A stretch of DNA of 64,000 nt from Paraspadella gotoi. Its lineage: Eukaryota; Animalia; Chaetognatha. The translations under genes were made by a program, and so were the position numbers. This document shows, in pieces, positions 1 to 64,000 of the stretch; position 1 is the first letter of the stretch; each line of letters opens with the position of its first letter. A model generated the notes under the pieces. It was not told the origin of the DNA. It searched no databases and worked only from the letters and a program-made list of their open reading frames with translations. Location: assembly GCA_051294375.1 (NCBI GenBank), contig CM119268.1, forward strand, positions 20,430,148 through 20,494,147. The letters run 5' to 3'.

Positions 1-150
1 ACCGTGTTACAGGCGGGTTAAGCGCCCCGTCCCTCTTAACTGCTAGACGGCCACCGGGCTAGAACCCCAGACCTTTGGTTGGGAGGCGAATGACTTGCCT
101 CCAGCACCAATAGCCGCTGATGAACGGTTGGTGGATTTTAGTCCAGCATA
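1..150 (-). mobile_element. Partial LTR of family A (tRNA-like module plus 5' part of twister), truncated by window edge
   Basis: Close match to 13257-13407 and 14050-14200; outer end ...gtccagcata. Confidence 0.85.
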
Positions 151-523
151 AGTGCTTTAATTCAATCTCATATTCAACTTTTAATAGTAATATTATTTGT
201 TATTATTTATAAAAAAAATATATATTTTTTTAAAATTATCATGCTAAAATAAAACACAAAAAAGAAAGAGAAGAAAAACGTCAAAAACAATGGACTGATT
301 TAAAGGCAGGAGGTGATATGTTTGAGGTAGAATGCTAATAACTTGTTTTATTCTATATCCTTTATTAATATGTATAAATAACATAAAGATAAAGATTATA
401 AAATATAATAATGCATTTTATATTTAATAATTAAATAATGCAGCTTGAATTTACATTTAATATAAAAATAAAAATCTTAAAAGCAATAGGAATCGAGCCT
501 ACTTTTGATGATAACCAAATATT

Positions 524-750
524 GGATGCGATGATAACCAAATATTGATGCGATGATAACCAAATGATGGATGCGATGATAGTCATTCATTGATGCGATG
601 ATAATCATTCATTGATGCGATGATAGTCCTTCATTGATCGGATGATAATCATCATTGATGCGATGATAGTCATTCATTGAAGCGATGATAGTCATTCATT
701 GATGCGATTATAGTCATTCATTGATGCGATGCTAGTCATTTCATTGACGA
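524..750. repeat. ~22-bp minisatellite (gatgcgatgatagtcattcatt)n
   Basis: About 10 tandem units; degenerate relative at ~31700-31825. Confidence 0.85.
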
Positions 751-892
751 TATCTCTCTTCTTTTTTACAATAAGGAAGAAACATCGTAAAAGATTATGA
801 GCGAAAATTTCGACTACAAACTAAACAAAATAAAAGTTAATGAGGTTAATGATTTTATAAACTGTTAATGACTGAGTTAGTCATACTCCATT

Positions 893-1403
893 TTTTTTAG
901 TTGGATCTGCTTTCAGCAGATCCCGACTCTATAATTCACTTTGTCGGTCCGCCCCCTCAATCTTGTCGGGCATTCACATATATCACGTCGGAATATCGAA
1001 TTATGATAATTTATGCAAAAAGGATTGTCCGTCCGTCCGTTGGATCCGTCCGTCTGTCTGTTTGTCCCACCTTAGAAAAAAACTCCAATTACTCGTGATT
1101 GGAAGGATGGATTGGAATACAATTTTGTGTGGGTAGGGAAGTGTGTGATTGAGCTGGATATGAAGTTTCGATGGAATCGTGCGAGTGGAAATTGGTTTAA
1201 ATGGAAAAAACAAAAAAATATATTTCACTATTTGAACGTCAATTACCTATGAGTGGACGAGGCGATTGACTTGAAATTTTGTATGTGGGTAGGAAAGTGT
1301 GTGATTTAAGCCGGAAATCAAGTTTCGATGGAATCGTTTGAAATGGAAAAAACAAAAAACCTGTTTCACTAATTTATTATGCTTTTTCTTCTTTTTATAT
1401 TAA
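893..1403 (+). mobile_element. DINE-1/HINE-like (Helentron-derived) element, 5' part
   Basis: T-run, then hairpin ggatctgct..agcagatcc, then (GTCC/GTCT)n microsatellite, then duplicated core. Homologous to the 12.6-14.4k, 14.9-16.1k and 30.1-31.3k copies. Confidence 0.7.
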
Positions 1404-2232
1404 AAGTTCCATCTCTGTGAGCTTATGAAATCAATAATTGATGTAGTTAAGAGTTGAGACTCTCATTATTTTTTAGTCAAGACCTTTATGGATTTTTTTT
1501 GTTCCGGCGGCGTTGGATAGCCCAAACACTGCAGTTTTAGAAATCATCCATGGTATTGTAATATTTACTGCGCTACTGGTGCAAAAATTGCTCGGAACCA
1601 AAATTATCAGAAACCGCTTCGTTCTTTCGGATTTTCTTTTAAGGGCGGAGCGACATAGTATCTAGATACAGATAGCGAGATAAGCGCCGACCATCGCCAC
1701 CAATAAAAGAACGAAAAACATCTTTTGCTGAAATATTTTAACTTAAAATTGGAGGAGAATGGATAAGAGGGCGCCTTGAATAATAGATCAAGTGGAGACA
1801 ATATGTATAAGATTTACAATTTAATAATTTACAACAGCGTAGGTGCGAGATAGCTCAGTAAGAGAAATTTGTTTGAGTCTCTCTCTGTATTTCCTCGACT
1901 TCGGCTTTTAAAGCTACAAAGTAAATAGGTAGATTTGAACACAAAGACCCAGCAGGTTTCCCGAGAGGTTCCTTCCCAGTTTCACCAGTTACAAAGAGAG
2001 AGAGAGAGAGAGAGAGATCGCTAATTGCTATCGCGAAAGAAAATTATCGGCCGAGAGAGAAACTTTAAATCCTTTTGACACGAGTCCTCGAATTTTAAAC
2101 TCTTCTCTCTCTCTCTGTCACAGTTAATCGCTTATAGTTGATTTTATCGATATATTGAATTGTTAAAAGATAAAAGAGTTGAAAAAGTTAAAATTAAAAC
2201 TACAATCGCAATTAAAAAAAAATTAAATAGAA

Positions 2233-4015
2233 ATGAAATCGATGACGTCATCACAAATTCGATCTTTGATCAGAGAAGGAAAGTTCGGACGCTCAACAAC
2301 CAGTGGCCTGGCCGGAGGTAAGTTCGTTGCTCTTGTTCGGGTTGTCAGCCTGAATGACCTGACTGACCTCTTGATTTTGTTTGTAATCTTAAATTGGCCT
2401 AATTTTACTTTCGGCAACTGGGATTAAGGGAGTTTTTGAGTTAGTTTTTTTTATTATGGTTTAGGAGAACTTATTTGTTATTATGGCGTTTTAGAGTTAG
2501 GATAGTTGGATAATGATTCTTATTACTTTTGTAGTTATACAATTTTTTTATTATTATTTTGAAAAAACTAGAAATCCCAATTTTTAGACAAAAGAATCGC
2601 CATTGAAAACAAGAGCTATTTATACAATGGAATCGGATCCGTGACTCGGGCAACTTTGCCCGCCGGATGGATGCCTGGCTGACCATTGGCCCCTTTGCCA
2701 TTTGTCGTTTGACCAATGAGAGAGTCTCTTGTAATTTCTTCTCGCTTCGCTGATCCGATTTCGCCTTTTAGGTTCGATTCCTCTGCGTTGCTAATCTCTG
2801 CTCTAATCAGGCTTTGTTTTTATTCGCTCCATCTATCTTGATTTAGGATCTCTCCGAAAAGAATCAGGCGAATATCAGGCCCTTTTTACTTTTTTATCTA
2901 AATTTTAAATCAGGCCAGAATTGTATCTTATGTAGAATAAGGTCCGTATCAGGCCCAATATAAGTCTATACTTCTTATATATTTCTTTCTCTCTTTTTAC
3001 TATGTTTTTAAAAAACATTTTCAATCAGGCGAAAAACAGGCTAATCTGGTGATCGTCCCTTCCGCCTTCGCCGACGACATCGAAGAAATCTGCCGCCGCA
3101 ACGCTGCTCCGCTGCCGCTGCTGTACAAAAGCGGCAAGGGTGAGGTTGGGGCGCCGCCTTTGGCTCAGGATTCCGATGTTAGGTAAGTATCATAGTGACA
3201 GTCATTTTTAAAAATTTCTCCCCGCTCCTATTAATTGCTACACTATTCAATTCTATTGTATTCAATTCTATTGTATTCAATTCTATTGTATACAATTCTA
3301 TTTTATTCAATTCTATTCTATTCAATTCTATCCAATTCTATTGTATTCAATTCTATTGTATTCAATTCTATTTTGTTCAATTCTATTGTATTCAATTCTA
3401 TTGTATTCAATTCTATTGTATTCACTTCTATTCTATTCACTTCTATTGTATTCAATTCTATTGTATTCAATTCTATTGTATTCAATACTATTCTATTCAA
3501 TTCTATTCTATTCAATTCTATTGTATTCTATTCTATTCAATTCTATTCTATTCTATTCAATTCTATTGTATTCAATTCTATTCTATTCAATTCTTTTCTA
3601 TTCAATTCTATTCTATTCAATTTTATTCAATTCAATTCTATTCAATTCTATTGTATTCAATTCTATTGTATTCAATTCTATTGTATTCAATTCTATTGTA
3701 TTCACTTCTATTCTATTCACTTCTATTGTATTCAATTCTATTGTATTCAATTCTATTGTATTCAATTCTATTGTATTCAATACTATTCTATTCAATTCTA
3801 TTGTATTCTATTGTATTCTATTGTATTCTATTCTATTCAATTCTATTCTATTCAATTCTATTCTATTCAATTCTATTCTCTTCAATTCTATTCTATTCAA
3901 TTCTATTCTATTCAATTCTATTCAATTCTATTGTATTCAATTCTATTCTATTCAATTCACTCTTTTTTCATCCTTCTCTGTATTCTTCCTCCGTTCGTCC
4001 TTGCTCAAAATCTAA

Positions 4016-4046
<31 letters not shown>

Positions 4047-4561
4047 TCCTCAGTTTCAAGTGTCCTCTCCCGCTCGCTTCCTCCCACTCTCTCCTCTCTC
4101 TGCCTCCTCCCTCCTCCTCCCTTCCTCCCTCCTCCCTCCCTCCATCCTCCTTCCTTCCTCCTCCTTCTTCCTTCCTTCCTCCCTCCCTCCTCCTCCCTTC
4201 CTCCCTCCTCCCTCCCTTCCTCCATCCTCCCTCCTCCTTCCTTCCTCCCTCCCTCCCTCCCTCCTTCCTTCCTCCCTCCTTCTTCCTCCCTCCTTCCTCC
4301 TCCCTTCCTCCCTCCTCCCTTCCTCCCTCCTCCCTCCCTCCTTCCTCCCTCCCTCCCTCTTCCTTTCTCCTTCCTCCCTCCCTCCCTCCTCCTCCCTCCT
4401 TCCTTCCTCCATCCTTCCTTCCTCCCTCCCTCTCTCCCTCAATTCTCGCCGCCAATTTTCCCGACCATTTATTCCTCTCGCTCTCTATCAATTTCTCCAA
4501 ACTCCATCTCTTTCCTTTGTTGACGTCTTCCTCATTGTTGTTGTCATCTTTGACTCTGCGG

Positions 4562-4594
<33 letters not shown>

Positions 4595-7500
4595 TCTCTC
4601 TTCTCTCTCTCTCTCTCTCTTTTCACACATTCAGTCAGTTTGGTCTGTCTCACTTCCGTTTAAATACCGTTTAAAATTCGTCGGAATCATACCACAAATA
4701 ACTGTTCAGAACTGTTAGGAATATTTATTAAGATGTCTTTTGCTAGTGTATCAAGATGGATTCAGATTTTCAAAAACGTTCACACAAGTGATCACACATA
4801 TATATACTTTAATTTAAAACACCTTTTATTCGATTTGAAATTCTCAACATGAGAGATCCCGGTCGATTTTTATCTGGCTCCTAAATTATGCAAATTAGCT
4901 TACGATCGAATTTGTCAGATAACGATGACGCTCTTTATTCGCGTAATTTTAAACGTTTTATTATTGTAATATAATAAATAATTGAATATTATAGTTTTTA
5001 GAATATATATTTTATAAATATAAATAATTTATAGTATTTATACTAATATAAAATAAGACAAAATAGCAATTAAATGAGATCTTGAATGCTTCTTTTTCTT
5101 ACCAAAATGAGGAATTCAAAGAGATTTTTGCATAAAATAAAATATTAACTATTTTGCTTGTTTAAGTTCCTTATTACATATAATATAATATAAATTGTAT
5201 TATAAATTGTATAATTCATTCGTTTAAGTTACTATTATACGTGCTTTAATAAATAGGTAAATATGGAAAAACTTGATAACAAAGATTAAAATAACCAATA
5301 AAAGTAAAATTTTTAAAAAAAATAATAATACTAATATTAAATTAGTATTTAATAATTTAATAATAATAATTAATAAAAAAATTATTTTAAAAATTACTGC
5401 AAAGAAAGAATTTAAATTATTTAAAATTATTAATGAATATTTTTCTATATTTTTTAAAGTAATTTTTAGTCAACTAGGTTCCATTAGGATTGTACCCACG
5501 TAGGAATACGTGGAATACGTGGGCGGAATACTATGGGTGCAATTGTATGTGGGCCAATGCTACATGGGTGCAATCCAAGGGGCGCAATTTTATGGGCCCA
5601 ATAATACGTGGGCACAATCCTGCTACCACGTATATACATATAGATAAGTGAAAAGGATCCATTCAATATCATAATCAATGATTTAAGTATATTATGTTTG
5701 AATGATCAGGAAGAAAATTAAATACGATCTAATAAATATTACTAAATTTGAATAGCAAATACATAGATTGGACGATTGGATCCTTTTTGTGTTGAGGCAA
5801 CATGAACCGGACTCATTTTTTGATATGGTATAAATAACTGTCTCTATTAATTTGTTTAATTTTCTGATCATAATCAAAAAACTACTTTCATTTATAAAAG
5901 AAAACAGAGAACTTTTGAGAGGGAAACTTAACTCCAAGATTTTAAAGAATTGCTTTTGTTTTTATAAGTTTTTTAAATCAAAACATGTCAATTAATTATA
6001 AAATTAATCGAAACCTATTGTCTGTAAATAATGATAGATTGCTTTGTTAATTTTTCAATCAACCAAATTGAAAAAGTGAGTAAACAAATTATGATTAAAA
6101 ACAATATGATAATATGATAACATTTTCATTGTTAACAACAACGATGAAGGCTAACAATTAGTTCGAAAATGTCCATTTTTATGTAAAAACATTATGTCGT
6201 TATTATTAACCATTAAAAAGTTATTATTTCGTCTCTAAATCAAACAACAAATGAAAATAAATAATACAATGACTAAAAACTAAAAAAAAATTCCGAGATA
6301 TTTTTTATAATTGAAAAAAAGTTTGACTATGGATGCTCAAACCCTCATTCATCCTTAATTATTGGCCTATTAATAGTTATAAAAATGAAACTATAGTACA
6401 TAGGAAAATGACTTCTATAATATAATAATAGTTTAAGAAGAAGGGGATAAAATTGTAATCAAATCATATCCGTTTAAAGCATTTGTGTTTTTGTATAAAT
6501 ATTGTCATTGTTAAAAAAATTTTATCTTTTATTAAATATTAATTATATTTATTGTTATTTATCATTTGACTATATAAGATCATATTTTATATTAATTTCT
6601 CTTTAAATATGTGTTCAGACTGAATTTCAGTTACAGCAAAACAAAAATAGCGATTAATTTCTAAAATGTTTTCCTATAAAAAAACAGAAAAACTAGTAAA
6701 AATCACAACATGCAGCTACTAAAAACTTATAAAATTATTAAGCATTCTGAAATTATTAATAAAACATAGAAAATATTATTAATAATACATATGTTATTAA
6801 AAAAAACTAAACTCATCGTCAGATTTCACAGGGAAAAGATGCTCTTTTTATGAAAAATTCGCGAATATCCGCCAGGTTCGCTAGTATCTTTTGTTCTTTT
6901 TGACCGGCTTGACCGGTCTTTAACATTAAAAAGATACGAAATGACGTATTCGATCTCGGGATCTCTTATGTTCGATGCATTAAACTTAAATATTTTTTAT
7001 ACGAAAATTATTTATATATACGTCTGATTAAGTGTGCAAACGTTTTTTTATGAAACTCGATGTCTGTATATTACTAACTTTTGGTCAGTTGTCTATTTTG
7101 GGCTAGTTTTGCAGTTTTGTCTATTTTCGACTAGTTTTGTTTTTAAAATATTATACAAATAAGTCGTAAAAATATATTAAAATATAAAAGTTAAAATTAA
7201 ATATATTAAAAAATATAGATATCTTACCTTCAATTGTGACCCATAAGTTCAAAGGTTTTATTTTTGTTTATTTCTTTATCTTAAGAACGGACGTCTCCTC
7301 ATACGACGCCTTTGAATTCGGAGTTCCCATTGGTCGACGCTCCTCGCTCCTTGACGTGGATTGGTCAGATTCTCGTGACTTTTTACCTCGGCTGCAGCTT
7401 TTCATTCGAGGCGGCGCTGCAGCGCGGGCGAGTTCCAATCAGAAATATGGAGAGAGGAAAGAACGTGGCGATGTATAAGGTAAGTAGATGGTAAGGAATC

Positions 7501-8879
7501 GATTATTCGAAAGGGTTTTTGCTGTACATCATTTAAATTCTTTCCGATGAGCAGAGTTTACTCATAAGAATTATTTGTTTATTTTTAATTATTTATTTAA
7601 TTTTCATGAGAAATAATATAATACTAAACCACGACACCACTATTAAAATAAAATACAAATTGTAATAAAACGATGATCAATGATAAAGTTTTATCCATCG
7701 AGAATTAAATGTTAAAAACAGATCCAAATGTTTATCAAATATGTTTAATATTTCCCTTCACCACAATTCCCTCTCTCTTTTCTCTTCCAGACTTCCGTCT
7801 TCCTCTTCACGCCCCCCATCTCCCCCCGTCCCCATGGTGGTCTCCCTGCGCCCCCTCCCCCCTTCCCTCCTCGAGACGTGCTTTTCCATCACGGCGCCGA
7901 TGGCCGACGCTCACGGGGCGCCGGTTCACGTCGGCGCCCCTGGCGTTATCGGCATCGAAGACGTGATGGCGCCGGATTTCGGGGAGAGGCGCCGGATTTT
8001 GAAGACGGCGATGTTCCGGTCTTTTGGGCCTGCGGAGTCACGGGGTTGATGTTGATGGAGAAAATGAGTGAGTTTTGATGTTGTTGTTGTCACGTGGGGA
8101 TGATGATGATGATTATGAATTGGTAGTTGTTTTTTTATTAATTGTTAAATTATTAATGTTGACCTTTTCTGTTTAATGCTGTTGTGAAACTAATTGGCCC
8201 GTAGCGAGCATTGCTCATTGCGTGTAATGCTAATGCTCAGGTTCTCCCTCGCCATGCTCACAAACTTTTTCCCTCTAATCGTTGCTCAGTGACTCACTGA
8301 ACAAAGCCAGTAGCACATGATCCCGGGTTCGATGTCAGCCCCAGTGCCTCTCCTACCTACGAGGGGCTGAAGTTGTTGCCGTTTTCATTTTCCACCGAAA
8401 GTTAATTGGAAAATCTCTTTGTCTCGTTCTCAGAATCGCCCATCTCTCTCACTCACTCTCCCGGCAACATGTTCCTTTGCGACGTCTCCGCTCAAGAACA
8501 AAGTCTTTACCATCAACAGCAGCAGCCGTCGTCGCCGCCGCAGCAGCCGCAGAAGCCGCCTCAGCCGACGCCGCCACAGCTCCACCCGCGCGTCTTCCGC
8601 ATCTACAGCAGTCCGCTCACTTACGCGTCGTCGATTGCTATGGTTTTGGAACTGGTCGTCGGAATGAGGAGAAGATTGGGAGGAAGAGGAGGAGGAGGAG
8701 GAGGAGAAAGAGGTGGAGGAAATCGAGCTTCGTAAGTTTAAACTTTTTTTCAAAATAAGGAAAGTATTGTCGAAATTTAAAGACCATTGCATTTTTTTGT
8801 CTAGCCCAAATAGGTTTCACCGCTTTTCAAAATCCATTCATAGTCGTGGCCCAATTCTTTACCCCAAACCGACTTTTGG

Positions 8880-8931
<52 letters not shown>

Positions 8932-11155
8932 AAAGGAAAGAAAAAGCGAGAAAGCGAGAACTTCCGGTTCCAACCCTGAATTATGCAACGTCACTGACTA
9001 TGAGAACAAAAAAAGCATTTTGGTGGGAGAAACACGGTGAAAACGAGAGAGAGTGAGAAGGAGAAAAAAATAATAAGAAGAAAGAACGAATAAAAACCAG
9101 TGGCTGCGCCAATACATGTAAATCGCTTTCAAACCTGAGCGTTAGTTTAGTGTGAGGTATATATCTATATGTTTATACTATATATACGAAAAAATATGAA
9201 TAAAAAAAATTTAATTTTATTTTAAAAACGCTTTTTTGTTTGTAGAGCCATCTGGTTTATTAAGACCAAAACAGGCAAAGATTTGCTATTTTGTATAAAG
9301 CAATGCAAATTCAGATAGAAGAGCAAATTTCTATAGAAAGTAAAGGGAAAATGCTCATAATAGAAAAAGTAAGAGACAAATCCTAGTAGTAGGTATAAAA
9401 AGTTACAAAGATGGAAAAAAAAATTTAAAAAAAAATTAAAGCTATTGGAAAAAAAAACTTTTAGGGGGTAAGTATTATTAATACAATTAAAAGGAAGCAA
9501 GAACGAGAGAATAAAAGAAAGACGAAAAAAGAGAGAGAAAGAGGAAAAGAAAAAAAGAATTAGAAAGAAAGAGTCAAAAGATTCATTATAGTGAGAGAGA
9601 GAGTGAGAAATAGAAAAAGAGAGATAGAGAGAGATAGAAAGAGTTAAAAGATTCACTATAGTGAATCGTGACTGAAAATTGTTTTCTTCCTTCAAACGTT
9701 GGCTCTTCTCTTCTTCCATCTGAATTTTTCTTTTTCGTATTAATCGAATTGATTTGTCGCCAACTCTCGAAGCTCTAAAAAATATAATCGTAACTAGTTG
9801 TTAGATAGAACCTATAAATTATATATAACATGCTTTATTTTTTAACTTAATTTTAGTTCGCGTGAGATGAAAAGAGAAACGTCGAACGGAGAAGAGGATG
9901 AGGAAGAGGATGAGGAAGAGAAAGAGGAGGAGGAAGAGGAGGATGAGGCCGTAGTGATCGACGCTATGAAAATATCACACGCTAAACATGTGGTTGTGAT
10001 GGTGAAAGGTGGGTTGTGGTGATATTAAAAGTTAAGTTGTGGTGATAGTGAAAGCTGGTGATGGTGGTGAAACAACAGCGATGGTGATGGTGACGTAAAA
10101 TATTCATAAAAATTCCAATTGTGACTTCATCTTAGAAAAACGAAAGGAGAATGGGAAAAGGAAGAAACAAATGTCGTTGAGGGAAGATAAAAAATAAATA
10201 GAAGGGAAGGAATAAGTATTATAAATTATAAATAGAAAAAAAGTAATGGAGAGACGGTAAATCAAATGAAACTAATATTTATTTAATAATGAAGTTTGTT
10301 TAAAAATAATGTTCATACATTTGAATAATGTTGAGCCGCTGCTCATTTGTTTCACAGACGACTTCGACGTCGCCGATTTAGTCGTCTTCGTGCTTTTTCT
10401 CGATCTCCTAAAGAGGGCGGGAAAATCGATTCGAATTTCGGGCAACAAAAGAACAACGTCGATCCTTAAATCTGCGGCGGAAAAAGGATTAAAAAGGAAA
10501 ATCGAGGATGAGGAGATGAAGGAAGAGCAAAGGTAAGTTAACCTATGATCAAAATAAGGCCTTACTTTCCCGAAACGTCCCATTAAATTGGAGATTATTG
10601 TTAGGGATTAAGTTAATCATTTATTTAGGAATTAGGGTTTGGGGTGAGGCATTTGAGTTAAGGTTGATGTTAACGGTTTTCTAACAAATTAGGGTTAAAT
10701 ATTAATATTATCATTAAGTTCAGGGCTAGAGGAACAGAAATGAAACATATTTGGAAAAGAGAGCCAAAACGTTGGAAAGAATAGAAAATCCCGAGTCTTT
10801 GACTTTTTTGTCACGTGATCAGGATCGACGTTTTGACGGTGAAGATTGGAATCGTGAAGGAAACGGGGAAACGAAAGATCGATGGAGATGAAAAAGAAAT
10901 ACGTAAGTTAAATAATAAAATAATTAATTAAAAAGTTAATAAACTTGTGCCAGATCCGACATCGTCCTATACGATTCTCTTTGTCCCTTTTCAAACCTTT
11001 TGTGACAGACCTGAATCCGTCCGATGCGATTCTCCTCATCTTCGCCTTCCGATCTTTGATCTCCTCCGATCTTCACGAGAGATACGCGAGGAGAGGGTTG
11101 GGATTCAAGATGGCCGCGCCCAGCCTTACTGGCCAAAAAGAGGTAAGAGACTCAT

Positions 11156-11225
<70 letters not shown>

Positions 11226-11498
11226 TTAATGTAGATATGAGTAGAATATATGGACTTAGTAATAAGAAAAATATTATAATTTATGTATAATTATTTTTTT
11301 CTTTAGTTTCACAAAATCATGACTGTTTTACGAAAGAGTCAAGGCGCTGGCGTTGGCAATGAGGAGGCCGCTAATGATGATGATGATGATGATGATGATG
11401 AAGCACAAGATAAGGATGGCTTCGACGACGAGGAGCCAAACGACGGAATCCAATCCAAACTTTTTTTAAAAATGAAAAATTTGATGAAAATTTTGTAG
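2233..11498 (+). CDS. DGLUCY: D-glutamate cyclase-like gene, copy 1 (DUF1445 plus degenerate C-terminal domain), ~10 exons
   Basis: GT-AG exons at about 2233-2317, 3029-3182, 7286-7479, 7791-8067, 8434-8731, 9857-10008, 10358-10532, 10823-10902, 11009-11142, 11307-11498. Motifs: TSGLAGG, QANLVIVP, CRRNAAPLPLL, VTFYLGCSFSFEAAL, MVVSLRP, AHGAPVHVG, VPVFWACGVT, THSPGNMFLCD. Several small frameshifts (near 7372, 7815, 7990) are likely sequencing errors. The true start may lie further upstream. Confidence 0.88.
3245..3960. repeat. Pentamer-based satellite (ttcaa/ttcta/ttgta; 15-bp higher-order unit) in DGLUCY intron 2
   Basis: Directly visible; explains the spurious 442/479-aa ORFs. Confidence 0.95.
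4017..4625. repeat. Polypyrimidine (CT/CCT/CCCT) low-complexity tract
   Basis: Nearly pure C/T for ~400 bp plus (CT)n runs. Confidence 0.9.
5486..5621. mobile_element. Small MITE-like element with 17-bp inverted ends and internal ~15-bp degenerate repeats
   Basis: aggattgtacccacgta ... tacgtgggcacaatcct (one mismatch); GC-rich island in AT-rich intron. Confidence 0.5.
8200..8365 (+). mobile_element. Diverged relative of the family B LTR (5' end and tRNA-like module; twister not recognisable)
   Basis: cagtgactcactgaacaaagccagtagcacatga..ccgggttcgatgtc aligns by eye to family B cggtggctcattgagtaaagccatcagctcatga..ccgggttcaatccc. Confidence 0.55.
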
Positions 11499-11752
11499 AA
11501 AAACGGAAATATATTTTAAGATTCATGATTCTGGCAGGATTAGATTCAAATGATAGCTGAGAATTTATTCGGTATTTGCATACCAGAAGAAAAAATTGAA
11601 ACTTAGTAAAAATGATAATTTATTAATAATTAAATAGCACAGTACTTCGAAGAAACATGAAAACATGAAAACATAAAAACATGAAATGAAAAAAAAATTG
11701 TTTCTATTAGGTTCACATAACTTCTCTTCCCTTTCACTATTTTTAATCATAT

Positions 11753-11977
11753 AAGTTTCTTCTTCTAAATGTCTATTCTCAGTTGGAAACCTGTCTCTTC
11801 TTTGTCCTAAGGCTTGACAACTTCTGCCCCGCTAATGATCGTGGGCAGATCCTGCATTGTTTGCTCAAACTTTTTCTACTACAAAAAGTTTGACCATAGG
11901 GGGCAGAAGTAGTCAAGCCTTAAGACAAAGAAGAGACAGGTTTCCAACTGTCAATAGAAACTTAGAAGAAGAAACTT
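11753..11977. repeat. Foldback/MITE with ~78-bp inverted arms enclosing a HINE 3'-end fragment
   Basis: aagtttcttcttctaa...cttctgcccc versus ggggcagaag...ttagaagaagaaactt. Confidence 0.75.
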
Positions 11978-13226
11978 TATTAATTAATTAATATTAATTT
12001 TTTTTGATGGTCAAAATTGTTTTCCACTTTGTTTCGCCTCACAATCACAAAACAACAACTTCGATTACAAAATTAATTAATTAATTACAAATAATTAATA
12101 ATTAATTAATTATTTATTAATAATTAGTTAATGCAGCTTGAATTTATATTTAATATAAAAATAAAAAAGCATAATCAAATAGGGAAATAGATTTTTTGTT
12201 TTTTCCATTTTCACTCATTTTAACTCAACGATTCCATCGAAACTTTATTTCCTGTTTAATCACACACTTTCAGACCCACATACAAAATTTGAAGTCAAAT
12301 TATTTCTACTAAGTTTCAATTTTTTTTCTGGTATGCAAACCGAATAAATTCTCAGCTATCATTTAAAAACAGAAATGTTTAGTGTTTTAAAATTGAACCT
12401 TTGCTAGAATGTGGATTCTGTCAAGAATTAAACTGGAAAAGATGTTTAATTTTTCTATTTAGCTTCCGTTTATTTAATTATAAAATAGAATAGAATTAAA
12501 AAGTAGAAAAAATACAAGTTATTTCTCTTTCTTTCTCTCTCTCTCGGTTTAAACTTCGCCAGACTGGTTCTAAAGTAAGAGATTAATTACAAATTTAAGT
12601 TAAAAATCTTATCAGGAGCTTGATAAAGAATACAATCGATCAAACAATGTCGTATCTGCCCACGATCATTAGCGGTAATTAATTAATAAATTAGTTAATT
12701 TGATTTCTTCACTGACCATGACAATGACAATAATGCTGATAACGAGTGATTTGATTGATTGATTGATTAAATAAATAAATTGTGTGATTGAATAATTAAA
12801 TAATAGATAAATAAATTGATTGATTGAATAATTAATTTATTGATTGACTAATTAATTATTGATTAATTAATTGAGTAATTGATTAATTAACAGAGTAATT
12901 ATTTGATTAATTAATACATCTTGCATTTACATTTAATATAAAATAAAAAAGAATAATCAGTTAGTGAAACAGGTTTTTTGTTTTTTCCATTTAAACTCAT
13001 TTCCACTCAGACTATTCCATCGAAACTTGATTTCCAGCTTCATCACACACTTTCCTACCCACATACAAAATTTCAAGTCAATCGCCCCATACACTCGTGA
13101 GTAATTGGCGTTCAAATACTGAAATAGTTTTTTGGCTCTTTTCCACTCTCACGAATCCGTCGAAACTTCATATTGAAGAGACAGTAATTATTGATATGTG
13201 TTAATGACAGAACCGTTCAATATAAG

Positions 13227-13298
13227 CAGTCCCTGAGCTTTGGATCAGGCAGTAACACCGAGTTACAGGCGGGTTAAGCGCCCCATCCCTCTTAACTG
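13227..13298 (-). ncRNA. Twister ribozyme motif, P5-type permutation (family A, 3' LTR)
   Basis: Minus strand: CAGUU aaga GG GAUGG GGCGCU UAA CC C GC cu GUAAC ucggu GUUAC ug CCUG AUCCAAAGCU CAGG GACUG. T1 CCA:UGG, T2 GC:GC, P3/P4/P5 all pair. Predicted cut between 13276 and 13275. Confidence 0.85.
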
Positions 13299-13302
13299 TT
13301 AG

Positions 13303-13374
13303 GCGGCCACCAGGCTAGAACCCTGGACCTTTGGATTGGGAGACAAATGATTTGCCTCCGGCACCAATGGCCGC
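13303..13374 (-). ncRNA. 72-nt tRNA-like (Gly-CCC-like) Pol III module in family A LTR
   Basis: 7-bp acceptor stem GCGGCCA/TGGCCGC, A-box-like TGGTGCCGGAGG, CTCCCAA anticodon-like loop, B-box-like GGTTCTAGCC. The anticodon stem is imperfect, so this is not a functional tRNA. Confidence 0.7.
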
Positions 13375-13649
13375 TGATGAACGGTTGGTGGATTTTAGTC
13401 CACCATACATCCCCCCCTCCCGTAGAGAGAAGTTTGTCGCGTCTCTTCAGTGAATTGTTGGTGGAAAGTGCATCACCAAGTTGAGGCATGTCGCCTGATG
13501 TGTTGTTGGCGGAAAGTGCATCGCCAGGTTGAGGCATGTCGCCTGAAAGTGTTGTTGTTGCTGTTGTGTTCGGATGTTGGGCTCACCAATGAAGAGACAG
13601 TAATTATTGATATGTGTTAATGACAGAACCGTTCAATATAAGCAGTCCC

Positions 13650-14021
13650 GGTAAGTATAAGTATATAAGTATACTCGGTAGGAAGGGTAACGGAGGTGGT
13701 AGGAATTTTTCCGTGGTCGGATGTGAAACTGATGGTCTGTGTACTCGGTAGGAAGGGTAACGGAGGTGGTAGGAATTTTTCCGTGGTCGGATGTGAAACT
13801 GATGGTCTGTGTACTCGGTAGGAAGGGTAACGGAGGTGGTAGGAATTTTTCCGTGGTCGGATGTGAAACTGATGGTCTGTGTACTCGGTAGGAAGGGTAA
13901 CGGAGGTGGTAGGAATTTTTCCGTGGTCGGATGTGAAACTGATGGTCTGTGTACTCGGTAGGAAGGGTAACGGAGGTGGTAGGAATTTTTCTGTGGTCGG
14001 ATGTGAAACTGATGGTCTGTG
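13650..14021. repeat. Insertion of five exact or near-exact 70-bp units plus a (taagta)-like tail, flanked by a GTCCC duplication
   Basis: Units run 13671-14020; GTCCC at 13645-13649 and 14022-14026. Confidence 0.9.
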
Positions 14022-14092
14022 GTCCCTGAGCTTTGGATCAGTCTGTAACACCGAGTTACAGGCGGGTTAAGCGCCCCGTCCCTCTAAACTGC
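14022..14092 (-). ncRNA. Twister motif, family A 5' LTR (P5 3' strand split by the insertion; one T1 mismatch)
   Basis: Same core as 13227-13298, with GACGG in place of GAUGG. Confidence 0.65.
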
Positions 14093-14479
14093 TAGGCGGC
14101 CACCAGGCTAGAACCCTGGACCTTTGGGTTGGGAGACGAATGACTTACTTCCAGCACCAATGGCCGCTGATGAACGGTTGGTGGATTTTAGTCCACCATA
14201 ATATCCAGCTCAATCACACACTTCCCTACCCACTTACATAATTTCATTCCAATCCAACTCTAATTACTCAGTAATTAGAGTTTTTTGCTTAGGTGGGACG
14301 GACGGACGGATGTTCAATGTTCTGACATGATATAAGTGAATGCCCAACAAGATTGAGGGGGCGGACCGACAAAGTGAATTATAGAGTCGGAATCTGCTGA
14401 TGAGTAGATCCGACTAAAATACGAAACAATTATTTGACTGCTTCCAATCGCTTAAGCGTAATTTTCATACTCGTTAAAA

Positions 14480-15267
14480 ATGTCCGACTTTACCATTAAT
14501 GATATGAAAAACGTTGAATCACCGACGGAGATTCCAAAATCGATTTGTGATAAAGACTTGGAATCGATGACAGCGTCTGAGATTCGATCTGTGATCAGGA
14601 GAGGAAAGTTTGGTCGAACGACGACCAGCGGTTTGGCAAAAGGTGAGTCTCTCCGAAGGTAGGTCTTCCTCTATCGATGTCGCGTAATCAACGGAATCGA
14701 CCAATTGACGGACCTTGTCGGCCTCGTGACGTCATTGCTCGTCGTCTTCGCCAACGATATTATCGAGATTCTTAGTTGTTGCGTCCACAATCTCGTGACA
14801 CGCTTTTTTTTTAATTAATACCAAAAAACAGTATTGACACAATCAGAAACAGTAACAGTGTAAAAGACTAGAAAACAGTAAACAATAGGAGGAAATTTTT
14901 TTATTAATAACAAAAACGATATTAACATAATTAAACAAGTTTGAGCAAACAATGTCGGATCTGCCTACGATAATTAAGTGGTAATAAGCTAACTTGGTCA
15001 ACTTGCATAATTTAATCAACTTGCATAATTTGGTCAACTGACATAATTTGGTCAACTGACATAATTTGGTCAACTGACATAATTTGGTCAACTGACATAA
15101 TTTGGTCAACTAACATAATTTGGTCAACCAGCATAATTTGGTCAACTGGCATAATTTTATCAACAGGCATAATTTGGTTAACTGGCATAATTTGGTCAAC
15201 AGGCATAATTTGGTCATCTTGAAGAATTTGGTTAACTGGCATATTTTTGTCAATTGGCATTATTTGG

Positions 15268-15330
<63 letters not shown>

Positions 15331-18300
15331 GAGAGAGATAGAGAAAGAGAAACTTTAAAAAATTCAAATAAATGTGTATTTTGGTTTTCTAATTTGAACT
15401 CTTTTCCACTCATACGAATTTATATTCAGCTTTATTACATACTTTCCTACCCACACACAAAATTCCATTTCAATTTATCTATCCAATTTTTAATAAACAT
15501 TATAATTATAAGTAAATTTAAGTAAAAATACTTCAAGTAAATATGACTTTTGTTTTTTCCATTTTAACGCATTTCCACTTGCACGATTCCATCGAAACTT
15601 TATATCCAGCTCAATCACACACTTTCCTACCATGATACAAAATTTCAAGTCAATTACCCTATCCACTCATGAGCAATTAGCGTTCAAATAGTGAAATAGA
15701 TTTTTTTGTTTTTTCCATTTAAACCATTTTCCACTCGTACGATTCCATCGAAACTTCATATCCATCTCAATCACGCAGTTTCCTACCCACACACAAAATT
15801 TCATACCAATCCATCCATCCAATCACGAGTAATGGGAGTTTTTTTGCTAAGGGGGGACGGACGGACGGACTAACCTTATCCCTAACCGAAACCCTAAACA
15901 ATTAATCCATCGTTCAAATTATCGTTCAAATTATCGTCGTCGTATTTGTCGATCCTGACTCTAAGTCATCCAGCCAGAGAGAGCGAGAGAGATTCGCTGC
16001 TCCTTCATACGGCAAAGGGGCATCGATGTTTGATAAGGCCCAATATTTTGGGGTGGGACCGACGGACCGACAAAGTGAATTATAGAGTCGGAATCTGCTG
16101 TTAAGCAGATCCGACTAAAAGCAGTAACAGTAACGGTATAAATAACAGCATACTGATCACAAAAATATAACCAAAACCACTAATATCAAATTATAAAACG
16201 CTACTAAAATGTTAAAAGCTACTTCATAAAAGACTGTAAAACTAAAAGTCGTTTAACAAAATCTCGATTTCAAAATTTTTTACTCAGTTTTTGCTCGCAC
16301 GTCTTTCCTGCGGAGCAACTCTATATGTTTTAGTCAATCTCGTGACGATATGCCCGTTTGACGATATGCCCGTTTGACTAGTCCAATTTTGATGCACCTC
16401 AATCATATTGTGGATAAGGCGCTAAGTGGGCTGAAGATGACTATCCGTAACTTCTATAACCCCTTTTAGTAGCCATGAAACGGGTCCTGGGCTTGGAACC
16501 AGGTTTGAGGGTTTGCCACACCCCCAAGGCGGCTTACGGCCGTCCTCACGCTTCCCGCAGGCGAGGTACCGGGTTGGGATTGAACCTGGTACCTAGTGGT
16601 CATGAGTTGATGGCTTTACTCAATGAGCCACCGGGTCAGGACTGAAGGTGTCATGCTTATAGGCAGGGTGAACCTAGGCAATGCCCGACTACATGCCCCC
16701 CAGATTGTAACCCACCCTGCACTGCTTCCAGTGGAGGGAGGGGAGCAATCTTCAGCACGTCCATGGGCCTGGAATCAGAAGGTTGGAATACGCTCGACAG
16801 GATGGGCTCACCAGTGTGGAAAAGGCACTAAGTGGGCTGAAGATGACTATCCGTAACTTCTATAACCCCCTTTAGTAGCCATGAAACGGGTCCTGGGCTT
16901 GGAACCAGGCTTGAGGGTTTGCCGCACCCCCAAGGCGGCTTACGGCCGTCCTCACGCTTCCCGCAGGGTAGGTACCGGGTTGGGATTGAACCCGGTACCT
17001 AGTGGTCATGAGCTGATGGCTTTACTCAATGAGCCAACAGGTCAGGACTGAAGGTGTCATGCTTATAGGCGGGGTGAACCTAGGCAATGCCCGACTACAA
17101 TATAACAGTAATCATCAGGAAACATATGATAAATAATTATTTTCGCAAAAAATAAAAGATTATTAGTTGTATAAAAATGAGGATTTAATTAAGGCTAGAA
17201 AACAAATCATCAGTTCAATAGTAGTTAATACGTCAAAAAAACATTATGAAATTGGTACAACCAATATAAAAATTATCCATTCATTTAATAAATAAGCTAT
17301 CTTGCCCCTGACTTTGGACAGGCTTTGGTGGTTTAAGGCCTCCATCACTCTTACAAGATAATTACACAGCAGGTCCCTGCAAGCTTTCAATCAAGACTCT
17401 CTGACAGTCCCGTTTATTCACTCCCAGAGTACTTGGCTTCCCTATGTTTCAGGCCAAAACAGGCCATTTTATCTCCCTCCCTCGATTATGTTTCAGGCCA
17501 AAAACATGCCATTTTTACCTCGTACCCTATAATTTCACTCAGGCCAAAAACAGGCCAACATAATGATAGTCCCGTCCACCTTCGCCGAAGACGTCAAAGA
17601 AATCTGCCGCCGCAACGCTGCTCCGCTGCCGCTGCTGTACAATAGCAGCAGAGGTGAGACAGGGGCGCCGACTCTGACCGAGAACTCGAACATCAGGTGA
17701 GTTAACTGGAAAAATTTTGGGTGAGTAAGGACTGTAAATGTTGATTGTCCTCATTGGTGAAATGAGAATTAATATCATAAACAAATAAAAAACAAAAAAA
17801 TGATTATACTGTGGTGGTATATTCACACCACCTCACGTCCACGATCGTTCAGCCAATACCATTGGCTCAGAGGGGGAACACACCATCACAGGCGTTGTGT
17901 TCCATCCACAGTCCTAACGATTTCCCTCTGCGTTGACAAAGCGAGGGTCGGAAGCCCCCAAAGCCAACAGTGAGATTGCCCCTTACCAATGGGCATCACA
18001 GGCAACCCGGCTGTTGCCATAATACCATGAAGAAAAAAAATTTGTCCAGCTGTTTTTCAGCATTTTAATGTAAAAATAAAAAAATAAAATTTAAATATCA
18101 AGAAACTTTAGCCTTTTGTAATTCATATGAGCTGTATCTCATTTATGTATAATAAAAATACAAGAGTTCGATGCAAAAAACAATGAATTGCCGAAAAAAT
18201 ACTTCTTTGTTTTTTTATCGTTTTCATATCTATAAGTTTTATTTATACTAATTTTTTTCAGTTTTATGTCAAATGGTTATTGCATCATCTTTATTAGGAT

Positions 18301-19496
18301 AGATTCAAGGATAAATATTAATTCATATGTAAAATAAAAAGTGGTATTAAAAATATATTGATGCTGTAACTGCTCCAAAATATTTTTTTATATTATAAAG
18401 TATCAATAAAAGTTATAAGGCTCCTTTTTGTAAATAAAATTATCATTTTTATTTACCTCTGGATGTATTATCAAAACCAAATATCTAACAAGTCCAAAAA
18501 AAAATCAAAGATTTGTTGAAGTGAAAGATAATATATTATCACATTATACAGCAACAACTCGAGCCTAGTTTACTTTATAAAGGATCAATCTTTTTTACTG
18601 TTTGCCAAAGATAATTTTTTTTACAAAATCTGATAAAAAATATTATGAAATTGGTATAACCAATATAAAAATTATCCATTCAATTAATAAATAAGCTATC
18701 TTGCCCCTGATTTTGGACAGGCTTTGGTGGTTTAAGGCCTCCATCACTCTTACAAGATAATGACATGCAAGCTTTCAATTAAGAATCTCTTACAGTCTAG
18801 TTTATTCACTCCTAAAGTTCCTGACTTCCTTATCGATGAAGTGGTATAATATTTCAAAGTAAGTTTGAATTGTATGAAAAGACTACTCCTTAAGTAATAG
18901 ATCGGGGAATACTATATTATACTCCGCCCAGCATAAAATACAAGGAGCTGAATTTTATGAAATTGATACAACCAAAATAAAAATTATCTATTCATTTAAT
19001 AAATAAGTTATCTTACCCCTGACTTTGGTGGTTTAAGGCCTCCATCACTCTTACAAGATAATGACATAGCAGGTCCCTGTAAAAAAACTCTTAGAGATAT
19101 AATATTAATGATAAATATAATATCTTGATCAAAAAAAGGTAAAAACAGTTAGAGACAACCTCTTTTGGAAGTATTCGTATGCATTTAAATAATTTTGTGC
19201 TATTAAGAAATAATCTTCTTATTCAGTCTTAGGGAATTATATTATATATTAAAACTCATTTATTGGCCAAAAAATACATTTAACAATGAAATTAACCGAC
19301 TTTTCCAAACCGCGACAATTTTTTTTGCCATCATGGTAGATAACGCTAAATAAAGACAAAACGAGACTATGGAAAAATTACTAATTAAATTTTTAAATAA
19401 ATGCAAGTTATTCGTAAGTTAGTTTCAAAATCCTCAAATTCCAAAACGACAAATTATAGTAAATAAACAAGACTTAAGAAAAAAGAAACGAAAACA

Positions 19497-19527
<31 letters not shown>

Positions 19528-19679
19528 AAGTGAGTTGACGGCGGCGCTGTTTTCCACGTCGATCACGAACAGAAGGACAGCCTCATTCACCAACTTTTAA
19601 TCTTTAATATTTAATGTCGCTCATCATAAATCTCTACGCGGGTTCCGCCTAAAAAATCATAACCAGATGGAGAGGGAGT

Positions 19680-19729
<50 letters not shown>

Positions 19730-20177
19730 TAGTAAGCTTTCACAATTGACTTTTAATGAATGTGCCATATGCTATCTGTCGTGAGTCTCGATTATTCTTT
19801 CGATGTGAAAAAAGTTGAAAACTTGGGTCGTTGATTAAGAAAGAGAAAAAAAGGGATTAGGAAAAGAAAAGGAAGGAAAGGAAAAAAGGAGAAAATGGAA
19901 AAAGAAGAAAGGATCTAGGAAAGAAGAAAAAAGGAATTGATAGAAAAAAAAAAGAGAAAGTTCTAAGCAAAAAATTTAAGGACTTTTCTTTGTTATAATT
20001 TCCTTTCTTTTTCGTTTCTTCAGGTTCGTAAACCGAACCGAAACATGTCCGTTCATCATTAAATAAATTTGTTGCTGAATCACAATTTAAACTTTTCTCT
20101 TAGGACTTTTCTTGAAATAAATCCGGCAACATTTAAAAAATTATGATAAAAGAGGAATTAGGTCCAATGTGAAAGAA

Positions 20178-20262
<85 letters not shown>

Positions 20263-22587
20263 GCGAAGGAGATTTCCCGGGTCAGAATAATACATTACCT
20301 AATGTCTTATTAGTGTTTTGTTTATTACGTTTTTGTTTTAGAACCGACCTACCTTCCGTTATGACTTATGAATTCGGCGTTCCAATTGGTCAACGGTCTT
20401 GCCCCGTCAATGCTGATTGGTCCGATTTTGTGACCTTTTACGTCGGCTGCAGCTACTCGTTTGAAGCGGCTCTGATCGCGGGAAGAATTCCCATCAGAAA
20501 CATGGAGAGAAAAAAAGATGTGGCTGCGTATAAGGTGATGAAAAAGGAATGAGTGAGTGAAGAGAGTGAGTCAGTGAGCCAGTCAGTGAGTCCGTCAGTC
20601 AGTGAGTTAGTGAGTGATAGACAGAAAGAGAGAAGAAGGAGAGAGAAGGAGAGAAGGAGAGAGAGAGAAAGACAGAAGGAGAAAGAAGGAGAGAGAAAAG
20701 GGAGACAGAGAGAGAGAAAAGGACAGGAGAGAAAAGGAGAGACACAGAGAAAGAGAGAGTGGCGGAGAGAGATATAACAACATCTAGGAACCATTTGATC
20801 AATATGTAATTTTTGAAATAGTCAACAAACAAGACCTCTTTAGCCTTAACTTACCTTTAGCCCTAACTTACCTCACCCGTAATCAACTGCTCCTCCCTTT
20901 TCAGACTTCCGTCTTCCTCTTCACGCCCCCCCATCTCCCCCCCGTCCCCATGGTGGTCTCCCTGCGCCCCCTCCCCCCTTCCCTCCTCGAGACGTGCTTT
21001 TCCATCACGGCGCCGATGGCCGACGCTCACGGGGCGCCGGTTCACGTCGGCGCCCCTGGCGTTATCGGCATCGAAGACGTGACGGCGCCGGATTTCGGTT
21101 TGACGCCGGATTTCGAAGACGGCGACGTTCCGGTCTTTTGGGCTTGTGGAATAACTGGGAGACTTTTGATGACGGCGTTGAGTATGTCTGTTGGTTGTTG
21201 GCTTTGTTGTTGTTTGGAATGACTAAAATGTCTGTCTGTCCGTCGGTCTGTCTGTCGATCATTTTGTTCATCCGATTTACTATTTACAAAGTAAGACATT
21301 TCAGTTGGTACATTTATCTGATTCTTCATGAAAATTAAAGTTACAGTTTCTGAAAAAAAAAAATTTTCATTGTCAAAAAATAAACTGATCAGCAGACGCA
21401 GCCCCTGAGAAAAAAAAATAAATAAAAAACCCGATGTTGCGATAGCAAAATGATAACATGCACGAATGCGATGCCTTATTTTACGAGTTCAATCCTAATT
21501 CAATTTTTTTTTAATAAAAACGCAGAGAGAGAGAAAGAGAGAGAGAAAAAAAAAGAAAGAAATCAAAAGGCAGCAGCAGAAGCAGCTTGAGAAAAGAGAG
21601 AAAAAGAGAGAGCCCTGCAGAGCTGAAAATTTATATACAGCTTCTCATCATCGATGTCCTTAAAATTGAGTCAGGACAGTTATTAAATATGTTTTGTTTA
21701 CGTTTTATCAAAACAAACAAATTTTCTCTCTTTTATTTTTATATTTCTTTCTCTCTCTCTTTTCTCTTTTAATTATATGTCTCTCTCCCTCTCTCTTTTC
21801 CCTAGTCACTGATTCATAGGAAAAAAAAACCGAGTCTGCAGGGGCTTATTCTTTTTCTCTCTTTTCTCCTGCTGCTTCTGCTGCTGCCTTTTGAGTCTGT
21901 AGCTGGCTCTGCAGGGGCTCTCTATTTTCTCCTGCTGCTTCTGCTGCTGCCTTTTTATTTCTTTCTTTTTTTCTCTCTCTCTCTCTGCGTTTTTATGAAA
22001 AAAAAAATTGAATTAGGATTGAACTCATAAAATTAAGCATCACATTCGTGCATGTTATCATTTTGCTATTGCAACATCATGTTTTTTTTTCCCTTTTTTT
22101 CTCAGGGGCTGCGTCTGCTGATCAGTTTATTTTTTGACAATGAAATTTTTTTTCTTTTTTTCCTTTTTTTTTCAGAAACTGTAATTTTAATTTTCCTCGG
22201 TACTTTATTATTTTTTTTAATTGACAATCGCAAAATAGAATTTTTCTTTCTGTTTATAAATTAATTTTCTTTTCTCAAATTCTCAAATAGTATCAAAATT
22301 TGTCGTCAATCCAGATTTTTCTTATGCGATTGCGACGATCCTTATGCTTTTAAGATTTTTATTGCGAGTTGTTGTTATTACACTTGACATTGTCGTTATC
22401 ATTAATTTAACTGATATTTTAATTTCATGTAACTTTTTCTTCAGAATCTCCCATCGCTTTCACCGATGCCTTGGATAATTTGTTTTTGTGCGACGTTTCC
22501 TCCGAGCAGCAGCAAGAGGACGGGCAACAGCAGCAGCAGCCGCCGACGCCACAGCTCCACCCGCGCGTCTTCCGCATCTACAGCAAT
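14480..22587 (+). CDS. DGLUCY: D-glutamate cyclase-like gene, copy 2 (exons 1-5; later exons displaced to ~27.85-28.85 kb by local scrambling)
   Basis: Exons 14480-14642, 17543-17696, 20342-20534, 20905-21181 and 22445-~22587 join in frame: TTTSGLAKGQKQANIMIVP, CRRNAAPLPLL, FVTFYVGCSYSFEAAL, AHGAPVHVG, VPVFWACGITG. Confidence 0.88.
14933..16120 (-). mobile_element. Full-length DINE-1/HINE-like element with internal 18-bp and ATCA tandem repeats
   Basis: 5' hairpin gtcggatctgct..agcagattccgac at 16087-16116; 3' subterminal repeat plus gtttgagcaaac stem at 14938-14965; 18-bp repeat 14990-15270; (ATCA)n 15270-15330. Confidence 0.7.
16480..16558 (-). ncRNA. Twister ribozyme motif, P5-type (family B, 3' LTR)
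   Basis: Same core as 16886-16964, with one terminal P3 mismatch; predicted cut 16536/16535. Confidence 0.8.
16566..16637 (-). ncRNA. tRNA-like (Met/Lys-like) Pol III module in family B LTR
   Basis: A-box-like TGGCTCATTGAG, CTCATGA anticodon-like loop, B-box GGTTCAATCC; TATAA ~20-25 nt upstream. Confidence 0.65.
16886..16964 (-). ncRNA. Twister ribozyme motif, P5-type (family B, 5' LTR)
   Basis: Minus strand: GCGGG aagc GU GAGGA CGGCCG UAA GC C GC CUUGGGGGU gcggcaa ACCCUCAAG CCUG GUUCCAAGCC CAGG a CCCGU. T1 UCC:GGA, T2 GC:GC, 9-bp P3. Predicted cut 16942/16941. Confidence 0.85.
17240..19080 (+). repeat. Three dispersed copies of a ~130-200-bp repeat (17240-17440, 18640-18830, 18955-19080)
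   Basis: Shared attatgaaattggtacaacc...gactttgg..gtggtttaaggcctccatcactcttacaagataat; degenerate copy near 39320-39440. Confidence 0.75.
17810..18021. mobile_element. Candidate solo LTR of a third family (or a small MITE)
   Basis: 212-bp GC-richer island, TGTGG...CCATA ends, ATAC duplication at 17806-17809 and 18022-18025, terminal hairpins. Confidence 0.6.
21332..22194. repeat. Foldback element with ~290-bp inverted arms in DGLUCY copy 2 intron 4
   Basis: 21332-21625 is the reverse complement of ~21895-22194; also present at 54230-55115. Confidence 0.8.
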
Positions 22588-22956
22588 GCTTCAGGCTGGG
22601 TCAGGAAGCTCCCTTCGACTTAACTGCATCGACGTCAACAGCGGTAGAACTAGGACTTTCGGCTCCAAAGACATTAATTCCCAACACTCTCTCATCGTTT
22701 TCACGAATGAAGAGATAATGGTTCTACAAAATCATCGTAAACTTAACGAAATCAACCACAAATTCGCACGATCGTAAAAAGACTTTCTCCCCAAGATAAA
22801 GCTTTTTAAAATTAAATCTCTCCGAAACTAGATTTAGTCGCTGCTTGAAAACATCGCAGATTCGTACGAAGGAACGAAGTCGCTTGATTGGGACAATTTA
22901 AAGTCCTGAGATGAAAACTTGAAATCAAAGGGTTTCTCGCGTCTACTGGCTATTTT

Positions 22957-23040
<84 letters not shown>

Positions 23041-23481
23041 GATGCGCCACATATCATTATAAAAAGGCCGTTATTTTTAATTGTGAAAAAACGTATTACA
23101 TAATATTTTTATTGACATTGGACATATATTAAAATATAAATTATATTAATGTTCGCTCCATTGTTTTTTAACTTCTTCAATTTCATTAGCAAGACTAAGA
23201 CTACCCCACCTCTTTTTTGACCAAGTAAGGGTGGGCGCGGCATCTTGATCCCACCTCTCCTCGCGTATCTCTCGTGAAAGATCGGAGGAGACCAAAGATC
23301 TGAAGGCGATGATGAAGGACCATGCATCGACGGAGTCAGGTCTGTTTATAAAAGGAGGGTTAGATTTTTGGTCACAAAAGAATAAAAAGTTCGGATTAAA
23401 AAAGGTGAGCAAAATCAATTTTTAATTCCAATCTCTAACCTATTCTCGAACCCTAAAACTACATATGTTAAATAAGTTATG

Positions 23482-24377
23482 TGTAGTGCGGGCAATTGCC
23501 TAAGTTCACCGGCTATAGGACTGAAACCTTCAATCTGTGACCCGGTGGCTCATTGAGTAAGACTCATGACACATGTACGGGTTCAATCCAACGCCGGTCC
23601 TACCCTACGGAAGCGTGAGGACGGCCGTAAGCCGCCTTGGGGAGTGGCAAACCCTCAAGCCTGGTTCCAAGCGCCGAAACCCGTTCCATAGGCTGCTAGA
23701 GGGGTTAAAGAAGTTGCGGATAGTACTCTTCAGTAAGGCGTAGTAAAATTATCTAAATTTACTTAATTAAAATTCTAAAAGTGAGGAAACGACATATATT
23801 ATATTAATTGAAATTCATATAATAAAAAAATTTATAATAAAATTTTACAAATTTACGCAGTAGGCCATATTTATACTATACTAAACCAATAATGTTAAAA
23901 TTTCAGAACAGTTTTTTTCTAAGATTTTTTTGCAGATTGGATTTGTCATAAAAAGTTGACAAAAAGAAATATAACTCTATTTTTGAAAAATCCTTCATTA
24001 AGTTGGTCAAAAATTAAAAAAAGCTATATTTTTAAGCTGAAAATTAACTTTTATATATTTAAATTATAGTTTTTTTAATTTTTACGACCACTTAATGAAA
24101 GAGTTTAAAAAATGATTTTATATTTCCTTTATCAACTTTTGACGAGGATTCAAAATCTGCAATCAAAATTAAGAAAAACCTATTTTGAAATTTTTCGTTA
24201 TTATAAGGATAGTACTCATTATAAATATACCTACTGCAAAAATTAAAAAACATAAAATTATTTTTTTTTACCAATTAATGTTCACTGATGGTATGTTGTT
24301 CATAATTGACTTTTAGAATTTTCGTATGTAACTTTCACTACGCTTACTCTTCAGCCCCACTTAGCGCCTTATTCACA
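23482..24377 (+). mobile_element. Family B solo LTR (inverted duplicate of 28303-28580) interrupted by a MITE; twister motif at 23607-23684
   Basis: tgtagt...; gaagcgtgaggacggccgtaagccgcc...ctggttccaagc; ...ttattcaca. Confidence 0.8.
23734..24346. mobile_element. Non-autonomous DNA transposon (hAT-like MITE), 613 bp
   Basis: Imperfect TIRs taaggcgtagtaaaatta / taactttcactacgctta; 8-bp TSD CTCTTCAG at 23726-23733 and 24347-24354. Confidence 0.85.
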
Positions 24378-24945
24378 ATGACTTTAGGACGGTAGCTAGC
24401 CGGTACCACAATTTATTGCCGTATTAAGCTTTTTAGATAATAATTATAAATATTAATTAAATAAAACCTACTTATTACTCTCTCGTGTTCGTCAGCCTTT
24501 TGCTCCATTCCGATCTTGACCTTCAAAGTTTCGAGACTGAAAAAGAATCAATAAAAAAGTTTTATCATTTTAAGGTGTTTGTCATTATGTTGGATTCTAA
24601 TTTTTCGTCAATTATTTAAATTAACAAAAGTTTTAACATAACCAAAAAATGGATACCTATTCCCATCCGTATTATTCTTGGTTCTTCGTCGATACCGATC
24701 TGATTCAAGATCAATTTGATCTTTTGTTGTTCCCGAAATTTGGATCGATTTTCCGTCCTCTTCAGGAAATCAACAATATAAAGATGGCCAAGAAATCGAT
24801 GCGACGAGCCAAGTCTTCTGAGGTCAAAATTCCCCAAATTTAGAATTTAAATCACAAATTCAATTATTACAAATACAAGTACTTAACCTAAAGCAGACAT
24901 TAGAAATGCCATTAGAATATAAAAGTTTCCATTCTTCAATCGTCA

Positions 24946-24985
<40 letters not shown>

Positions 24986-25029
24986 CTCTCTTCTCTCTCT
25001 CTCTCCTTTTTTTCTTTTTCTCTCTCACA

Positions 25030-25066
<37 letters not shown>

Positions 25067-25124
25067 CTCTCTCTCATCTTCTCTCTTTCTCTCTCTCTCT
25101 CCCTTTTTTTCTATTTCTCTCTCA

Positions 25125-25195
<71 letters not shown>

Positions 25196-26639
25196 TCCCC
25201 AACTCTATCCTTTTCTCAGTATTTCCTTCATTTTTCCTCTGTCTCAATAGTTCTATCGCTCTCTATTTCTTCCTCTTCTCTTGATTCATTATTTCAATTT
25301 CTCTTATGTTTCCTTCTTCATTTCCGGAATAAAAGAGAGAAAAGATTTCATTGTTCATTTTTTTTTCTCTTTGCATAATATATAATGCACTCGTTCTTTC
25401 ACCCCTTCCTCTTATGATAAAAGTTATTACAAGTTTTATATTTTTACATTTATTTTTTATTTTTTTCTTTTCTTTTCTTTTTTAATATCTCCCCTTCCAA
25501 GAAGAGAAATCCACAAAACTCGAAATCAAAAATTTGTATTTTCTTTTGATTTCTCAATTTTCGTTCTTCGATCGATCACCGTCGATCACTGTGACCCAGT
25601 TCTGCTCACTGTGACCCACCTACGATCAAAAACATTCACCGGGATTCGCGTGTGAAAATCCTCATCGCCTTTATGACGTCATCTTCACAAATTTTTCACG
25701 ATTTTTTCTCTTCTACGGAAACTTAAAAAAATTGTTAAAATTTAAATAGCTTAATTAATCACATTTTTAAAATAAAATCATTTTCAAACTTACTTATTAT
25801 CTCCTCCTCTCCTCTCCTCTCCTCCCTACCCCATCTTCTCCTCATTCCGACGACCAGTTCCAAAACCTCAGCATCGACGACGCTGTAGTGAAGCGGATTG
25901 TTGNNNNNNNNNNNNNNNNNNNNNNNNNGGAGGAGGAGGAGGAGGAGGAGGAGATAATAAGTAAGTTTGAAAATGATTTTATTTTAAAAATGTTGATTAA
26001 TTAAGCTATTTAAATTTTAACAATTTTTTTTAAGTTCCGTAGAAAGAGAAAAAATCGTGAAAAATTGTGAAGATGACGTCATAAAGGCGATGAGGATTTC
26101 ACACGCGAATCGCGTGAATGTTTTGATCGTAGGTGGGTCACAGTGAGCAGAACTGGGTCACAGTGATCGACGGTGATCGATCGAAGAACGAAAATTGAGA
26201 AATCAAAAGAAAATACAAATTTTGATTTCGAGTTTTTGTGGATTCTCTTCTTGGAAGGGGAGATATTAAAAAAAGAAAAGAAAAGAAAAAAATAAAAATA
26301 AATGTAAAAATATAAAACTTGTAATAACTTTTATCATAAGAGGAAGGGGTGGAAAGAACGAGTGCATTATATATTATGCAAAGAGAAAAAAAATGAACAA
26401 TGAAATCTTTTCTCTCTTTATTCCGGAAATGAAGAAGGAAACATAAGAGAAATTGAAATAAATGAATCAAGAGAAAGAGGAAGAAATAGAGAGCGATAGA
26501 ACTATTGAGACAGAGGAAAAATGAAGGAAATACTGAGAAAAGGATAGAGTTGGGGGGAGGGAGANNNNNNNNNNNNNNNNNNNNNNNNNTCTCTTTCTCT
26601 CTTCTCTCTCTCTCTCCCTTTTTTTCTTTTTCTCTCTCA

Positions 26640-26690
<51 letters not shown>

Positions 26691-26736
26691 TTCTCTCTTT
26701 CTCTCTCTCTCTCCCTTTTTTTCTATTTCTTCTCTC

Positions 26737-26780
<44 letters not shown>

Positions 26781-27682
26781 TCTCTCTCTCTCTCTCTCTC
26801 TCCTCTCCCTCCCCCAACTCTATCCTTTTCTCAGTATTTCCTTCATTTTTCCTCTGTCTCAATAGTTCTATCGCTCTCTATTTCTTCCTCTTCTCTTGAT
26901 TCATTTATTTCAATTTTCTCTTATGTTTCCTTCTTCATTTCCGGAATAAAGAAGAAGAAAAGATTTCATTGTTCATTTTTTTTTCTCTTTGCATAATATA
27001 TAATGCACTCGTTCTTTCCACCCCTTCCTCTTATGATAAAAGTTATTACAAGTTTTATATTTTTTACATTTATTTTTATTTTTTTTCTTTTCTTTTCTTT
27101 TTTTTTAATATCTCCCTTCCAAGAAGAGAATCCACAAAAACTCGAAATCAAAATTTGTATTTTCTTTTTGATTTCTCAATTTTCGTTCTTCGATCGATCA
27201 CCGTCGATCACTGTGACCCAGTTCTGCTCACTGTGACCCACCTACGATCAAAACATTCACGCGATTCGCGTGTGAAATCCTCATCGCCTTTATGACGTCA
27301 TCTTCACAAATTTTTCACGATTTTTTCTCTTTCTACGGAACTTAAAAAAATTGTTAAAATTTAAATAGCTTAATTAATCACATTTTTAAAATAAAATCAT
27401 TTTCAAACTTACTTATTATCTCCTCCTCCTCCTCCTCCTCCTCCTACCCATCCTTCTCCTCATTCCGACGACCAGTTCCAAAACCTCAGCATCACGAGCT
27501 GTAGTGAAGCGGATTGCTGTAGATGCGGAAGACGCGCGGGTGGAGCTGTGGCGTCGGCGGCTGCTGCTGCTGTTGCCGTCCTCTTGCTGCTGCTCGAGGA
27601 AACGTCGCACAAAAACAAATTATCCAAGGCATCGGTGAAAGCGATGGGAGATTCTGAAGAAAAAGTTACATGAAATTAAAAT

Positions 27683-27722
<40 letters not shown>

Positions 27723-27854
27723 TGACGATTGAAGAATGGAAACTTTTATATTCTAATGGCATTTCTAATCTCTGGCTTTAAAGGTTAAGTACTTGTATTT
27801 GTAATAATTGGAATTTGTGATTTTAAATTCTAAATTTGGGGAATTTTGACCTCA

Positions 27855-28851
27855 GAAGACTTGGCTCGTCGCATCGATTTCTTGGCCATCTTTATATTCG
27901 TTGATTTCCTGAAGAGGACGGGAAAATCGATCCAAATTTTCGGGAACAACAAAAGATCAAATTTGATCTTGAATCAGATCGGTATCGAAGCGAAGAACCA
28001 AGAATATACGGATGGGAATAGGTATCCATTTTTGGTTATGTTAAAACTTTTGTTAATTTAAATAAATTGACGAAAAATTAGATCCAAACATAATGACAAA
28101 CACCTTAAAATGATAAAACTTTTTTATTGATTTGCTTTTTCAGTCTCGAAACTTTGAAGGTCAAGATCGGAATGGAGCAAAAGGCTGACGAACACGAGAG
28201 AGTAATAAGTAGGTTTTATTTAATTAATATTTATAATTATTATCTAAAAAGCTTAATACGGCAATAAATTGTGGTACCGGCTAGCTACCGTCCTAAAGTC
28301 ATTGTGAATAAGGCGCTAAGTGGGGCTGAAGAGTACTATCCGCAACTTCTTTAACCCCCTCTAGCAGCCATGGAACGGGTTCTGGGCTTGGAACCAGGCT
28401 TGAGGGTTTGCCACTCCCCCAAGGCGGCTTACGGCCGTCCTCACGCTTCCCGTAGGGTAGGTACCGGGTTGGGATTGAACCCGGTACCCAGTGGTCATGA
28501 GCTTTACTCAATGAGCCACCGGGTCACAATTGAAGGTGTCATGCTTATAGCCGGGTGAACTTAGGCAATGCCCGACTACACATAACTTATTAACTATGTA
28601 GTTTTTAGGGTTCGGAATAAGGTTAGAGATTGGATTAAAAATTAGGATTTTGCTCACCTCTTTTTTAAATCCGACTTTTTATCTTTTGTGACCAAAATCT
28701 ACCTCCTTTTATAACAGACCTGACTCCGTCCGATGCGATTGTCCTCATCATCGCCTTCAGATCTTTGATCTCCTCCGATCTTCACGAGAGATACGCGAGG
28801 AGAGGGTTGGGATTCAAGATGGCCGCGCCCAGCCTTACTGGTCAAAAAGAG
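27855..28851 (+). CDS. DGLUCY: Displaced 3' exons of DGLUCY copy 2
   Basis: ~27855-28021 (FVDFLKRTGKSIQIFGNNK), ~28144-28202 and ~28718-28851 (DAIVLIIAFRSLISSDLHERYARRG) are homologous to copy 1 exons 7-9. Confidence 0.65.
28303..28580 (-). mobile_element. Family B solo LTR with intact twister motif (28375-28453)
   Basis: TG..CA ends, flanked by CAT on both sides; P5 here is ACGGG/CCCGU, so the G.U pair of the other copies becomes A-U. Confidence 0.88.
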
Positions 28852-29013
28852 GTGGGTAGGTCTTAGTCTGCTAATGAATTGAAGGAAGTTAAAAAAACAA
28901 TGGAGGACATTATATAATTATATTTTAATATATTGTCCAATGTCAATGAAAAATATTATGTAAACGTTTTTTCACAATTAAAAATAACGGCTTTTATAAT
29001 GGAATAGTGTGCG

Positions 29014-29087
<74 letters not shown>

Positions 29088-29099
29088 AAAATAGCAGTA

Positions 29100-29560
29100 G
29101 ACGCGAGAAACCCTTTGATTTCAAGTTTTCACTCAGGACTTTAAATTGTCCCCAATCAAGCGACTTCGTTCCTTCGTACGAATCTGCGATGTTTGTCAAG
29201 CAGCGACAAATCTAGTTTCGGAGAGATTTAATTTTAAAAAGCTTTTATCTTGGGGAGAAAGTCTTTTTACGATCGTGAATTTGATGGTGTGATTTCGTAA
29301 TTTCGTGATTTTGTAGAAGCCATTTCTCTCATCGTGAAAACCGATGAGAGAGTGTTGAGGATTAATGTCTTTGGAGCCGAAAAGTCCTAGGTTCTACCGC
29401 TGTTGACGTCGAGCAGTTAAGTTGAAGGGAGCTCCTGACCAGCCTGAAGCATAGTGCTGCCGCTATGCCCCCATGGCCTGCTGCTCTCCCGTATGAACCT
29501 TTTATCAATTCATAACAATACTTAATTCTCTGTCATAACTATGTACGTTTCTCCTGCAGC
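29100..29560 (-). other. Possible frameshifted coding exon of an unidentified minus-strand gene
   Basis: Balanced composition, AG acceptor near 29561, partial open frames (LFGSKDINPQHSLIGFHDERNGFYKITKLRNHTIKFTIVKR); no family recognised. Confidence 0.3.
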
Positions 29561-30112
29561 TGGAATTTAGAAAGTTTATTTTGAAAAGGACTTTTGCTGT
29601 GTTTATAGTGATTGGGGGGCAGAGGCTGGGATGCGGCCAGGGGCGTAGTAGTGGGGGCGGAAAGGTTAGGGTAAGTTAAATGGATTCGGGCGGTGAGGAA
29701 AAGCGGGACGCGAGAGACTCGAGTCAAAGTTTGGAAAATCGTTTTTGTTGATACTTAGTCCCTAAAACCCAACGCCAGTTTTAAGCCTTTGGTTTGCCAA
29801 ACACGAGCTTTAGACCTGAGAGGGCAAAGCGAAAATTAAAGAATGANNNNNNNNNNNNNNNNNNNNNNNNNTCTTTTTTAAAAATCAAAGAGAATAGCTG
29901 GAGAGTAAATTTATAAGAATTATTATCAAATTGTGATATGGCTTATCTTAAAATTTTCCTTTTTTCTCAGCGCCTTTCAAATGATACTTATAATAATATA
30001 ATATTTTTGTTATATAATTTAAAACTAGGTCATATATTTTGAAAAAAGATTTAAAAATTTTAAATAATTCACTTTTGACAGCTCTTAATTGAACCAAGCT
30101 GGGCCAGCTCAC

Positions 30113-31330
30113 TTTTTTAGTCGATCTGCTTATCAGCAGATCCCGACTCTATAACTCACCTTTTATAAACTACTTTTTCGGTCCGTCGGTCCGCCCCCTC
30201 AAATATTGTCGGGCACACCACTTATAATCATGTCAGAAATCGAATTAAATGATAATTATCAAAAAAATGATGTCCGTTGCGTTCCGTCTGTCTGTCCGTC
30301 GTCCTATCCGTGCCGTCGCGTCCGTGCCGTCCGTTGGCCGTCCGCACCTTAGGCAAAAAACACCAATTAACTCGTGGATTGGACTTTGCGATGATTTACA
30401 AATGAAATTTTGTGTTGTGGATAGGTAAGTGTGTTGATTGAGCTGGATAATTAAGTTTGATGGAAATCGTCCGAGTGGAAATGAGTTTAAATGGAAAAAA
30501 CAAAAAAAATTATTCACTATTTGAAGCACCAATTGCTCATGAGTGGATGGGGCTTGATTGACCTGGAATTTTGTATGTTGGGTAGGAAAGTGTGTGATTG
30601 AAGCGGAAATCAAGTTTCGATGGAATAGTTTGAGTGGAAATGAGTTTAAATGGAAAAAAACAAAAAACCCTGTTTTAACTAATTGATTATGCTTCTTTTT
30701 CCTTTATATTAAATGTATCTGCAGGATGTATTAATAAATCAAATAATGTAATCAAGTTAATTAATCAATTATAAAATAAATTAATTCAATAATTTAATTA
30801 AATTAGTCAATCAATCCGTCATCCGTCCCATCTTAGCAAAAAAGCTCCAATAACTCGTTGATTGGCCTGGTTGGATTGGAATTATTTTGTTGTGTGGGTA
30901 GGAAAAGTGTGTGATAAAGCTGGATATAAAAATTTCGATGGAAATCGTGTGAGTGGAAATTAGTTTAAAATGGAAAAAAACATAAGTCGAATTTACTAAA
31001 ATCTTTACTTATTTTAACCAATAAATAACTCCTATTAATCATAATTGGATGGATAGATTGAGTTGAAAATTTTGTGTGTGGGTAGGAAACGTATGACGAA
31101 GCTTGATATAAAGTTTCAGTGGAAACAGTACCCGCAGTGGAGATGAAGTTTTAAATGAAAAAATATGAGTCCATTTACTTAATCTTTTAATTTATTTTAA
31201 CCCATGATAGATTGAGAAATGAAATTTTTTGTGAGCCGGTAGGAAAGTGAGTGAAGAAGCTTAGATATAAAGTTTTGACGGAATTGGCAAGTTGAAAAAA
31301 TTATGCAAGTTGAAAAAAATGATGCCCAAG
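30113..31330 (+). mobile_element. DINE-1/HINE-like element (5' end and repeated core), low-quality sequence
   Basis: ttttttagtcgatctgcttatcagcagatcccgactctataa followed by GTCY tract and core repeats; 3'-end fragments at ~32985-33026 and 63620-63665. Confidence 0.65.
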
Positions 31331-31849
31331 TTAAAAAAATCTTAAAAGCATAGGAATCGGTCGCTATTTTGCAATAAAAAGAGAGAGAGCAGAGAGCAGA
31401 GAGAAAGAAGAGTGTGAAGAGAGAGAGAGAGAGTGAGAGAAGAAAGAGAGAGGTGAGAGAGAGAAGAGAGAGAGAGAGAAGGAGACATAAAAAAATAAAA
31501 AAATCTAAAAAGACTCAAGATCGAGCAAGAGCCCACTATCATAGAAAATTAATGAAAAAAAGCGCGGGAAAAACGAATGAATCATGCGATAACGGAATTG
31601 TTGATGTTACTAGTAATTGAATTAGTAATAACTAATTGATTGATGTAAATATATTTATTGATGTAAATTAGGAATTAGATTATGATTCGATGAAAAATCA
31701 ATTATTGATGCGATGATAGTCCATTCCCTTGCTTGTGATGAATAGTCATTCAGATGATGCGATGAATATGGTCATTCATTGATGGCGAATGATTGTCATC
31801 TCATTGATGCGAATGATAGTCAATAAAACAAACAAATGCGTGTATGAGT

Positions 31850-31899
<50 letters not shown>

Positions 31900-31904
31900 A
31901 AGAA

Positions 31905-31939
<35 letters not shown>

Positions 31940-32324
31940 AAGAAAGAGAATAAATACCACGAAAAATCCTCGGAATGAAAATATGGGATTTTGTATTGAA
32001 AAAGTGCGGAATATGGCAATAATAAAAAGTTTTTAGAAGGAAAAAAATAATCAGAAATTTTTCAAAAAAACAAACAATCACGACAAAAGAATCGGACAGA
32101 TAGGTGACAGACACAACAACAGAAGACAGAGAGACAGAGAGAGAGAGAGAAAAAGAGAGAGAGAGAGAGAGACAGCCGCTGCAGAGAAAAAGAGAAAGAG
32201 AAAGAGCGATATATAATAATTAAAAGAGAGAGAGAGAGAGAGAAGCATCTTACAGCCCCTTTACTCGTTAAAAGAATGCAGCAGTACTATATGGCGCCCG
32301 CACGTAGCGTGAGCTATTCTCTAC

Positions 32325-32441
32325 CCAAAGGACGCCGGGTTTTTTCGCACCCTGTTCGGCGGGCAATCGTTTTTTAACATTAGTGAACCCTTCAACATTA
32401 TATTAAAAAATTGTTTGTAAAAATGAGAGAGAGAGAAGAGA

Positions 32442-32473
<32 letters not shown>

Positions 32474-35400
32474 AAGAGCTGGACAAGACGCTGCAGAGGC
32501 GGAACTCGTTTTTAGAAGAAGCAGTGACCGGGAGAAAAAGAGAGAGAGAGAGAGCGACATATATTAAAACGTTTTTGTTTTGTAAATAAAAACATAAACT
32601 AAAATACCAATATTGATAAATGAAACAATGAAGAATTTTAAAGATGCTTGATGATTAGAAGCCCATATATGAAAATTCAACACCTATGATACTCACACTT
32701 TCAGAAGCCAGATTGGCAAAAAGCGAGACGCACCGAAAGCTAAACCGAAAAAAATCTAGACAGGACGGGCTTTTGCCCGCTCTGGGCTCGATAATAGAGG
32801 ATATTTGTTTGTTTTGATAAAATGTAAAACAAAAACATTTTAATAACTGTCCCTGACTCAATTTAAAGGACATCGAATGATACAAAGCTGAAATAAAATT
32901 ATAATTAATCTATAATTAATTAATCTATTAATTAATTAATTAATCCTATTAATTAATTAATTATTAATCAATTAATTAATTAATGTATCGTAGGCAGAAT
33001 CCGACATTGTTTGCTCAAAACTTGTTAATGTTAGAGCTTTTCGTAAGTATATTCATCGTCTCTTCATATTTTTAAGGGCTTTCTGAGGAATATTAATATT
33101 GTTAATATTTTAAATAAACACTTTGTTTTAAAAAGTGTTAAAAGTTAAAAAAAAAGAATTTAAAAACAGTGAGTTGGAAAAATGAAACCCGATTTACAAG
33201 CCAACTTTCTCCCACTCCATTGTCAAGGCCATATCTTAAACTGATCACTAATAAAAGTTTTAAACACATAAATAGTTTTAGTATTTTCTAAACTCAACTA
33301 ATTTTTAAAATAAAAAAAATTAACTACTGGTTTACAAATGAACAAGCGTATTTCTGAGCCGGCGCTTGTTAAAAATTATCACCATGTATATGAGCTAATT
33401 CAATATGCTTTCCTAATTATTTTGCCAATTCTTTAACGTGACGCTTTCAATAAGACCTTGTCTATTGGTCCGCAGCCGCGCGTGGCCAATGGGGAAATAA
33501 CAGTAGAAGGCAACCAGTGAACTCGGTTGTTCTTGAATGTTTTTGCGGTTGAAGACCAGATTCGGTCCTGTTGTCAATGCGAAAAACAAAAAAAAAAATA
33601 ATTTCAAGAGCAAAAGTTAGATATTTTTCAGATTTTCTTCTCGTTGAATATACATATGATTCTATTCTATGAAAAAAATCGTTGAAGTTCTCTCCTCTGT
33701 TCGAAAATGTTCTCAACAAAAGACAATAAGAGATCGAAAACAAAAAATATTAAGAAATTAAAGGAATTGGGAAATGTCACCGAGAAAAATGAAAATCTGA
33801 CGGATAAAAGATAGAAATCGGCCTGTTTTTAGGTTCCTGAATTCCATCCAATATTGAATATAAATTAATAATTATTAAAAACGTTATATATCATTAACTA
33901 ATAGCATTACCTTAAAAATACTGCTCGAACTGGCTATCGATGAAAGCCTCCAAACCGGCTCCAACATTCCTCGTTATTGACGGCGTCTCCGATCCACCGT
34001 TGTCTACGATGGTGAGACGGAGTTTGACGCCGCGTTCCTCGTCTCGCAACATCTTCTTCTCGATGTTGGACGTCTTGTCGATGCGCTCCTTCCACCGCCC
34101 ACAGTTTACGGTCTTTGTTAAGAGATCTGTCGAGGAAAGGATTTTCCCCAGCCGAGGGATGGGGGGAAGTCACGGTGAATAGTTCGAGAAAGTGAAGTTG
34201 TGATGTGTGAAAGTTGTCATTATTTGACGAAAGCCCCCATTTCTTTCTTGAATCTTGAGCTCAATTTTTAATCCTGTTATCTAATCTTAATCTTTTAACA
34301 AACCTCCACCGGCTAAACTCTAACCACATAATCGTGGACTTAAATAACTTAATAATTAATAACATAAAAATTAAATTAATTAGGAAAAAATCCTTAACCC
34401 TGGAACAATTATGCGTAATCCTTAAAACCAATAATCCTTTACCCCTAATCCCCTGACCAGTGACCACTCCATAACCAAACCCCATCACCTCACTCTCAAC
34501 CTCTGATGCTAATCTTTAAATTTAAAAATCTGACCCATACTGATATTAAGCATAAATGGGAACGCTTTAGTAATATTACTATCTAGGAAAAAACTAGCTC
34601 TTATACAGCAAATTGAGGTGTGACAGTGAAATGTTTTTGGCATCTTTAAACACAATTCTTTTTACGCCTCGATGTTGATGTTGAGCATCTTTCCCCTTTT
34701 TCTGAGAGCTATAATAACATTTTTTTTGGAGGCAAAATGGTGGGAAAACTAAATACTAATTTTTTTTGATCTATTTTTCATTTGAAGTAAACAATATTTT
34801 TTGCCTGTAACTTCTTAAAACGATTTGATCTAGCAAAAAAAAATTAAAAGAAGCTACCTAAAAAGAAATTCAATGTAGAATTCGGAATTTTTAAATTTTT
34901 ATTTTAAAAAGTCAAATAAAAGTTTTTGAGTAGATATCTTTTATTAAAAATGTGATATAGTTGGAAACTGTCAAAAACATGCTGTTGGGTAAGAGTTGAT
35001 TTCCCGAGTCCAGATTCGCCAACGACCAATGAGAGTGAAATCGAAGCCGCGTTTCACCGATTTTGCGATGAAATTATTTAATGAATTCAATGCTGTGAGA
35101 TTATGCATAGCAGATATTTTTGTACGAGAACTGCTAAGTTTTAAACGAATGTTCAAGTTTAGGAACGTGACTTTTTTCTTTATTTCTTTCGTTCTAGTTA
35201 TTGCATTTAATTTATTTATAATATATATATATAGTTATTTATTATATATTATATTTATGTTTGTTTGTTTTTTTCTTTGTTTTCTTTATTTTTTCTTCTT
35301 TATTATTTTTTTTCTTTCTTTCTGTACTTATTTTTTTTCTTTTCTTTCTTTTTTCTTTTCTTTCTTTTATTTATTTCCTTATTTTCTTTCCCTATTTCTT

Positions 35401-35566
35401 TTTTCTTCTTTTCTTCTTTATTTCTTTTCCATTTTTCTTCGTCCCATTCACACTGTTCCAGGGAGGGTGGCGAATCCAGATCCCAATGCCGACGATGCGT
35501 CGCCCTCCTCTCTACTTCCGGCATCACAATCTGTCCGCTTGGATTTTCGCGAACTGAACCTGTCAT
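32325..35566 (-). CDS. Septin (SEPT2 group, SEPT4/5-like), heavily frameshifted in this assembly
   Basis: Exons at about 35566-35451 (GFATLP.Q), 35075-34965 (KSVKRGFDFTL.VVGESGLGKSTL), 34135-33911 (EERGVKLRLTIVD..GDAVNNEECW..FIDSQFEQYF) and 33573-33455 (ESGL.RKNIQ.NRVH...F.P.GH.LRPID). More degraded candidate exons continue down to ~32325. Confidence 0.85.
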
Positions 35567-36067
35567 AAAATTATAGACTATGAGTGAATCAAATGATGAT
35601 AATTGATGATCGCAGGTTAATTTTAATGACAGCCTAGTGAATGAATTAAAAAAGATAACACGACTGGCAATAATGACAGCCCAAAATAACAACAGTTTAT
35701 TGTCTAAACCAAATTTTTTTGTCACTGTTAAAAACAATCTATATTTGAAAATGATAATACCGTTAGAAAAGAAAAAATAAATTAAATTCCATCGCCAAAA
35801 AAATACGAAAAAAAACGTTCGCTTTCCAAAGCTATTTTTGTGTTTGAGGCCGCATATTTTGCCTTTGTTTTTAATTTTTTAAAGTCATAATTTTAAACCC
35901 GCAGATAAGTTTAATGTTTCATTGTTTTTGTTAAAACATTACATCAGGATTTAAACGAAACGATTTAGATAAAGCAGACAAGGGCGAAAACAAAGGACTG
36001 AATTTTTTTTGACGATTTGAAGGCGTTGACGTTACTGAATAACATCAAACAATGTATGATTGTAAAA

Positions 36068-37436
36068 ATGTCTTCAGATAATACCTGGTGCTGCCGTTGG
36101 AAGTTCCGTAGCTCCTAGCGTCTCTCCAATGACTCGCTACTTCCCAAGTGCTCCTCGAAATAAGAACGACGATGACGACGACATAATTCGTGAGCGGAAA
36201 TTAAAAAAATCCTGAATCACGTCGAAGGAATATTTTCGATGTCTCTCTCTCTCTATCGTTTTCCTAATTAAGTTAGGGGTTCCGACAGAAACGTCTTGCG
36301 ATCCCTCAATCTTCCACTCGCTTCGTAGGAATCCAGGATATTTTTCAACCATTAAACAGGCGAAAATTGGCGAATCGGTTGAGTTTAAGCCTTACGAACA
36401 TATTTACTCTCGAAAAGTGTTAAGGCGAAAGCATAAGTTTTTTCTTTCTTAATGCCGATCGAAAAAAAAATGAAATTTGTCAGTCAATGAGTCGAAAAAA
36501 AAATGTCCTTATGAGAAACTTTACTTTTTTTCAATTTTTGATAGAAAGAACCGTTTGTTACACTTTGGCTGCCACGAAATAATATGAATCTGGTTTTGTT
36601 TAAGATTCGCCGAATGAGAAATGGGTGAGCCTTTCTTTCTTTGGTTCAACAAGAATTTTCGGATAAAACAAAATATTGAATTCGATCAGATATATTTTCT
36701 TTTCTTTTTCAGTTCAAACTTCTTTTTTTAAATACGAGATTTTTTTTCTTCATTTCAAGAATTTGAACAAATTTTGTTCAGCGGATTTTATGTAACTTGG
36801 CCGAAATTTATAGAGCGACGGATAGAAAAAGGAAATTTTGCCTTGTCATCTTTCTATTCACAAATTTAAAATTAATTATATTACAAATCTTTTTAGCGAA
36901 GCTCATTTTTAAAACCAAGCTTTGAGAGTAAAACAACGCGCTGTTTTGTAAGTAAAGCTTTCCTCTCTCGCGCAGAGAGCGTGTTTGTCATGAAGCTTTC
37001 CTCTACCGCGGCTTGCTGCTGGCTCCTATAGCGGCGGCGGCGCCCGAACGCTGCCGACGACCACTATCCTATCCCTCCTTCCTCTCCTCCTTACCTTTAA
37101 AAACTAGAGAGCTCCTCCTCTTCCGCCACCTCGGATATTCCTGGTATGGGCAATGCGCGTGTTTTGATAAAAATCCGACGAATATTTGCCGATAGTAACA
37201 AATGAGGAAACCAATTTCGCGTGCTCCAAATAATGGTTGTACCAATATCATAATTTTTAATGTCCGAGTTAGGCAAGGGAAAATATATGCATATCATAGA
37301 TTAAACATTGTCCTAATTTTCCCGGTTCATCCTATTCTTGAGGGCCAAAAAGCTCTTGACTTCTCATTGGTTGCGCACGTCTCTCCATCCCTCTCTCTCT
37401 CTCTCTCTTACGTCTCTCTCCTCCTCTCTCTCTCTC

Positions 37437-37479
<43 letters not shown>

Positions 37480-37513
37480 TCTCATCCTCTTCTTCTCGCT
37501 CTCTCTCTCCTCA

Positions 37514-37545
<32 letters not shown>

Positions 37546-37589
37546 TTAGAGCTTTTCTTGTGTAATTAGAGTCGAAACCCCCCGTCTTC

Positions 37590-37620
<31 letters not shown>

Positions 37621-40250
37621 ATCTCTCTCTCTCTCTCTCTCTCTCTCCACGTGACTTTCGCGTGCGACCGAATGCAAATCGTTGGCACCGGCAATAGACG
37701 ATGATTGACGTGTCCTCGTCGTCGTGGTTGTTGTTATTGTTGTTGTTGTTTTCAGTTAATAAATTCACGAAGTAGAACGCGGAGAAAAATAGGTTGGGAG
37801 AAACAAAGAACAAAACATATATTTATTGTATTTATAAAAACTTGGCAGTAGTAATTAAGAGCCTTTCAGAAATAAATACAAATATAAATCCTATTAAACT
37901 TAACATCAATAATTTAAAATTAATACCTTAAAGAATGTCCTGTTTATTTATTATAAAGTTATTATTATATTATAAAGTTCTCCTTTTTTGATGTTTCATT
38001 TGTTTACGATGCCATCTATAAAAGTTTTATGTAACAAAAACTGTAAAAGACTTGGAATATCTACGATTAGGGAAAAACCTTAAAAGATTAAACTTTTAAT
38101 TAATTAACATGTTTAAGCTTTTTCATGTAATCTCTAGATACTAATTGAGTGCTGGTCCTTTGTTGGAGGCTTTCGGAAAATGCGAAACGGACAGGAACGA
38201 TAATTCATCGCAGATTCGGAAAATACATTCAAAGTAAGGAAATCTGATATTTATCCATTGTTGTATAGCAAAATTATTTCAGTAAACTTTATAGCTCCTT
38301 TATTCTTGTTTATCTTATTCGCCTTCTTATAATTTGGTTCCATTAATTAATTGTAAGAAATAAATGAATTTTCTTGTATAACTCTTTATTGGTTGTTGTC
38401 AACCACCCCCCACCTCCCGGACAAATCCATGTGATCCTCCTTTTTTCCTCCTTCAGGTGCAGTACAGTAAATCCGGGAAAGTGGTTGGGAGGCGGAGATC
38501 GAGAACTAACATGTTCGAGCGAAGCCCGTCGCGTCGCAGGCCAAAGGAGAATCAAAACTTTCACGTCTTTTATTATTTACTTCATGTGAGTCCTGATTAA
38601 GATTTGAGATTAATTAAAATTCATTAAATTAAATTTTAGTTTGTTTGCTTTCGTTAGTAGACGGAAAAGCAAAGTTTTTATTTGTTTACAGGGACGGTAA
38701 AGTTTATTTTCCTACATAAACGTTTCTTGTTTTTGGCTCGGTTGTTAAGCCTTCGTCGGTACAAATGAGATTTGTAACAAGATTTGGGGGAAAATTTGAG
38801 AAGAAGGAGGTGAAAATACATATATACTCTTCGTTATTGGCAACTCATATAAAATATGTTATCGTTTACTCATTGTAATATTATTATTGTTTTTATTATT
38901 TAATTCGATTTTGTTTATTAATTTTATTGCAGTAATAAATTTATTGTTGGTGAAATAGACATTATCAATATTCATTATTCAAATTTCTTAAATTTGGTAA
39001 ATTTTTAGTTTGCAATTGAGCGTGTATTGAGAAAATTCTCTTCCTTGGTGGAAGCAGTATATCAAGCTGTTTCCGATTTTTTTGTAGAAATTCAAACACC
39101 GTCGTCGTCGTTCGTCACATTCGTCGTCTCGTCTATCGGTCAGGGTCGCCCTCACCCGAGACTTACGCGGTTCTGCGAACTTGAAAAGGCTGCGGGCAGG
39201 GGCGATGGGGGTTCCGCTGGATTTGAGTCCGTACGAATCTATCAAATATAGTTAAGATATATTTTGTGTCTCTTGGTGGCATTGTTTTTTTTAATTATAA
39301 TCTGCTATATTTATTATCATATATGATTAAAAATTAATCCATTCATTTTGGTGTATTAATATAAAGTTCTATCTTACCTCCTGACTTTGGATCATAGGCC
39401 TTTGCGGTGGTTGTGTAACTAGTCCGCGAGTCACTTAATTACAATTATTTTTCAAGTAACTTTGGAGAAAACATTATTTTTTGCAAACAGTAAGGGTTGA
39501 AATTTTGTTTTCGTTTTAGGGTTTTTTGTTTTATTGACCGTCGTTCTCCTTATCGGAAACGTCAAGTTTTAAAGAGGTAACCGAATTGTTTAAAAAAAAG
39601 TAACAATAGCTGATGTTAATAATATTGTTGATAATGTAAGATATAATTTCTTGTTAAAAAGAAAGCTCGCCGCATCAACGGTCTGGCGTCTGCATTTTCA
39701 AGTTCTGGGCTTTGGGTTGAGGAAATCGAATCCTTACTCAAAATGAAAGAAAGATTCTCTTCTTCAAAGTTTTAAACAGAAAGGTAAAGTTTTCCAAATT
39801 AATACTATTTGGTTTTATTTGTGCTTGCTAATGAAAATAATTATAAAAACGAAGAGCGAGTCCGAAAAAAATTTTCTTTTCTATTTTAACAATATTTGTG
39901 AGTTTAATAATCAATGCTTAGCTGCACATTGTGGAAATGCTGCTTTCATCACTGATGGCATCAAGCAATCATACTTGCATATTGCAGTAATTTAAAAAAA
40001 TTTAGATATTTCTAAAGTTTCATTCGTTCATTAAAAACACTATGTAAAGAAAGCCGCGGATTAAACCTTTCACTGGTTATCAACCAGTCAAAACAAATTT
40101 TTTTTATTTTTTCTTTTGGCATCAATAAATTGGCAGCTGCGGGTTTAGATAGCTGACGACGGAAGATAGATTCCGTAAATATATGATGAGTTTCATCCTC
40201 GATTTTCTAAGAAATAATAATAATAATAATAAAATTAATAATAATAATAA

Positions 40251-40282
<32 letters not shown>

Positions 40283-41713
40283 TAAAAAAAAGTTGTTATT
40301 TCAATTATCGTTTATGCTGTTTAAGTTGTTAACTGTAGGGTTCTTAGATAATTATTGCCCTTAAATACTATCTTTCCTGTTGATTTATCACAATAACAAA
40401 TTACTAATACTAATAGTAATGTTATATTATATTATCAAAACACACACATCTTCCGTAGACGAACTAGCGTGGGCCGGCGAGACCTTGAATTCTTCCTACG
40501 AGATGTCAGAGGCCGTCGCCGCCAGGAACAGTTTTGGCAAAGTTCCGTCTATTCCAGTCCTCTTCGATTGGATCTTGCTGAAAGATCAACAAAGTCTTGC
40601 TGCAGAAGCCAGTTTGCAAACGGAGCGGAGTGAAGTTTAAATCACTATGCATAAAATATCATAACTCAATAATAATTTATCATAAGGTTCGGAGATTAAG
40701 TCATAGACGACCGAAAATGAGTGCATGTGTAATTTTTAAAAAAGGATGCGTTAAGATTAAGTTAATTTTCTTAAGGGTTAAGGATTTGGGGCAACATACT
40801 AGGTATAGAGAAATTGATAAAAAATTTCTTTAGTTTTTATTGTTTAAAATTAAGTTTAAGGATTTTAAAAAAAATAGGATTTCAGAAAATAGTGACCTGA
40901 ACATGGTTTCTCTTAACTTATTTCTTTTTCCTATTTATAATTTTTAACTCTACCTTTTTTCTTTCCTCTTCCGATATTTTTAGTAAAAAGTTATTCCGCT
41001 TCTGCAGATGACGTCTAGTCGGGAATATTGGACATTTCTGGCTTGAGGATTTTGTCAGCGAAATGGATTAAGAACACTTTCTCATTAATTTTGCCAAACG
41101 AAAACTTGCCAGGTTTGAAAATTATTGAAATAAAATTATTCAAATCATTTTACAGCAAAACAATGGTACCCTTTTTCACTGAAAATAAATCGTTGTTTAA
41201 CAATTATTTAAATTTTTGTCTCCAATTGTATTATTAAAGAAAGATTTTTTAAAAGCAATTAAACTTGGAAATTATTTTTCCATTAAAACTATATTATTAT
41301 ATTTACAATTAAACTAAATTACACTAAATTCGAGCATTTCATCACGAACAAGTGTTTCAAATCAAAACAACAAGAGTACGAAAATGGAAAATATTGAGTG
41401 GACGAACATCGTATTTACGAAAGATAACTCTGGTAAATTGTAGCATATTTTTAGTTATTCAATAATCATGACTGCGGAAATACTAGTTGATTATCGCGGT
41501 TTTTCCTTAATATTGCTCATAATCACGTATGTGATTTAATAATTTTTCATATCAGGCTGTTTGAAATTATTTTTGGAGCGTCGCATTGCCTTTTGTCTTT
41601 AATCGAACGAAGCTTGCGTCGCCCCTGGCGGATCCACGATAACCTCGTGCATAAAAATGAACCAAGTTCACGAGGAAAAAAAGAATCGTTACTTTATCGC
41701 TCCTCATACTAAG
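36068..41713 (+). CDS. Myosin heavy chain, motor-domain exons (frameshifted, 3' end missing)
   Basis: Motifs reconstructed across frameshifts: NVRVRQGKIY (~37260), degraded P-loop (~37780), LLEAFG.AKT.RNDNSSRFGKYI (38138-38233), .SRV..Q..NFHVFYYL (38457-38585), GILDISG.E...INFANE.L (41008-41112), QQEYE..IEWTNI.F (41330-41432), L.E.C..PGG (41556-41713). Start codon uncertain; class not assignable. Confidence 0.85.
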
Positions 41714-41876
41714 GTTTAAGTTACCGGAAGCTAAGATTTAAATTTAAAAATTTATAAAGGGTCAAATTAGTTATTTTAATCAAAGGAAACAATATATGTT
41801 GTGAAAAACCGTTATGAACTTCTTCTGCTAACACAACGCGTGAAATATTGTACAATGTTATTGAAATTGGGACAAC

Positions 41877-42878
41877 TATGGTGGACTAAATCCCCAACCG
41901 TCTCAAGGCTAGCGGGCCCATTGGGTTGCGGAGGCAAGTCAATGATTATCGCCTCGCGCAACCGCAAAGGGTCCGGGGGTTCTAGCCCCGGTGGATCGTC
42001 TGGCAGTTCAAGCGTAGGGACAGGGGTTGGCATAACCCGGCTGTAAACATGGTGTTACAGCCTTATCGAAGCACGGAATGCTTAATATTGAACGTTCTGT
42101 CATTAACACTTATCAATAATTACTAATCTCTTCATTGGTGAGCCCGACCTTCTGACACAACAGCAACAACAACGACGAGAGAGTTTTCCAGGAATACACG
42201 AGGTACGATACCGCATGGAACGGAAGGTGGACTACACAGGCCGGATATAGGTTGACTACAGAGCCACGGATTGGGCGACTGAGATCGGACTGCGTTCTAA
42301 GGGGGAATCGCATGTATTAACTATAGAAAGTAGGAGCGAGTGGGGAAATAGGTAACGTCCGCGAGACAGCGATTCATTGATCCTCATGCGCCCCGGACCA
42401 GCAAGCTAGGATAGGACTGTGGCGGTAGTTAAGGGCGAGACAAGAAAGTTAGTTCGAGAGAGAGAGAAGAGAGAAGAAGAGAATAAGAAAAGAGAAGAGA
42501 AGCTAAGGAGGGGCCGGACGAAGAAAGACATTTTGTTTTATGTGATGGGGAATTAATCTTTGGAACGAGAAAGCTCTCTCGAAGGTGTCAGTGCTTCAGA
42601 GATCGTATATTACAATCTCACAAGAAAACAGTTATCGTTCCGACAACAGATGTGCACCGAGTAACGAGAAGTGGCATGAACCGTAAGCTTTGTCACCGAG
42701 GATTTTACCGTCCCGCCATCTCGCGTACCCAGAGTTAGGTGCTGAAATGTAAGGATCAAAACGACGAGGCAAGATTGTGTAGCCGATATCAGAACTGGGG
42801 CCGGAGCCCCGGCCGTGAAAGGGGTTTCAGGGCTTAAGAGTGGAAGACGGAAGGAGCGGCAGCGCAGACCCGGAATGG
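41877..42878 (+). mobile_element. Family A-type LTR (41877-42134) plus PBS plus ~740 bp of different internal sequence; possibly a longer or autonomous element
   Basis: Starts TATGGTGGACTAAA, ends ctcttca, then TGGTGAGCCCGAC. Shares cacaacagcaacaacaac with the TRIM interior and then diverges. tRNA-like and twister parts are degraded. Confidence 0.75.
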
Positions 42879-43144
42879 CTATCTCACTTATTTCTACCAA
42901 GAAAGATTTTTTATGTCACATCTTTTTCTTAATCTTTAACCTTAATGCCTAAAGCTAATCCATTAAACTTAATCCCAAAATCCCTACGAATATAACATAA
43001 TCTTTTAAACTTAAAACCGATTTAAATCCTCAATTTAAGCTGAAGTTGAACGCTTTTTTGGAAAAATATGGCCGCAAATTCCAACAAAGAAAGAGAAAGA
43101 AGGTAGGAAAGAAGAGCGTAAGGAAATAGCAAGGAAGGAAAAAG

Positions 43145-43646
43145 TGGGGGAGGAATGGGGGACTGGTGGTAAATGAAGCTTCTAGAGGTAAGGAATAGTG
43201 GGGGGGAGGAATGGAGGGGCTGGTGGTAAGTGAACTTCTAGAGGGTTAAAAGAATATTGGGGGGAGGAATGGAGGGGCTGGTGGTTAGTGAAGCTTCTAG
43301 AAGGGTTGGAAATATTGGGGAGGAATGGGAGGGCTGGTGGTAAGTGAAGCTTCTAGAGGGTAAGGAATGTGGGGGGAGGAATGGAGGGCTGGTGGTAAGT
43401 GAAGCTTCTAGAGGGTAAGGAATAGTGGAGGGGGGGAAAATGGGGGACTGGTGTAATGAAGCTCTAGAGGGTAAGGAATATTGGGGGGAGGAATGGAGGG
43501 CTGGTGGTAAGTGAAGATTCTAGAGGGTTAGGAATATTGGGGGGAGGAATGGAGGGCTGGTGGTAAGTGAAGCTTCTAGAGGGTAAGGATAGTGGGGGGG
43601 AGGAATGGAAGGGCTGGGTGGGTAAGTGAAGCTTCTCGAGGGTAAG
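43145..43646. repeat. ~56-bp G-rich minisatellite
   Basis: ggagggctggtggtaagtgaagcttctagagggtaaggaatagtggggggaggaat units; complement at 49207-49318 and 61870-62365. Confidence 0.9.
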
Positions 43647-44407
43647 GTTCGAAGATTTTTTCTTTAATCCTTTGAGTTCGATTTCGCGAATGTCCGGGTT
43701 AATGCGGGTCAAAGGTCACGGGTTCGCGATGGGAGGGATAAGCGGCTGAAGGGAGTCGTGGATCAGGAAGGGTGAGGCAGGGTAAGGGACGAAAGAGGAC
43801 GAGAGGGTCATGATGATCGGAAAGTGAAAAAAGTGGTTTGAGGGGATGACATTGGCAAAGCGGGCATAAAGGGTCCAGAGATAAAGCCTGGAAATGGTAC
43901 ACCGGAGATTAGAAAAAAAAAAAACGGAATTTCATTTTGGAGGAAAATATTTATTAAAGACAACGTTATAAAAAGTTTTAAAAATAAGAGGGACAGGGAT
44001 TTAAAGAAGAACGCGCTGCTTAAATTGATGATCAATTATCGAATATTAATTTATTAATTAGCTACTAATTTCTTTTATTAACTCAAATTTACAATTTTTA
44101 CATTGTCAATGTTTCTTGATGCTATAACTTTACCTAGCTTTTTATTGTTTGTAAATTGTTTGTAAATTAAGCAAAAAAAAAAAATTGACAGGACTCGAAA
44201 CAAAAGTGGAATGAACAAACGGGAAAGGGGTGAGTGAAAGAGAGGCAAAGACAGAAAGGTGAGAGGTGAAAGGTGAGAGGTGAGAGGTGAAGAGGTTTGA
44301 GAGGTGAGAGGTGAGGGTCAAGCGTCGAAATCCGTCGATGAATGAGCGGAGATTTCAATGTCGCCATCGCGTTGATGGTAAGTTAAGAGTTGATGGGAAT
44401 TAGGGGA

Positions 44408-44945
44408 GGGTAAGGCCGTGAAAGTGAGTAGGGCAGTGCAAGTGGGTAAGGCCGTGAAGTGGGTAAGCGCAGTTGCAGTGGTAAGGCCGTGAAGTGAGTA
44501 GGCAGTGCAGTGGGTAAGGCCGTGAAGTGGTAAGGCAAGTGCAGTGGGTAATGGCCGTGAAAGTGGGTTAAGGCCAGTTGCAGTGGGTAAGGCCGTGAAG
44601 TGGGTAAGGCCAGTGCAGTGGTAAAGGCGTGATAGTGGGTTTAAGGCAGTGAGTGGGTAAGGCCGTGAAGTGAGTAAGGCAGTGGCAGTGGGTAAGGCAC
44701 GTGAAGTTGGGTAAGGCAGTGCAGTGGGTGGGCCGTGAAGTGGGTAAGGCAGTGGCAGTGGGTAAGGCCCGTGAAGTGACTAAGGCAGTGCAGTGGGGTA
44801 AGGCCGTGAAGTTGGGGTAGGAGTGTCAGTGGGTAAGGCGTGAAGTGGGTAAGGCAGTGCAGTGGGTAGGCCCGTGAAGGTGGGTAAGGCAGTTGCAAGT
44901 GGGTAAGAGCCCGTGAAGTGGGTAAGGCCGTGAAGTGGGTAAGGT
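44408..44945. repeat. 17/34-bp minisatellite (gtgggtaaggccgtgaa / gtgggtaaggcagtgca)
   Basis: Alternating 17-mers; complement at 60500-61125 and 48423-48462. Confidence 0.9.
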
Positions 44946-47900
44946 CAAAGGTTAGCGAAAGAGAAAAAGTGAGGTAGAACTTTCTCATTGATAGGGCCAA
45001 CTCCAGAGATAATATAAATTTCGACTATTAGCAAAGTACTTTTAGTTGTCTTGAACTAAATATTTAAACAATCATTTTCCAAAAAAAAATTTATATTATT
45101 AACGTCTTGATTAATACATTAAAATATTCTTGTCTTTTTTAAATATTATAAAAAATTTTTTTAGAAATCTTAAAAGTTTTTGATGGATTCTGATAGAAGC
45201 ATTAAAAGTTAAATAAGAATTATAATTACAGTGCTTTTTAAAAATTCTTACGGTTTTCTTCTATGTGAAAAATAAAAAAACTGATAAAATCATCGAAAAG
45301 AATGATGAAGTGATGATGATTTTTTACGGTTTTCTTATTTTTGACTTGTCACTTATCATGAAAATATTTAGATAAGATTATACTTTTGTGTAGACCAACT
45401 TTTTTATGAGCTATCTGAATCTGGTCTTTACAAATTTAAAATTATCAAAAAAATTTGGGCCTTTCCCTATTTATAAATAATATTAAAAAATTAATTATTT
45501 TGGGTTATAGAGCACATAAAGAAATGTTTTGTCCATCTGAACAGTATAGCTTAAAAATGTATAAATTTCGTTTGAGCATATAATCATTCTCAAGTTTTTG
45601 CATTCACTCCATTGAGTGGGGTTAAACCGCCTAATCATTGAATTTTTGTTCGAACGTCCGAGAATTTTAAACGGACGACGACGACAACGACGACATCAAA
45701 AACCGACGACGAAATAGAACACATCAGAAAACGAGACGAGAAATGACCAAAAAAACTATATTTAAAAATAAAGAAATAAAAATAGATAATGACACAGACT
45801 TTTAAATGCTCAAATGGAAAGAAAAATCTTCAAATGAGAATAAAGGACTGAAAGGAAAGGAAGGGGGGGGCGGCGGGAGCTCACGCAGGGGGGGGATCTT
45901 GAATCAGCGCTCGATCCGGCTCTACGCTGAACTATACCCCATATCATGAGATGAGATTTCATTTGTTTTGGCCAAGAAGAGACGAAGAACAGAGAATTAA
46001 ATCAAATTAAAATCAAAATGAAACAAATTTACATAATTTTTATACTAAATAATTCGTTTTCGGCAAACAAATCATTTTTTTTTATTGATTTTAATAATAT
46101 TCCAAGGAATAATAAATGTAATTGTAATTAAACAAGAGACGTCACATTTTAAACAATCACCAATTTCTCACATTTGAAAATAATTTCTTTACGAATTTCT
46201 TCGTTCCATTTTCTCTTTTCCATTGAATTTTTCACCAAATATACTTCAAATTTTGCGAGAAATTGAATTTCCGTTCTTCTGGACGTCGTTTGTCGTTGTT
46301 GTTGTCGTTGTCATCGTGTCGCCGTTGTCCTTATCGCCTTGTCGTCGTCGTTGTCGTTGTTGTTGTCCGTTGTATTCGTTGTCGCCGTTGTCATCAATCG
46401 TCGTTGTCGTCGTCGAGTCCCTTGACACATCGGAGCGAAAGCGATGATTCGGTTCACCTAAAAAAAAAATCGTCCCTGAGGAAATGAATGCTCTGTCTCT
46501 ATTTCACTTCTTTTTCGCGCGGGACCCGTCTGTCCTCTGTCTCTCTCTCTCTTTTCTGATCACTTTTAAATCTTCCTCTCTTGTTAATCTTCCCATCATC
46601 ATTTTTTGCACACACTCAACACTCTCTCTCTCTCTCTCCTCTCTCTCTCTTCATTCTCTCTCTCTCGTCTCTGCTCTCTCTCATCTCTCTCTCTCTCCTC
46701 TCGTCAGGCCCTCCCCCCATCAAAGTGATCAGAAAAGAGAGAGAGAGACAGAGACAGACGGGTCCCGCGCGAAAAAGAGTGAAATAGAGACAGAGTCATC
46801 ATTCTCCTCAGGGACGATTTTTTTTTTTAGGTGAACCGAATCATCGCTTCGCTCCGGATGTGTCAAGGACTCGACGACGACAACGACGATGAAGACAACG
46901 GCGACAACGATGACAACGACAACAACAACGACAACGACGACGACAACGGCGATAAGGACAACGGCGACAACGATGACAACGACAACAACAACGACAACGA
47001 CGTCCAGAAGAACGAAATCAAATTTCTCGCAAAATTTGAAGATTTGGTGAAATTCATGGAAAGAGAAATGGAAACGAAGAAATTGTAAAGAAATTATTTC
47101 AAATGTGAGAAATTGGTGATTGTAAAATGTGACGTCTCTTGGTTTAATTACAATTACATTTATTATTCCTTGGAAATTATATTAAAATCAAATAAAAAAA
47201 AATGATTTGTTTGCCGAAAACGAATTATTTTTAGTATTTAAAATTATGTAAATTTGTTTTCATTTGATTTTAATTTGAGTTTAATTTCTCTGTCTTCGTC
47301 TCTTCTGCCAAACAATAAATCTCATCTCATGATATGGGGTTATAGTTCAGCGGTAGAGCGATCGAGCGCTGATCAAAATCCCCCTGGTGAGCTCCCTCCT
47401 TTTCCTTTTCAGTCTTTATCTCATTTGAAGATTTTTTCGTTTCCATTTGAGCATTTAAAGTCTGGTCATTATCTATTTTTATTTCTTTATTTTTAAATAT
47501 TAGTTTTTTGTCATTCTCGTCTTCGTTTCTGATGTTGTCTATTTTCGTCGTCGGTTTTTGATGTCGTCGTTGTCGTCGTCGTCGTTAAAATTCCTCGACG
47601 TCGAACAAAAGATCAATGATAGGGGTAACCCCACTCAATGGAGTGAATCAAAAATNNNNNNNNNNNNNNNNNNNNNNNNNNNNNNNNNNNNNNNNNNNNN
47701 NNNNNNNNNNNNNNNNNNNNNNNNNNNNNNNNNNNNNNNNNNNNNNNNNNNNNNNNNNNNNNNNNNNNNNNNNNNNNNNNNNNNNNNNNNNNNNNNNNNN
47801 NNNNNNNNNNNNNNNNNNNNNNNNNNNNNNNNNNNNNNNNNNNNNNNNNNNNNNNNNNNNNNNNNNNNNNNNNNNNNNNNNNNNNNNNNNNNNNNNNNNN

Positions 47901-49319
47901 NNNNNNNNNNNNNNNNNNNNNNNNNNNNNNNNNNNNNNNNNNNNNNNNNNNNNNNNNNNNNNNNNNNNNNNNNNNNNNNNNNNNNNNNNNNNNNNNNNNN
48001 NNNNNNNNNNNNNNNNNNNNNNNNNNNNNNNNNNNNNNNNNNNNNNNNNNNNNNNNNNNNNNNNNNNNNNNNNNNNNNNNNNNNNNNNNNNNNNNNNNNN
48101 NNNNNNNNNNNNNNNNNNNNNNNNNNNNNNNNNNNNNNNNNNNNNNNNNNNNNNNNNNNNNNNNNNNNNNNNNNNNNNNNNNNNNNNNNNNNNNNNNNNN
48201 NNNNNNNNNNNNNNNNNNNNNNNNNNNNNNNNNNNNNNNNNNNNNNNNNNNNNNNNNNNNNNNNNNNNNNNNNNNNNNNNNNNNNNNNNNNNNNNNNNNN
48301 NNNNNNNNNNNNNNNNNNNNNNNNNNNNNNNNNNNNNNNNNNNNNNNNNNNNNNNNNNNNNNNNNNNNNNNNNNNNNNNNNNNNNNNNNNNNNNNNNNNN
48401 NNNNNNNNNNNNNNNNNNNNNNTTACCCACTGCACTGCCTTACTCACTTCACGGCCTTACCCTCCCTAATTCCCATCAGACTCTTAACTTACCATCAACG
48501 CGATGGCGACATTGAATCTCCGCTCATCATCGACGGATTCGACGCTTGACCCTCACCTCTCACCTCTCACCTCTCACCTCTCACCTCTCACCTTTCACCT
48601 CTCACCTTTCTGTCTTTGTCTCTCTTTCACTCACCCCTTTCCCGTTTTGTTGTCATTCCACGTTTGTCTCGAGTCCTTGTCAATTTTTTTTTTTCGCTTA
48701 ATTTTACAAACAATTTTACAAACAATAAAAGCTAGGTAAAGTATTAGCATCAAGAAACATGACAATGTAAAATGTAAATGAGTTAATGAGAAATTAGTAG
48801 CTAATTAATAAATTAATATTCGATAATTGATCATCAATTTAAGCAGCGCGTTCTTCTTTAAATCCTCTGTCCCTCTTATTTTTAAAACTTTTATAACGTG
48901 TCTTTTAATAAATAATTTTCCTCCAAAATGAAATCCGTTTTTTTTCTAATCTCGGTGTCCATTTCCAGGCTTTATCTCTGACCCTTTTGCCCGCTTTGCC
49001 AATGTCATCCCCTCAAACCCACTTTTTTCACTTTCCGATCATCATGACCCTCTCGTCCTCTTTCGTCCCTTACCCTGCCTCACCCTTCCTGATCCACGAC
49101 TCCTTCAGCCGCTTTATCCCTCCCATCGCGAACCCGTGACCTTTGACCCGCATTAACCCGACATCGCGAAATCGAAACTCAAAGGATTAAAGAACAAAAT
49201 TCGAACCTTACCCTCGAGAAGCTTCACTTACCACCAGCCCTCCATTCCTCCCCCCACTATTCCTTACCCTCTAGAAGCTTCACTTACCACCAGCCCTCCA
49301 TTCCTCCCCCCAATATTCC

Positions 49320-52300
49320 GGTGTCTATGCTGATGGCAGGGTGGAAACCTAGGCCAAGTGGCCCGACTACATGGCCCCCCAGATTGTAACCCACCCTTGA
49401 CACTGCTTTCCAGTGGAGGGAGGGGAGCAATCTTCAGCACGTCCATGGGCCTGGAATCAGAAGGTTTGGAATACGCTCGACAGGATGGCTCACCCAGTGT
49501 TGGAAAGGCACTAAGGGGCCTGAAGATGACTATTCCGTAAACTTCTATAACCCCCTTAGTAGCCATGTGAAAACAGGTCCTGGGCTTGGGGAACCAGGCC
49601 TGAGGGTTTTTGCCGGCACCCCAAGCGGCCTTACGGCCGTCCTCACGCTTCCCGCAGGGTAGGGTACCGGGTTGCGGATTGAACCCGGTACCTAGTGGTC
49701 ATAGCTGATGGCTTTACTCAATGAGCCAACAGCGTCAGGACTGAAGGTGTCATGGCTTATAGCGGCGGTGAACCTTAGGCAATGCCCGACTACAATATAA
49801 CAGTAATTTCATCAGGAAACATATGATAAATAATTTATTTTCGCAAAAAAATAAAAATTATTAGTTGTTATAAAAATGAGGATTTTAATTAATGCTAGAA
49901 AAAAACACATAATCCAATCAAGTTCAATAGTAGTTAATACGTCAAAAAAACATTATGAAAATGGTACAACCAATATAAAAAATATCCATTCATTTAATAA
50001 ATAAAGCTATCTTTGCCCCTGACTTTGGAACAGGCTTGGTGGTTTTAAGGCCTCCATCACTCTTACAGATAATTACACAGCAGGTCCCTGCAAGGCTTTT
50101 CAATCAAGACTCTCTGACAGTCCCGTTTATTCACTTTCCCAGAGCGTACTTGGCTTCCCTATGTGTTTCAGGCCAAAACAGGCCATTTTATCTTCCCTCC
50201 CTCGATTATGTTTTCAGGCCAAAAACATTGCCATTTTTACCTCGTACCCTATAATTTCACTCAGGCCAAAAACAGGCCAAACAATAATGATAGTCCCGTC
50301 CACCTTCGCCGAAGACGTCAAAGAAATCCGCCGCCGCAACGCGCTCCGCTGCCGCGATGCCTGACAATAGCGCAGAGGTGAGACAGGGGGCGCCGACTCT
50401 GACCGAGAAACTTCGAACATCAGGTGAGTTAACGGAAAAATTTTGGTGAAGTAGCGACTGGAATTGATTGGTCCTCATTGGTTGAAATGAGAATTAATAT
50501 CTATAAACAAATTAAAAAAACAAAAAATGATTATACTGTGGTGGTATATTTCACAACCACCTCACGTCCACGATCGTTCAGCCAAATTACCATTGGCCTC
50601 AGAGGGGGAAACACACCATCACAGCGGTTGTGTTCCATCCACCATCCTAACGATTTCCCTCTGCGCTTGGGACAAAGGGAGCGGTCGGAAAGCCCCAAAA
50701 GCCAACAGTGAGATGCCCCTTACCAAATGGCAATCACAGGCAACCCGGCTGTTGCCATAAATACATGAAGAAAAAAAAATTTGTCCAGCTGTTTCAGCAT
50801 TTTAAATGTAAAAATTAAAAAATAAATTATAAATATCAAGAAACTTTAGCCTTTTGTAATTTCATATGGGCTGATCTCATTTATGCTATAATAAAAAATA
50901 CAAGAGTTCGATGCAAAAAACAAATGAAATTGCCGAGAAAAAATACTTCTTTGTTTTTTTATCGTTTTTCATTATCTATAAGTTTTTATTTATTTACTAA
51001 TTTTTTTCAGGTTTATTGTCAAATGGTTATTGCATCCATCTTTATTAGGATAGATTCCAAAGGTAAATATTAATTCATATGTAAAATAAAAAGTCGGTAT
51101 TCAAATATATTGATGCTGTAACTGCTCCAAAATATTTTTTTATATTATAAAGTATCAATAAAAGTTATAAGGCTCCTTTTGTAAATAAAATTATCATTTT
51201 TTTATTTACCTCTGGATGTATTATCAAAACCAAATATCTAACAAGATCCAAAAAAAAATCAAAAAGATTTGTTGAAGTGAAAGATAATATTATTATCACA
51301 TTATTTACAGCAACAAACTCGAGCCTAGTTTTACTTTATTAAAGGATCAATCTTTTTTTTACTGTTTGCCAAAGATAATTTTTTTACAAAAACTTCTGAT
51401 AAAAAATATTATTGAAATTGGTATAACCATAAAAAATTATCCATTCAATTAAAAAAAGCATATCTTGCCCCTTGATTTTGCGACAGGGCTTTGGTGGTTT
51501 AAGGCCTCCATCACTGTCTTACAAGATAATGACATGCAAGGCTTTCAATTAAGGAATCTCTTACAGTCTAGTTTATTCACTCCTAAAGTTCCTGACTTCC
51601 TTATCGATGAAGTGGTTCTATTAATATTTCAAAGTAAGTTTTGAATTGTATGAAAGACTACTCCTTAAGGAATAGATCGGGGAATACTATATTATACTCC
51701 GCCCAGCGATAAAATACAAGGAGCTGGCAATTTTATGAAATTTGATTACAACCAAAATTAAAAATTATCTATTCATTAATAAATAAAGTTTTCTTACCCC
51801 TGACTTTTGGTGGTTTAAGGCCTCCATCACTCTTACAAGATAATAGACATAAGCAGGTCCCGTAAAAAAACTCTTAGAGGATATAATATTAATGATAATA
51901 TAATATCTTGATCAAAAAAAGGTAAAAACAGTTAGAGACAACCTTCTTTTGGAAGTATCGTTATGCATTTAAATAATTTTGTGCTATTAAGAAATAATCT
52001 TCTTATCAGTCTTAGGGAAATTATATTTATATATTAAAACTTCATTTATTTGGCAAAAATACAATTTTAACAACTGGCACAAAATCTAACATCACACTTT
52101 TCCAAACCGCGACAATTTTTTTTCCATTCATGGTAGATAACGCTAAATAAGACCCAAAACGAGACTATGAAAAATTACTAATTAATTTTAACATAAATGC
52201 AAGTTCATTCGTAAGTTAGTTTCAAAATCCTCTAAAATTCAGACTAAAACCGATCCACTTGCATAATGTGAGTGTATTCACAAGGCAAGACTTTAAACAG

Positions 52301-53066
52301 AATAGAAACGACAGAGAGAAGAGAAGAGCGATATCACCTTAATAAGAACCACTCAAATAGCAAAAATATAATCCTGTAGCGGCGGCGCGGTTTCCACGTC
52401 GCATCACGAACAGTACGAAGGACAGCCTTCATCACCAATTTTAATCTTTAATATTGTTAATTCGCTCATCATAAATCTCTACGCGGCGTTCCCCTAAAAA
52501 ATCATAACCAGATGAGAGGAGTGGGAGAGAGAGAGAGAGAGAGCAGAGAGAGAGAGAGAGAGAGAGAGAGAAGACGAGAGAGAGAGAGAAAGAACTAGTA
52601 AGCTTTCACAATTGACTTTAATTGAATGTGCCATATGCTATTTCTGTCGTGAGTCTTCGATTATTCTTTCGATGTGAAAATTTAAAGTTTGAAAACTTGG
52701 GTCGTTGACGTAAGAAAGAGAAAAAAGGGTTAGGAAAAAGAAAAGGAAGGAAAGGAAAAAAGGAGAAAATGGAAAAAGAAGAAAAGGATCTAGGAAAAGA
52801 AAAAGGGAAATTGATAGAACAAAAAAAAGAGAAAGTTCTAAGCAAAAAATTTAAGGACTTTTCTTTGGTTATTTAATTCCTTTCTTTTTCGTTTCTTCAG
52901 GTTTTCGTAAACCGAACCAAACATGTCCGTTCATCATTAAAATAACATTTGTGCTGAATCACAATTTAAAACCTTTCTCTTAGGAACGTTTTCTTGAAAT
53001 TAAATCCGGCGGGGCAACATAAAAATTATTGAAAAAAGAGGAATTAGGTCCAATGTGAAAGAAAAG

Positions 53067-53138
<72 letters not shown>

Positions 53139-56100
53139 CTCTCATGCGAGGAGATTTCCCGGGTCAAATAATACATTACCTAAATTCTTTATTAGTGTTG
53201 TTTTATTTACGTTTTTGTTTTAGAACCGACCTACCTTCCTTATGACTTAGAATTCGGCGTTCCAATTGGTCAACGGTCTTGCCCCGTCAATGCTGAATTG
53301 GTCCGATTTGTGACCTTTACGTCGGCTGCAGCTACTCGTTTGAAGCGGCTCTGATCCGGGAAGAATTTCCCATCAGAACATGGAGAGAAAAAAAGATGTG
53401 GCTGCGTATAAGGTGATGAAAAAGGAATGAGTGAGTGAAGAGAGTTGAGTCAGTGAAAGCCGTCAGTGAGTTCCGTCAGTCAGGACGTTAGTGAGTGAAG
53501 TTGATAGACAGAAGAGGAGAAGAAGGAGAGAAGAAAGGAGAGAAGGAGAGAGAGAGAAGACCAGAAGGAAGAAAGAAGGAGAGAGAAAAGGGAGACAGAG
53601 AGAGAGAAAGGACAGGAGAGAAAAGAGAGACACAAGAGGAGAAAAAGAGAGAGTGGCGCAGAGAGATATAAACAACATCTAGGAACCAAAATTATCAATA
53701 TGTAATTTTTGAAATAGTCAACAAAACAAGACCTCTTTAGACCTTAAACTTACCTTACCCTAACTTACCTCACCGTAATCAACTTGCTCCTCCCTTTTCA
53801 GACTTCGTCTTCCTCTTCACGCCCCCCATCTTCCCCCCGTCCCCCATGGTAGGGTCTCCTCCGCCCCCTCCCCCCTTCCCCTCCTCGAGACGTGCTTTTC
53901 CATCACGGCGCCGATGGCCGACGCTCACGGGCGGCCGGTTCACGTCGGCGCCCCTGGCGTTATCGGCATCGAAGACGTGACGGCGCCGGATTTCGGTTTT
54001 TGACGCCGGATTTCGAAGACGGCGACGTTTCCGGTCTTTTGGCTTGTGGAATAACATGGAGACTTTTGATGACGGCGTTGAGTATGTCTGTGGGTTGTTG
54101 GCCTTTTGTTTGTTGTTGGAAGACTAAAAATGTCTGGTCTGTCCGTCGGCTGTCTGCGATTCATTTTGTTCATCACGATTACTATTTACAAGTAAGACAT
54201 TTCAGTGTTACCATTTTATCTGATCTCATGAAAAATTAAATTACAGTTTCTTGAAAAAAAAAAATTTTCATTGTTCAAAAAAATAAACTGATCAGCAGAC
54301 GCAGCCCCTGAGAAAAAAAAATAAATAAAAAACCCGATGTTGCCATAGCAAAATGATAACATGCAACGAATGCGATTGCCCTTATTTTACGAGTTCAATC
54401 CTAATTCAATTTTTTTTTAATAAAAACGCAGAGAATGAGAGAAAGAGAGAGAGAAAAAAAAAGAAAGAAATCAAAAGGCAGCAGCAGAAGCAGCTTGAGA
54501 AAAAGAGAGAAAAAAGAGAGAGCCCTGCCCAGAGCTGAAAATTTATATTTACAGCTTCTCATCATCGATGTCTTAAAATTGAGTCAGGACAGTTATTAAA
54601 TATGTTTTGTTTACGTTTTAATTCAAAACAAACAAATTTTCTCTCTTTATTTTTATTATTTCTTTCTCTCTCCTCTTTTCTTCTTTTAATTTATATGTCT
54701 CTCTCCCTCTCTCTTTTCCCTAGTCAGCTAGATTTCATCCAGGAAAAAAAACCGAGTCTTCACGGGGCTATCTTTTTCTCATCTTTTCTCCTGCTGGCTT
54801 ACTGCGCTGCCTTTTGAGTCTGTAGCTAGGCTTGCGGGCTCTCTATTTTTCTCCTGCTGCTTTCTTGCTGCTGCCTTTTTATTTCTTTCTTTTTTTCTCT
54901 CTCTCTCTCTTGCGTTTTTATGAAAAAAAAATTGATTAGGATTGAACTCATAAAATGTTAAAGCATCACATTCGTGGCATTGTTATCATTGCTTATTCAA
55001 CATCATGTTTTTTCCCTTTTTCTTCAGGGGCTGCTCTGCTGATCAGTTTATTTTTTGACAATTGAAATTTTTTTTCTTTTTTCCTTTTTTTTTCAGAAAT
55101 GTAATTTTAATTTTTCCTCGGTACTTTATTATTTTTTTTAATTGGAACAATCGCGCCAAAATAGAATTTTTCTTTCTGTTTATAAATTAATATTCTTTTC
55201 TCAAAATTCTTTCAAAATAGTATCAAAAGTTTGTCGTCAATCCAGATTTTCTTATGCGATTCGACGATTCCTTATGCTTTAAGATTTTTATTGCGAAGTT
55301 GTTGTTATTACACTTGACATTGTCGTTATCATTAATTTAACTGATATTTTGAATTTCATGAATAACTTTTTCTTTCAGGAAAATCTCCCATTCGCTTCAC
55401 CGATGACCTGATAATTCTGTTTTTGTGCGACGTCCTCGAGCAAGCAGCAAAGCGACCGGCAACAGCAGCAGCAGCCGCCGAAGCCACAGCTCCACCCGCG
55501 GCGTTCTTCCGCACTACAGCAATCCGCCTTCACTACAGCTCGCATGCTGAGTTTTGGAACTGGTCGTCGGATATTGAGGAGAAGATGGAGGAGGAGGAGG
55601 CAGGAGGAGGAGGAGGAGGAGGAGATAATAAGTAAGTTTGAAAAATGATTTATTTTAAAAATGTTTGACTTAATTAAGCTATTAAATGTTAACAATTTTT
55701 TTTAAGTTCTCGTAGGAAAGAGAAAAAATACGTGAACAAATTGTTGAAGGATGACGTCATAAAGGCGATGAGGAGGATTTCCACGCGAATTCGGCTGTGA
55801 ATGGTTTTGATCGTAGGTGAGAGTCACCAAGGAGGGAACTGTGGTTCACAGTGAATCGACGGTATCGATCGAACAAGCAACGAAAATTGTAGAAATCAAG
55901 AAGAAAATACAAATTTGATTTTCGAGTTTTTTAGTGGATTTCTTCTTCTTGAGAAGGGAGATATTAAAAAGAAAAGAAAAGGAAAAAAATTAAAATAAAT
56001 GTAAAAATATAAAACTTGTAATAACTTTATACATAAGAGAGAAGGGGTAGGAAAGAACGAGTGCATTTATATATTCATGCAAAGAGAAAAAAAAATGAAC

Positions 56101-56264
56101 AATGAAATTTCTTCTTCTTTATTCCGGAAATGAAGGAAGGAAACATAAGAGGGAAGAAATTGAAATTAACATGAATCAAGAGAAAGAGAAGAATAGAGAA
56201 GCGACTTAGAACTATTGAGACAGAGGAAATGAAGGAATACTGAGAAAAGAAGATAGAGTTGGGG

Positions 56265-56312
<48 letters not shown>

Positions 56313-56412
56313 CATGAGAGAGAGAGAGAGAGAGAGAGAGTGAGAAGAGAAATAGAAAAAAAGGGAGAGAGAGAGAGAAAAGAGAGAAAGAGAAGAGAGA
56401 GAGAGAGGAGAG

Positions 56413-56445
<33 letters not shown>

Positions 56446-56509
56446 TGTGAGAAGAGAAAAAGAAAGAAAAGGGAGAGAGAAGAGAGAAAGACGAGGAAAG
56501 AAGAGAGAT

Positions 56510-56540
<31 letters not shown>

Positions 56541-58805
56541 CTTTGACGATTTGAAGATGGAAACTTTTATATTCTAATGGCATTTCTAATCTCTGGCTTT
56601 TTAAAGGTTTAAGTACTTGTATTGCTAATAATTGAAAAATTTTGTGATTTTAAAATTCTAAATTTGGGGAATTTTGACCTCAGAAGACTTGGCTCGTCGC
56701 ATCGATTTCTTGCCATCTTTAATTCGTTGAATTTCCTGAAGAGGACGGGAAAATCAGATCCAAATTTCTCCGGGGAACAAACAAAAGATCAAAATTTTTG
56801 ATCTTGAATTTCAGATCGGTGATCGAAGCGAAGAACCAAGAATATACGGATGGGAATAGTATCCATTTTTGGTTTATGTTAAAACTTTTGTTAATTTAAA
56901 TAAATTGACGAAAAAATAGATCCAAACATAATGACAAAAACCTAAAATGATAAAAACTTTTTATTTTTGGGAAATTTGCTTTTTCAGTCTCGAAACTTTG
57001 AAGGTCAAAGATCGGAATGGAGCAAAAGGCTTGACGAACACGAGAGAGTAATAAGTAGGTTTATTTAATTAATATTTATAATATTATCTAAAAGAGCTTA
57101 AATTACGGCAATAAATTGTGTTCATCTCACCTGGAACAGGTTACCGGCTAAGCTACCGTCCTAAAAGTTCATTGTGAATAAGGCGCTACAGTGGGGGCTG
57201 AAGAGTTACTATCCGCAACTTCTTAAACCCCTCTAGCAGGCCATTGGAACTCGGGTCGGCCTTGTAAACCAGGCTTGAGGGTTTGCCCACTCCCCCAAAG
57301 GCGGCTTACGCGCCTCCTCCACGCTTCCCGGGTAGACGCGGCTAGGTACCGGGTCGATTGGGATTTGAACCCGTACCAGTGGTCATGAGCTTTACTCAAT
57401 GAGCCACCGGTCACAATTGAGGTGTCATGCTTATAGCCGGGTGGAACTTAGGCAATGCGCCGACTACACATAACTTATAACTATGTAGTTTTAAGGGTTC
57501 GGGAATAAGGTTTAGAGATTGGATTAAAAATTAGGATTTTTGCTCACCTCTTTTTTTAAAAATCCGACTTTTTATCTTTTTGTTGACCAAAATCTTACCT
57601 TCCTTTTTATAACAGGACCTGACTCGTCCGATGCGATTGTCCTCATCATCGCCTTCAGATCTTTGATCTCCTCCGATCTTCCGAGGAGATACGCGAGGAG
57701 AGGGGTTGGGATTCAGATGCCGCGCCCAGCCTTACTGGCTCAAAAAGAGGTGGGTAGGTCTTAGTCTGGCTAATGAATTGAAGGAAGTTAAAAAAACAAT
57801 GGAGGACATTATATAATTATATTTTAATATATTGTTCCAATGTCAATGAAAAAATATTATGTAAACGTTTTTTCACAATTAAAAATAACGGCTTTTATAA
57901 GTAGGAATAGTCGTGCCGCAACTCTCTTCTCTCTCCTCTCTCCTCTCTCTCTCTCTCTCTCTTCTCTCTCTCGTCTCCTTTCTCTCTCTCTCTCCTCTCT
58001 TCTCATCCTCTCCAACAAAATCTAGCAGTAGACGCGAGAAAACCCTTTGCATCTTCAAGTTTTCACCAGGACTTTAAATTGTCCCAATTCAAGCGACTTC
58101 TTCCCTTTCGTGACGAATCGCGGATGTTTGTCAAGCAGCGCGGACAAATCTAGTTTCGAGAGAGATTTAATTTTTAAAAAGCTTTTATCTTTGGGAAGAA
58201 AGTCTTTTTACGATCGTGAATTTTGATGGGTGTGATTTCGTAATTTCGTTGATTTTGATAGATAAGGCCATTTCTCTTCACGTGAAAAGCCGATGAGAGA
58301 GTGTTGAGGATTTAATGTCTTTGGAGCCCGACAAAGTCCTTAGGTTTCTACCGCTGTTGACGTCCGAGCAGTTAAGTTGTAAGGGAGCTTCCTGACAGCC
58401 TGAAGCAAGTGCTGCCGCTATGCCCCCTAGGCCTTGCTGCTCTCCCGTATTGAACCCTTTATCCAATTTCATAACAATACTAATCTCCTGTCATAACTAT
58501 GTTACGTTTCTCCTGCGGCTGGAATTTTAGAAAGTTTATTTTTGAAAGGAACTTTGCTGTGTTATATAGTGATGGGGGGCAGGGCTGGGATGCGGCCAGG
58601 GGCGTAAGTAGTGGGGCGGAAAGGTTAGGTAGTTAAATGGATTCGGGCGGTGAGGGAAAAGCGGGACCGAGAAGGACTCGAGTCAAAGTTCTTTGGAAAA
58701 TCGTTTTTATAACTTAGTTCCCTAAAACCAACGCCAGTTTTAAGCCTTGTTTGCCAAACACGAGGCTTTAGACCTGACGAGGCAAAGCGAAAATTAAAGA
58801 ATGAT
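49320..58805 (+). other. Indel-rich duplicate of 16645-29825: DGLUCY copy 2 exons 2-9 in correct order, family B element 49320-49794, solo LTR 57173-57468
   Basis: Colinear identity including introns and inserted elements; differences are mostly 1-2-bp indels typical of unpolished long reads. Confidence 0.85.
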
Positions 58806-61800
58806 ATGGGGAGGGCCTGACGAGAAGGAGAGAGAGTAGAGATGAGAGAGAGAGAGGAGAGAGAGAGAGAAGAGAGAGATGAAGAGAAGAGAGAGAGAGT
58901 GTTGAGTGTGTGAAAATGATGATGGAAGATTAAACAAGAGAGAGAAGATTTAATAAGTGATCAGAAAAAGAGAGAGAGAGAAGAAGACAGACGGGTCCCG
59001 CGCGAAAAAAGTGAAATTAGAGACAGACGCATCATTCCTCAGGGACGATTTTTTTTTTAGGTGAACCAATCAGCGCTTTCGCTCCGATGTGTCAGGACTC
59101 GACGACGACCAACCGACATATATGACAACGGCGACAACGAACAACGCGACAACAACAACGACAACACGACGACAGGCGATAAGACAACGGCGAACGATGA
59201 CAACGAAACAACAACGACAACACGACGTCCGAAGAACGAAATATCAATTCTCGCAAAATTATGAAGATATTGTGTGAAAAATTCATGGAAAAAGAAATGG
59301 AACGAAATGTAAAGAATTATTTTCAAATGTAGAAATTGTGATTGTAAGAATGTGACGTCTCTTGGTTTAATACAATTACATTTTATTCCTTGGAATATAA
59401 TAAATCAATAAAAAAAATGATTTGGCCGAAAAAATTATTTTAGTATAAAATTATGTAAATTTTTTCATTTTGATTTTAATTTATTTAATTTCTGTCTTCG
59501 TCTCTCTTCAAAACAATGAAATCTATCTATTGATATGGGTTATAGTCTCAGCGTAGAGCCGGATCGAGCGCTTATTCAAGATCCCCCCCCTGCGTTGACT
59601 CCCGCCCCCCCGCTTCCTTCCTTTCAGTCCTTTAATTCTCATTTGAAGATTTTTCTTTCCATTTACAGTTTAAGTCTGTGTATATCATTTTATCTTTATT
59701 TTTAAATATAGTTTTTTGGTCATTTCTCTTCTTTTCTGATGGTTCTAATTTTCGTCGTCGGTTTTGAGTCGTCGTTGTGTCGTCGTCCGTTAAATTTCTC
59801 GACGATTCGAACAAAAGATTCAATGATAGCGGTAACCCACTCATGGAGCTGCAATGCAAAACTTAGAATGATTATATGCTCAAACGAAATTTTACATTTT
59901 TAAGTATACTGTTCAGATGGACAAACATTTTTTAGTGCTCATAACCCAAAGTAATTAATTTTTTATTATTTATAAATAGGGAAAGGCCCAAATTTTTTGA
60001 TAAATTTTAAATTTTTAAGACCAATTCAGATAGCTTCATAAAAAGTTGTCTACACAAGTCATAATCTTTTTAAAATATTATTTCATGATAAGTGAAGTCA
60101 AAATAAGAAAACCCGATAAAAAAATCATCATTCATTTCCATCATTCTTTTCGAAGCATTTTATCAGTTTTTTTATTTTTTCACATAGAGAAACCGTAAAG
60201 AATTTAAAAAGCCTGTAATTATAATTCTTAATTTAACTTTAATGCTTCTATTCAGAATCCATCAAAAAACTTTTAAGATTTCTAAAAAAATTTTTATAAT
60301 ATTTAAAAAAGACATGAATATTTAATGTATTAATCAAGACGTTATAATATAAATTTTTTTTTGGAGATGTTAAATATTTATTCAAGACAACTAAAACTGC
60401 AATAGTTCGAAATTATATATCGTCGGAGTAGGTCCCTATCATGAGAAAGTCTACCTCACGGGTTCTCTTGCTAACTTTCGTAACCTGTCCCTTAGGCCAC
60501 CCACTTCACGGGCTTACTGCACTGTTACCCACTCAGGCTACCCACCACTGCCTTACCCACCGTTCACGCCTTACCCACTAGGACTTACTCCTCACGCCCT
60601 ACTCACGCCTGCACACTTTCACGCCCCACGTGCCAATGCCTTAGTCACTTCACGGGCCTTACCCACTGACCACTGCCTTACCCACTTCACGGCACCCACT
60701 GCACTGCCACCCTCACGTTCCATCTGCACGTCTTTCGCACTCAACCTTCACGATGTCTACCCCCCTTACCCTGCATGTACATTCGCTCCCACTGCCTTAC
60801 CCACTTCCACGGCCTTAGCCCCAGCCTCACTACGGCCTTACATGATGCCACCACTCACGCCTTCACTGCACTCTTTACCACTCGCTTCACTGAGGCCTTA
60901 CCCACTTCACCTGCAAGCTCATCACTAGCCTACCCCAGCTACCACTACGCTACCACTGCCGCCTTACCCACTTTCACGGCCTTACCCACTTGCACTTGCC
61001 TTACCAGCTTCACGGCCTTACCCACTTTGCACTGCCTTACTCACTTCACGCCACCCACTGCCAACTCGCTTACCCACTTCACGGCACTTACCCACTCACT
61101 GCCTTACTCACTTCACGCCTTACCCTCCCTAATTCCCATCAGACTCTAACTTATCCATCAACGCAGATGGCGACATTGAATCTCGCTCATCATGACGATT
61201 CGACGCTTGACCCTCACCCTCTCACCTTCAAACCTCTCACCTTCTCACCTCCACCTTCTCACCTCATCACCTTTCTGTTTTGCCTCTCTCACCACCCCTT
61301 TCCCGTTTTGTTCATCCACTTTTGTTTCGGTCCTGTCATTTTTTTTTTTCGCTAATTTACAAAACAATTTACAAACAATAAAAAGCTAGGTAAAGTATAG
61401 CATCAAAGACAACATTGACAATGTAAAATGTAATGAGTAATAAAAGAAATTAGTAGCTAATTAATAAATTAATATTCGATAATTGATTCATCAATTTAAG
61501 CAGCGCGTTTGTCTTTAAATCTCACGTCCCTCCTTATTTTAAAACTTTTTAAAGTTGTCTTTAAAAAATTCCTCCAAAATGAAATTCCGTTTTTTTTTTT
61601 CGAATCTCGCTGTACCATTCGCAGCTTTACTCTGACCTTTTGCCCCGTCTTTGCCAATGTCATCGCCCTCAAACCCGACGTTTTTCACTTTCCGATCATC
61701 ATGACCGCTTCTCGCCTCTTTCTCCCTTTACCCTTGGCGCTCACCTTCCTGATACCACGACTCCTTCAGCCGCTTTATCCCTTCCCATCGCAACCCGTGA

Positions 61801-64000
61801 CCTTTGACCCCGCATAACCGGACATCGCGAAATCGAACTCAAAGATTAAAGAAAAAATTCGAACCTCACCTCGATGAACTTCACTTACCACCCAGCCCTT
61901 CCATTCCTCCCCCCACTATCCTTACCCTCTAGAAGCTTCACTTACACCAGCCCATCCATCCTCCCCCAATATTCTAACCCTCTAGAAGTCTTCACTTACC
62001 ACCGCCCTCCATTCCTCCCCCCAATTCCTTACCCTCGTAGAGCTTCATTACCAGTCCCCATTTCTCCCCACCTCCATATCCTACCCTCTAGAAGCTTCAC
62101 TTACCACCAGCCCTCCATTCCTCCCCCGCCATTCCTACCTCTGAGACTACATTACCACCAGCCCCCATCCTCCCCCCAATATTCCACCCTCTGAACTTCA
62201 CCTAACCACCAGCCTCCTCCATTCCTCCCCCCATATCTTTACCCTCTAAAGTTCAGCTACCACCAGCTCCCTCCATTCCTCCCCCCACATTCCTACCTCT
62301 AGAAGCTTCATTNNNNNNNNNNNNNNNNNNNNNNNNNTACCACCAGTCCCCCATTCCTCCCCCCCACTTTTCCTTCCTGCTATTTTCCTTACGCTCTCTT
62401 TCCTACCTTCTTCTCTTCTTTGTTGGAATTTGCGGCCATATTTTCCAAAAAGCGTTCAACTTCAGCTTAAATTGAGGATTAAATCGGTTTTAAGGTTAAA
62501 AGATTATGTTATATCTTAGGATTTGGGATTAAGTTAAGGATTAGCTTAGGCATTAAGGTTAAAGATTAAGAAAAAGATTTTGTGACATTATAAAAATTCT
62601 TTTTTTCTTTGTATTTTGAAATAAGTTTGAGATAAAGACGAAGTCTTTTTACAACAACGGCAATTTTTATTAGCCTACATTTTTCTGCTTTGATAATTGA
62701 ACAGATTTGGTTTACCAAAATAGGCTCATAATCAGAGATGTGGACGCGATCCGGAAAGCGTAAGCGAACACTGTGGAAGCGGCCGATTTTTGAAGAACCC
62801 GAAACCGGGAGCTATAGAAAAATTGAAAATTAAGGATTGAACCCGGAAGCTATAATCCTGCGTGTTTGCTTCCTGATCATTTATTTTTAATTATTAGAAA
62901 TGAAAGGCATTTAATGTATTGAAATTTTTTCAACCCCCTGCTCTTTCTTGATTTTTCTTTTTTTAAATTTTTTTCAACATTTATTTTCAACATTTAAAAT
63001 TGTTTGCTCTTAATTTTTTTTATTCACTTTTTCTTATACTTTTCTTTTATTTTTTGGTTTTCTTTCATTCTCTCTTCCTCTTTGGTCGAGAATCTTTTAA
63101 AAAAATTACTTCTTTTTTTAAAAATTATTCTTATTAATATATTGAAATAAAATCTGAGTGGAACAAAAAAAAACAACTTTAATTATAAGTTAAATTAAAC
63201 TTTTTTTGTTCTATAAAACTAAAAAATTTATTTCTTATATTTTTTTTGTTTTTCTTTAAATTTAAAAGNNNNNNNNNNNNNNNNNNNNNNNNNNNNNNNN
63301 NNNNNNNNNNNNNNNNNNNNNNNNNNNNNNNNNNNNNNNNNNNNNNNNNNNNNNNNNNNNNNNNNNNNNNNNNNNNNNNNNNNNNNNNNNNNNNNNNNNN
63401 NNNNNNNNNNNNNNNNNNNNNNNNNNNNNNNNNNNNNNNNNNNNNNNNNNNNNNNNNNNNNNNNNNNNNNNNNNNNNNNNNNNNNTTATACATACTTATA
63501 TCTCTAACACACTCTCTCTCTCTCTTTCTATCTTCTTTCTTTATTTCCCCTCTCGCACTGAACAAAAAAGTAAATAAAAAAATATATATAACATAAATAA
63601 ATTAAAATTATTAATAAACAATTTGAGCAAACAATGCCGGATCTGCCCACGATCATTAGCGGTAATTAATTAATTAATTAATTAGTTGAAAAATAATAAA
63701 TTATTTAATTAATTACACATTGATTAATTAAAAGAATAACATCAAACATTTGGGAGCTCAAATGATTTGAACAAAGATGACGACGACGACAAATACAATA
63801 ACGAAGACGACGACAAAGTCTTTGTACTTTGTGACTCGTAGTGGTCAATAAGAATGACCTGTTTTTACCCAAACATAAATGACCTTGTTATGGCTGACCT
63901 TTTTCTCAGCCAATGTAAATTGTTGTTGTTATTACTTTTATCATTTTTGCTCTTTTACCGTTTTTGATAATACACGTTTTTTCTTTATCACAAAAAACAC

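What the first reader, a model, noticed from the sequence alone, without database searches (positions are those of the whole stretch)
13174..14200. Second, sequence-distinct family (A) with the same architecture and a compensatory twister pseudoknot
Seen: 234-bp LTRs with no overall similarity to family B, yet the same order. A 72-nt tRNA-Gly-like cloverleaf remnant lies 4 nt upstream of a P5-type twister. T1 is CCA:UGG here versus UCC:GGA in B, the loop-closing pair is A-U versus G-C, and P3 and P5 differ in sequence but still pair. This natural covariation argues that the fold is selected. Predicted monomer is 416 nt (LTR-to-LTR spacing without the insertion). The sense strand of that unit has no T4 run, consistent with Pol III read-through. 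Inference: this is a class of elements, not a one-off capture.
Basis: partly seen in the sequence, partly recalled or inferred. Interest (0 to 1): 0.9.

Follow-up and report, generated by a model that had tools for sequence, protein, structure and literature searches.

The report
Twister ribozyme in animal mini-retrotransposon LTRs
A small, gene-less, highly repeated jumping element, likely of an invertebrate animal, carries in each terminal repeat a tRNA-shaped unit followed by a twister-type RNA fold that is predicted to cut itself, which would make it an animal counterpart of the plant "retrozymes" built with a different ribozyme; cutting and RNA circles are untested.

Summary
The element is real. 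It is a 650-bp non-coding LTR element (234-bp LTRs, primer site, purine tract, 4-bp target duplication) with many independent insertions. Each LTR holds a 72-nt tRNA-shaped unit followed by a P5-permuted twister fold. That fold recurs with paired changes in family B and in a third repeat (5 strict descriptor hits against 0.28 per shuffle). Rfam does not detect the family A copies. New here: P1 is a self-complementary hexamer in all three families, hinting at cutting as a dimer. Also, two published gall-wasp Helenus LTRs show, by eye, a hammerhead behind their tRNA-like unit, with a near-identical primer site. Best reading: a Helenus-type TRIM that works like an LTR retrozyme; Pol III use, cleavage and circles are inferred. 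I found no such element in print. This scan noted palindromic P5 twisters before, in Penelope-type elements of other genomes, but not in LTRs.

The parts
14201..14204 (-). Target-site duplication, upstream copy (ATAT)
   Evidence: Sequence; host repeat reads through the empty site
14022..14200 (-). 5' LTR, first 179 nt; 11 differences from the 3' LTR
14096..14167 (-). tRNA-shaped unit of the 5' LTR
   Evidence: z -3.0, 0 of 200 shuffles fold as well
14022..14093 (-). Twister fold of the 5' LTR, damaged (T1 mismatch, P5 3' strand interrupted); predicted cut 14069|14068
   Evidence: Found only by the relaxed descriptor
13650..14021 (-). Later 372-nt insertion: five 70-nt units and a short T/A/C-rich tail, with a 5-bp duplication of LTR sequence
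   Evidence: no other copy in the window
13590..13649 (-). 5' LTR, last 60 nt, identical to the 3' LTR end
13578..13588 (-). Primer-binding site, identical in family B; one mismatch in ten to the site labelled tRNA-Trp in Kojima Fig. S2
13408..13589 (-). Internal region, 182 nt, non-coding, with a 48-nt duplication at 13455-13557
13410..13421 (-). Polypurine tract, 2 nt before the 3' LTR
   Evidence: Sequence
13174..13407 (-). 3' LTR, 234 bp, TA...CA ends
   Evidence: ends confirmed by loose ends in three runs
13303..13374 (-). 72-nt tRNA-shaped unit: 7-bp acceptor stem, 5-bp T stem, GGTTC; A box and anticodon stem degenerate
   Evidence: not found by ARAGORN or Rfam
13226..13300 (-). P5-permuted twister fold with P3; predicted cut 13276|13275
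   Evidence: Strict descriptor hit; pair counts
13277..13282 (-). Six-nucleotide self-complementary segment in place of the P1 hairpin
   Evidence: no variant at 10% or more
13170..13173 (-). Target-site duplication, downstream copy (ATAT)
1..150 (-). Second family A insertion, cut by the window edge; CGG in T1
   Evidence: flank unrelated
41877..42173 (+). Third family A insertion: noisy LTR, primer site and 39 nt of internal region
16409..17099 (-). Family B element: same order, same primer site, ATAT duplication, perfect B box, two intact twister folds
   Evidence: Rfam Twister-P5 17.9 and 16.9 bits
17296..17362 (-). Third twister fold (repeat C), no P3, no tRNA unit or LTR seen
   Evidence: Rfam Twister-P5 25.8 bits, gathering score 37.6; strict descriptor

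Best explanation
Family A is a miniature LTR retrotransposon whose LTRs hold a tRNA-shaped unit and a twister fold, and it likely propagates like a plant LTR retrozyme: a transcript likely made by RNA polymerase III is predicted to cut itself once in each LTR, and the released 416-nt unit would be closed into a circle and copied by a helper LTR retrotransposon. Shown: LTRs, primer site, purine tract, 4-bp duplication, many insertions, the fold and its paired changes across three families. Inferred, in order: (1) transcription starts at the tRNA-like unit (LTR position 34), so both twisters are complete in one transcript; (2) cleavage at U|A after LTR position 132 in both LTRs; (3) the unit has no terminal redundancy, so it needs circularisation, by a host ligase as proposed for retrozymes; (4) a tRNA (probably Trp) primes reverse transcription more than once round the circle, rebuilding two LTRs; (5) a Gypsy-type integrase inserts it. 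The self-complementary P1 may pair between the two LTR copies, so that two-LTR transcripts cut and solo-LTR transcripts do not (about 45% on its own).
For: Descriptor: 5 strict hits against 0.275 per shuffle. 12 of 20 named pairs change on both sides across 6 copies of 3 families; 0 of 500 column shuffles reach this and slid controls give 0-4. The family majority restores T1 and P3. A and B share nothing but order, twister core and primer site. P1 is self-complementary in 3 of 3 families with both GC and CG centres; self-duplex -8.3 to -10.7 against hairpin +4.1 to +5.6 kcal/mol. Plant retrozymes have a ribozyme in each LTR, 4-bp duplications, and accumulate as circles (PMC4918200, PMC7761336 passages). 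Schistosome SINE-like repeats join a Pol III promoter to a hammerhead (PMC6765202 passage). Two wasp Helenus LTRs have tRNA-like unit then hammerhead, and are the only consensuses with the Trp-type primer site (by eye). Natural twisters tolerate P1 and P2 defects (PMC11662667 passages).
Against: No cleavage or RNA data. Rfam misses the A fold and scores B and C below the gathering cut-off. The structure was read from these same sequences, and six rows are three lineages, so one search is not a probability. The isolated A twister folds no better than shuffles without its pseudoknots (z -1.1 and -0.05) and has a competing hairpin. Family A promoter boxes are poor: no B-box hit with one mismatch allowed in the window copies, and the A-box hit is matched by two chance hits. 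One third of the dimer argument is expected anyway: 14% of hexamers with a paired outer base are self-complementary, and P1 is reported dispensable. The 5' twister of this copy is damaged. No helper element was found in the window.
Confidence: 0.55

Rival explanations
1. Ordinary Helenus replication from an uncut linear RNA; the twister came in with a captured piece of a Penelope-type or SINE-like element and is slow, gated or dead.
For: Most published Helenus LTRs show no ribozyme, so none is needed (by eye). Repeat C holds the same twister variant with no LTR or tRNA unit and is the best match to the A twister (27 nt, 78%, E 0.016), so a donor may live in this genome. A cut in both LTRs removes the redundancy that normal strand transfer needs.
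Against: Pairing is kept through many changes in two otherwise unrelated LTR families; a passenger should decay like the tRNA unit. A second ribozyme class sits at the same place in wasp Helenus.
Confidence: 0.22
2. The twister stands in for a Pol III terminator: the useful template is the RNA cut only in the 3' LTR, which keeps about 99 nt of terminal redundancy and needs no circle.
For: Many animal Helenus LTRs have a T4-T6 run right after the B box; families A and B and the two hammerhead-bearing wasp LTRs do not (by eye).
Against: The 5' twister is the same sequence and is made first. Fish Helenus LTRs also lack the T run and show no ribozyme.
Confidence: 0.12
3. Retrozyme-like cycle fed by read-through or Pol II transcription; the tRNA-shaped unit is a relic or a processing signal, not a promoter.
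For: In A the acceptor and T stems are intact while the boxes are poor. Read-through is proposed for retrozymes (PMC7761336 passage).
Against: Family B keeps a perfect B box and a good A box but no cloverleaf, so the boxes, not the shape, are what both families share. About half to three quarters of A depth carries a letter at 13312 that brings the B box to one mismatch.
Confidence: 0.08
4. The twister likeness is chance.
For: No Rfam hit for A; the descriptor was written after seeing the sequences.
Against: 5 hits against 0.275, all in repeats and all with a 6-nt P1 although 2-30 nt was allowed; the family majority repairs the breaks; 0 of 126 pattern matches in prokaryotic and viral collections complete the fold.
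Confidence: 0.03

Closest known systems
Helenus (TRIMp3), Kojima 2024, PMC10886601 (main text parts 1-4 of 6; supplement parts 1 and 5-9 of 11 read, the rest by term search)
   Same: Short non-coding LTR element, tRNA-like unit with GGTTC in the LTR, primer site, purine tract, 4-bp duplication in animals, length within 311-1263 bp.
   Different: The paper has no occurrence of 'twister' or 'self-cleav' and names a ribozyme only in one reference title. In most consensuses the tRNA-like unit lies near the LTR end; here 129 nt follow it. No consensus has this primer site or these L4 motifs in an LTR.
Helenus-2_SyJa and Helenus-2_SyUm (gall wasps Synergus; Data S1 of PMC10886601)
   Same: By eye: tRNA-like unit, then a ribozyme fold, no T4 in the LTR, Trp-type primer site differing at one of ten letters from families A and B.
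   Different: Type III hammerhead instead of twister; not annotated as such; internal part much longer and with T4 runs.
Plant LTR retrozymes, Cervera et al. 2016, PMC4918200; review PMC7761336 (passages)
   Same: Ribozyme in each LTR, non-coding centre, primer site, purine tract, 4-bp duplication, solo LTRs.
   Different: Type III hammerhead, tRNA-Met primer, plants, 600-1000-nt circles shown; no tRNA-like promoter in the passages read.
Animal non-LTR retrozymes and schistosome Pol III hammerhead repeats (PMC7229834, PMC6765202, bioRxiv 10.64898/2026.07.22.740005; passages)
   Same: Animal, small unit, ribozyme; some cut as dimers; the schistosome repeats have a Pol III promoter that ends up at the 3' end of the cut unit.
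   Different: Type I hammerhead, tandem arrays, stated to lack LTRs, primer site and purine tract.
Twister variants at the 5' end of Perere-3 (RTE), Liu et al. 2021, PMC8501958 (abstract and passages)
   Same: Twister in an animal retroelement with a reduced P1.
   Different: Non-LTR autonomous element, P1-open form, one cut at the 5' end.
Type-P5 twister, Rfam RF02684
   Same: Order of strands, general base and acid positions, both pseudoknots, L4.
   Different: P1 is a 6-nt palindrome, P2 is three pairs with a bulge, P3 is present; scores below the gathering cut-off or no hit.

Membership tests
Helenus (TRIMp3) | Two LTRs with primer site and purine tract, short, non-coding | tested here: met
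   650 bp without the later insert; the only ORFs of 120 aa or more over it run through the tandem insert
Helenus (TRIMp3) | tRNA-like sequence in the LTR | tested here: met
   Acceptor and T stems with GTTC, 0 of 2000 shuffles; by shape only, as ARAGORN and Rfam give no hit
Helenus (TRIMp3) | Conserved A box (TRGCY..YGG) and B box (GGTTC) | tested here: inconclusive
   GGTTC present; full B box has two mismatches in the window copies; A box weak in A, good in B
Helenus (TRIMp3) | 4-bp target duplication in animals | tested here: met
   ATAT in A and in B; empty-site match
Helenus (TRIMp3) | Pol III transcription; Gypsy helper sharing the primer site | not testable with these tools
   No genome held; no raw RNA reads offered
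LTR retrozyme | Self-cleaving ribozyme motif in each LTR | tested here: met
   Twister fold in both LTRs of A (one damaged) and of B; activity untested
LTR retrozyme | The ribozyme is a type III hammerhead; tRNA-Met primer; plant host | tested here: not met
   No hammerhead hit; primer site is Trp-like. It works like one by inference but is not filed as one
LTR retrozyme | Abundant unit-length linear and circular RNA | not testable with these tools
   Only contigs; a circle's junction equals the LTR sequence
Type-P5 twister | Core: G-A, UAA cut site, 3-bp and 2-bp pseudoknots, P2, P4, L4, open P5 | tested here: met
   (descriptor from my recall of the twister consensus, consistent with the Rfam consensus printed)
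Type-P5 twister | Rfam RF02684 gathering score 37.6 | tested here: not met
   A no hit; B 17.9 and 16.9; C 25.8 bits
Type-P5 twister | P1 closed as a hairpin | tested here: not met
   Six nucleotides only; hairpin unfavourable, self-duplex favourable
Type-P5 twister | Self-cleavage at U|A | not testable with these tools
   Bench assay needed
Non-LTR retrozyme or Penelope pseudo-LTR | Tandem units without primer site, purine tract or short fixed duplication | tested here: not met
   All three LTR hallmarks present; fixed ends in many insertions

The most novel reading that the evidence does not exclude
A cross-phylum class of Trp-primed, Pol III-driven animal LTR retrozymes in which the ribozyme is an exchangeable part (twister here, type III hammerhead in gall wasps), and in which this twister is a natural two-copy enzyme: the palindromic P1 pairs between the two LTRs, so only complete elements release a circle.
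Probability: 0.3. Interest if true: 0.88.

Novelty: new variant of a known kind. Interest (0 to 1): 0.72.

Why it matters
The papers read state that animal retrozymes lack LTRs, primer site and purine tract, and define LTR retrozymes by a plant type III hammerhead. An animal LTR element with a twister in each LTR breaks both limits and, with the wasp hammerhead cases, suggests that self-cleavage and not the ribozyme class is what is selected. It would give twisters a second role in mobile elements, offer a 416-nt system to test whether LTR machinery copies circular RNA and how Pol III-driven TRIMs define their RNA ends, and possibly give the first natural twister that cuts as a dimer.

Tried and rejected
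Whole genome: none held, so no copy count, age profile, R-scape alignment or helper search. Rfam: no tRNA or twister hit for A. First regular-expression scan missed all sites through a matching fault and was replaced. Relatives outside: 0 of 56 matches (5 viral, 51 metagenome) and 0 of 70 matches (15 viral, 55 prokaryotic genomes) complete the fold; these collections are poor in animal DNA, so this is no test of spread. RNA evidence: X9 is only guessed to be RNA and its internal-to-LTR depth ratio (about 0.1) is like that of DNA run X5, not like a unit-length RNA, though contig depth is a poor measure; X10 has one contig with 76 nt of LTR end running into flank, which says nothing about processing or habitat. 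Read support for families B and C was not obtained. No-T4 rejected as evidence. CCA:UGG and the T-stem A-U/G-C polymorphism (13324/13312) rejected as proof of selection, since all four changes are CpG-type transitions; window CpG o/e is 1.0, so CpG decay is itself not proven. Circular monomer folding: z -2.9 for A, -1.3 for B, not decisive. Several window 'copies' of B share flanks and are redundant assembly, not insertions. A text search for the primer motif returned 43 papers; the 20 listed are unrelated by title. Pseudo-LTR reading rejected (membership test).

Full report
Setting. The window is microsatellite-rich eukaryotic DNA with one recognisable exon (D-glutamate cyclase, E 1.3e-26). 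An invertebrate animal host is my inference; the runs that hold the element name it only as organism A. No genome is held. The window is partly redundant: several repeats recur with shared flanks and indel noise, so window copy counts need care.

Anatomy. On the minus strand: ATAT, 5' LTR (14200-14022 and 13649-13590), one spacer base, an 11-nt primer site (13588-13578), a 182-nt centre, a 12-nt purine tract ending 2 nt before the 3' LTR (13407-13174, 234 bp), ATAT. A later 372-nt insert with a 5-bp duplication splits the 5' LTR. Without it the element is 650 bp and the repeat unit 416 nt. The LTRs differ at 11 of 234 positions. The joined flanks match other copies of a host repeat across the junction (79% over 238 columns), so this is a true insertion. 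Two more A insertions with unrelated flanks lie at 1-150 and 41877-42173. Laying four runs on 13140-13589 placed 11,678, 2,242, 807 and 1 contigs; many leave the element exactly at 13174 and 13407 into unrelated flanks, and the insert-free joint from LTR end to primer site appears in three runs. The family is large and its ends are fixed.

tRNA-shaped unit. LTR positions 34-105 form a 7-bp acceptor stem and a 5-bp T stem with GTTC; 0 of 2000 dinucleotide-shuffled LTRs do; folding z is -3.5 and -3.0. D and anticodon arms are degenerate, ARAGORN and Rfam are silent, and 'Gly' rests on the loop triplet alone. The B box has two mismatches in the window copies and one in the 53-78% of depth with the other letter at 13312. 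Family B has a perfect B box and a fair A box but no cloverleaf, which favours a promoter role over a shape role for the two families together.

Twister fold. A descriptor for the P5-permuted core (written from my recall of the consensus and after seeing the sequence; P1 linker free from 2 to 30 nt) gave 5 strict sites: the A 3' LTR, three B LTRs and repeat C, against a mean of 0.275 in 40 shuffles. With one T1 mismatch allowed the A 5' LTR joins, along with four AT-rich chance sites (shuffle mean 2.1). Rfam Twister-P5 scores C at 25.8 bits, B at 17.9 and 16.9, and misses A; the cut-off is 37.6. On six copies, 12 of 20 named pairs change on both sides, 90% of cells pair, 0 of 500 shuffles reach the covariation score, and slid controls fall to 19-56% paired. 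P5 scores 63% there because B is offset by one base and the A 5' copy is interrupted. The rows are three lineages and the structure came from them, so this is strong pattern evidence, not a p-value. All three families share two departures from the Rfam consensus: a 3-bp P2 with one bulged base, and a P1 of six nucleotides.

CCA:UGG is the state of the 3' LTR only; the 5' LTR has a C.A mismatch. In runs X1, X5 and X9 the majority is CCG:CGG (79-96% and 86-99.5%), and the P3 break at 13251 is repaired in 99%. The real covariation is between families. Within the twister, one search lists no other variant at 10% or more except two positions in the P3 loop and window-private letters at 13251 and 13299; the family is young, so this is weak.

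P1. The six nucleotides are self-complementary in all three families, with a CG centre in A and a GC centre in B and C. A one-pair hairpin costs +4.1 to +5.6 kcal/mol; a duplex of two copies gains -8.3 to -10.7. Given a paired outer base, 14% of hexamers are self-complementary, and the families may share ancestry. P1 is reported dispensable (PMC11662667 passages). Dimer cutting is known for hammerheads with a weak helix III (PMC7229834, PMC7761336 passages). I put the dimer reading at about 45%. I noted the palindromes before seeing that earlier notes of this scan describe the same variant in Naiad Penelope-like tails of other genomes; those notes are unchecked leads. They suggest a source for repeat C and for the LTR twisters. 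Naiads are reported to lack canonical hammerheads (PMC8557442 passages, no occurrence of 'twister').

Terminator argument. The A unit has no T4, but neither do 41% of base-shuffled units; B has one T4 at the end of its 5' LTR. No weight.

Known relatives. The element meets the structural definition of Helenus (PMC10886601). That paper never mentions a twister or self-cleavage. Term searches of its supplement found none of six twister loop motifs in a twister context and no exact match to this primer site; line breaks can hide motifs, and fungal parts 2-4 were not read. Reading the animal consensuses (parts 5-9) I saw no twister, but two gall-wasp LTRs, Helenus-2_SyJa and Helenus-2_SyUm, show after the B box a full type III hammerhead: both core segments, a GUC cut triplet, stems of 7, 4 and 6 pairs, and 12 nt of complementarity between loops 1 and 2 (by eye, not computed). 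Of 5 hits for the core word these are the only two in such a context. They are also the only two consensuses with the primer site that Fig. S2 assigns to tRNA-Trp, which differs from that of A and B at one of ten letters. Plant LTR retrozymes share the layout but use a type III hammerhead and tRNA-Met; animal retrozymes are described as lacking LTR, primer site and purine tract. A 2020 review mentions type III hammerhead elements in insects as work in preparation, so the wasp case may be known outside this library.

Novelty search. Ten searches of the open library listed no paper on a twister in LTRs, on an animal LTR retrozyme or on a dimeric twister; of the listed papers I searched passages in ten, and saw the rest as listings only. 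Roth 2014, Lunse 2017 and the schistosome primary paper were not read. Subscription journals, Repbase notes and bioRxiv supplements were out of reach and could hold a prior description. Look-ups of this scan's notes found no LTR element with a ribozyme and no look-alike sequence.

Mechanism. Because the tRNA-like unit lies upstream of the twister, a transcript starting there holds a complete ribozyme in both LTRs. Two cuts free a 416-nt unit with no terminal redundancy, the promoter now near its 3' end, as described for schistosome repeats. A circle solves the redundancy problem: priming at the primer site and more than one round of copying rebuild both LTRs, as proposed for plant retrozymes. 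Every step after the DNA anatomy is inferred. My odds: fold real and selected 0.87; cuts in vivo 0.7; whole cycle 0.55. This genomic copy is probably dead at its 5' ribozyme.

Verdict. Observation confirmed with corrections; interpretation partly supported. A new variant joining two known kinds. Interest 0.72.

Noticed in passing
PMC10886601 Data S1, Helenus-2_SyJa-LTR and Helenus-2_SyUm-LTR: Unannotated type III hammerhead with a 12-nt loop-loop complementarity right after the tRNA-like unit; the only consensuses with a Trp-type primer site. Read by eye.
   Followed up: partly
window 17236-17445 minus; damaged copies at 18635-18833, 18955-19082, 51401-51604, 51733-51861: Repeat C: a third twister of the same variant, without P3, tRNA unit or LTR hallmarks; may be the tail of a Penelope-type element. 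Family B is inserted about 135 nt downstream of it.
   Followed up: partly
window 13650-14021: Five 70-nt units (99% alike) with a short T/A/C-rich tail, inserted into the 5' twister with a 5-bp duplication; origin unknown, no other copy in the window.
   Followed up: partly
window 13386-13405 and 14179-14198: A 7-bp hairpin at the very start of the family A LTR; the LTR begins TA rather than TG.
   Followed up: no
window 13324 and 13312; 13306: T-stem pair is A-U or G-C at similar shares in three runs (41/53, 41/59, 75/78%), suggesting two subfamilies; both changes are CpG-type.
   Followed up: partly
window 16647-17500 and 49320-50221; 28301-28880, 23180-23733, 57171-57770; exon at about 7850, 20950, 53860: The same loci recur with indel noise and shared flanks: uncollapsed long-read assembly, so several repeat copies are not independent.
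   Followed up: yes
window 20788-21219: Exon of a D-glutamate cyclase gene (PF07286), present three times.
   Followed up: partly
window 13000-13173 and 14201-14400; copies near 913-1374, 15572-15869, 30133-30959: Family A sits inside another dispersed repeat with many copies in the window; not classified.
   Followed up: no

What the first reader, a model, noticed from the sequence alone, without database searches (positions are those of the whole stretch)
16409..17099. Twister-ribozyme 'retrozyme': a tRNA-headed non-autonomous LTR element with a twister in each LTR (family B)
Seen: a complete 691-bp element with 285-bp TG..CA LTRs, PBS, PPT, ATAT TSD and no coding capacity. Each LTR reads, on the PBS-defined sense (minus) strand, TATA, tRNA-like A/B box module, then a full twister consensus (UAA, GA-NNN, G-U-NNN-AA-GC-C loop, both pseudoknots, P3/P4/P5). 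Established: plant LTR retrozymes carry hammerheads in their LTRs and yield circular RNAs; Cassandra and Helenus-type TRIMs carry Pol III RNA modules; twister products (5'-OH, 2',3'-cyclic phosphate) are RtcB-ligatable. Inference: Pol III transcription from the 5' LTR and cleavage at 16942/41 and 16536/35 releases an exact 406-nt monomer containing PBS, PPT and one permuted LTR. This could circularise and be reverse-transcribed by a Ty3/Gypsy partner. I do not know of a described element combining a tRNA-like LTR with a twister, but I could not search the literature.
Basis: partly seen in the sequence, partly recalled or inferred. Interest (0 to 1): 0.95.

Follow-up and report, generated by a model that had tools for sequence, protein, structure and literature searches.

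The report
Twister-ribozyme retrozyme with tRNA-headed LTRs
A short, many-copy jumping element carries a tRNA-like promoter module and a twister self-cutting-RNA motif in each of its two end repeats, with the motif's base pairs kept in a distant sister element; the two motifs are predicted to pair with each other and cut out a 406-base RNA that would likely be circularised and copied back into DNA.

Summary
The anatomy is real: 691 bp, 285-bp TG..CA LTRs (95.8% alike), PBS, short PPT, ATAT target duplication, no coding, many dispersed copies. It fits Kojima's animal Helenus TRIMs. Each LTR also holds a type-P5 twister motif. Rfam scores it below threshold (17-18 bits against 37.6), but a descriptor finds it in about 1 of 10^5 shuffles, and the listed family variants sit in the P3 loop or keep pairing. 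A diverged sister element in the window (13174-14200; same PBS and TSD) keeps pseudoknot T1, P2, P4, P3 and P5 through compensatory changes. A single LTR is predicted to fold into an off-hairpin; two LTRs can form a nested, strand-swapped double twister. That would favour cutting of full-length transcripts and leave the 406-nt circle intact, as with dimeric hammerheads. Cleavage, circles and Pol III use are untested; this copy's 5' LTR has a TTTT run. My searches found no twister LTR retrozyme or dimeric twister in print. New variant of known kinds.

The parts
17100..17103 (.). target site duplication ATAT (5' side of the element)
16815..17099 (-). 5' LTR, 285 bp, TG..CA
   Evidence: family ends pile up at 17099/17100 with unlike flanks
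17063..17067 (-). TATAA upstream of the tRNA-like module (also at 16661-16657)
16971..17043 (-). tRNA-like Pol III module, A-box-like TGGCTCA at 17036 and GGTTC B box at 16992; degenerate, not called as tRNA (also 16565-16637)
   Evidence: Helenus box motifs from PMC10886601
16887..16963 (-). type-P5 twister motif of the 5' LTR: P5 16963-60/16890-87, P2' 16957-54, GA-GGA 16953-49, palindromic P1 16948-43, U^AA 16942-40, P2 16939-37, GC 16936-35, P3 16934-10 (loop 16926-18), P4/L4 16909-16892
   Evidence: variation
16943..16948 (-). loop-less self-complementary P1 hexamer CGGCCG (8-nt palindrome with its neighbours, 16949-16942); predicted LTR-LTR dimer interface
   Evidence: sequence
16820..16823 (-). 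TTTT run in this copy's 5' LTR, possible Pol III stop; absent from the 3' LTR and from nearly all of the family
   Evidence: row 16821
16803..16813 (-). primer-binding site TGGTGAGCCCA; 9 of its first 10 nt match the tRNA-Trp site shown in Kojima's Fig. S2; primer not assigned
16696..16701 (-). short polypurine tract (G6), 2 nt before the 3' LTR
16409..16693 (-). 3' LTR, 285 bp
16481..16557 (-). twister motif of the 3' LTR, predicted cut U16536/A16535
16536..16941 (-). predicted 406-nt unit-length RNA between the two cuts
   Evidence: prediction only
16405..16408 (.). target site duplication ATAT (3' side)
28303..28580 (-). solo LTR of another family-B subfamily (89%), intact twister core, cut U at 28431
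13174..14200 (-). sister element (family A): same PBS, PPT-TGTA junction and ATAT duplication; 3' LTR 13409-13174 with a tRNA-like fold keeping acceptor and T arms, and a covarying twister (cut U13276, P1 GGCGCU); 5' LTR interrupted by 70-bp tandem repeats

Best explanation
This is a non-coding Helenus-type LTR mini-retrotransposon with a twister ribozyme motif in each LTR, and it likely works as a retrozyme: the two motifs are predicted to pair through their palindromic P1 into a strand-swapped double twister that would cut an LTR-to-LTR transcript to a 406-nt RNA, which would be circularised and reverse-transcribed by a partner element. Shown: the anatomy, the many dispersed copies, the twister core and its compensatory pairing between families A and B, and a loop-less self-complementary P1 in both. 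Predicted by folding: one LTR, or the monomer circle, hides the cut site in an off-hairpin (p about 0.83); two LTRs on one RNA form the palindrome duplex about half the time, and the swapped form is fully nested. Inferred: transcription from the tRNA-like module (Pol III, or Pol II from the TATAA); 5'-OH and cyclic-phosphate ends held together by that hairpin and joined by a host ligase such as RtcB (recalled); tRNA priming at the PBS; more-than-unit-length cDNA from the circle rebuilding two LTRs; integration with a 4-bp duplication by a Ty3/Gypsy partner. Odds by step: twister real and under selection about 0.9; cuts in vivo about 0.8; circle route about 0.6; dimer route given circle about 0.65.
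For: Descriptor significance. A versus B pairs: T1 GGA/UCC against UGG/CCA (2 of 3 pairs changed on both sides); P4 closing G-C against A-U; P2 first pair U-G against G-C with the same bulge position; P3 and P5 of different sequence; hexamer pairs CG,GC,GC against GU,GC,CG. The middle GC-to-CG swap can pair only between strands. The two LTRs are homologous but distant: global score above 200 of 200 shuffles. Within family B, 6 variant rows at 2% or more in runs X1 and X5: 5 in the 9-nt P3 loop and 1 turning P2 G-U into A-U. Two more hit the P2 bulge (16956) and make a P5 wobble (16963). A 3-nt P2 strand also occurs in natural descriptor-passing motifs, e.g. L009, L012, L037, L051, L079, L134. 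In tested twisters, P1 and P2 flaws and long P3 are tolerated; changes in pseudoknots and catalytic bases, which are intact here, reduce cleavage (PMC11662667). The swapped dimer is 12-16 kcal/mol better than two cis twisters in 4 of 4 LTRs folded. Inter-LTR duplex p 0.43-0.58 in three transcript spans. Dimeric hammerheads are the precedent (PMC7761336, PMC6765202).
Against: No cleavage or RNA-end data. Rfam scores are about 20 bits under gathering. Even the swapped form lies 5.5-7.2 kcal/mol per twister above the best fold; 7.0-7.2 is higher than 17 of 19 comparison motifs (pseudoknots unscored, comparison motifs untested for activity). Duplex p falls to 0.11 when the whole element is folded. 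Any direct repeat with a hairpin can swap strands, and a palindrome also results from simple collapse of a hairpin (compare L023). The palindrome covariation rests on two families. A descriptor-passing motif with a 5-nt non-palindromic linker exists (L010/L101). The noisy A-like copy at 41877 has no clean palindrome. Two other family-A LTRs read GA-CGG, a mismatch to L4 CCA where L4 is visible. Monomer folding is not unusual (z -1.58 linear, -1.3 circular). This copy has TTTT before the PBS. under-reports sites near the ends of the stretch, and one search showed 40 of 160 rows.
Confidence: 0.42

Rival explanations
1. Same retrozyme cycle, but each twister folds and cuts in cis as a P1-minimal monomer; the palindrome is only what is left of a collapsed P1 hairpin.
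For: P1 is largely dispensable in tested twisters (PMC11662667; PMC8501958). A C-G pair closing a 4-nt loop is possible. A short non-palindromic linker occurs in L010/L101. The folding model ignores both pseudoknots.
Against: The cis form is 9.1-12 kcal/mol above the MFE, beyond all 19 comparison motifs. Both families keep self-complementarity with different letters. A freely active cis twister would reopen the circle.
Confidence: 0.2
2. The twister is active but serves as an end-former on a linear genome. Mainly the 3' LTR site is cut, replacing a terminator, which leaves about 100 nt of R repeat from the promoter to the cut site, so ordinary strand transfer is used and no circle is needed.
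For: The family lacks a T4 run on the sense strand (row 16821; none in family A). The outer twister alone is about as favourable as the inner (7.0 against 5.5 kcal/mol). Helenus without ribozymes are taken to use the ordinary route (PMC10886601). The monomer fold is not specially stable.
Against: The two LTRs carry the same core and nothing in the sequence protects the 5' site. In plant LTR retrozymes the same layout yields unit-length circles (PMC4918200).
Confidence: 0.2
3. The twister is a dead passenger captured with a tRNA-headed SINE, and the element is an ordinary Helenus TRIM.
For: Sub-threshold Rfam score, collapsed P1, predicted off-hairpin. Kojima proposes that Helenus arose by SINE insertion into an LTR.
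Against: Compensatory changes keep T1, P2, P4 and P5 between two LTRs that are otherwise barely alignable. Catalytic G and A are intact. Listed family variants avoid the core.
Confidence: 0.12

Closest known systems
Helenus (TRIMp3; Kojima 2024, PMC10886601)
   Same: Under 1 kb, two LTRs with tRNA-like A/B boxes, PBS, PPT, no coding, and a 4-bp TSD as in animal Helenus, which are thought to use a Gypsy partner.
   Different: No ribozyme is described: 'twister' 0 times and 'ribozyme' once, in a reference title. The twister L4 motif ccaagccc is absent from the line-wrapped supplement. By eye, Helenus-2 LTRs of two Synergus wasps hold a hammerhead core after the tRNA head; the paper's main text does not mention it.
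Plant LTR retrozymes (Cervera et al. 2016, PMC4918200)
   Same: Ribozyme in each LTR, PBS and PPT, 4-bp TSD, non-coding; predicted unit-length RNA without an R repeat.
   Different: Twister instead of type III hammerhead; internal tRNA-like promoter (a review says plant and animal retrozymes seem to lack promoters); 121-bp middle and 406-nt unit against 600-1000 nt; likely animal host; circles not shown here.
Type-P5 twister ribozyme (Rfam RF02684)
   Same: Order P2'-GA-NNN-P1-UAA-P2-GC-P4/L4, all conserved core letters and both pseudoknots.
   Different: 25-nt P3 insert, bulged P2, loop-less 6-nt P1; scores 17-18 bits against 37.6.
Dimeric hammerheads of Penelope-like elements, newt repeats and viroids
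   Same: One helix beside the cut site is too short to form in cis and would form between two copies (reviews).
   Different: Different ribozyme class; here the partner copy is the other LTR of the same transcript.
Schistosoma Sm-alpha SINE-like repeats; twister variants of Perere-3 (PMC6765202, PMC8501958)
   Same: Pol III head followed by a ribozyme; twister with reduced P1 in a retrotransposon.
   Different: Both are non-LTR elements; in Perere-3 the twister marks the 5' end and P1 comes from the target site.

Membership tests
Helenus TRIM | two LTRs, PBS, PPT, under about 1 kb, no coding | tested here: met
Helenus TRIM | [quoted passage not shown] | tested here: met
   TGGCT and GGTTC at tRNA spacing; YGG reads TGAG; no ARAGORN call. 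Family A keeps a 7-bp acceptor stem and 5-bp T arm.
Helenus TRIM | 4-bp TSD (animal type) | tested here: met
   ATAT in family B and family A; the solo LTR shows only a 3-nt repeat
Helenus TRIM | Pol III transcription; named Gypsy partner | not testable with these tools
   no genome held, no raw RNA reads
Twister ribozyme | conserved L1 (U^AA, GA) and L4 (U-NNN-AA-GC) letters; pseudoknots T1 and T2 | tested here: met
   T1 covaries between families
Twister ribozyme | P2 and P4 stems | tested here: met
   P4 5 bp; P2 2 bp + bulge + 1 bp, same shape in A and B
Twister ribozyme | P1 stem in cis | tested here: not met
   6-nt linker allows one pair at most; 6 bp possible between two copies; P1 reported dispensable
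Twister ribozyme | Rfam gathering score | tested here: not met
   17.9 and 16.9 bits against 37.6; family A not hit at E 5
Twister ribozyme | site-specific self-cleavage | not testable with these tools
   needs a bench assay
LTR retrozyme | self-cleaving ribozyme motif in both LTRs with PBS, PPT, 4-bp TSD | tested here: met
LTR retrozyme | ribozyme is a type III hammerhead | tested here: not met
   no hammerhead core in the element; works like a retrozyme but is not one by the original definition
LTR retrozyme | stable, highly self-paired unit-length RNA | tested here: inconclusive
   64% paired, z -1.3 to -1.6
LTR retrozyme | circular RNA accumulates in cells | not testable with these tools
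   only assembled contigs were served

The most novel reading that the evidence does not exclude
An animal lineage of tRNA-headed LTR retrozymes uses a dimer-gated twister. The two LTRs swap strands through a palindromic P1, so mainly full-length transcripts are cut, and the freed ends are held in a hairpin for ligation into a stable circle: a natural promoter-twister-ligase circularisation cassette. The same LTR slot holds a hammerhead in Synergus Helenus-2, so the ribozyme would be an exchangeable module of Pol III TRIMs.
Probability: 0.35. Interest if true: 0.92.

Novelty: new variant of a known kind. Interest (0 to 1): 0.8.

Why it matters
If active, it gives twister ribozymes a concrete job in an LTR retroelement, extends LTR retrozymes from plants to (likely) animals, and joins two groups so far treated apart, Helenus and retrozymes. 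A twister that needs a second copy to complete P1 would be a new way for this class to be gated. It would explain how an element can cut its precursor yet keep its circle intact and spare solo-LTR transcripts. The circle-template model of retrozyme replication becomes directly testable in a 400-nt system with two diverged natural versions side by side.

Tried and rejected
Own-genome search: no genome held. Expression: no RNA holder listed; X9 is only guessed to be RNA, and contigs cannot show ends or strand. Runs X13 and X14 (other organisms) laid 0 records, no proof of absence. Pattern scans found no relative: family-B-type pattern 0 in metagenome contigs; loose twister patterns gave 45 viral and 118 metagenome loci, the latter from 30 of 64 parts; BLAST of the element against all 163 loci gave nothing at E 1e-3; family-A pattern 0 in viral contigs. 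Of 113 distinct metagenome matches with 4-8-nt linkers, 3 were palindromic and none passed my P2/P4 filter. Window copies at 49320-49794, 23482-23733 and 57170-57468 were dropped as independent insertions: they share flanks with 16409-17099 or 28580 and lie in long noisy duplicates. A hammerhead-like reading of the plus strand near 16838-16887 was rejected because about 97% of the family lacks its GAAA (row 16884). The joint '16775 to 16409' is a mapping to the other LTR, not a circle or tandem array. Host placement: the D-glutamate cyclase search was swamped by prokaryotic hits. Septin-2-like and myosin-head exons suggest an animal; phylum unknown. Two short U5 motifs shared with Synergus Helenus-2 were picked by eye: one is not above chance in the window (4 matches, 36 of 100 shuffles), the other is (6 matches, 0 of 100, but 3 are LTR copies); a lead only. 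One search used a mis-registered structure string and is not used. The alt-hairpin and P3 rows of the first block were off by one and were redone. One search crashed and was rerun. Earlier findings: none.

Full report
Observation. The element is as described. Searches give LTRs at 17099-16815 and 16693-16409 (285 bp, TG..CA, 12 differences), a 121-bp middle, ATAT on both sides, the PBS at 16813-16803, a G6 tract at 16701-16696, TATAA, and A- and B-box words at tRNA spacing. ARAGORN calls no tRNA in the window. The predicted cuts are U16942/A16941 and U16536/A16535, 406 nt apart. It is a dispersed family: 8,415 of 7,042,937 contigs of run X1 and 3,465 of 688,116 of X5 (another study) lay on it, with loose ends piling at both termini and unlike AT-rich flanks. 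Depth is not a copy number. The window holds two independent family-B insertions, this one and a solo LTR at 28580; three other hits are noisy duplicates. The host is a eukaryote, likely an animal; it was not placed further.

Is the twister real? Rfam gives nothing at gathering level. In E-value mode Twister-P5 is the best hit and lies on both LTRs, at 17.9 and 16.9 bits against 37.6; the 25-nt P3 is scored as an insertion. A descriptor needing L1, L4, both pseudoknots, P2 and P4 hit 1 of 409,964 shuffles of the LTR, and passed 23 of the 163 loci fetched with twister-like patterns. Several of those have the same 3-nt P2 strand. Across the family, one search listed 6 variable sites at 2% or more. 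Five fall in the 9-nt P3 loop (two of them are places where this copy departs from nearly all others) and one turns the first P2 pair from G-U into A-U. Taking about 36 positions as reliably reported (my estimate), the chance of 5 of 6 in the loop is 0.002. One search, which showed 40 of 160 rows, adds two sites, at the P2 bulge and as a P5 wobble; one search missed both, so it under-reports near its ends.

The strongest evidence came from outside the given coordinates. A second element at 13174-14200 has the same PBS, the same PPT-TGTA junction and the same ATAT duplication. Its LTR shares only short words with family B by BLAST, but aligns globally better than 200 of 200 shuffles. Its 3' LTR passes the descriptor (2 of 319,709 shuffles) with other letters: T1 UGG/CCA for GGA/UCC, P4 closed by A-U for G-C, P2 CCC/GAGG for GCC/GCGU with the bulge in the same place, and different P3 and P5 stems. 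Two other family-A LTRs read GA-CGG, which mismatches L4 CCA in the one where L4 is visible, and Rfam does not hit family A. In McKinley et al. (PMC11662667; abstract, passages, sections 32 and 33 read), flaws in P1 and P2 and long P3 stems were tolerated, while changes in pseudoknots and catalytic bases reduced cleavage. Those parts are intact here. I put a selected twister at about 0.9.

In both families the stretch between GA-NNN and UAA is six bases and self-complementary: CGGCCG in B, GGCGCU in A. It cannot make a stem with a loop, but two copies can pair over 6 bp. In an LTR-to-LTR transcript that gives a fully nested rod with two active sites, each built from the upstream half of one LTR and the downstream half of the other. 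Folding without pseudoknots puts the cis twister 9.1-12 kcal/mol above a hairpin that buries the cut site; 19 distinct natural comparison motifs, untested for activity, range 1.6-8.7 with median 3.1. The swapped form costs 5.5-7.2 per site: 12-16 kcal/mol better than two cis twisters, yet at 7.0-7.2 still above 17 of the 19. The off-hairpin has p 0.83 in one LTR and 0.82 in the circle. With two LTRs the palindrome duplex has p 0.43-0.58 in three spans but 0.11 for the whole element. In the cut monomer the same hairpin holds the two ends together. This parallels hammerheads that cut only as dimers (review passages; the Lunse et al. paper itself was not held). Against it: a palindrome is also what a collapsed hairpin leaves, the covariation rests on two families, one comparison motif has a short non-palindromic linker, and P1 can be dispensable (PMC8501958 passages).

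Mechanism. Most likely: transcription from the 5' LTR, pairing of the two LTR twisters, two cuts, ligation of the 406-nt unit by a host ligase, tRNA priming, more-than-unit cDNA from the circle, and integration by a Gypsy partner. The last steps follow the plant retrozyme model (PMC4918200 passages) and Kojima's inference for animal Helenus. RtcB as the ligase, and the likeness to engineered twister-RtcB circularisation cassettes, are recalled; I saw only a search listing. None of these steps is shown. This copy's 5' LTR carries TTTT before the PBS, unlike its 3' LTR and about 99% of family depth, so it may not be a source copy under Pol III. The primer is unassigned; the PBS matches the tRNA-Trp site in Kojima's Fig. 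S2 at 9 of 10 bases. Rivals: cis cutting (0.2), a single 3' cut with ordinary strand transfer (0.2), a dead passenger (0.12).

Comparison and novelty. It meets the testable Helenus criteria (PMC10886601: parts 1-4 of 6 of the text, term searches, supplement term searches and part 9 of 11 read). That paper names no twister. Its line-wrapped sequences lack the L4 word searched, though wrapping and unread parts could hide variants. It works like an LTR retrozyme but fails the hammerhead criterion. Paper searches listed no twister-bearing LTR element and no dimeric twister. Term searches in PMC7761336, PMC6765202, PMC13725137 and bioRxiv 10.64898/2026.07.22.740005 (passages only; supplements unseen) showed twisters in retroelements only with non-LTR elements, and LTR retrozymes only in plants. 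Subscription journals, Repbase and Dfam were not searchable. By eye, two wasp Helenus-2 LTRs in Kojima's supplement carry a hammerhead in the same slot, which suggests ribozyme-bearing Helenus are wider spread and overlooked; this was not tested with a model.

Verdict. Observation confirmed; interpretation partly supported and sharpened. New variant of known kinds; interest 0.8; the boldest reading (dimer-gated twister retrozyme with an exchangeable ribozyme slot) about 0.35.

Noticed in passing
window 13174-14200 (-): Sister element (family A) with the same PBS, PPT junction and ATAT duplication, a tRNA-like fold with acceptor and T arms, a covarying twister with a GGCGCU P1, and a run of 70-bp tandem repeats inserted in its 5' LTR.
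   Followed up: yes
window 41877-42173 (+) and 1-151 (-): Further family-A-like copies; the first is noisy but keeps the PBS, the second is cut by the window edge.
   Followed up: partly
PMC10886601 supplement, Helenus-2_SyJa-LTR and Helenus-2_SyUm-LTR: By eye, both wasp LTRs hold a hammerhead core with two mutually complementary loops after the tRNA head, and a tRNA-Trp PBS; the paper's main text does not mention it. Not tested with a model.
   Followed up: partly
window 14397-14430 (+): Hammerhead-like core (CTGATGA...CGAAAC) beside the family-A element, in another repeat family.
   Followed up: no
window 16647-22587 vs 49320-55523; 22581-23733, 27689-29846, 56510-58804: Long duplicates at 82-90% identity with many indels: the assembly repeats the same loci in noisy form.
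   Followed up: partly
window 20340-21159 (+), 7285-8075 (+), 33915-34169 (-), 38382-38597 (+): Exons of D-glutamate cyclase (Pfam PF07286), a septin-2-like protein and a myosin head.
   Followed up: partly
L010 / L101, match at about 501-547 / 801-847: Twister-like motif on a viral/metagenome contig with P3 and only a 5-nt P1 linker.
   Followed up: no
L011-L013, L025 (one viral contig) and L034-L035 (another): Clusters of P5-type twisters with 3-nt P2 strands spaced some hundreds of bases to about 1.5 kb apart.
   Followed up: no
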